From: Acaryochloris marina S15 | GTDB taxonomy: Bacteria; Cyanobacteriota; Cyanobacteriia; Thermosynechococcales; Thermosynechococcaceae | Direction of reading: 5' to 3' | DNA length: 16,615 nucleotides | Assembly: GCF_018336915.1 (NCBI RefSeq) | Contig: NZ_CP064922.1 | Location: forward strand, 1-16,615 | Shown: in pieces, positions 1-16,615 of the stretch | How the letters are laid out: each line of letters begins with the position of its first letter | Numbering within the stretch: the stretch's first letter is position 1 | The notes under the pieces: generated by a model | Told to the model about the DNA's origin: nothing | The model's input: the letters and a program-made list of their open reading frames with translations, nothing else | The model's database searches: none | Position numbers and translations under genes: made by a program

Positions 1-14
1 TTCTCTGGAGAATA

Positions 15-404
15 ATGATGGCTAAGGGGGCTATATCTCAATTTATCTCACCGGCTCAGCTAGCTGAAATCAAGGCAGAACTTCAAGGGCTTTCTAAACT
101 AGAACCCGGTGCTAAGACTGTCCAAGATGCAGTTAAAGAGTTGATACCGATTATTCGAGGTTGTCGGGTTAGAGGTCATTCTTGGAAACGTATCTCTGAA
201 TCCTTTAGTCGGGTAGAGGGAATCTCTGCTGCTTCTCTTCGTAAGTATGCATATGAGTTAGATCCATCTTTGAAGAAGCCAGTTAAAGGAATCGTACCAA
301 AAGCTAAAAAGTCATCTGACCCTGTAAAAGTAATTGAACCCACGATAAAACCCGAACCCAGTCCAAAAACAAAGTCACCAGATCCCAAAAAGGTGAGGTT
401 CTAA
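15..404 (+). CDS. Small DNA-binding-like protein with Pro/Lys-rich C-terminal tail; possible relaxosome/oriT accessory protein (TraK-like position)
   Basis: The 129-aa ORF starts at an ATG with GGAG at 7-10. It has an HTH-like segment HSWKRISESFSRVEGISAASLRKYAYEL followed by a PK-rich tail (KPEPSPKTKSPDPKK). It is the first gene of a + strand pair with the TraL-like ATPase. The function rests on position and analogy only. Confidence 0.5.
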   Translation: MMAKGAISQFISPAQLAEIKAELQGLSKLEPGAKTVQDAVKELIPIIRGCRVRGHSWKRISESFSRVEGISAASLRKYAYELDPSLKKPVKGIVPKAKKSSDPVKVIEPTIKPEPSPKTKSPDPKKVRF

Positions 405-450
405 GTTCAGATCATTGTTGGATTGATTACACACTGTCAGCAAGTTGGTA

Positions 451-1233
451 ATGGCAAAGAAGAAAATCACAACTAAAGATAAATCTCAAGGTCACTATGT
501 CAATCTCTGGTCTGGACAAAAAGGGGGGACTGGAAAATCTTGGGGGTCTCGTCTTGATTGCCAACGACATATTGACCGTAAACAAGATTTCTTTTTATTG
601 GATGTAGATGAGGGTAATTCTTCTACTGCTCATTTCTATAGTGATTATCTATTCCACAAGTCTGCAAAGCTAACTGAGGTTGTGGAGCGTTCTAGTTTGG
701 CTAATTCAATTCTGGAGGCTCCCCGGACTAAGCCCACAGTAGTGAATTGTCGAGCGGGTACTAATGAAGCGTTGTTGACTTGGCTCAGTACTAAGCCTGT
801 GACAAAGATGGCACAGCAGTTGGGTATTCGGATGCGATATATCTTTGTTAGTGATCTAGATAATGATTCACTCCAGCTATTTAGACCGACGGTAGAAACC
901 TTCTTCCCTTATATGCCATTGATTTTTGTGGCTAATCTAGGACGCAATATGATGGGGACAGAGTTCTTTGATTCGAAGAGTTTTCAGAATTTATTGCAGG
1001 AGTACAAGGTGCCTGTAGTGAAGGTGCAGCAGTTTGACTTAGAGCTAAAGCGGCAGATGGAAGGTCATAATCCTGAGCAGCGGTTGTTGACCTGGGGGGA
1101 AGCTCTAGAGCATGAGTCGTTTGGCATTCTAGGACAGGCTGAGATACAGGCTTATTTGGGTGATTTCTATGAACAGCTCGACGGAGCCGAAAGACTCGCC
1201 GATTTGGAATTTCCTCCAAAAGCATCACGCTGA
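451..1233 (+). CDS. ParA/MinD-superfamily P-loop ATPase, TraL-like (conjugal transfer accessory)
   Basis: A deviant Walker A motif SGQKGGTGKS lies near the N-terminus, followed by an LLDVD Asp box. Length and motif order look collinear with IncP TraL as I recall it from memory; this is not aligned. ATG at 451 is preferred over the TTG at 445 used by the ORF track. Confidence 0.6.
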   Translation: MAKKKITTKDKSQGHYVNLWSGQKGGTGKSWGSRLDCQRHIDRKQDFFLLDVDEGNSSTAHFYSDYLFHKSAKLTEVVERSSLANSILEAPRTKPTVVNCRAGTNEALLTWLSTKPVTKMAQQLGIRMRYIFVSDLDNDSLQLFRPTVETFFPYMPLIFVANLGRNMMGTEFFDSKSFQNLLQEYKVPVVKVQQFDLELKRQMEGHNPEQRLLTWGEALEHESFGILGQAEIQAYLGDFYEQLDGAERLADLEFPPKASR

Positions 1234-1339
1234 TTTACCAACTTCTATCAAGCTGAAGACTTTTAAGCAGCTCCAAGACTGTGCTGTACCGGCAACAGAT
1301 AAAATATTTCCTTAGATTGTCGTAGCAATCATTAATCGA

Positions 1340-2099
1340 GTGATTGAAGAATCACTGCAAAGTGATCTACAAGGGTTAAAGCGGGAGATTAAAGAAACAC
1401 CCAAAGAAATCGGGCGTCAAATTTTGACCACTGTCACAACCGTCTTAGGCCTTCCAATAGTAATGGAACAATTTGGCCGGTAGAGATTGAACTGTCCCAT
1501 TTACAATTATTGGGCAGTGTGGATTAGATTTCTTGAAAACCTTATAGGACATAGATTTTGGGTTCATACTGTTCTATTTACACACAATGATGGAACAGTT
1601 TTGTTCCATCTAATATCTTCATTCATACGATTTTGCATGATGAGCAAGCCAAAATCTTGAAATGCTTGTTCTCACTCGCTTTCATAAATAGCTTTCTCAT
1701 CCTACTGGCCAAATTGCTCCGTTACTATTGGAAGGCCTCTTAGAGGATTCCGTTCAAGAAATTCGCTCAGCTCGTCAAGATATCAGGGGGTTAACCCAAG
1801 AGTTAAGGGCATCTGCTGTTCTAGATTCATCTTTGTCTCAGTCTGGATGGAGAGGCATTGGAACAACAATTGGAGCTATCTTTCGATTAGATAATCTAAA
1901 GATAGTAGTCGCTGGGATGATCTCGATAGGGTTCTTAGCAGGAATAGGGATTGCTAATTGGTTTGCATCTGGAGATCGAGATATCATTCACTTCAATCGC
2001 AAGGTGATCCAAGATTGCCATCAAAACTATGCAGCAGACGCTGATAAAAATGGTTGGTACACTTGCCCGCTCTTTCAATTACCCATGCCCCGAGAATAA
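1340..2099 (+). pseudogene. Small coiled-coil / single-TM membrane protein gene interrupted by a MITE-like insertion
   Basis: An open frame runs from 1316 (the best start is GTG at 1340) up to codon TTA 1445-1447. Removing 1448-1742 joins it in frame to GAG at 1743 of ORF 1728..2099. The restored protein reads ...KEIGRQILTTVTTVL|EDSVQEIRSARQDIRGL... with the TM helix IVVAGMISIGFLAGIGIANWF. The inserted DNA carries an in-frame TAG at 1481. Confidence 0.7.
1448..1737. mobile_element. 290-bp non-autonomous MITE-like element with ~31-bp terminal inverted repeats and a 5-bp target duplication
   Basis: The left TIR is GGCCTTCCAATAGTAATGGAACAATTTGGCC (1448-1478). The reverse complement of the right TIR (1707-1737) is GGCCTTCCAATAGTAACGGAGCAATTTGGCC, giving 29/31 identity. 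TCTTA is present at both 1443-1447 and 1738-1742. The element contains no ORF. It has an internal hairpin GATGGAAC-AGTTTT-GTTCCATC. Confidence 0.8.
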
Positions 2100-2117
2100 C
2101 TGAGGAGAGTTATAGAA

Positions 2118-2462
2118 ATGGCGACTACTGCCCATATCCAAATCACCTGCAAAATCTCTGAAGTTCCAAAATCAAAGGCTGTCAACGGCCTGGTGGAGTT
2201 CTACTTAACCGAAAACAATCAGGCAGTGATGGTACGGGTCAAACCCAAACAATTCAAACAGCTGACGGATCATCAGTTTGAGTATTGGACAGCCTCCATC
2301 GTGGGTAAGCTCGGTCCAGTCAATGAGAGAGGCTTTGAATTACTCAATTCTGGTATTCAGGTCTACTCAAGAAAACCTAAAGCAGGCGAAGTCCCCAACC
2401 ATCAAACCCATCAAACCTCTAACGCCAAGAAGAAGCTTACAGAGGGGGTCCACTTTGGCTAA
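2118..2462 (+). CDS. Hypothetical protein (114 aa)
   Basis: ATG at 2118 has GGAG at 2104-2107, and the gene starts 18 nt after the stop of the upstream gene. I recognise no family. Its 3' end overlaps the convergent Rep-like gene by 26 nt. Confidence 0.6.
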   Translation: MATTAHIQITCKISEVPKSKAVNGLVEFYLTENNQAVMVRVKPKQFKQLTDHQFEYWTASIVGKLGPVNERGFELLNSGIQVYSRKPKAGEVPNHQTHQTSNAKKKLTEGVHFG

Positions 2463-3471
2463 AGCGGAAGTTAAGGGGGTTCATTCCCTGCAAGATCTTG
2501 ATGGAGAAAGCAAAGGCTAGTTCTGTCCAAGGTTGCCAGTCTCCTTTTTCCGGGTTCGTACAGACACACATTTGCCCATTAACTGGCATGGAGGCTGTCA
2601 CAATGCCTTTCTCTCGGGCCAGATTAAACCATTCATTAAAACCATCAGGCATTCCCGCCACTGCATCAATCGGGTTAGGGGACCAATGTTCTTGAATGGC
2701 TTTGACGAGCATCCCCGCCGGTCTCTTAGCCCGTCCTGCTTTTTTTTGTTGTCTGACGACACTCAAGGCATTTTGAATAATCTCTACAGAGGCAGACATC
2801 ACCACTCGTTTGATGTTCATATTCAGCGGTTGAGGAGCGATCACCTCTTCCACCTCAGCCTGTAATTCTGGGTCTATTATTATTTCTTCGGAGGAAAGCG
2901 GCACGTTTGGAGATTTAGGGATTGGAGCAGGATCTGTTCTTGTCTCTTTACATTCCTTAACGTCTTGATTTTCCACATTGAGGTTTTGGGTAGAGCTAGG
3001 CAATCCATCCTTATCAATTTCTGACTTTAGAACAGGGGGGAGTGGGTGGTGTGTCTTTGTTGTTTCTCTACTCTCTCTATAAGAAGGAACGCAGTCATAA
3101 GGCTTTGAAGGCTGTAAATTGGAAATTTCTTTCCAATTTTGGGAAATTTTTTTCTCGTTTTGGGAAGTTTTCTGCTCGTCTGCAGTATCGGGATGGTGGG
3201 CGATTAGTTTCCAGAATCGAGTGTTGAACTTATAGATGCTCTCTACTAATCCTTGTTCGATCAGGGAATTAAGGGCGTTACGAATCTGACGGGTGCAGTA
3301 GGGGCGTTTGCGGCTGTGGCTGCTGAAGATTTGGAATTCTTCTAGGTCAAATTCTTGTTGCTGTCCGGCGGGGCGGCGGCGTAGAAGCCACTGATACAGG
3401 GAACGAGCAGCGGGGGGAAGCTGCATCAGGATGCGGTCATGCTCATCCGTAATTCGGGCAAAGGCTATCAT
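2437..3471 (-). CDS. Putative plasmid replication initiator-like protein (N-terminal winged-helix, low-complexity linker, conserved-looking C-terminal domain)
   Basis: The 344-aa ORF has AGGAG at 3484-3488, 12 nt upstream of the ATG. Its N-terminus (LPPAARSLYQWLLRRRP...CTRQIRNALNSLIEQGLVE) looks wHTH-like. It is divergent from parA across a 490-bp non-coding region. The Rep role is inferred from context, not from a recognised family. Confidence 0.5.
   Translation of the reverse strand: MIAFARITDEHDRILMQLPPAARSLYQWLLRRRPAGQQQEFDLEEFQIFSSHSRKRPYCTRQIRNALNSLIEQGLVESIYKFNTRFWKLIAHHPDTADEQKTSQNEKKISQNWKEISNLQPSKPYDCVPSYRESRETTKTHHPLPPVLKSEIDKDGLPSSTQNLNVENQDVKECKETRTDPAPIPKSPNVPLSSEEIIIDPELQAEVEEVIAPQPLNMNIKRVVMSASVEIIQNALSVVRQQKKAGRAKRPAGMLVKAIQEHWSPNPIDAVAGMPDGFNEWFNLAREKGIVTASMPVNGQMCVCTNPEKGDWQPWTELAFAFSIKILQGMNPLNFRFSQSGPPL
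3112..3174. repeat. Three imperfect 21-bp tandem repeats inside the Rep-like coding region
   Basis: The units are ctgtaaattggaaatttcttt / ccaattttgggaaattttttt / ctcgttttgggaagttttctg. I counted 13/21 and 15/21 identities between neighbours. They encode heptad repeats QKTSQNE-KKISQNW-KEISNLQ on the - strand. Confidence 0.6.
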
Positions 3472-3673
3472 TTTCTCTCACTACTCCTGTCGATGATTGG
3501 GAGCGAGTTCGATAGATGTCGTTAAGCTCTCTTACAGAATGCTTGTCACCGATATAGAGAAGCTCTAAAATAAGTAAACGACATTATGGGTCCCTAACTT
3601 CTGCCTGGGAAAAGCATTTCAGTTAGATCCCGCGAATACTCGCTAAAAGACGATTTAGTTTTTTAGCCTGATG

Positions 3674-3703
3674 CCCGAGCTGCTTCTAACAGCTGGGGTT
3701 TTT
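3674..3703 (+). terminator. Orphan terminator-like hairpin plus T-run in the rep-parA intergenic region
   Basis: The sequence is CCCGAGCTG-cttctaa-CAGCTGGGG, a 9-bp stem with 1 mismatch, followed by TTTTT (3699-3703). No annotated + strand gene lies upstream. Confidence 0.3.
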
Positions 3704-3859
3704 CAGGTTTTGGGGGGGTTAGAACACCTTTTCCTCCAAAAAATAATCGATGATGAATCTTAATCATCTATACTACGCCTCTAATCGGCTTTGGGAAACC
3801 ATTTAAAACAAATGATCATATGGGTTCCGAGATTAGATTCACGAACCATAATTTCAGAG

Positions 3860-3925
3860 ATTCAAAATTTCGCCAATTTGAAATTATGAATATTTGAAAT
3901 TTTACAAATTCGCCAATTCATATTA
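3860..3925. promoter_or_regulatory. parA promoter/operator and candidate centromere-like repeat cluster
   Basis: TTCGCCAA occurs at 3869-3876 and 3909-3916, 40 bp apart. ATTTGAAATT is a direct repeat at 3876-3885 and 3892-3901. The inverted repeat TTCAAA...TTTGAA flanks the first TTCGCCAA. Sigma70-like hexamers (TTGAAA, CATATT/TATTAA) are present but their spacing is ambiguous. The region ends about 40 nt upstream of the parA ATG. Confidence 0.45.
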
Positions 3926-3961
3926 ATCTGCCTACGTCCGTAGAATCGAGATGAGTCAGCA

Positions 3962-4555
3962 ATGTATATCACTGTTGCAGGATTCAAAGGAGGTGTCGGG
4001 AAAACCACGACAGCAGTCCACCTAGCTTGCTACTTATCACAGCAAGGGAAAACTCTGCTTGTTGATGGGGATCCAAACCGAAGCGCAACAAGCTGGGGAA
4101 AGCGTGGTAATTTGCCTTTTAAAATTGTGGATCTGATGGCCGCATCAAAACATAGTCAAGGGCATAATCATGTGGTGATCGATACTCAAGCTCGTCCTAA
4201 CCAAGATGAAATAGAAGCTCTAGCAGACGGATGCGATTTACTAATTCTGCCAACAACACCTGATGCACTCGCTATTGATGCATTACTTCAAACAGTAGAT
4301 CTATTGCAGACATTAGGTAATGGGTGTTTCAAAATTCTCTTGACACAAGTTCACCCCAAACCTGTAACGATGGCACAACAAGCCAGGAAGGCACTTGAAG
4401 GAGCGGGACTACCCATCTTCTCTGGACAAATCAGGCGTTTAATTGCCTACGAGAAAGCAACTCTTGCCGGATTACCAGTCAATAAGGTACGTGATCGAAA
4501 CGCCAAAAATGCATGGCGCGACTATGAAACTATTGGTAAGGAGATTTTGGTATGA
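3962..4555 (+). CDS. parA: Type Ib plasmid partition ATPase ParA
   Basis: The 197-aa protein has an N-terminal deviant Walker A motif AGFKGGVGKTTTA, then LLVDGDPNRS and VVIDT boxes. Its stop overlaps the next gene's start (ATGA at 4552-4555). Confidence 0.9.
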   Translation: MYITVAGFKGGVGKTTTAVHLACYLSQQGKTLLVDGDPNRSATSWGKRGNLPFKIVDLMAASKHSQGHNHVVIDTQARPNQDEIEALADGCDLLILPTTPDALAIDALLQTVDLLQTLGNGCFKILLTQVHPKPVTMAQQARKALEGAGLPIFSGQIRRLIAYEKATLAGLPVNKVRDRNAKNAWRDYETIGKEILV

Positions 4556-4890
4556 GCCAAGATGACATGTTCCAAAAATTGGTAAAGACTCACCGTAAAT
4601 CCCAGCCCCAAAAAAAGCAGGCTACAACTCCCAAAACTCCAAGAGAAACTAAACGTCGCGGTCGGCCCGCAAATGGAAAACGATCAGATCCAAACTGGAT
4701 TGGCCGCACTTACTATGTTCAAACAGAAACTGACCTAGATGTAGAAGAGCAGCTACTAAAATTAAAGCGTGAAGGCAAGGAATTAGATAAATCCGAATTG
4801 GTGGATGCCCTACTTGGTGCCTGGGTAAAATGGCGACAAGGCGAAGATTCAGAGATTCTAATTGGCGAAATTTCGCCAAGGCAAATTTAG
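4552..4890 (+). CDS. Ribbon-helix-helix centromere-binding partition partner (ParG-like)
   Basis: It is translationally coupled to parA. It has a basic disordered N-terminus (KKQATTPKTPRETKRRGRPANGKR) followed by an RHH-like pattern: strand TYYVQTET, then helices DLDVEEQLLKLK and DKSELVDALLGAWV. Confidence 0.65.
   Translation: MSQDDMFQKLVKTHRKSQPQKKQATTPKTPRETKRRGRPANGKRSDPNWIGRTYYVQTETDLDVEEQLLKLKREGKELDKSELVDALLGAWVKWRQGEDSEILIGEISPRQI
4862..4879. promoter_or_regulatory. Perfect 18-bp palindrome TTGGCGAAATTTCGCCAA (candidate ParG-like/operator or centromere site)
   Basis: The sequence is its own reverse complement. It contains the same TTCGCCAA core, and the 12-mer AAATTTCGCCAA, found upstream of parA. 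It sits in the last codons of the RHH gene, just upstream of the DUF4258 gene's likely GTG start. Confidence 0.5.
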
Positions 4891-4903
4891 GAACTATGGG
4901 CCA

Positions 4904-5212
4904 GTGAAGATTACAGGCATCATTAAAGCTATTCAACAGGGGCAAGTCCAGATCACTGATCACGCTGATGAAGAGGCAGAAGATGATGATTTGGGCTTTG
5001 AGGAAATTTTCTTTGCTACCTGTGGAGGGGAAATAATTGAGACTTATCCCACCGAGAAACCTTACCCCAGATGTCTAATTTTCGGAGAAGATCCTAGCGG
5101 AAAAGCAGTTCACAGTGTTTGGACCTATGATCAGAAGACAGGTATTGCAGTATTGATCACCGTGTACCGGCCAGACCCACGACGCTGGATTGACTGGCGT
5201 ATTAGGAGATAG
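4904..5212 (+). CDS. DUF4258-like putative toxin
   Basis: The motif pattern ITDHADEE...GEIIETYPTEKPYPRCLIFGEDPSGKAVHSVW...VLITVYRPDPRRW matches my recollection of DUF4258 proteins. GTG at 4904 is preferred; the ORF track's TTG at 4862 would overlap the RHH gene and the palindrome. The stop lies 2 nt before the next gene's ATG. Confidence 0.6.
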   Translation: MKITGIIKAIQQGQVQITDHADEEAEDDDLGFEEIFFATCGGEIIETYPTEKPYPRCLIFGEDPSGKAVHSVWTYDQKTGIAVLITVYRPDPRRWIDWRIRR

Positions 5213-5214
5213 AG

Positions 5215-5460
5215 ATGGAACATCTTGAAAACTGTCCCGTTTGTGGTGGGCAACTAACTGAAAAAAGCGTCACTAAGGTTCTAAGGGGTGGTGGCCATAC
5301 AGCCTCAACCAAAGTCCAGGCAGACGTTTGCTTAAGTTGCGGGGAACGTATATACGCTCTTGATACTATCAAGCATTTTGCAGCCATCCGTAGCAAGCTT
5401 AAATGTCAGGAAATAAATGAGTTTGAACCGACAGGGCAAGCATTTCAAGTAGTTTCATAA
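5215..5460 (+). CDS. YgiT-type (MqsA N-terminal-like) zinc-finger protein, putative antitoxin
   Basis: The 81-aa protein has two CxxC pairs (CPVCGG ... CLSCGE) with the spacing typical of YgiT-type zinc fingers. It is tightly coupled to the DUF4258 gene. Confidence 0.65.
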   Translation: MEHLENCPVCGGQLTEKSVTKVLRGGGHTASTKVQADVCLSCGERIYALDTIKHFAAIRSKLKCQEINEFEPTGQAFQVVS

Positions 5461-5483
5461 CTGTAGAATTAGCTTACCTATGA

Positions 5484-5505
5484 TTAACTTCTACCAAGAA
5501 GTTAA
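5484..5505. terminator. Hairpin between convergent genes (weak bidirectional terminator candidate)
   Basis: TTAACTTCT-acca-AGAAGTTAA forms a perfect 9-bp stem. It lies between the YgiT gene stop (5460) and the - strand operon stop (5521). The stem is AT-rich and has no clear U-tract. Confidence 0.3.
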
Positions 5506-5520
5506 GCAATCTATAAAATC

Positions 5521-6045
5521 TCAACCTAGTTTTACGCTGAGGCCAGAGTTGGGCTTTACCAATGGGCTTCCAAAACTTGCCTTAGTGCGTTTGAGTTGTG
5601 CTTCAACCTCTTCAATAGATACACGATTTCCGAGCAATTTTTGTGATTCTGGTCTAGGCTCAGAACGCTCTTTGGCTCGATAGATAACCAGTTGTGAGAT
5701 TCCTTCGTCTCGCGCACGTTTGCAAAGTCCGAGGATATAAAATCGATTGAATTGTCCTTCCGCCATTGTTTCTGCGGCTGTATCCGGAACATGCTTAATT
5801 GTATAGCCACCTGATGGTTTGTGAGCACCTTCAAACTCTTTCATTAATGCATTCGCTTCAAGCTGATAAGCGAGCCAATGCTCATTATGTTTCTCAGCAG
5901 CCTGTTTAAGTAGTGAAAGCCATTGATCTTTTCCTGCCTGATTAAATCGATTACTGTAATATATGTTGTTGGTTCTATCTGCTTCTTCAATAGCTTGTAA
6001 CATTGAAGCACGAGTTACACTGTCAAGATTCTCAAAATCAAACAT
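5521..6045 (-). CDS. Hypothetical protein (174 aa), last gene of the four-gene operon
   Basis: Its start overlaps the HNH gene stop (TAATG at 6043-6047). I recognise no family. Its composition is clearly less AT-rich than the three upstream genes (27/60 G+C on line 5701-5760). Confidence 0.7.
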   Translation of the reverse strand: MFDFENLDSVTRASMLQAIEEADRTNNIYYSNRFNQAGKDQWLSLLKQAAEKHNEHWLAYQLEANALMKEFEGAHKPSGGYTIKHVPDTAAETMAEGQFNRFYILGLCKRARDEGISQLVIYRAKERSEPRPESQKLLGNRVSIEEVEAQLKRTKASFGSPLVKPNSGLSVKLG

Positions 6046-6371
6046 TATCTGTTCTCTCCTATTTCAATTTTTACTGATTTTTTTCTATTGCAATTGCTAC
6101 AGAGAAGTTGAAAATTTTTTTTATCTACGGCAAATTCAGGATACTTACTTATAGGTTTTATGTGATCCATTTCTAGTAGTTCAATAGGTAGTTTTGTTTT
6201 GCATTTGCAGTTTGGATTTGCGCATAGAGCACCTTGTTCTGAGTACAGACTAAGTTTTAGAGACTTACCTTCATCAGAACTTCTGAAACTTGAGTATCTA
6301 TTGATAGCAAATTTAATGAGTCTTTTTTCTATATATTTCTTACTATTAATATAATTCTTGAAGAAATTCAT
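6045..6371 (-). CDS. HNH endonuclease
   Basis: The 108-aa protein contains CANPNCKC...LEMDHIKPIS...NFQLLCSNCNRKK. That is the Cys pair, DH and N...CxxCN layout of the HNH motif. ATGA start/stop overlap with the upstream gene lies at 6368-6371. Confidence 0.85.
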   Translation of the reverse strand: MNFFKNYINSKKYIEKRLIKFAINRYSSFRSSDEGKSLKLSLYSEQGALCANPNCKCKTKLPIELLEMDHIKPISKYPEFAVDKKNFQLLCSNCNRKKSVKIEIGENR

Positions 6372-6715
6372 CTTTGAATAGATTCGAGCATTTTCCCTAC
6401 TGACTTAAATTTTCTTTCCAGTTCTTCTTGATTGGAATAAAATTGGCTTATTAATGAAGGTTTTTCTGGCTTCTTGAATTCTATTATTTTATATTTATTT
6501 TGTATATTTATTTCTAGATTTTCCAATGATCTTATGGTCGTATTTTTTGTTCTTGGAAGCTTTTTGTATAAACTTATTGATTTTATGACCTCGCTAATAT
6601 TGTAGAAGTAAGTCAATCCTTTGATATTCAAATATTGAATATTTTTTGTTATTTTTACTGCTTGATATTGGCTTGCCCCTAAATCTCTAAGCTGTCGCCT
6701 TGTGATCGTTTTCAC
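6368..6715 (-). CDS. Hypothetical protein (115 aa), possible N-terminal HTH
   Basis: The GTG start overlaps the upstream stop (GTGA at 6712-6715). The N-terminus TITRRQLRDLGASQYQAVKITKN is weakly excisionase/HTH-like. The gene is very AT-rich. Confidence 0.6.
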   Translation of the reverse strand: MKTITRRQLRDLGASQYQAVKITKNIQYLNIKGLTYFYNISEVIKSISLYKKLPRTKNTTIRSLENLEINIQNKYKIIEFKKPEKPSLISQFYSNQEELERKFKSVGKMLESIQR

Positions 6716-7092
6716 GCGGCTTTCTCCTCTTCATAGTCGTTAATCTCTTTTTCAAGATCACTATCTTTCTGCCAACCATTGGGAATAGCCCATCTATATA
6801 AAGGACCTAACTTACACATTAAGAAGTCAATTAACTGCTGAACTTTATTTTTATGATCATCAAAATCTTTTTTGAGATTTTTGTATGAATTATCTATTTT
6901 CGTAACTTGAGTTTTTGCTCCACGACGATCATATTGTCTTTGTAGAAGTTCTGGCCCAGCGTAACTTGCCAAAGCTAATGCTGCTGAGAGATCGTCTGTT
7001 GGTCTGATTGATACATTTTTAAATGCTCGTTTTGCATCGGCTGCTGTCCAACCTAATGATTGAGCAAATTTTATAAACTCTGCTTGAGTCAT
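6712..7092 (-). CDS. Hypothetical protein (126 aa), first gene of the four-gene operon
   Basis: ATG at 7092 is followed by about 300 bp of AT-rich non-coding DNA upstream. I recognise no family. Confidence 0.6.
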   Translation of the reverse strand: MTQAEFIKFAQSLGWTAADAKRAFKNVSIRPTDDLSAALALASYAGPELLQRQYDRRGAKTQVTKIDNSYKNLKKDFDDHKNKVQQLIDFLMCKLGPLYRWAIPNGWQKDSDLEKEINDYEEEKAA

Positions 7093-7398
7093 TTTTAGAT
7101 AAAGCTTTTCTATCTTAAGCTTATACTGCCCAAATCTTTATATATAGCTGCCAGACTGGATAACAGCTTAACTATTCATCTATGTCTAGTCATTTTCAAG
7201 AATGACGATGCAAGAGATTTAGTATCTATAAATCCTAGGAATATTCGATATTGATAAACTCCCACCCTATCTCGCTAGTCGCCAACTATTGATAATTACT
7301 TAGCAGGTTCAGGGAAGAGGATAAAGCAGTTCTGGTTCTTGCCTAGGTGCAATCGAATATAGATGAAGATTGTCTTAATGCTTACTTTGTAAATGAGT

Positions 7399-7764
7399 TT
7401 AATTGTTCTTTTGTCCTAGATTTCTCAGTTTCTTGCGTATTGCTTTGAGTTCGCTGGGAGATTTCCAGTTTTCAGGTTGTTCTAGACGATAAACATCTGT
7501 GCGGCCAGGTCGCTCATGTTTTGAAATAAATCCTCCATCATTTAAGAGGCGTAATCCTTTCTGTGCACGGCTTAATGACATTTGACAGACTTTACTAATA
7601 TTCACTTGGCTAGCGAAGCATTCTCCTTCAAAACTTCCTCCGGTACGACGAACAATATGCCCAAGTAGCCGGAATTCAAATGGATCGAGACCTGCTTCAT
7701 CCAAACGACTGTGGATGAACATCAGATCTAGCCTTTTTTTTAATGCTGTCTCATCAGAATTCAT
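7399..7764 (-). CDS. Winged-helix/HTH DNA-binding protein
   Basis: The 121-aa protein carries the pattern LDPFEFRLLGHIVRR...GECFASQVNISKVCQMSLSRAQKGLRLLNDGGFI...RPGRTDVYRL. This is typical of HTH_36-like replication or regulatory wHTH proteins, judged by eye. Confidence 0.6.
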   Translation of the reverse strand: MNSDETALKKRLDLMFIHSRLDEAGLDPFEFRLLGHIVRRTGGSFEGECFASQVNISKVCQMSLSRAQKGLRLLNDGGFISKHERPGRTDVYRLEQPENWKSPSELKAIRKKLRNLGQKNN

Positions 7765-7900
7765 AGATGGTGGCGGTTTTTAGATTTCAAGTGTAGAATT
7801 GGTAGGCACCTATATTATATCTGATATACATAAGGTATTACCTTAAAGGTATTTATTTAGCTCACGAAATTACGTGTATCGAGTAAAGGAAAAATAAGTC

Positions 7901-8089
7901 GTGGAAACCTCTAATAATCCAAAAAGCTCCACCTATCAATGGTTGATAGCTTTTCTGATCGTTGCTCTAGTTGCAATGCTATGTCTCACAATAGCCCTCA
8001 AAGGGGGAAACTTTGATCTTGCAGTTGAATTATTTGGAATAAAACTTGATGCCATAGTTCAGGTAAATAACCAATTAGCCTCCCCTTAG
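7901..8089 (+). CDS. Possible small single-TM membrane protein (62 aa)
   Basis: A GTG start has AAGGA about 11 nt upstream. The hydrophobic helix is WLIAFLIVALVAMLCLTIAL. There is no other support. Confidence 0.35.
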   Translation: METSNNPKSSTYQWLIAFLIVALVAMLCLTIALKGGNFDLAVELFGIKLDAIVQVNNQLASP

Positions 8090-8235
8090 TGCATCAAACT
8101 CTCTTGAGGCTTACAAAGAAGTGAAGTTACGCCTTGAACGATCAGGATACTATCCTGGTGCTATCGTGATTATTCTTATATTGGCTAAAAATTACTGAAG
8201 TTATTAAGCCATTAGAAAATTTTCGGCTTTGTATC

Positions 8236-8856
8236 TTATAGATCTAGGGCTTTGAGATACTTTTTTACAGTGTTGTAAGCTAAACCTGACTCTCGACTTA
8301 TTTTTCCTTTGGAATAACCTTTTTTTCGCATTTTTATAAGCTTTGGTTTGTACTGCTCAAATTTACTAGGTCTTCCTAACTTCTTACCCTGAGTTTTTAC
8401 CCTTGCTAGTCCGGCCTTAGTGCGCTCGGAAATTTTCACGGCTTCCTGTTGAGCTAGGTAAGATAAGACGGCAATCAATATATGAGCAACTAATTCGTTA
8501 TCCGTATCTAGTAAGGGTTCAGTGAGACTTTTGAACCGGACACTTAGCTGGTTAAGTTGCTGGAGGTAATAAATGGTTTTCTGAATGCCTTCACGAGTGA
8601 AACGGTCTAGCGACCAAAATAGTACCAAATCAAACTTTCGTCTAGCAGCATCGTCAAATAACCTGCTAAATTCACCACGTTCTCGCCTACCCTTCCGGCC
8701 AGATTCATAATCTAGATAGATATCATAAATATCCCAGCTCTGTCGATCACAAAATTCTTGTAACTGTAATAACTGATTATCAGTTTCTTGTCCCTTGTTC
8801 GCTGTAGAGACACGTAAGTAAATTGCAACTTGAATTTTGTGATTGCGTTTAGACAT
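8236..8856 (-). CDS. Serine recombinase (resolvase/invertase family)
   Basis: It has VAIYLRVSTANKGQETDNQ (catalytic Ser region), SLDRFTREG, ERTKAGLARVKTQGKKLGRP, and a C-terminal HTH (YSKGKISRESGLAYNTVKKYL). Confidence 0.9.
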   Translation of the reverse strand: MSKRNHKIQVAIYLRVSTANKGQETDNQLLQLQEFCDRQSWDIYDIYLDYESGRKGRRERGEFSRLFDDAARRKFDLVLFWSLDRFTREGIQKTIYYLQQLNQLSVRFKSLTEPLLDTDNELVAHILIAVLSYLAQQEAVKISERTKAGLARVKTQGKKLGRPSKFEQYKPKLIKMRKKGYSKGKISRESGLAYNTVKKYLKALDL

Positions 8857-8867
8857 GCCCAGACCAT

Positions 8868-8975
8868 ATCAAAAAAGGGTCCTTTTTTGATGGGTGTTAG
8901 CAACGTGTCTAAATTACGAATTTATAGGGGTTTGACTGTTCTAGAATTCGCACCCCTTTTTTGATAGGTGTTGGC
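8868..8975. promoter_or_regulatory. res-like recombination/operator site upstream of the serine recombinase
   Basis: The inverted repeat ATCAAAAAAGG-GT-CCTTTTTTGAT (8868-8891) has 11-bp arms and a 2-nt centre. The 21-bp direct repeat CCTTTTTTGATGGGTGTTAGC (8881-8901) matches CCTTTTTTGATAGGTGTTGGC (8955-8975) at 19/21 positions. Confidence 0.55.
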
Positions 8976-8976
8976 T

Positions 8977-9276
8977 TCAATTTTTGTGGTCTAATCGGTA
9001 ACCAAGAGCATGCATGATGGCATTGACACACTCGAATTTCGGATTACCTTGCTCCGAAAGAGCTTTTTGCAAACCCTTTCTCTTCATCCCGGCAGCAACT
9101 GCAGTTTCTGTGCTACCCCGTGCGCATGCTACGGTACGGAGAGAAGCTAGAAGCGCTCCGATATTTTCATCTTTGGCATATTCCTCAAAGATGACAGAAA
9201 TGTATTCCTCGATTTCCTCGGGATGCTGGCGAAAATAATCGTTCTCGATCTGATCAAGAGTCCTAAGTTTATGCAT
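8977..9276 (-). CDS. Addiction-module antidote protein (HigA-like HTH antitoxin)
   Basis: The 99-aa protein shows the pattern ...IGALLASLRTVACARG...GMKRKGLQKALSEQGNPKFECVNAIMHALGYRL. This is typical of the antidote partner of RelE/ParE-superfamily killer proteins, by recollection. Confidence 0.75.
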   Translation of the reverse strand: MHKLRTLDQIENDYFRQHPEEIEEYISVIFEEYAKDENIGALLASLRTVACARGSTETAVAAGMKRKGLQKALSEQGNPKFECVNAIMHALGYRLDHKN

Positions 9277-9518
9277 TATCTAGATAATCTCTCCAGTAAT
9301 TCCTCGTTTTTTTGATGTCTTGGGTCTGAGTGCTCTTATCTCACAAAGAATGATCGCAATTGTGCTTCTGTCCTCCCCGAAATAAACTCTGTATCAAGTA
9401 GGACCAGCAGGGGCATCTGAACAGAAAGTTACGGTTTTGAATTTTTAGGAATTCTCGCACTGATCTTCTTGGGATTAAGGCTTGATCCTGCCTGGTCTGC
9501 TTCAATTTCTGTATCCAC
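9269..9518 (-). pseudogene. Decayed addiction-module killer (RelE/ParE-superfamily) gene
   Basis: The - strand translation yields family-like pieces in three different frames. The first is VDTEIEADQAGSSLNPKKISARI.. followed by a stop. The second is ..GPT*YRVYFGEDRSTIAIILC, with an in-frame TGA at 9394-9396. The third is DKSTQTQDIKKTRNYWRDYLDNA*. The ancestral stop TAA (9269-9271) overlaps the antidote ATG (9274-9276), as in intact pairs. Confidence 0.7.
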
Positions 9519-9761
9519 TATTAAGTAAGGGTTTTAGCGATTCTGGGCTTCATCGCTAAAAAAAGATAGCTTGAGAAGGTTTACTGAGCTTTGAGTTTTA
9601 GGTGAGTTTTCTTGTGCTGATCGTGGCCATAATCTGACCAAATGCGGAGTGTCAAAAAAACGAGGGTTTTCTGATCGAACAAACGTACTACAGGTGAACT
9701 ATTTATAGGACATGGGTTTCAGGTGAAACCGTAGGTTTTTGTTCAAATGCGCACGCTGGTC

Positions 9762-9939
9762 CAACTCATTCGCTCGATAGGCCGTATTAATCCCCCAGTG
9801 TAAACAGACACAGATTCCGAGGACTACCCGACAACAGCTGCTTAATCCCCGAGATTGCTTTCTTCGTCCGAATCGGCTCCACTTTAATCGAAGATCCCAA
9901 CTTCGGATGGCTTGGCTTGGATCCCTTCGGCAATGGCAT
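9762..9939 (-). pseudogene. N-terminal fragment of a tyrosine recombinase/integrase, frameshifted and truncated
   Basis: The - strand reads MPLPKGSKPSHPKLGSSIKVEPIRTKKAISGIKQLLSGSPRNLCLFTLG. A run of 5 C (9792-9796, G on the - strand) then shifts the frame. With one base fewer it continues INTAYRANEL, the ..PRN..LF.LGINT..R..EL pattern of integrase N-terminal/core-binding regions. No catalytic domain follows. Confidence 0.5.
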
Positions 9940-10053
9940 AACCCACCTAAAAAGTAATTAAGTTATCTTCCTTATCAACCTATAACTTAATCACCTTATT
10001 TTCCCTTCTCACCCAGACAAAGCCCCAACCCACCACTCCATCTTCATCCCATC

Positions 10054-10108
10054 CCCCTACTCTCTATGATTAACTATTGGCTCAATAGTTAATCATAGAG
10101 AGTAGGGG
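10054..10108. repeat. 55-bp perfect palindrome (26-bp arms, 3-nt loop)
   Basis: The left arm is CCCCTACTCTCTATGATTAACTATTG (10054-10079), the loop is gct, and the right arm is CAATAGTTAATCATAGAGAGTAGGGG (10083-10108). I checked base by base and found no mismatch. Confidence 0.9.
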
Positions 10109-10122
10109 TAAGACCTATCCGG

Positions 10123-10286
10123 ATATTGCTAGGTGGTGAGGTGAGATTATCTCATACCCTCTTGGAAGTCCCCTTGGAATCAGTACTTCGGGGAAAATAT
10201 ATAAGATCACACAGAAATCTGAAAGTCTCTGATGTTGAAGCATTTTAGCAAGGGGGATGAAATAATCTCCCACCACCATATTGCTA
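10123..10286. mobile_element. 146-bp MITE-like element (10132-10277) flanked by a 9-bp direct duplication
   Basis: ATATTGCTA occurs at 10123-10131 and 10278-10286. Immediately inside are imperfect terminal inverted repeats. The left one is GGTGGTGAGGTGAGATTATCTC (10132-10153). The reverse complement of 10259-10277 is GGTGGTGGGAGATTATTTC. There is no credible ORF inside. Confidence 0.6.
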
Positions 10287-10496
10287 TAGATGATAGGAAA
10301 GATCACTTTTGCAGGAAAGTCAAAAAGATTATTGATAAAGTAAATGCAATAAAAACCTAAAATGTATAAAGTAAAATCATTCTAGTGCTATTTGTATTTG
10401 AATGTACCCTAAATCATCAAAGATGCTGCGGAGCTACTATTTTGTGCGTCTTCATCTAATCCAAGACTTGTTTTATTGATAGTTTATAAATAAAAA

Positions 10497-12542
10497 TTAC
10501 TGGGTCAGTTCATTCCCATCTACATCAACCTGATGAATAATTTGGGAAGAGTGAATTCGCCATTTCTTGTAGTACTCGGAAACATCATTACGATGGATTT
10601 TTCTAGGTTCGACTACACATCCAATTGCTCTATCTTTTATGAAATCAAAATCACCACTCAATAGATCTGTAAAAAAGGATAAGGCTGCCTGAGTGGCCAT
10701 CCCAGTAATTCCGCCAATCCAAATAACATTGTTATCCAGATTAAAAATACTCTTTGAAATTATTACAAACCCTGCATGTGGATGATCATTTGAATGTGAG
10801 CCAAAGTAAGTTTTATTATTAGAACCTCCCGCAACTACTGGCTCAGTACATCTGCCATCAGGCGTCATAGAAAATTTTAACGGTTCAATGACATGATTCA
10901 ACAGAGCTGCATAAAGATTGATAGTTCCAGATCCAACAACAATAACATTTCGATCCGTGACTAAGTCAGCAGTATCTTGCCATTCATCAATTCCTACTTT
11001 TAGATCTAGTTTATTGATCTTTGATAATGCTTCTATTAAACCAACCGTATCACTAGTTGCAGCACTCGTAAGCAGGCCTCCTCTATCTCTATTTGTCTCT
11101 CCTAAAATAACTGCCCATTTACTCCTTACGCCTGACATACATTCTTGCAAATCTTTTAGTGTTATGTCAGGCCGTAGATATCCCCAGTTTAAGAAGCATA
11201 ATGCAGGTATGGCATCTTTTTGGTTTAGCGTAAAATGTCTAGCTAACTTTTCTTCTTGAGGGTTTAAAGCACGGTGTTCAAGAATATAACGGTCTGATTC
11301 TTTGGTTGGACGAAACAACCTTTCTATAAGTACTAGTTTGCTATAAACAGAGTTTGATACTGCAATGCGACCAGTGGGACACTCTTTTTGCAATTCAAGT
11401 GCAGTTCGTAATCCCTCAGATCCCCCTACTTGTCTCTGATCATTAGGAATATCGCTTAATTGCGTATCTTCACTGTTAAGTGCAATGCCAATACGCACAA
11501 ACAATGGCGTATTTCTAAGCACTTCGTTTTTTATATTTAGATGCTGCAGATGTTCCAGAAATCTTAACGAAGCAAAAGCAGCTTCCTGTGGATCATCATA
11601 TAAATATATTCTACAGTTACCTTCGCATAGCCATTCATGACCACCAAAGTTTTTACAAAATATTTTCTCTGAAATCTCTGCGAAATCTCTCATAAATGCT
11701 TGATATGAGACATCTGCATTCACTAGGGTTCGAAGCTGTTCAATATGGGAAATATCCATATTTACAATTGTCTCCGGCACTGACCTCATCAACTGCTCTC
11801 CCAGTTGTAAATTAGCTGTAGCAATCTTGAGTCGATATCCTAAATCTTCCATCACAAATATTTGTGGTGTCATTTCAGGAAATTTTTCTCTTGCTTTGTT
11901 ACTAACATAATGATGCAAATCGCCAGTAGTAATTACATTATCAGCATCTATATCTGCTTCACCTGTGCGAATACCCTCCACCAAATGATGAGTATAAATC
12001 GACAACCGTTCTCCAGTTTCATGAAATGAATATTCTGTTGAGCTTGATGATGTCAGTACTACTCGACCCTCTGCTATCAGTTCTCTTTCTATATCCAATT
12101 TCCCATCATCAAGAAATCTTCTATTACCAAATGCTCCACTAAAACAGCAATCTAAAATTATCACCTGCTTTTTGGCCTTACAGGAATTCAGCCAATCATT
12201 CACAGATTGAGCAGCCAGTGCTGTTGAGGTTAATAACTTATTGCCTTCCTTTTGGCTTGTCTTTGCAGCAAAATAGAGCTGTAGTTGGAAATCTTTTACA
12301 CCATGCCCAGTTATGTAGAGTAAGACAAAATCATCTTTCTGGCGACGTCTTAGCCAAGTTTCAATTTCCTCTCCCATCTCCCCATGAGTAGGGTCTTCCA
12401 ACAAGTCTACCTCTTCAAAATTACCCATCGCTGGGTTGAGTAATACTTCTTGAAGTTCTCTGAGATTATTGTGAGGAAATCTTCCGAGATGTTTGAATGA
12501 TGTGTAATCTGCTGTACCAATCAATAAAGCAACTCGTGCCAT
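10497..12542 (-). CDS. Caspase-like (peptidase C14, orthocaspase-type) protease fused to a divergent cyclase-homology-like domain and a Gly-loop Rossmannoid C-terminal domain
   Basis: The first ~245 aa show the caspase pattern ALLIGTADY..., YITGHG (His80) and VIILDCCFSGAF (Cys133, codon 12144-12146). Residues ~255-440 thread by eye onto class III nucleotidyl cyclases (VNMDIS.., FGGHEWLCEGNCRIYLY, LFVRIGIALN, GGSEGLRTALELQKECPTGRIAVSNSVYSKL). Residues ~470-681 have beta-strand/Gly-loop units AVILGE, NVIVVGSGTINLYAALL and VIWIGGITGMATQAALSFF. The protease call is confident; the other two domains are hypotheses. Confidence 0.8.
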   Translation of the reverse strand: MARVALLIGTADYTSFKHLGRFPHNNLRELQEVLLNPAMGNFEEVDLLEDPTHGEMGEEIETWLRRRQKDDFVLLYITGHGVKDFQLQLYFAAKTSQKEGNKLLTSTALAAQSVNDWLNSCKAKKQVIILDCCFSGAFGNRRFLDDGKLDIERELIAEGRVVLTSSSSTEYSFHETGERLSIYTHHLVEGIRTGEADIDADNVITTGDLHHYVSNKAREKFPEMTPQIFVMEDLGYRLKIATANLQLGEQLMRSVPETIVNMDISHIEQLRTLVNADVSYQAFMRDFAEISEKIFCKNFGGHEWLCEGNCRIYLYDDPQEAAFASLRFLEHLQHLNIKNEVLRNTPLFVRIGIALNSEDTQLSDIPNDQRQVGGSEGLRTALELQKECPTGRIAVSNSVYSKLVLIERLFRPTKESDRYILEHRALNPQEEKLARHFTLNQKDAIPALCFLNWGYLRPDITLKDLQECMSGVRSKWAVILGETNRDRGGLLTSAATSDTVGLIEALSKINKLDLKVGIDEWQDTADLVTDRNVIVVGSGTINLYAALLNHVIEPLKFSMTPDGRCTEPVVAGGSNNKTYFGSHSNDHPHAGFVIISKSIFNLDNNVIWIGGITGMATQAALSFFTDLLSGDFDFIKDRAIGCVVEPRKIHRNDVSEYYKKWRIHSSQIIHQVDVDGNELTQ

Positions 12543-12946
12543 TAGCTCAATTGCCCCTTCGCAATCACCTTTACCTTTATTTTCTGAATATCAGCAATTC
12601 GTTCCAAGGCAGCGACTTGAGCATCTAATTCCTGATTAGTTTTGTACTTTAACTTAACTGTACGACCTGCTTCCTCATATTCTAGTTCTAGAAGATGGGC
12701 AGAAAATATATTCAAAAGCCAATCTAAGACCTTTTTGAAATTTGCAAATTTAATTTCTGCTTGTAGAAAACCCAGGTCAAATCTCCCATCTACAGACAAA
12801 GCACCCCGCGGTATTTGATCAGCACGAACCAGTGATGCTCCATCTGAGATTTCTCCCAATTCATCGACAAGCCTTAGACTGTATGCCTCTAAATGTTTCG
12901 ACTCCAACTCCAGATCAGACTGATTAATATCGATTAGAACTTGCAT
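12542..12946 (-). CDS. Small partner protein (134 aa) translationally coupled to the caspase fusion; possibly EACC1-like (unverified)
   Basis: Its stop TAA (12542-12544) shares one base with the caspase ATG (12540-12542). The overall pattern MQVLIDI..ELE..L...L..L.DEL.....LVR....P.GA.S......L....F..VLDWL....LELE...GRTVKL resembles, from memory only, the effector-associated constant component proteins described next to caspase/trypsin effectors. Confidence 0.7.
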   Translation of the reverse strand: MQVLIDINQSDLELESKHLEAYSLRLVDELGEISDGASLVRADQIPRGALSVDGRFDLGFLQAEIKFANFKKVLDWLLNIFSAHLLELEYEEAGRTVKLKYKTNQELDAQVAALERIADIQKIKVKVIAKGQLS

Positions 12947-13041
12947 GCGAGTGCTACTTACAAGGCTGGTACATCCCCCAGTCTAGTAGATATCAATGCT
13001 CCCAATATATGCTCAAAGGTAGCGAGGGAGTATAACAGTCC

Positions 13042-16000
13042 TCATCTCCCTAGTGAAAATCCTTCTTGTCTTATTGAATAACTAATCTGTTGCTCCACTG
13101 ACCGCACACTCGCATTAATCCGTTGATAATCATCAGCTCTAACATCCAACTGCCGCACCTCCAAAATTCCACCAGACTGCCTCATATCAATGGTCTGAAA
13201 AATTGGCTGCTCCATATCATTACGGAATAGTCTCACCCGTTGACTTTCAGACTCAAATCGATAGCGTTGGCCTTGAAAGACGCGCACACCATCTTCCTCA
13301 ACCCCAAACCGATCTAAAATCTTCACACAATTGGCATACAACCCATAAGCCAACTTCAGCTGCTGCAATCGGTCCTGCACATCAGGTTCTTGTAAATGCA
13401 CTACCTTCTCCCGCATCAACTGAGTCTTGGGAGCTTCATCCCACTGTTGATAAATATCCTTCTCCTGCTGCCGCTCTTGCAGCTGTCCCTGCAACTGACG
13501 TAAGGTTCCCTCCACATACCCCAATTGTTGTCTAGATTCCTGCAACAGTTGTCGCTTCGCCTCAATAACCTCTGGCCTTTCTCCACCCCAATTAAACAAA
13601 GACCGCTGTGGCGTCATCTCCTCTAGCTCTTGCTGCTGTTCTCGACAAGAAACCACCAAATCAGATCGCTGCTCTGCCATATACCTCACCTGCCACTGTA
13701 GGTCCTTACCTACTTCAGGATCAGGGGGTTCAGGATGGGCTTGCTGTAGCCATGTCTTCACGTCCCGCTGCAACATCAACAACTCTGCATCCCTCTGTGC
13801 TGAAAACGTTGGCTCTGTAACCACCAAATCCTGAGCATTCTCCTGCCCCCTCGACCGTTCAGCACTCAATCCCAATGCTTGCCGGTCTACAGTCACAATC
13901 TCTAGCTCAGTTTTGGCTCTAGAGAGAGCTACATAGGTCTGCTCTTTCCCTGGATTCTGCCCCGGTGCCCAGATCGCTTCCTGGGCCGTCCATCCTTGAG
14001 CTGCATGAACCGTCCGGCAATAGGCATAGTCCACATGCACCAGCTGGTCAGACATTAACGTCTCGAACTTCCCTCGCGTATTAATCGAGATCGTCCCGTC
14101 CTGATTGAAAGAATCAATCGTCAACAGCTGACCATTGATCTGCCCCCACTCCCGATGATTCCGGGTAAACCTTAATCGGTCCCCGACCCGTAACTCCAAC
14201 TCTTGAGTAGAAAAGACCTCTCGGTCTTTGTATTTATCCAATAAACAATCTTTAATATCACCAAAGCGATCTTGCAGTTGCAGCTGGTCTCCTGTAACTT
14301 CAATCACCCGATAGAAAGGTTCAGAAAATCGCTTCGTAGACCGTCGAAAACGCACCACATCTCCAACTTCGTAGTTGTAAGCCTGGGAGATCGCCTGCTT
14401 ATCTAATTTCTTCGGATGCAGCATCTCTATATCTTGGGCTTCAGCTCCCAAGGTTTGACGGTCAATATAAGCTGACCGAATCAAATTAGTGATGTCTCGC
14501 CGGTCCTGATTCGTATCGCAGATGATTAGTGTCTGTACCTGTCGCTCATGGGGTCGGGATAGATATCTCTGGGCTACTCCATGATTGCGAGTCTTCAATA
14601 TCGGAATCTCTTGTACACAGCCATGACTATCTAATAGCTCTAGCGCTGTCTGAGTCTGTTGCTCTGCTGCTAGGTCTACGGCTTCCTTTAACTGCGGGGT
14701 CACCTGTCGCAGATTCTCATCAATGGTTACGGTCTTGAGCTGAGAACGCTCCTGCAATAATCGGAAGGGTGCGCCTGCTTGCACTGCATTCAATTGCTTT
14801 ATATCTCCCACTAAGATCAATCGGCTATTCAGGTCTTTAGCTTTCTCAATCAAGGCCACCATTTGCTGAGTGGAGAGCATTCCAGCTTCATCAATCACTA
14901 AAGTTTCTTCTCGTTGCAGCTGCTCATTCGGCATCAACAGGTAACGGTCTACTGTACCTGATACCATCCCAATTTCTTGCCCCAATACTTCCGCTGCTGC
15001 TGCGCTGGGCGCTAGCCCTCTCAATTTTGATTGAGCAGTGTTGTCTAAAGCCCCTCTAAAAGCAGATAAGGTATAGGTCTTTCCTACTCCAGCATTGCCT
15101 TGTAATAAAGTAATCAGATCTGTACTTATTCCAAGATGCAATAACCCATTTGTTTGACCAGTATTGAGATTCTTCTCTGCTGAGGTTGCTCTCACCTGTT
15201 CCGGTGTTATCAAAGCAGCTTTAGAATCTCGACCTTCATTAGCAGAATCCAGAATTATCTGCTCTCGATGAATTGCTCTATGAGTTGTTAAGCGACCATC
15301 TTCTGTAGGAATTAATTCCTGAGACTGATCTAATGCTTGCTCTATCTCTATTGGTGAATAAAAGGCTTGAGCATGGCGTAGACAATCTTGTAATAATCTA
15401 GGTCGTGAAACAGCTACTTGTTGTGCTGTAGCACTCTCAATTGCATCATCAATGACTCTCTGGATACTGCCAGGATGTGCAGTTTGCTTATAAGCTTGCT
15501 CTAACTCTTGATGGGGCTGGGGATGAATAATGTTGAGTTCAGTACTAGTTTTTTGCCAGTTCTGTCGCTGTAGATCACGATCTGCTGGAATTAGTTTATG
15601 CACCTTCGCGACTCGACTGTCTAAACAAGCTATCTGCTTTTGATGCTCTGTTGCTTGTTCAATCGGAATATTCTGTTGCTCTAAGTAAGCTCGGATATCT
15701 TGCCGTCTGCTGCTAAAAGACTCTAGTTGTTCTGGTTCATAGCCTTGGATTTCGAAGGTATGGTCACCAGTCCAGTCAATCTCAAAGTCTTGCTTCTGTA
15801 GTTGACGAGCAAAGGTATGGTCATAGTAAGCACCGATAGTCTTCTTCTGGTTAAAAAGCTCTCGACTATCTAAAGTTCTTGATTTCCCATCGGCACATAG
15901 GGTCTGATTGAGAATCACAACATGGGTGTGTAGCTGTGGTTCTTGGTTGCGGTTATCATCATGTTCAAATAGGGCAAACTGTCCTTGCTTGGTTTGCTCA

Positions 16001-16398
16001 CTGATGACTTTCCTCTGTTGTTTGACTTGGGCAAAGATGCAGTGCTCTTCTATATAGTTGACAGTTGCATTGACGGCTTGGCGATGGGCCTCTAGTACTC
16101 TTTGATCTTGATCTACTAATCCCTTGATAGATGCAGACTTACTAGCTGACAGGGTAATATCCCATCCGGCCCTACTATTCTTTTGCTGTCGTCTTAAAGC
16201 TTTATTGTTGCTGTCTTTGCCATGACAAGCTTGTTGCCATTGCTCAGCGGTGATGCTTCCGGTTAGATTTTGGTGTTCTGAGAATTGTCCTTGCCATTGG
16301 GAGTTCTCTAGTCCATCCCCTTGACTGTAGTAATTATCCTTAGAGTGATAGGTCTCTAAGGCTTTAGCATTCATCGGTTTGCTGATGCTAGCAACCAT
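13042..16398 (-). CDS. MOBF-family relaxase-helicase (TrwC/TraI/TraA-like) with Gln-rich coiled-coil C-terminal extension
   Basis: N-terminal relaxase motifs are ETYHSKDNYYSQG (Tyr region), WDITLSASKSASI and FEHDDNRNQEPQLHTHVVILNQT (3-His motif, close to TrwC FRHETSRERDPQLHTHAVILN). The RecD-like helicase shows LLQGNAGVGKTYTL (Walker A), LVIDEAGML (Walker B), LILVGDIKQL, TVHAAQGW and YVALSRAK. The last ~270 aa are Q/E/R-rich. Confidence 0.95.
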   Translation of the reverse strand: MVASISKPMNAKALETYHSKDNYYSQGDGLENSQWQGQFSEHQNLTGSITAEQWQQACHGKDSNNKALRRQQKNSRAGWDITLSASKSASIKGLVDQDQRVLEAHRQAVNATVNYIEEHCIFAQVKQQRKVISEQTKQGQFALFEHDDNRNQEPQLHTHVVILNQTLCADGKSRTLDSRELFNQKKTIGAYYDHTFARQLQKQDFEIDWTGDHTFEIQGYEPEQLESFSSRRQDIRAYLEQQNIPIEQATEHQKQIACLDSRVAKVHKLIPADRDLQRQNWQKTSTELNIIHPQPHQELEQAYKQTAHPGSIQRVIDDAIESATAQQVAVSRPRLLQDCLRHAQAFYSPIEIEQALDQSQELIPTEDGRLTTHRAIHREQIILDSANEGRDSKAALITPEQVRATSAEKNLNTGQTNGLLHLGISTDLITLLQGNAGVGKTYTLSAFRGALDNTAQSKLRGLAPSAAAAEVLGQEIGMVSGTVDRYLLMPNEQLQREETLVIDEAGMLSTQQMVALIEKAKDLNSRLILVGDIKQLNAVQAGAPFRLLQERSQLKTVTIDENLRQVTPQLKEAVDLAAEQQTQTALELLDSHGCVQEIPILKTRNHGVAQRYLSRPHERQVQTLIICDTNQDRRDITNLIRSAYIDRQTLGAEAQDIEMLHPKKLDKQAISQAYNYEVGDVVRFRRSTKRFSEPFYRVIEVTGDQLQLQDRFGDIKDCLLDKYKDREVFSTQELELRVGDRLRFTRNHREWGQINGQLLTIDSFNQDGTISINTRGKFETLMSDQLVHVDYAYCRTVHAAQGWTAQEAIWAPGQNPGKEQTYVALSRAKTELEIVTVDRQALGLSAERSRGQENAQDLVVTEPTFSAQRDAELLMLQRDVKTWLQQAHPEPPDPEVGKDLQWQVRYMAEQRSDLVVSCREQQQELEEMTPQRSLFNWGGERPEVIEAKRQLLQESRQQLGYVEGTLRQLQGQLQERQQEKDIYQQWDEAPKTQLMREKVVHLQEPDVQDRLQQLKLAYGLYANCVKILDRFGVEEDGVRVFQGQRYRFESESQRVRLFRNDMEQPIFQTIDMRQSGGILEVRQLDVRADDYQRINASVRSVEQQISYSIRQEGFSLGR

Positions 16399-16504
16399 AT
16401 GGTCTTTGAGATCTATAGTTTAGGATTCTTTAGGTTTACTAACTATCAGTAAGTTATGTGTAATTTATTTCTTTACGGGGTTTATTGATTGTACTTGATT
16501 CCTT

Positions 16505-16535
16505 CCTACTGCCGCGTAGCGGGTAAGTCTGAATC
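16505..16535 (+). other. Candidate oriT nick region (small hairpin followed by GTAAGTCT)
   Basis: It lies upstream of the relaxase. TAC-tg-CCGC-gta-GCGG-g-TA is an interrupted hairpin, followed directly by GTAAGTCT|GA. From memory this resembles the R388 arrangement, where the IR2 arm is followed by GTATTGTCT|AT. A second hairpin AATCAC-tcttt-GTGATT lies at 16531-16547. This is speculative. Confidence 0.3.
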
Positions 16536-16615
16536 ACTCTTTGTGATTGTTTGTAAATGACTAGGTTTGTTCTTCAGGTTTCTCTAAATTTCACTGTAGG
16601 ATGCAAGTATGATCC

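Follow-up and report, generated by a model that had tools for sequence, protein, structure and literature searches.

Four small minus-strand genes overlap at each stop and start within a 16,615-nt stretch of Acaryochloris marina S15 DNA (contig NZ_CP064922.1, positions 1 to 16,615; hereafter the window), and they raise the question of whether a block packed this tightly, with a single recognisable nuclease in it, is one functional system. A preliminary description made from the letters of the sequence had placed four ORFs here, chained by GTGA, ATGA and TAATG overlaps, and we confirmed both the ORFs and the overlaps on the sequence (Table 1), where plus-strand TCAC at 6712-6715, TCAT at 6368-6371 and CATTA at 6043-6047 are the coding-strand GTGA, ATGA and TAATG. 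We found no terminator-like site within the block, and the genes form one tightly packed, co-directional four-cistron unit. All four ORFs have homologues elsewhere on which purifying selection acts, and they are therefore not chance ORFs. The first three genes, gA, gB and gC, are referred to below as the triad, and the fourth as gD.

Table 1. Coordinates of the features of the four-gene block and its upstream region.
Feature	Position in the window	Strand	Description	Basis
gA	6712..7092	-	126 aa, ATG start, QUY40423; triad gene 1	ORF list
gB	6368..6715	-	115 aa, GTG start, QUY40422; triad gene 2	ORF list
gC	6045..6371	-	108 aa, ATG start, QUY40421; zinc-finger HNH nuclease (by sequence), triad gene 3	
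gD	5521..6045	-	174 aa, ATG start, QUY40420; fourth cistron	
gC/gD junction	6046..6075	-		DNA alignments
Triad upstream control region	7093..7262	-		Promoter scan, repeats, L033 comparison

The first three genes had been called AT-rich and the fourth near average, on counts that proved exact: G+C is 18/60 at 6421-6480, 12/60 at 6481-6540 and 27/60 at 5701-5760, and over the genes as a whole the GC fraction is 0.316 for the triad and 0.417 for gD, against 0.425 for the rest of the contig and the flanks. When the contig is scanned in 1557 sliding windows of 1048 nt, only 26 reach the AT content of the triad, and these cluster at the triad locus; gA-gB-gC is the contig's most AT-rich kilobase. 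The proposed mosaic of an AT-rich part and a part of average composition is thus borne out. An Rfam search of the window and of five gD loci returned no family, and megablast of the locus against PLSDB returned no match.

The gA-gB-gC cassette and its three proteins

The order gA-gB-HNH was kept in 16/16 other loci that had enough sequence, with tight spacing throughout (intergenic distances of -29 to +26 nt in complete triad loci). Pairwise identities of gA, gB and gC correlate with one another (r = 0.86-0.90), and in three close pairs the dN/dS of the triad genes is 0.07-0.41 (0.07-0.29 for gA, 0.20-0.41 for gB); by these measures the triad genes co-evolve as a unit under purifying selection. 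One of these loci, L034, shares the GTGA and ATGA overlaps of the window, its gB having the same GTG start at the GTGA junction, and it ends after the HNH gene. On the evidence of synteny, then, the triad is a self-contained, co-inherited three-gene cassette of cyanobacteria. The synteny check of the whole block that had been suggested thus upheld gA-gB-HNH and failed for gD, which never lies alongside elsewhere: because the triad passes this test, the idea of a compact nuclease operon with unfamiliar partners holds as a three-gene cassette, and because the block is not a four-gene system the first reading was only partly right.

Triad loci occur on cyanobacterial plasmids and chromosomes, and their flanking genes and upstream sequences differ in every lineage. 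Neighbours on plasmids include ParA/ParB (L046), a Prim-Pol primase (L043), an integrase (L045) and BrnT/BrnA (L036), while chromosomal copies adjoin groEL or histidine-kinase genes or, at L040, a PD-(D/E)XK nuclease-family protein (PDDEXK_2) and a caspase-NB-ARC protein. The Gloeothece triad has true Phage_Mu_F, BRO and Cro-like HTH genes within 3.5 kb. In the window the triad lies in an accessory segment of a MobF plasmid, in company with other toxin-antitoxin-like pairs, and a resolvase gene is also present there. The related contig L033 carries a decayed triad copy. The related plasmid pMB09 shares the backbone and has no triad cassette, and the cassette is therefore dispensable for that replicon. 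No shared insertion target or flanking repeat was apparent among the triad loci; no terminase large subunit, portal or capsid gene was found in the window or beside any triad; the cassette contains no methyltransferase; and no triad locus has a second MuF or gD gene. The triad neighbourhoods are mobile or variable more than they are clear defence islands.

The block matches no named system, and no PADLOC system fits the triad. Against PADLOC-DB v2.0.0, gA, gB and gD had no match and gC had generic HNH-core matches only, and the 31 proteins of the wider gA and gB families gave four unrelated single matches, one of them a sporadic MTase_II. Our literature search found no paper describing the triad or the gD family.

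The HNH domain of gC, said at the outset to be the sole recognisable one in the block, was recovered with Pfam PF01844 at E 2.5e-9, above the gathering score, and with phrog_5956 (HNH) at E 2.5e-13, the best PHROG families being phage HNH endonucleases. Residues C50, C57, D69-H70, N86, C91, C94 and N95 are invariant in the family alignment, by which gC is a zinc-finger HNH nuclease with its catalytic residues all intact. Among solved sequences the nearest is 5h0m (E 7e-5, nearly full length), which we take to be the HNH protein of thermophilic phage GVE2, a partner of the phage terminase; the others are 8w2z, 8zq9 and 8w2s (three long HNH-domain nuclease chains), the Cas9-type HNH domains 4ogc and 8d2k, and PtuB. 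The PADLOC, NCBIfam and PtuB models cover only the HNH core of gC, far under their cut-offs.

For gB, whose family counts about 20 representatives with lengths of 100-150 aa, the AF2 model (pLDDT 87.5) has the order strand-helix-helix-strand-strand-helix followed by two long helices, and a winged helix-turn-helix protein of MerR/excisionase topology is predicted from it; gB is probably the DNA-binding component of the triad. The best PDB Foldseek matches of the model were the MerR-like proteins CbpM (3ucs) and CvkR (7xn2), at non-significant E values of 0.7-2.8. Sequence-profile searches of the family against Pfam and PDB sequences gave no significant match, and NCBIfam and PADLOC gave nothing at curated cut-off. 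A typical gB, used as tblastn query, had no match in 50,697 phage records; the Gloeothece gB and triad HNH, searched in the same way in plasmids, matched only Gloeothece itself.

The first protein, gA, has only one close homologue among 5.8 billion proteins, and its family was assembled via synteny and aligned; identity to the Gloeothece homologue is 37% (E 3e-11). It has a small helical N-terminal domain, with consensus TKKxAIxFAKxxGWTAxDAxRAF ... FAGPEL..RQ, a conserved motif at the C-terminus and, between the two, a stretch in which no domain could be recognised. Pfam gave two weak sub-threshold matches and none above threshold, the family had no convincing match in PHROGs, NCBIfam, PADLOC or PDB sequences, the profile found no relatives in 2.9 million IMG/VR contigs, and a comparison of gA with gB as possible paralogues was negative. 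We found no feature of gA that assigns it a role.

Upstream of the triad there is a promoter-like TTGAAA-17 nt-AATAGT at 7199-7171 and a proximal TTATCAATA repeat at 7249-7257, with a second copy at 7287-7295, beyond the control-region interval; the count of promoter-like sites in the region is not above shuffle expectation. This upstream stretch is about 90% conserved in L033 and the homology stops just upstream of it, and we therefore place the cassette start about 170 nt before gA, with the 121-aa HTH gene (7399-7764) outside. TTGAT/ATCAA-type palindromes and the TTATCAATA repeat were considered as an operator upstream of triads and rejected, being indistinguishable from -35-like hexamers in AT-rich DNA; because of this resemblance, and because the promoter scan was not above shuffle, we make no operator claim.

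The gD family and its junction with gC

The gD family comprises 513 clusters, nearly all of 174 aa and 60-81% identical across phyla, which are scattered over more than 10 phyla in defence-rich mobile DNA. Its dN/dS is 0.06-0.13, with dS saturated, and gD is an old, strongly constrained single-gene family. It matches phrog_30545, an unannotated family, over its full length (E 7e-22); Pfam gave no family at E <= 0.1, PF04233 included, and NCBIfam, PADLOC and PDB sequences gave nothing convincing. Phages carry it in 1 of 50,697 genomes, and it was found 0 times in IMG/VR.

The AF2 model of gD (pLDDT 87, pTM 0.85) had no Foldseek match in the PDB at E <= 1, and there is consequently no solved structure with which to compare the fold. 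In BFVD the named top matches are nearly all MuF, minor-capsid or head-morphogenesis proteins, with a best E of only 2.5e-3, TM up to 0.57 and probability up to 1.0, and the fold is predicted to resemble the MuF/gp7 head-morphogenesis domain. The hhalign comparison of the gD profile with the Gloeothece Phage_Mu_F protein was negative (probability 0.3). Neighbours of gD-family genes are often defence or effector genes, among them CBASS and type I and type III restriction subunits, as well as AAA_13/SMC-like ATPases and patatin-like and DUF2235 lipases; among those neighbours that were annotated or scanned, which do not comprise every flanking ORF, there was no portal-family gene. The lipases were rejected as a conserved gD partner, the patatin-like neighbour occurring only in L051-L053 and DUF2235 only in two Hymenobacter plasmids.

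The gD gene is absent from 16/16 other triad loci, and gA, gB or the triad HNH occurs in none of 32 loci, 31 of which are gD loci; when profiles were run over every ORF of all the loci collected, the window alone had gD beside a triad. Close relatives of gD (L002 and L051-L053, more weakly L003) have a conserved leader in which an extended -10, TGCTATAAT, precedes the ATG by about 70 nt. This promoter and leader are missing from the window copy, which has kept only the ribosome-binding site. Homology to the L034 triad extends through the ancestral HNH stop codon; the change to the ribosome-binding region of the gD family, AGGAGAGAA, comes about 20-25 nt ahead of the gD ATG. Aligned with the 3' end of L034, the last 9 codons of gC are a read-through extension from a 5-nt deletion, and the stop TAA of gC overlaps the ATG of gD. 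By these alignments the deletion extended the HNH reading frame until it overlapped the gD start and so joined gD to the triad; the gC/gD junction is on this evidence an accident, and a recent-looking one, and the block is composite, chance having joined two mobile units with no relation to each other on a single Acaryochloris plasmid. Through the tight TAATG coupling gD is probably co-expressed with the triad here, and a local functional link between the two may therefore exist in this single instance. We consider that gD probably stands outside the triad mechanism, as a hitchhiker transcribed from the triad promoter.

Candidate functions of the triad and of gD

The best explanation overall, to which we give a probability of roughly one half, is that the block is composite and that the triad is a nuclease-based conflict or addiction module, most likely a toxin-antitoxin-like or abortive-defence-like one. 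The three small overlapping genes, the predicted DNA-binding protein directly upstream of the enzyme and the plasmid and chromosomal neighbours listed above give it a toxin-antitoxin-like or defence-like character. Such a module would belong with type II/tripartite toxin-antitoxin or abortive-defence systems, and the HNH protein gC would be its DNA-cutting effector. Its partner gB, directly upstream of gC and translationally coupled to it, would bind DNA via the N-terminal winged helix, for operator autoregulation and/or targeting, and its helical tail would restrain the nuclease, while gA would be a third subunit, regulatory or adaptor. Plasmid loss, phage or a stress cue would then free the nuclease. 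To our knowledge, no well-established type II toxin is an HNH nuclease. This proposed mechanism draws on architecture and context.

An unlikely extension of the module reading would see in the triad a new nuclease system of immunity or addiction, with three components and centred on cyanobacteria, and independently in gD the first stand-alone cellular MuF-fold conflict protein. The two partner proteins, one a MerR-like clamp that binds DNA and the other a helical adaptor, would each define a new family and would together gate the HNH DNase, and gD could, for example, be a decoy or sensor that binds phage portal or packaging proteins, or a partner of patatin/DUF2235 lipase-type effectors. Such a conflict role would explain why gD, though spread over defence-rich mobile DNA of more than 10 phyla, is strongly conserved.

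Unlikely, in our estimate, is a methylase-independent type IV-like restriction nuclease, in which gB, with or without gA, would recognise foreign or modified DNA and the HNH protein would cut it directly, with neither self-toxicity nor antitoxin logic. The intact HNH active site, a partner predicted to bind DNA, a cassette free of any methyltransferase, and residence in variable regions and on plasmids, as for restriction genes, all fit this reading, but a modification-reading domain was not detected, and PADLOC gave no consistent restriction match, MTase_II being matched by 1/31 family members. Type IV enzymes are usually single polypeptides, and three subunits with tight translational coupling would be unusual.

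Quite unlikely is a phage-derived packaging remnant or hijack, with gB as a small-terminase-like protein, gC as a packaging HNH and gD as a MuF-like head protein, through which a helper phage would cut and package the plasmid. A phage packaging or homing remnant had been named as an alternative in the preliminary description, and the phage-type nearest solved HNH (5h0m) and the MuF-like predicted fold of gD lend it weak support, as do the phage HNH endonucleases among the best PHROG families of gC and the phage-like genes near the Gloeothece triad. A winged helix with a helical tail is typical of small terminases such as lambda Nu1, and the predicted gB model has this layout; phrog_141 (terminase small subunit) was matched by 1/19 gB members (E 3.5e-4). 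However, hhalign of the gB family against lambda Nu1 was negative (probability 0.24) and no Pfam terminase was matched by the 19 members, gA has no relatives in IMG/VR and gB none in 50,697 phage genomes, and no triad locus has a terminase, portal or capsid gene in its flanks. On chromosomes, too, purifying selection acts on the three genes as a unit, at loci remote from any prophage genes.

A role in the triad's own mobility or in DNA processing of its element, by nicking or cutting at specific sites, either as a free-standing homing-type HNH with DNA-binding helpers or as an accessory of plasmid replication, resolution or transfer, appears very unlikely. The many unrelated flanks are those of a mobile cassette, and the decayed copy in L033, the ParAB, Prim-Pol and integrase neighbours and the resolvase in the window are in keeping with it, but no common insertion target or flanking repeat was apparent, a plasmid function could not account for the chromosomal copies near groEL or histidine-kinase genes, and the backbone of pMB09 does without the cassette. 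Finally, the proposal that all four genes are one defence or exclusion system with gD integral to it, to which the co-directional genes with overlapping stops and starts, the lack of an internal terminator-like site and the defence or effector neighbours of gD relatives had lent colour, is in our view highly improbable, since comparison of loci has already largely refuted it (gD is missing from the 16 other triads, and triad genes from the gD loci) and the origin of the junction in a gC deletion with loss of the gD promoter, as well as the difference in composition, also speak against it.

For annotation, the locus illustrates that tight stop/start overlaps are no proof of a single functional system, one overlap here having arisen, by the alignments above, when the deletion of 5 nt brought two unrelated mobile units together. 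Two uncharacterised and testable families are delimited, the triad and gD. The triad comprises an HNH cassette and two new partner families, and selection clearly acts on it as a unit, on plasmids and on chromosomes of cyanobacteria; should it prove a nuclease-based toxin-antitoxin or defence module, it would add a new architecture, and it may be a plasmid-stability element useful in cyanobacterial genetics. The gD family has more than 500 clusters at a dN/dS of about 0.1, with no Pfam family and no solved relative, and its role could also illuminate the function of the MuF domain, the predicted MuF-like fold of gD recurring beside defence and effector genes.

Comparison with known systems

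In Septu and in the retron type I-A effector, the HNH nuclease PtuB is held by the ATPase PtuA. The triad resembles this pair in that gC is a small HNH protein, last in a compact operon with non-enzymatic partners, and in that the PADLOC PtuB models are its best matches in the defence library (2e-8), PtuB being also among its PDB matches. It differs in that only the HNH core of about 65 residues aligns (gC ~36-101 against ~40-104 of 223 in the model), with gC scoring 21.5 bits on NCBIfam NF041761 against a cut-off of 150, and in that no ATPase of the AAA_15/AAA_21 type is present in gA, gB or gD and no consistent PADLOC match in 31 gA/gB members.

Tripartite type II toxin-antitoxin operons such as omega-epsilon-zeta and PaaR-PaaA-ParE share with the triad three small, overlapping, co-directional genes that co-evolve, a putative DNA-binding protein (gB) and a second small protein upstream of the enzyme, and residence on plasmids and at variable chromosomal spots beside other toxin-antitoxin pairs. 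The triad has no sequence relationship to any known toxin-antitoxin family, however, and its putative toxin would be an HNH DNase, not a kinase, gyrase poison or RNase.

HK97 gp74 and the GVE2 HNH protein are packaging HNH endonucleases encoded beside phage terminase genes, and gC is like them in size (about 110-130 aa), in its zinc-finger HNH and in having 5h0m as best match, although at a modest E of 7e-5, with no terminase or portal nearby and with the triad absent from phage collections. Free-standing homing HNH enzymes differ in their recurrent insertion at one conserved target, no such target being apparent among the triad loci.

MuF domains (PF04233 and relatives, with SPP1 gp7) are of unknown function, and their genes sit immediately downstream of the phage portal gene (PMC5576092). 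The predicted gD fold is like that of short MuF minor-capsid proteins (TM 0.5-0.6). In contrast to these, gD has no PF04233 match and was negative in hhalign against a true MuF, has no portal neighbour among the genes scanned and is nearly absent from phages; it is a stand-alone cellular gene, with a promoter of its own in close relatives.

The gA-gB-HNH cassette

The window comprises a contig of 16,615 bp from Acaryochloris marina S15. Its four minus-strand genes gA, gB, gC and gD, lettered in order of transcription, overlap as the preliminary description had it, which the ORF list and the coding-strand junction sequences (GTGA for gA/gB, ATGA for gB/gC and TAATG for gC/gD) confirm, and its G+C counts proved exact on recount. 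The first three genes, here called the triad or cassette, have a GC content of 0.316, compared with 0.417 for gD and 0.425 for the remaining contig, and make up the kilobase of the contig with the highest AT content. The earlier identification of gC as an HNH gene was borne out by matches to Pfam HNH (2.5e-9) and to phage HNH PHROGs (2.5e-13). For gA and gB, Pfam, NCBIfam, PADLOC and PHROGs gave weak sub-threshold matches and none above curated cut-offs, and the sole match of gD is an unannotated family, phrog_30545, over its full length (7e-22).

Coordinates of the features in the window
Feature	Position	Strand	Description
gA	6712-7092	-	126 aa, ATG start, QUY40423, annotated hypothetical
gB	6368-6715	-	115 aa, GTG start, QUY40422, annotated hypothetical
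gC	6045-6371	-	108 aa, ATG start, QUY40421, annotated HNH endonuclease
gD	5521-6045	-	174 aa, ATG start, QUY40420, annotated hypothetical
HTH gene	7399-7764		121 aa
Plasmid backbone	1-3818, 9762-10102, 13044-16605		MobF relaxase, FinO-like gene, 344-aa putative Rep, integrase fragment
Accessory segment with four-gene block	3819-9761
Second accessory segment	10103-13043
DUF4258 and zinc-ribbon gene pair	4862-5460	+	DUF4258 match at E 1.8e-18; 81-aa zinc-ribbon protein 3 nt later
HigA-like gene and upstream 54-aa ORF	8977-9505	-	"addiction module antidote" (PF21716, E 2e-14)
54-aa ORF	9341-9505		TTG start
Caspase-like gene and overlapping 134-aa gene	10497-12946	-	caspase-like protein of 681 aa, PADLOC "caspase" model, E 1.5e-11

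Direct searches with gA and with gC returned one close relative each, and an exhaustive HMMER search placed gB in a family of about 20 representatives of 100-150 aa. Look-ups of the gB family, a match on a Gloeothece verrucosa PCC 7822 plasmid and a gA-profile scan of metagenomes yielded 18 further loci. Synteny of the first three genes held up: the order gA-gB-HNH is kept on a single strand in all 16 further loci of sufficient length, with -29 to +26 nt between the genes, and gD is present in none of the 16. The closest relative, locus L034, has an HNH protein 63% identical to that of the window and identical GTGA and ATGA overlaps, and its cassette ends at the HNH gene, after which convergent unrelated genes follow. 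Pairwise protein identities of gA, gB and HNH correlate with one another (r = 0.86-0.90, 12 loci), dN/dS lies at 0.07-0.41 for all three genes in three close pairs, and the zinc-finger cysteines and D-H...N...N catalytic residues are invariant in the HNH family. The lineages of the window, L034, L045 and L048 are low in GC, which is not a feature of the whole triad family.

Both identifiable triad hosts are cyanobacteria, and the triad does not occur in phage genomes or viral contigs. It corresponds to no PADLOC system, including in a scan of 31 typical gA and gB members, and no description of it was found in the literature searched. The flanks differ at every locus, with neighbours such as divergent ParB-ParA, a Prim-Pol/DUF3987 primase, an integrase, BrnT/BrnA, histidine kinases and others; a Cro-like HTH gene, a BRO gene, a MuF gene and an IS630 transposase on the Gloeothece megaplasmid; and GroES/EL, a PD-(D/E)XK nuclease-family protein (PDDEXK_2) and a caspase-NB-ARC protein on a 6-Mb chromosome. 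On the triad-bearing chromosome at locus L040, a 1385-aa Peptidase_C14-NB-ARC gene lies just downstream. Judged from these sequence comparisons, the triad is a co-inherited, selected and mobile three-gene unit whose HNH nuclease is apparently active.

The fourth gene, gD

The proposal that all four genes constitute one system is essentially refuted by synteny, since profile searches over the full locus set found gD adjoining the triad in the window only; the three-gene nuclease cassette survives from that interpretation and gD drops out of it. Relatives of gA, gB and the triad HNH are likewise encoded in none of 32 loci, 31 of them gD loci. gD is an unrelated, widespread orphan gene, an entity separate from the triad. 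Its family comprises 513 clusters at E <= 0.001, nearly all of exactly 174 aa, the best 120 being 64-81% identical to the window protein. At one genome per species only 27 loci remain, spread over many phyla (hosts include Acidobacteria, Chloroflexi, Cyanobacteria, Ignavibacteria, Bdellovibrio-like bacteria, WOR-3, Patescibacteria, Deltaproteobacteria, Gemmatimonadota and Verrucomicrobia), and gD also occurs on Bacteroidota and Actinobacteria plasmids. Synonymous sites between the window gD and its nearest relatives are saturated and dN/dS is 0.06-0.13, so the family is old and strongly constrained rather than the product of a recent sweep. Decay is nevertheless frequent in this otherwise constrained gene, as 5 of about 35 loci (L009, L014, L020, L021, L022) carry broken copies in which a frameshift or stop has left two ORFs in place of one.

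gD is nearly absent from phages (1 of 50,697 genomes, a jumbo Erwinia phage; none in IMG/VR). That single homologue, in phage pEa_SNUABM_54 (L001 3989-5018; MW879341 181610-182639), is 33% identical and is followed after 1 nt by a NADAR-domain gene (E 1.5e-40), one instance that hints at ADP-ribose or NAD biology. At some loci gD lies near defence or effector genes: a complete CBASS operon, AAA_13 and SMC-like ATPases, type I HsdR and type III Res subunits, patatin-like proteins with methyltransferases, and a DUF2235 lipase-like protein beside an ABC-three-component system or a ThiF-family protein. Its other neighbours are ICE-like cargo beside SSB, or housekeeping genes (H+-pyrophosphatase, ribonucleotide reductase, permeases). 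Among the neighbourhoods compared, any partner is conserved only within a single lineage, and the two pairings with lipase-type proteins are each lineage-specific: a DUF2235 protein directly upstream of gD on two otherwise different Hymenobacter plasmids (L057 2110-3798, L058 3868-5534), and a 650-680-aa patatin-like protein directly downstream in the metagenomic loci L051-L053.

The confident AF2 model of gD (pLDDT 87, pTM 0.85) has no structural match in the PDB. Among predicted viral structures, MuF, minor-capsid and head-morphogenesis proteins account for nearly all of its named best matches, with TM at most 0.57 and a best E of only 2.5e-3. In its predicted fold gD may resemble the MuF domain, whose own function is unknown (PMC5576092), and sequence profiles give no link between the two. 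The family is a worthwhile side lead.

The junction and its plasmid setting

Homology between the window and L034 extends through the HNH stop codon of L034. With the loss of 5 nt in the window, gC changes frame and gains 9 codons, ending at a TAA that shares nucleotides with the ATG of gD. About 20-25 nt upstream of this ATG, the consensus gD ribosome-binding region takes over. Close gD relatives are preceded by a conserved leader, with a TGCTATAAT extended -10 about 70 nt upstream; both are missing from the window copy, which indicates that gD was captured as a promoterless fourth cistron. At L002, L003 and L051 (5850-6003 in each) and L053 (4819-4972), the leader of about 70 nt, TGCTATAAT and about 40 nt of 3' flank are conserved, and there is no match to an Rfam family. 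The single-gene unit thus moves together with its own control region.

At the other end, locus L033 has about 170 nt before gA in common with the window, including a promoter-like TTGAAA-17-AATAGT, and no homology upstream of that, which places the HTH gene outside the cassette. L033 (1-1001, Logan SRR12447966) is about 90% identical in DNA to the window cassette, its promoter region conserved; its gA is interrupted by two stop codons in frame and has a small deletion, which marks it as a decaying copy.

The four-gene block lies within an accessory segment of a MobF-relaxase plasmid. Acaryochloris sp. "Moss Beach" pMB09 has the backbone of this plasmid at 80-85% identity and does not carry the block, and everything between the backbone stretches is variable cargo. 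A second segment absent from pMB09 holds the caspase-like gene and a 134-aa gene, without a PADLOC match, that overlaps its start by 1 nt; these are a candidate protease-based conflict pair. The DUF4258 and zinc-ribbon genes adjoin gD directly at its 3' end and probably form a toxin-antitoxin pair; the zinc-ribbon product is weakly similar to the MqsA antitoxin. Upstream of the HigA-like antidote there is no intact toxin gene, only the 54-aa ORF, and the two may be a decayed pair. The locus is, with near certainty, a composite in which a three-gene HNH cassette not described before was fused with gD by chance.

Possible function of the triad

The AF2 model of gB (pLDDT 87.5) runs strand-helix-helix-strand-strand-helix and then two long helices, the layout of MerR/excisionase-type winged helices; its nearest Foldseek matches are MerR-like and not significant. 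From this model, gB would bind DNA.

Among the rivals, a phage packaging or hijack module draws on the best solved match of the HNH protein (5h0m, 7e-5), one TerS PHROG match and the MuF-like predicted fold of gD, but terminase and portal genes were nowhere found at the loci, the triad does not occur in phages and hhalign against Nu1 was negative. The Gloeothece plasmid has a solitary true Phage_Mu_F gene (L035 1321-2232; NC_014533 790231-791142; E 1.1e-13) 2.4 kb from its triad, with no adjoining portal gene; this gene and the MuF-fold-like gD abutting the window triad may be a coincidence within mobile DNA. The triad might otherwise be a type IV-like restriction nuclease with a DNA-recognition partner, or a self-mobility or DNA-processing module.

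The triad's plan would be a putative DNA-binding protein encoded directly upstream of an enzyme, together with a third small protein, all translationally coupled, and it sits on plasmids and at variable chromosomal spots beside other toxin-antitoxin pairs. We consider a toxin-antitoxin or abortive-defence function the likeliest mechanism, at a tentative probability of about 0.4, the triad having the same layout as known type II or tripartite toxin-antitoxin and abortive-defence modules.

Follow-up and report, generated by a model that had tools for sequence, protein, structure and literature searches.

The two minus-strand genes at positions 10497 to 12946 of the window, the stretch of 16,615 nucleotides from Acaryochloris marina S15 that was analyzed as a whole, are, judged by sequence, very probably an EACC1-caspase two-gene system, a type that has already been described. 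Novelty lies in the C-terminal tail of the larger protein, in which a degenerate cyclase-homology domain is joined to a rare and unnamed domain, here called domain X. The pair is borne on a small mobilizable plasmid-like contig, and the best overall explanation, which we regard as probable, is that it works as a plasmid-borne EACC1-caspase system in which the tail gates the protease and the small protein is cleaved and forms pores. The two genes as such are accounted for by what is already published, as one more example, plasmid-borne and cyanobacterial, of a system whose mechanism has recently been elucidated. In the tail, a caspase has captured an immune-type cyclase module, stripped of its catalytic residues, as its presumed regulatory end.

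The gene pair and its caspase

The small gene (12542 to 12946, minus strand) encodes a divergent EACC1-like protein of 134 amino acids, which is predicted to be a pro-toxin and a substrate of the caspase. The large gene (10497 to 12542, minus strand) encodes a 681-amino-acid fusion of a caspase domain, the cyclase-homology domain, and domain X. The two genes meet at a TAATG stop/start junction (TTGAGCTAATGGCAC), in which TAA and ATG overlap by one base. The first-pass annotation of this DNA had read the locus as two genes, coupled in translation, that form a conflict or cell-death module around an intact C14 protease, and this reading stands. Both ORFs are genuine genes: homologues of the caspase with E values below 1e-55 number in the hundreds, and in 62 of 80 related loci a homologue of the small gene sits at the equivalent position. 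The G+C content of the two-gene module is 38 to 39%, compared with 46% for the neighboring TrwC relaxase gene, which agrees with the AT richness noticed at the outset, and 41.6% for the whole window.

Residues 1 to 245 of the large protein (11808 to 12542, minus strand) are assigned by family profiles to the caspases (C14) of the EACC1-associated type, and the catalytic dyad is intact, as first described. Pfam Peptidase_C14 (PF00656) spans residues 3 to 196 (E value of 1e-13), and the NCBIfam model NF047832, "caspase, EACC1-associated type," scores 159.1 bits against a curated cutoff of 140 and covers residues 4 to 219. His80 lies in YITGHG (codon 12303-12305) and Cys133 in DCCFSGAF (codon 12144-12146), and both columns are invariant in an alignment of 37 homologous caspase domains. 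The complete 681-amino-acid protein is 100% identical to an NCBI entry named "caspase, EACC1-associated type [Acaryochloris marina]," and no PDB sequence matched the caspase domain at an E value of ≤0.01. Identity of residues 1 to 245 to 119 homologues ranged from 44 to 61%. These residues alone are common to the caspase homologues, whose tails vary and include GUN4, FGE-sulfatase, PBP, EAL, TPR, WD40, and other domains.

The gene pair corresponds to "System 4" of Kaur, Burroughs, Iyer, and Aravind (2020, eLife; PMC7159879), in which the EACC1-caspase pair is constant and the C-terminal domain is one of about 50 alternatives. Like that system, the locus has a 5' small gene and a 3' gene with an N-terminal EACC1-associated caspase on the same strand with coupled translation, a variable C-terminal region behind the constant caspase, and a host from a lineage of the colonial or multicellular type, in this case a cyanobacterium. 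However, its tail combines a degenerate cyclase-homology domain with an unnamed α/β domain, and its small protein is without a Lys that is conserved in its cyanobacterial branch. The earlier claim of an undescribed architecture had to be abandoned, since the pair is a published system (PMC7159879; 10.1101/2025.11.14.688446) and the NCBI name had already been given. PADLOC 2.0 did not call an EACC1-caspase system in the window, which explains why the system had looked unnamed.

For the EACC1-KrAvs12 pair of Ktedonobacter, Evans et al. (2025; 10.1101/2025.11.14.688446) reported that the caspase cuts EACC1 to produce a pore-forming toxin, that the C-terminal EACC1 fragment is toxic and causes liposome leakage, and that diverse sensors are fused to the caspase. 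The protease had initially been cast as the effector; in that system, it instead activates the small pore-forming toxin and is not the terminal effector. In this respect the system resembles bacterial gasdermins with caspase-like proteases and Pepco with trypsin-like proteases, in which a linked protease likewise strips an inhibitory part off a small pro-toxin that then forms pores. The toxin folds are unrelated, however, and EACC1 sheds an N-terminal part rather than a C-terminal tail. Cyanobacterial orthocaspases and metacaspase-like proteases also vary in their C-terminal domains (GUN4, FGE-sulfatase, and WD40 among them), and the orthocaspase literature treats these proteases alone. The window protein belongs to the same caspase family, with an Asp-x-Cys context that resembles that of metacaspases, but in this case the conserved 5' partner makes it one half of a two-component system for toxin activation.

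The small protein as a putative EACC1

Homologues of the 134-amino-acid protein were detected via the neighbors of the caspase homologues; a word-indexed search with the protein itself returned the self-match alone. They lie directly 5' of the caspase and on the same strand in the 62 of 80 cyanobacterial genome loci mentioned above (63 of 80 if one frameshifted copy is included), and phmmer with the 134-amino-acid query matched the 62 neighbors with E values from 2e-26 to 1e-4. The small gene is thus a conserved 5' neighbor, which was one of the checks proposed for the locus. The closest metagenomic relatives repeat the arrangement of small gene and caspase, as do loci L002-L004. In 17 of the 80 loci with this caspase type the small gene is missing, so the caspase can exist without EACC1, and no alternative conserved partner was found in these 17 loci.

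The 134-amino-acid protein itself had no direct Pfam match even at an E value of ≤10 and none among the NCBIfam or PADLOC models. Among the 61 aligned members of its family, Pfam EACC1 (PF19953) was the top family and was matched by four members at an E value of ≤0.01, the best being 4e-5. The member P0194, a core match of the family profile (E value of 2.8e-48) that carries the JGI name EACC1, passed the Pfam EACC1 gathering score (24.7 versus 23.6; profile positions 4 to 104 of 107), and the window protein matched P0194 with a BLASTP E value of 1e-8. We therefore consider the 134-amino-acid protein, whose identity to its relatives does not exceed 40%, a putative divergent EACC1 belonging to a cyanobacterial branch that is barely detected by the Pfam EACC1 model.

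None of the 61 family members reached a hydrophobicity of 1.6 (Kyte-Doolittle, 19-residue window), and the maximum for the window protein was 0.83; a family without a classical transmembrane segment fits a soluble precursor. Kaur et al. (PMC7159879) described EACC1 with a conserved transmembrane helix and a patch of small residues, and such a helix is not seen in the window protein. A transmembrane helix may not define EACC1, however, because Evans et al. (10.1101/2025.11.14.688446) describe EACC1 as a soluble autoinhibited monomer. The family contains a Gly-rich GGFLxGxL segment, which in the window copy reads GRFDLGFL.

The candidate cleavage region is the linker PRGALSVDGR (residues 46 to 55; 12782 to 12811, minus strand), which would separate the N- and C-terminal halves. 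The Pro46 column is conserved in 60 of the 61 members, and the next column to be conserved holds Lys in 56 of the 61, against Leu50 in the window copy. A cut at residues 47 to 55 would yield fragments with computed masses of 5.3 to 6.0 and 9.1 to 9.8 kDa; the K. racemifer EACC1 fragments are 5.7 and 7.1 kDa, with Asp49 as the proposed site (10.1101/2025.11.14.688446). The window protein is an outlier among the 61 members: it has Leu where Lys50 is nearly invariant, Ile in the Arg80 column, and His in the Lys84 column, which makes its activity and the position of any cleavage site uncertain. Of the roles first suggested for it, namely substrate, inhibitor, or adaptor, that of substrate is the best supported.

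The C-terminal tail

AlphaFold2 modeled residues 246 to 681 with a mean pLDDT of 92 and a pTM of 0.91 as two compact domains, in line with the two globular regions originally noted behind the protease. The predicted secondary structure places a helical linker between them (residues 422 to 474; 11121 to 11279, minus strand), which joins the cyclase-homology domain to domain X. Scans of residues 246 to 681 against Pfam, NCBIfam, and PADLOC returned nothing.

The first of the two domains, at residues ~252 to 421 (11280 to 11789, minus strand), is a cyclase-homology domain of the class III nucleotidyl type. A profile built from the C-terminal module matched the PDB class III cyclases Ma1120 (4wp8; E value of 7.9e-11), 3mr7, and 1ybt, and Foldseek aligned the domain with 4wp8 at an E value of 1.5e-7 and TM scores, normalized to the target, of 0.74 to 0.78, which bears out the earlier description of the middle region as cyclase-like. 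In the window copy, the metal-binding Asp263 is kept and Asn309 (11616-11618) replaces the second metal-binding Asp. Among 31 family members, the 263 column is Asp in 25, and the 309 column is Asp or Glu in 25 (Asp in 21 and Glu in 4) and Asn in 3. In register with Ma1120, the positions of the transition-state Asn and Arg and of the Lys that specifies the (purine) base are occupied by Gly377, Glu383, and Leu305, and the canonical Asn and Arg are absent there from the whole tail-module family. Asn likewise occupies the 309 column in P0002, the closest stand-alone tail relative; N309 is therefore a shared change and not a private lesion. A caspase hidden upstream of P0002 was rejected, as that region has stops in all frames and similarity is absent. 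Without the second metal-binding Asp and the canonical Asn and Arg, the domain is probably catalytically degenerate and signal mimicking rather than active, which was one of the two options offered initially.

Domain X follows at residues 475 to 681 (10500 to 11120, minus strand) and carries the motifs AATSD, DEWxDT, VGSGxxNxYA, and GITGMATQAA. It is predicted to be an α/β domain with six helices (mean pLDDT of 90.3), with Gly-rich loops running from strand to helix, and it retains nearly all of the family-invariant polar residues, which in the model lie at the C-terminal ends of strands and the N-terminal ends of helices. A ligand-binding or sensor function is predicted. The domain had at first been taken for a nucleotide-binding Rossmannoid; the α/β fold and the Gly-rich strand-to-helix loops agree with this, but no nucleotide-binding relative was found in the PDB structure search. 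The best TM scores against the PDB, normalized to the query, were only 0.41 to 0.49 (flavodoxin-like regions of BcsB), and these and the low-TM matches to α/β regions of GH84 and GH67 were not taken as homology. No viral structure in BFVD matched, and the domain X region had no Pfam match in any of 38 family members.

The module of cyclase-homology domain and domain X is rare, with 70 representative clusters in 1.84 billion proteins, and in this representative library no other tail-module protein carries the caspase. The relatives found elsewhere either stand alone or are fused to TIR, CHAT, EAD1, NUDIX, or (metallo)phosphoesterase domains. Among those near defense-type genes, the stand-alone relative P0246 has a PycTM effector gene 32 nucleotides downstream, and another relative is flanked by a type I R-M S subunit gene on one side and TIR genes on the other; a further relative has a weak PycC match (E value of 4.7e-6). 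Domain X is a confidently folded family with invariant polar residues and no solved-structure relative that recurs with TIR, CHAT, EAD1, NUDIX, phosphoesterase, and PycTM partners.

The tail shares the class III cyclase fold with Pycsar and Pucsar systems (PycC/PucC with PycTM or CNBD-TIR effectors), and its stand-alone relatives can adjoin PycTM effector or TIR genes as described. In contrast to these systems, the window domain has neither the second metal-binding Asp nor the canonical Asn and Arg, the PADLOC PycC models do not match the window tail, and the window contains no PycTM, TIR, or other cNMP-binding effector gene. Domain X occupies the C-terminal accessory position that AGS-C holds in Pycsar-2. 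Identity with AGS-C was nevertheless rejected on fold, domain X being α/β and AGS-C an Ig-like (10.1101/2023.05.21.541620) β-sandwich of ~18 kDa, and AGS-C was not among the Pfam families found for the 38 tail-family members.

By its position and by analogy, the tail may serve as a sensor or switch for the caspase. A more far-reaching proposal, which we hold only tentatively and consider rather unlikely, is that the pseudo-cyclase and domain X form a new switch, whose ligand may be a nucleotide second messenger or derive from phage. The locus would then be a nucleotide-gated caspase/pore-toxin system that arose by capture of a Pycsar-like cyclase module, and domain X would be a new immune-cyclase sensor in the position of AGS-C in Pycsar-2 and CBASS. 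A ligand of domain X, if found, would make it a new sensor of bacterial immune signaling and would test pseudo-cyclases as nucleotide receptors.

Proposed mechanism and alternatives

In the mechanism that we propose, the 134-amino-acid protein would, by homology, be a soluble, autoinhibited pro-toxin, and the 681-amino-acid protein would be inactive until its tail perceives a cue, such as a phage component or a nucleotide-type ligand. Because cyclase-homology domains function as dimers, ligand-dependent dimerization or oligomerization of the tail would bring the N-terminal caspases together and switch them on. The His80/Cys133 protease would then cut the small protein within the linker at residues 46 to 55, and the freed C-terminal fragment would oligomerize into membrane pores, by which the cell would be killed or arrested. 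The pro-toxin step and the final step of cleavage and pore formation have been demonstrated for Ktedonobacter EACC1-KrAvs12 (10.1101/2025.11.14.688446) and are transferred here by analogy.

The same module could serve plasmid or cell physiology instead of phage defense, for instance in post-segregational killing, in keeping out competing elements, or in cell death under stress. The contig is plasmid-like, with TrwC relaxase, ParA, resolvase, and toxin-antitoxin genes, and EACC1-caspase fusions to DnaK-like chaperones exist for which Evans et al. (10.1101/2025.11.14.688446) suggested stress roles. We consider this unlikely, however: both halves of the module have relatives in defense-type neighborhoods, and a phage protein triggers a related EACC1 system (10.1101/2025.11.14.688446). 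Cleavage followed by pore formation would in any case be identical, and the trigger alone would differ.

Two further explanations are less probable still and about equally so. One is that the locus is a decaying or neofunctionalized copy that has ceased to function as an EACC1-caspase pair. The small protein, with its low identity to all relatives and its outlier residues at several near-invariant columns, points in this direction, as does the loss of the second metal-binding Asp from the cyclase-homology domain. Against decay, both reading frames are intact, the stop/start overlap is kept, all caspase invariants are present, the domain X invariants are retained, and Asn309 is common to P0002. 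The other follows the original prediction for EACC1 systems (PMC7159879), in which the small protein would be a membrane-associated sensor that activates the caspase, and the caspase would cut itself to release the tail of cyclase-like domain and domain X as the effector. The fusion of tail relatives to effector-associated domains, e.g., EAD1, is consistent with this order of events, but the experiments on the related system show EACC1 to be the cleaved toxin (10.1101/2025.11.14.688446), none of the 61 small-protein members has a hydrophobic segment of transmembrane grade, and a degenerate cyclase is an unlikely toxin. Least probable of all is that the domain is an active, noncanonical Pycsar-type cyclase whose product gates the protease through domain X or through a partner with its gene elsewhere: the acidic metal ligands kept by most family members, the PycTM gene beside P0246, and the weak PycC match of another relative speak for it, but Asn309, Gly377, and Glu383 in the window copy, the missing PycC match of its tail, and the absence of a cNMP-binding effector from the window make it very doubtful.

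For the plasmid-borne EACC1-caspase pair that we favor, the surroundings add a few observations. No near-match of the region was found in PLSDB, no terminal overlap that would prove circularity was found, and an Rfam scan of the whole window gave no match. A consensus scan placed a promoter-like site (TTCACT, 17-nucleotide spacer, TATACT, with TG) at 13029 to 13057 on the minus strand, within the 95 bp that separate the relaxase gene from the small gene; it is possibly, if weakly, a candidate promoter for the gene pair, and the count of promoter-like sites in the region, this one included, was not above shuffled expectation. Downstream of the module, where the first-pass annotation had reported MITE, palindrome, integrase, and toxin scars, the analysis found a perfect 26-nucleotide palindrome at 10054-10108, an imperfect inverted-repeat pair at 9294/9652, an HI1420-type antidote gene at 8977-9276, and a serine resolvase gene at 8236-8856.

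The gene pair and the EACC1-caspase system

The two open reading frames on the minus strand, encoding a small protein of 134 aa (12542..12946) and a caspase of 681 aa (10497..12542), meet at TTGAGCTAATGGCAC, where one base is common to the first stop and the second start. The 681-aa product carries the catalytic motifs YITGHG (His80) and DCCFSGAF (Cys133) and a Peptidase_C14 domain at aa 3 to 196 (Pfam, E 1e-13), and both catalytic columns were invariant in an alignment with 36 homologues. The G+C content of the pair was 38 to 39%, versus 46% in the neighboring TrwC relaxase-helicase gene (13042-16398). In all of these respects (reading frames, shared-base junction, His80/Cys133 motifs, and lower G+C than the neighbor) the first-pass annotation had described the pair correctly.

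The same annotation had taken this architecture to match no named defense system, which is wrong, because the EACC1-caspase system has been described by Kaur et al. (2020; PMC7159879) and Evans et al. (2025; bioRxiv 10.1101/2025.11.14.688446). Kaur et al. defined a two-gene system, enriched in multicellular bacteria, in which EACC1 is encoded by the 5' gene, and the 3' gene encodes a constant N-terminal caspase followed by one of up to about 50 alternative domains (PMC7159879). The caspase of the window matched NCBIfam NF047832, "caspase, EACC1-associated type," at aa 4 to 219 with 159.1 bits (curated cut-off, 140), and an Acaryochloris marina entry in NCBI bears the same name and is 100% identical to it; PADLOC 2.0 returned only a generic caspase match. 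The system of the pair is already known and annotated, and therefore the high novelty claimed for it fails. The observation was confirmed, and its interpretation was supported in part. What is new is an EACC1-associated caspase joined to a pseudo-cyclase, apparently captured, and to an α/β domain that is rare and has no name; this variant deserves modest follow-up.

The small protein had no match in Pfam, NCBIfam, or PADLOC, and a word-index search retrieved no homologue. For the closest caspase homologues, the adjacent upstream gene encoded a visibly similar protein of 129 to 133 aa, and in a genome scan for the EACC1-associated-type caspase (80 loci, nearly all from cyanobacterial records) the reading frame ending just before the caspase start matched the small protein in 62 loci (phmmer, E 2e-26 to 1e-4), with a frameshifted copy in one further locus and a remnant in another. 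Conservation of the small gene as the 5' neighbor of the caspase, a check proposed in the first-pass annotation, was thereby found. Approximately 16 to 17 of the 80 loci had no small-gene copy within 3 kb and no alternative partner in common. These EACC1-less caspase loci, about one in five, were L013, L021, L022, L024, L028, L038, L039, L042, L054, L062, L064, L067, L070, L071, L075, L076, and L082, the last with too little upstream sequence to judge absence. Among 61 aligned small proteins, no Pfam family was matched by more members than EACC1 (PF19953), with only 4 matches at E<=0.01. The family profile retrieved 819 proteins of about 125 aa; one core match (P0194, E 2.8e-48), named EACC1 by JGI, passed the Pfam EACC1 gathering score (24.7 versus 23.6, profile positions 4 to 104 of 107), and the small protein of the window aligned to it with an E of 1e-8. 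From transitive homology and conserved position, rather than a direct family match, we conclude that the small protein is probably a member of a cyanobacterial EACC1 branch barely reached by the current Pfam model.

Proposed mechanism and cleavage site

We consider it fairly probable that the pair is an EACC1-caspase system in which the caspase frees a pore-forming toxin fragment and the tail (aa 246 to 681), comprising the pseudo-cyclase (aa ~252 to 421) and domain X (aa ~475 to 681), is the input module. Once switched on, the caspase would cut the 134-aa pro-toxin in mid-linker, and this cut would free a pore-forming C-terminal fragment. Since cyclase-homology domains act as dimers, two caspase domains could naturally be paired through ligand-dependent dimerization of the tail. 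In the Ktedonobacter system tested by Evans et al., phage tail-connector proteins trigger a fusion of the caspase with an Avs12 sensor, and the caspase cuts EACC1 near Asp49 (10.1101/2025.11.14.688446); a substrate role for the small protein, one of the guesses in the first-pass annotation, agrees with this published mechanism. The first rival explanation, which is unlikely, is release of the tail itself, following Kaur et al., who predicted a membrane-sensor role for EACC1 and an effector role for the tails (PMC7159879); Evans et al. termed the caspase-fused domains sensors (10.1101/2025.11.14.688446). More than 200 caspase homologues (44 to 61% identical) had only aa 1 to 245 in common, and their tails varied, including GUN4, FGE-sulfatase, periplasmic-binding, EAL, TPR, WD40, and other domains.

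In the family alignment, the cyanobacterial EACC1-like proteins had a P-E-G-x-K motif (Pro in 60/61, Lys in 56/61) at the columns of aa 46 to 50 of the window's protein, just before a Gly-rich hydrophobic segment, and the protease may cut at this motif. In the window's protein it is P-R-G-A-L, and that protein was off-family at several near-invariant columns, with Leu for Lys50, Ile for Arg80, and His for Lys84. If Lys50 is the family P1 residue, as may be supposed only from the metacaspase-like Asp131-x-Cys133 context, the site in the window must differ, and Arg47, Asp53, and Arg55 are candidates. Any cut in aa 47 to 55 was computed to give fragments of 5.3 to 6.0 and 9.1 to 9.8 kDa, sizes comparable with the 5.7 and 7.1 kDa published for Ktedonobacter EACC1 (Evans et al. 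2025, 10.1101/2025.11.14.688446).

The tail module and its relatives

The module profile matched class III cyclases in PDB (Ma1120 4wp8, E 7.9e-11; 3mr7; 1ybt), and the AlphaFold2 model of aa 246 to 681 (pLDDT 92, pTM 0.91) superposed on the same cyclases (Foldseek E 1.5e-7, target-normalized TM 0.74 to 0.78), so the middle region had rightly been called cyclase-like. An active cyclase is the second rival to the input-module reading and is also unlikely. Alignment to Ma1120 shows that Asp263 retains the first metal-binding Asp (Asp in 25/31 family members), and that Asn309 stands at the second, a column with Asp in 21/31, Glu in 4/31, and Asn in 3/31. Leu305 occupies the place of the base-specifying Lys, Gly377 and Glu383 those of the canonical transition-state Asn and Arg, and the Asn/Arg pair is absent from the module family as a whole. 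PADLOC PycC gave no match on the window's domain and a weak match in one tail relative (E 4.7e-6). We read the window's copy as a probable pseudo-cyclase from a Pycsar-like immune cyclase lineage, for which the 2026 Pucsar preprint is relevant background.

Domain X modeled alone (pLDDT 90.3) was α/β with a β-meander insertion, which makes "Rossmannoid" a fair description of its predicted shape. It had no Pfam family, no match among predicted viral structures, and only query-normalized TM values of 0.41 to 0.49 in PDB (BcsB flavodoxin-like regions and glycosidase N-domains). All family invariants are kept in the window (G481, T496, S497, D498, D519, W521, D526, G537, N542, N549, N601, W608, G611, G614, and T617) and were placed in the model at strand C-ends and helix N-ends, the usual ligand-binding places in α/β folds; these residues may bind a ligand. 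Identity with AGS-C was rejected, as AGS-C is Ig-like and domain X is α/β.

When 1.84 billion representative proteins were searched exhaustively with phmmer, only 70 relatives of aa 246 to 681 emerged at E<=0.001, most of them stand-alone proteins of 420 to 460 aa with both tail domains. The closest (P0002, 53% identity) was truly stand-alone, with stops in all frames of its upstream sequence and no caspase similarity there, and apart from the window's protein none of the relatives carried an EACC1-type caspase. Fusions were to CHAT (P0243, whole module), TIR (P0249, P0269, and P0296), EAD1 (P0301), metallophosphoesterase (P0300), and NUDIX (P0285). In L089 (651-2514), the stand-alone relative P0246 had a PycTM effector gene 32 nt downstream (Pfam PF18967; PADLOC E 5.5e-28), which suggests an undescribed Pycsar-like branch with domain X in place of AGS-C. 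Another stand-alone relative was flanked on one side by a type I restriction S-subunit gene and on the other by three TIR genes. Of seven contexts examined, two had a Ham1p-like (ITPase-type) NTP pyrophosphatase gene adjoining the gene for a stand-alone cyclase-plus-domain X module (L001 1859-2524; L090 5780-6941), and in L090 the module also came after a PNP_UDP and FGE-sulfatase gene.

Plasmid-like context

By its gene content, the window resembles a small mobilizable plasmid, and a plasmid-maintenance or stress role of the pair is the third rival, again an unlikely one. ParA (3962-4555) is followed directly by a likely toxin-antitoxin pair (4862-5460, plus strand), a DUF4258 toxin (E 1.8e-18) and then a small protein weakly similar to the MqsA antitoxin; a serine resolvase (8236-8856) and an HI1420-type addiction-module antidote (8977-9276, E 2e-14) lie farther along. 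A decayed locus, the fourth rival and likewise unlikely, is to be weighed between the off-family residues of the small protein and the kept catalytic dyad and domain X invariants.

A block of very low G+C (6001-7100, 29 to 33%) with four tightly packed minus-strand reading frames, including an HNH endonuclease (6045-6371, E 2.5e-9), looks like a separately acquired cassette. A promoter-like site was found upstream of the small gene, in the 95-bp gap; such sites were not enriched over shuffles. Some 390 bp beyond the caspase stop, at 10054-10108, two perfectly complementary 26-nt arms (CCCCTACTCTCTATGATTAACTATTG / CAATAGTTAATCATAGAGAGTAGGGG) flank a spacer of 3 nt; this inverted repeat may serve in recombination, as an origin, or in protein binding. 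The 1.2-kb stretch from the antidote gene to the caspase gene, with a single reading frame of at least 60 aa (63 aa), also holds an imperfect, MITE-like 22-nt inverted-repeat pair (9294-9315 and 9652-9673), 86% complementary and enclosing 336 nt.

Follow-up and report, generated by a model that had tools for sequence, protein, structure and literature searches.

Nucleotidyl cyclases and caspases both take part in prokaryotic conflict systems, and the locus described here raises the question of what a cyclase-like segment does when it sits in the same polypeptide as a caspase. The window (the whole stretch of DNA analysed, 16,615 nucleotides, positions 1 to 16,615 of contig NZ_CP064922.1 of Acaryochloris marina S15) contains a plasmid-encoded protein of 681 residues, identical to NCBI WP_212661634.1 ('caspase, EACC1-associated type', Acaryochloris marina). 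A first-pass annotation of the sequence had threaded its middle segment (11223..11780, minus strand; residues 255-440) by eye onto class III nucleotidyl cyclases, and proposed that it is either a divergent cyclase or an inactivated regulatory module. The layout of the locus is as follows.

12542..12946, minus strand: EACC1-like small protein, 134 aa, predicted protoxin/substrate of the caspase (ORF and profile comparison)
10497..12542, minus strand: three-domain protein, 681 aa, comprising caspase, degenerate cyclase homology domain and domain X (ORF list)
11886..12536, minus strand: caspase domain, aa 3-219, EACC1-associated type (Pfam PF00656, NCBIfam NF047832)
11325..11771, minus strand: class III cyclase homology domain (CHD), aa 258-406, with the fold reaching approximately aa 420 (profiles and Foldseek)
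11136..11324, minus strand: conserved linker, aa 407-469, in which F-R-P is an invariant motif and Gln, Pro and Trp are conserved (alignments)
10500..11135, minus strand: domain X, aa 470-681, an uncharacterised alpha/beta domain (alignments, AlphaFold2 model)

The stop codon of the 134-residue ORF overlaps the start of the caspase gene in the sequence TAATG (translational coupling), and the structure model is less confident over the linker than elsewhere. An Rfam scan of the locus gave no hits, a promoter and terminator scan performed no better than chance, and the locus had no megablast match among plasmids.

The middle segment is a class III cyclase homology domain

When the 681-residue protein was used alone, scans against Pfam, NCBIfam, PADLOC and (with phmmer) the PDB returned the caspase as sole match, with neither a Pfam PF00211 match nor a cyclase in the PDB; because single-protein searches of Pfam and the PDB miss the cyclase relationship, homologues were needed to reveal it. 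An HMM of the closest bona fide PF00211-bearing relatives matched the protein alone across residues 258-406 with 53.6 bits (E 9e-19, computed for a single target), whilst hhalign comparison of the family profile with PF00211-bearing proteins gave a probability of 99.8% over 153 columns (E 1.1e-29). All 22 matches of the family profile in the PDB were class III cyclases, the best being CyaB (3r5g, E 3e-8). The AlphaFold2 model of the domain, with pLDDT 85-92 across most of its length, was compared with the PDB using Foldseek, and the best 50 matches were without exception class III adenylyl or guanylyl cyclases (E ~1e-6); TM-scores on the target were 0.53-0.78 for 49 of these (mostly 0.6-0.78), with the multidomain target 4yut (0.34) as the outlier.

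The segment at residues 255-440 is a true class III cyclase homology domain with the cyclase (palm-like beta-alpha-beta-beta-alpha-beta) fold, and its similarity to cyclases exceeds chance by far. The by-eye threading was correct in detail: all the motifs quoted are present and the alignment register is right at each, i.e. VNMDIS (residues 260-265), FGGHEWLCEGNCRIYLY (299-315), DPQEAAFASLRFLEHL (317-332), LFVRIGIALN (347-356) and GGSEGLRTALELQKECPTGRIAVSNSVYSKL (373-403). Coincidental likeness to an unrelated fold, with which the cyclase-free Pfam and PDB searches using the protein alone would agree, is already refuted, as all sensitive sequence and structure comparisons indicate class III cyclases only.

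Four of six catalytic positions are altered

Alignments identified the residues at the metal-binding, substrate-specifying, phosphate-binding and transition-state positions of the CHD:

11754..11756, minus strand: Asp263, the first metal-binding Asp (F-x-D-I), kept
11628..11630, minus strand: Leu305, at the substrate-specifying Lys/Glu position, four residues before the second Asp
11616..11618, minus strand: Asn309, at the second metal-binding Asp (GD to GN)
11493..11495, minus strand: Arg350, the phosphate-binding Arg of R-x-G-I, kept
11394..11408, minus strand: Arg379 to Glu383, at the transition-state Asn and Arg positions, both replaced

Compared with characterised class III cyclase domains (PF00211; CyaB 3r5g, Ma1120 4wp8, CyaC 1wc0), the CHD has the same fold and collinear motifs, and retains the first metal-binding Asp and the Arg of R-x-G-I. 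However, other residues occupy the positions of the second Asp, the substrate Lys and both transition-state residues (Asn, Arg), and the domain lies between a protease and domain X rather than C-terminal to a sensor. The first-pass annotation had correctly recognised that the Asp of VNMDIS is retained and that GD has become GN, but had missed the three further changes (L305, R379, E383), which bring the altered positions to four of the canonical six. The two metal-binding residues correspond to D396 and D440 of mammalian adenylyl cyclase. Both are required in all characterised class III enzymes, Pycsar pyrimidine cyclases included (PMC11224242).

The second metal position is Asp in all 89 outgroup cyclases and in 26 of 33 members of the family defined by the CHD together with domain X (CHD-X), and the change to GN is common to the 681-residue protein and its closest homologue, P0002. 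The substrate-specifying Lys position is variable across the family, and the transition-state positions, which are Asn and Arg in canonical cyclases (V-N-x-A-x-R-x-E), are Asp/Asn and His in the CHD-X clade. From these substitutions we infer that the CHD of the 681-residue protein is catalytically degenerate, i.e. a pseudo-cyclase, although Asn309 and the nearby Glu307 might still coordinate a metal, and Arg379, a helical turn away from where the canonical Arg lies, could point into the pocket. Since four of six catalytic positions are changed here and most family members are unchanged, the inactivated regulatory module is favoured, and the divergent active cyclase disfavoured, of the two possibilities originally offered.

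Degraded second cyclase sites are known in mammalian adenylyl cyclase C1/C2 and in Rv1900c, and each half of a heterodimeric cyclase keeps a complementary subset of residues. In contrast, C1-type (second Asp) and C2-type (Lys, Asn, Arg) residues are both lost from the 681-residue protein, so that its CHD is predicted to be incapable of supplying either half of an active site.

In the rare CHD-X family, effector fusion accompanies catalytic decay

An exhaustive HMMER search of 1.84 billion representatives was needed to define the family, word-indexed searches having recovered only 8 relatives; about 35 representatives at 50% identity share the CHD with domain X. CHD-X is a rare family, usually standalone and with catalytic residues intact, and among the members scanned none scores above the gathering threshold of any Pfam model. 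The family consensus, D..GD..R..[DN]xxxH, agrees with the nearest bona fide cyclase clade (n=89), where D, GD and R are each present in 89, the Asp in 86 and the His in 83. Because this metal set is invariant in that clade and in most members, the CHD-X lineage as a whole is probably enzymatic.

Four members carry an N-terminal extension (caspase, CHAT, TIR and an unknown domain, respectively), and all four are without the second Asp. In a neighbour-joining tree without support values these fall in a single derived clade, interspersed among intact members. The other effector-fused members show the same decay, which points to selection on catalysis having been relaxed in the effector-fused architecture; the correlation between fusion and decay comprises four fusions. 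The 681-residue protein is the sole caspase fusion among the ~40 family representatives and loci examined, with no further example in the genome or metagenome collections searched. At 11 loci encoding standalone CHD-X proteins there were no conserved partner genes; cross-locus gene matches there proved to be antisense shadow ORFs only and were discarded.

Domain X is conserved more strongly than the cyclase homology domain

The first-pass annotation described the protease-cyclase-like fusion accurately, but overlooked both the upstream EACC1-like gene and the C-terminal domain X, the two parts that jointly define the system; alignments show X to be conserved far more strongly than the CHD. Its near-invariant motifs (LGE, ATSD, GIDEW-D, GSG-N-Y, GITGM-T and WRI) are all intact in the 681-residue protein, and no Pfam family was found for it in 43 members scanned. 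Foldseek comparison of the AlphaFold2 model (pLDDT 75, pTM 0.80) with the PDB gave weak partial matches only, to BcsB (E 5e-4, TM-score 0.44 on the query) and to an archaeal S-layer anchor, the N-domains of GH67/GH115 and caspases (E ~0.1), with no solved fold recognised; the BFVD gave nothing. Identification of X as a second, degenerate caspase fold was rejected (profile-profile probability 0.3%), and a SLOG/LOG-like interpretation of its GSG and GITGMGT motifs was unsupported by the fold search.

Domain X also occurs without the CHD, joined to NUDIX or TIR domains, and so is able to function independently of it; these further fusions make X a candidate for a new domain that senses ligands in prokaryotic immunity. 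The architecture of the 681-residue protein likewise suggests that X may be its sensor.

The caspase and its upstream gene resemble EACC1-caspase systems

The caspase domain is recognised by Pfam PF00656 (E 1e-13) and scores 159.1 bits against NCBIfam NF047832, for which the curated cut-off is 140. The domain retains its catalytic His80 (YITGHG) and Cys132/133 (LDCCFSG), and H80, C132 and C133 are invariant in the caspase alignment.

For the 134-residue protein, word searches found no homologues and no curated EACC1 model gave a match. We compared it by hhalign with five small ORFs (120-137 aa) that occupy the same 5' position in five reference loci of EACC1-type caspases, a set defined by synteny and published features rather than by a curated model; the resulting score of 21.3 was reached by none of 300 shuffled sequences (11.0 ± 2.0). 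The protein is also 30% identical to the C-terminal 120 residues of a Nostoc Roc-COR protein, and a two-sequence profile matched the EACC1-position ORFs with 94.8% probability (E 5.5e-8). More distant plasmid caspases have other 5' partners (TIR, nuclease or a second caspase) and were unusable as additional references.

EACC1 carries a conserved hydrophobic helix in which small residues form a patch (PMC7159879), and a hydropathy scan of the 134-residue protein detected no such feature: its best 19-residue window has a hydropathy of 0.83, with 4 charged and 2 small residues, compared with 1.39-1.98, 0-1 and 7-12, respectively, for the reference ORFs. EACC1 is cut by its caspase after Asp, and the C-terminal fragment permeabilises membranes (bioRxiv 10.1101/2025.11.14.688446; PMC7159879); release of a membrane-active fragment by cleavage has been demonstrated for the Ktedonobacter system only (bioRxiv 10.1101/2025.11.14.688446).

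Comparison with known systems

The closest parallel is the EACC1-caspase two-gene system (Kaur, Burroughs, Iyer and Aravind 2020, PMC7159879; Evans et al. 2025, bioRxiv 10.1101/2025.11.14.688446), in which, as here, a small 5' gene precedes one encoding an N-terminal caspase with its dyad intact, followed by a variable C-terminal region (here CHD and X). The upstream ORF and the small ORFs that occupy this position in other such loci are homologous, and the plasmid-borne location in a cyanobacterium is a further point of likeness. Unlike those systems, the C-terminal region consists of a pseudo-cyclase and the undescribed domain X, and the helix of the upstream protein is amphipathic instead of strongly hydrophobic. 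The suggestion that a single-chain caspase-cyclase arrangement would be unusual was overstated, though the fusion itself is real: diverse sensors are found fused to EACC1-type caspases (bioRxiv 10.1101/2025.11.14.688446; PMC7159879), which carry about 50 different C-terminal domains, nucleotide-utilising ones among them (PMC7159879). Nevertheless, the supplement of that study (PMC7159879) contains no caspase+cyclase architecture string, and we found no description in the literature of a pseudo-cyclase and X combined with a caspase.

Related conflict systems are known to combine proteases with inactive cNMP-cyclase domains (PMC7159879). The vWA-MoxR systems are an example, and in these, as here, a degenerate cyclase is coupled to a peptidase in one polypeptide, its fold apparently kept for regulation or scaffolding (PMC7159879). 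Pycsar is likewise a defence setting for a class III-type cyclase domain and shares a TIR effector type with the CHD-X family, but pairs an active PycC with a separate effector bearing a cyclic-nucleotide-binding domain, whereas here the cyclase is degenerate and the chain single; PADLOC gave no PycC match for the 681-residue protein, and no cNMP-binding domain was found in it, in its family or in the window ORFs scanned. Single-chain defence proteins of the Avs/STAND type follow the same order of effector, central switch and C-terminal sensor, although their central module is a STAND NTPase rather than a cyclase fold, and EACC1-type caspases fused to Avs sensors are known (bioRxiv 10.1101/2025.11.14.688446).

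Proposed role and alternatives

The combination of an EACC1-type caspase with a coupled, EACC1-like 5' gene points to a two-gene conflict module of the EACC1-caspase kind, acting in abortive infection or addiction, and we assign a probability of roughly 60% to the reading that these genes form such a module on a mobilisable plasmid, controlled by CHD-X. The pseudo-cyclase is probably the regulatory part of this plasmid-borne caspase cell-death (defence) system. CHD-X would act as the sensor and switch, with a trigger perceived by X or by the vestigial nucleotide pocket of the CHD. To our knowledge dimerisation of the CHD is obligatory in every known class III cyclase, and by analogy a CHD dimer may form here and pass the signal on by bringing together or re-orienting two caspase domains. 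The activated caspase would then cut the upstream 134-residue protein, perhaps after Asp53 in PRGALSVD|G, freeing a membrane-damaging C-terminal fragment.

The CHD might instead be the sensor itself, its dead pocket binding an NTP or cyclic nucleotide without turnover (e.g. reporting nucleotide depletion or a phage-made nucleotide), with X serving for oligomerisation or as a second effector. For related conflict systems it has been proposed that inactive cNMP-cyclase domains 'merely bind a nucleotide' (PMC7159879), the retained first Asp and phosphate-binding Arg would suit such a role, and X occurs in NUDIX and TIR fusions without the CHD. We nevertheless consider this unlikely, given that the base-specifying and the ribose- and phosphate-contacting positions are all replaced, that the Lys position is unconserved family-wide, and that the far stronger conservation of X befits a functionally critical, ligand-binding part.

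Less probable still is that the CHD remains a divergent active cyclase whose nucleotide messenger, bound in cis by X, turns the caspase on, which would make the protein a single-chain signal generator, receptor and effector. The metal set is kept, with its unusual Asp/His pair, in most of the family and in the nearest clade, two intact relatives (P0004, whose residue set is D-GD-R-N-H, and P0005) match Pycsar cyclase (PycC) models of PADLOC weakly (E 5e-6), and in the 681-residue protein D263 and R350 persist and E307 and R379 might conceivably compensate for the losses. The requirement for the second metal-binding Asp (PMC11224242), one of four positions changed, and the matching decay in the other effector-fused members speak against catalysis. 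That the gene is a decaying relic, as its single-member cluster on one contig and the ORF-free DNA and recombinase gene remnant just downstream might suggest, is very improbable in view of the intact 681-codon ORF with its coupled upstream gene, the confidently predicted CHD, the intact caspase dyad and X motifs, and the occurrence of the same substitutions in a 53%-identical homologue.

Returning to the CHD-X-controlled module, a broader evolutionary reading is tentative, with the odds somewhat against it: CHD-X would be a novel sensory module whose history shows a second-messenger pathway short-circuited by direct effector fusion. Its standalone ancestors would have been active cyclases with the unusual Asp/His pair, governed by a ligand-binding domain X. 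Within one derived clade the cyclase would have decayed repeatedly to a pseudo-enzyme scaffold, to which caspase, CHAT and TIR death effectors were joined directly, so that sensing by X might switch on the effector allosterically, without a diffusible nucleotide.

The mechanism of EACC1-caspase systems has only recently been worked out, and systems of this kind are already known; the sensor variant, a pseudo-cyclase with an uncharacterised domain, is new, and adds a further sensor type to these protease-gated cell-death systems. CHD-X at the same time defines a small 'dark' family, with no Pfam model covering domain X, in which direct comparison of intact with degenerate cyclase domains offers a tractable test of the conversion of an enzyme domain to a regulatory scaffold upon effector fusion.

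Fold of the middle domain

The region analysed lies on the minus strand of the window:

10497..12542, minus strand: ORF of the 681-aa window protein, which contains the segment
11223..11780, minus strand: the segment itself, residues 255-440

The first-pass annotation had likened this segment to class III nucleotidyl cyclases, and the motifs it quoted were all found in place in the translation. Scans of the window protein alone with Pfam, NCBIfam and PADLOC gave caspase models only and no cyclase, and a PDB search with the same single sequence found only the MALT1 paracaspase, again with no cyclase. Residues 247-681 used as query retrieved six proteins of 299-469 aa made of the middle and C-terminal parts only, one of which carries the NCBI name 'adenylate/guanylate cyclase domain-containing'; two homologues of this region gave sub-threshold matches to PF00211. 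When the family profile (A1) was compared with the PDB, all 22 matches were class III adenylyl or guanylyl cyclases, the best being P. aeruginosa CyaB (E 3e-8) and M. avium Ma1120 (E 2e-7). An exhaustive HMMER search of 1.84 billion representatives yielded 3,183 matches at E<=1e-3, of which about 35 share both the cyclase homology domain (CHD) and the C-terminal domain X (the CHD-X family); among the other matches listed, most cover the cyclase part only and a few are X only or fragments. PF00211 is matched at E<=1e-3 in 79 of the 89 outgroup proteins with the cyclase part only, and profile-profile comparison of the CHD-X family with this outgroup gave 99.8% probability (E 1.1e-29, 153 columns). 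The outgroup cyclase-domain HMM also recognised the window protein alone (53.6 bits, residues 258-406).

An AlphaFold2 model of residues 235-681 had a pLDDT of 76 overall and 85-92 over most of the cyclase domain, and its best 50 Foldseek matches in the PDB were all class III cyclases, with a target-normalised TM of 0.53-0.78 for 49 of them. The profile-profile and fold searches that the first-pass annotation had proposed therefore bear out its assignment, every sensitive comparison finding class III cyclases; the fold is specifically that of a cyclase homology domain, not GGDEF or another palm family, and chance resemblance is refuted.

Catalytic residues

Residues were mapped using printed alignments to CyaB and Ma1120, the hhalign register and a 35-sequence family alignment, at positions that we take to be equivalent to D396, D440, R484, K938, N1025 and R1029 of mammalian AC.

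Catalytic positions in the window protein
First metal Asp: Asp263, kept
Second metal Asp: Asn309, replaced
Phosphate-binding Arg: Arg350, kept
Substrate Lys: Leu305, replaced
Transition-state Asn: Arg379, replaced
Transition-state Arg: Glu383, replaced

The change of GD to GN noticed by eye is thus correct (Asn309), and decay is wider than was seen then, extending to Leu305, Arg379 and Glu383. Since residue contributions of both the C1-like and the C2-like half are missing, even heterodimer formation could not yield a complete active site with this CHD. No characterised class III enzyme, the Pycsar pyrimidine cyclases included, can dispense with either metal Asp residue (PMC11224242). Asn309 and the nearby Glu307 might conceivably bind metal weakly, and Arg379 might play a compensating role.

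The CHD-X family

The family consensus is D...GD...R...[D/N]xxxH, with the second Asp kept in 26 of 33 sequences. The nearest ordinary cyclases (P0059-P0153, alignment A4) belong to a large clade whose members, ~590 aa long, are mostly membrane-anchored or CHASE2-linked; in their cyclase domain a D-V-A-x-S-T-x-x-K motif stands in place of F-x-D-I-x-G-F-T. Because D, GD and R are invariant there (89/89), and because these proteins share the peculiarity of Asp (86/89) and His (83/89) where textbook enzymes have their transition-state Asn and Arg, this entire lineage looks enzymatic, with a putative non-canonical catalytic pair.

Four family members carry an N-terminal extension, and all of them (4/4) have another residue in place of the second metal Asp:

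Window protein: caspase; Asn
P0010: CHAT; Glu, the first Asp also being Glu
P0019: TIR; Asn
P0016: 146 aa, unrecognised domain; Glu

The second Asp is also gone from three standalone members (P0002, P0003 and P0017). In a rough neighbour-joining tree without support values, all members lacking it fall in one derived clade, interleaved with the intact P0004, P0005 and P0009, a topology implying that the residue was lost independently several times; every deeper branch is intact and without fusions. This pattern, drawn from few sequences and an unsupported tree, is what would be expected if direct attachment of an effector makes catalysis dispensable.

As eleven loci (Acidobacteria, Nitrospirae, Ignavibacteriales, a Bathyarchaeia MAG and metagenomes) showed no conserved neighbours of standalone CHD-X genes, these look like self-contained sensor-cyclases. 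The family is very widely scattered for its small size. In the region 12745..17410 of a Bryobacteraceae MAG locus (L001), genes for phage capsid, cement and attachment proteins are found within a few kb of a standalone CHD-X gene. Another member is encoded in an archaeal Bathyarchaeia MAG (L009), at a locus apparently the same as metagenome contig L019, with identical ORF layout and N-terminal sequence.

Domain X

Domain X (residues ~470-681), together with a conserved linker bearing an invariant F-R-P motif, is better conserved than the CHD. It is predicted to be an alpha/beta domain (pLDDT 75, pTM 0.80), with its near-invariant polar motifs (LGE, ATSD, GIDEW-D, GSG-N-Y, GITGM-T and WRI) at the ends of strands. 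No Pfam family covered it in 43 members, Foldseek gave weak partial matches in the PDB and none in BFVD, and profile comparison with caspases was negative, so that kinship with these was rejected. X is found in proteins that have no CHD as well, joined there to NUDIX (P0045) or TIR (P0103). We conclude that X is an uncharacterised domain whose conservation pattern suggests a ligand-binding or catalytic pocket. An antisense ORF within its coding region (10918..11259, plus strand, 113 aa) was rejected as a separate gene, its conservation at other loci being a shadow of the conserved sense-strand gene.

Caspase, upstream gene and plasmid context

The N-terminal domain matches the NCBIfam model 'caspase, EACC1-associated type' at 159 bits against a curated cut-off of 140, with the His/Cys dyad kept. 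Other features of the window are as follows:

12542..12946, minus strand: 134-aa EACC1-like ORF, ending in TAATG and overlapping the caspase start
13042..16398, minus strand: TrwC-type relaxase-helicase, a plasmid gene
8977..9276, minus strand: antitoxin-like gene (Pfam dnstrm_HI1420, E 2e-14)
6045..6371, minus strand: HNH endonuclease, in a low-GC block
ParA and serine resolvase: further plasmid genes

Word searches found no homologue of the 134-aa ORF, and no family model matched it. The five closest plasmid-borne EACC1-type caspases having such an ORF each carry one of 120-137 aa in the same position, and hhalign of the window ORF against their profile scored 21.3, compared with 11.0 ± 2.0 for 300 shuffles, none of which reached 21.3. 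A tblastn search matched the ORF, at 30% identity, to the last 120 residues of a Roc-COR protein from Nostoc, and a two-sequence profile of this match and the window ORF matched the EACC1-position ORFs at 94.8% (E 5.5e-8). The 134-aa protein is thus a divergent EACC1 relative, named 'EACC1-like' because it has no helix as strongly hydrophobic and as rich in small residues as that of the reference set. The Nostoc domain (Nostoc sp. UHCC 0926 plasmid pn3, 4998..5360) makes up the C-terminus of a 1162-aa Roc-COR GTPase, so the small constant component is not always a separate protein but can be part of a large one of a conflict system; the GTPase gene adjoins those of a MoxR ATPase, several EAD10 proteins and a NACHT protein. 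Beside the more distant plasmid caspases of Proteus pPp47 and B. cereus pAH187_45, the small 5' partner is a TIR-domain protein or 'nuclease', not EACC1, which illustrates partner swapping at this position.

The complete 16,615-bp Acaryochloris marina contig is, by its gene content, a small mobilisable plasmid. The low-GC block (~5500..7100; 31-35% GC against 42-49% elsewhere), with four small same-strand ORFs including the HNH endonuclease, is probably a separately acquired cassette. No obvious toxin ORF adjoins the antitoxin-like gene, the same-strand region upstream holding short ORFs only. Directly 3' of the caspase gene, 1.2 kb (9277..10496) with no ORF longer than 63 aa includes ~340 bp (around 9762..10102) at 78-83% identity to tyrosine recombinase/integrase genes of other Acaryochloris plasmids, and another piece weakly matching an 'RNA-binding protein' gene; the stretch resembles a recombination hotspot holding the remains of decayed genes.

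Proposed mechanism

EACC1-caspase pairs combine one constant small protein with a caspase bearing any of ~50 alternative C-terminal domains; where related conflict proteins contain a fused cNMP-cyclase domain, this is often without catalytic activity and coupled to a peptidase (PMC7159879). Once activated by its sensor, the caspase of a Ktedonobacter system cuts EACC1 after an Asp, giving a C-terminal fragment that permeabilises membranes (bioRxiv 10.1101/2025.11.14.688446). In the EACC1-caspase module of the window, the place of the sensor is taken by CHD-X. Domain X would perceive the trigger; less likely, the vestigial CHD pocket would do so, and that this dead pocket is itself a nucleotide sensor we regard as unlikely. 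An active single-chain signal generator and receptor, with Asp263 and Arg350 on its side and the replaced positions against it, is more improbable still, and a CHD that is simply a decaying relic is scarcely credible. With domain X as the preferred sensor, the CHD would act as a dimeric scaffold or switch, caspase activation would follow, and the caspase would then cut the upstream 134-aa protein, a candidate site being PRGALSVD53|G, which aligns with the P-x-G-x-K-G region of the reference ORFs.

Both the class of EACC1-caspase systems and the notion that conflict proteins can contain inactive cyclase domains are already known. Three features appear to be new: the architecture of caspase, pseudo-cyclase and X, which no other family representative or locus examined shares; the CHD-X family itself, rare and with hardly any annotation; and the association of effector fusion with catalytic decay.
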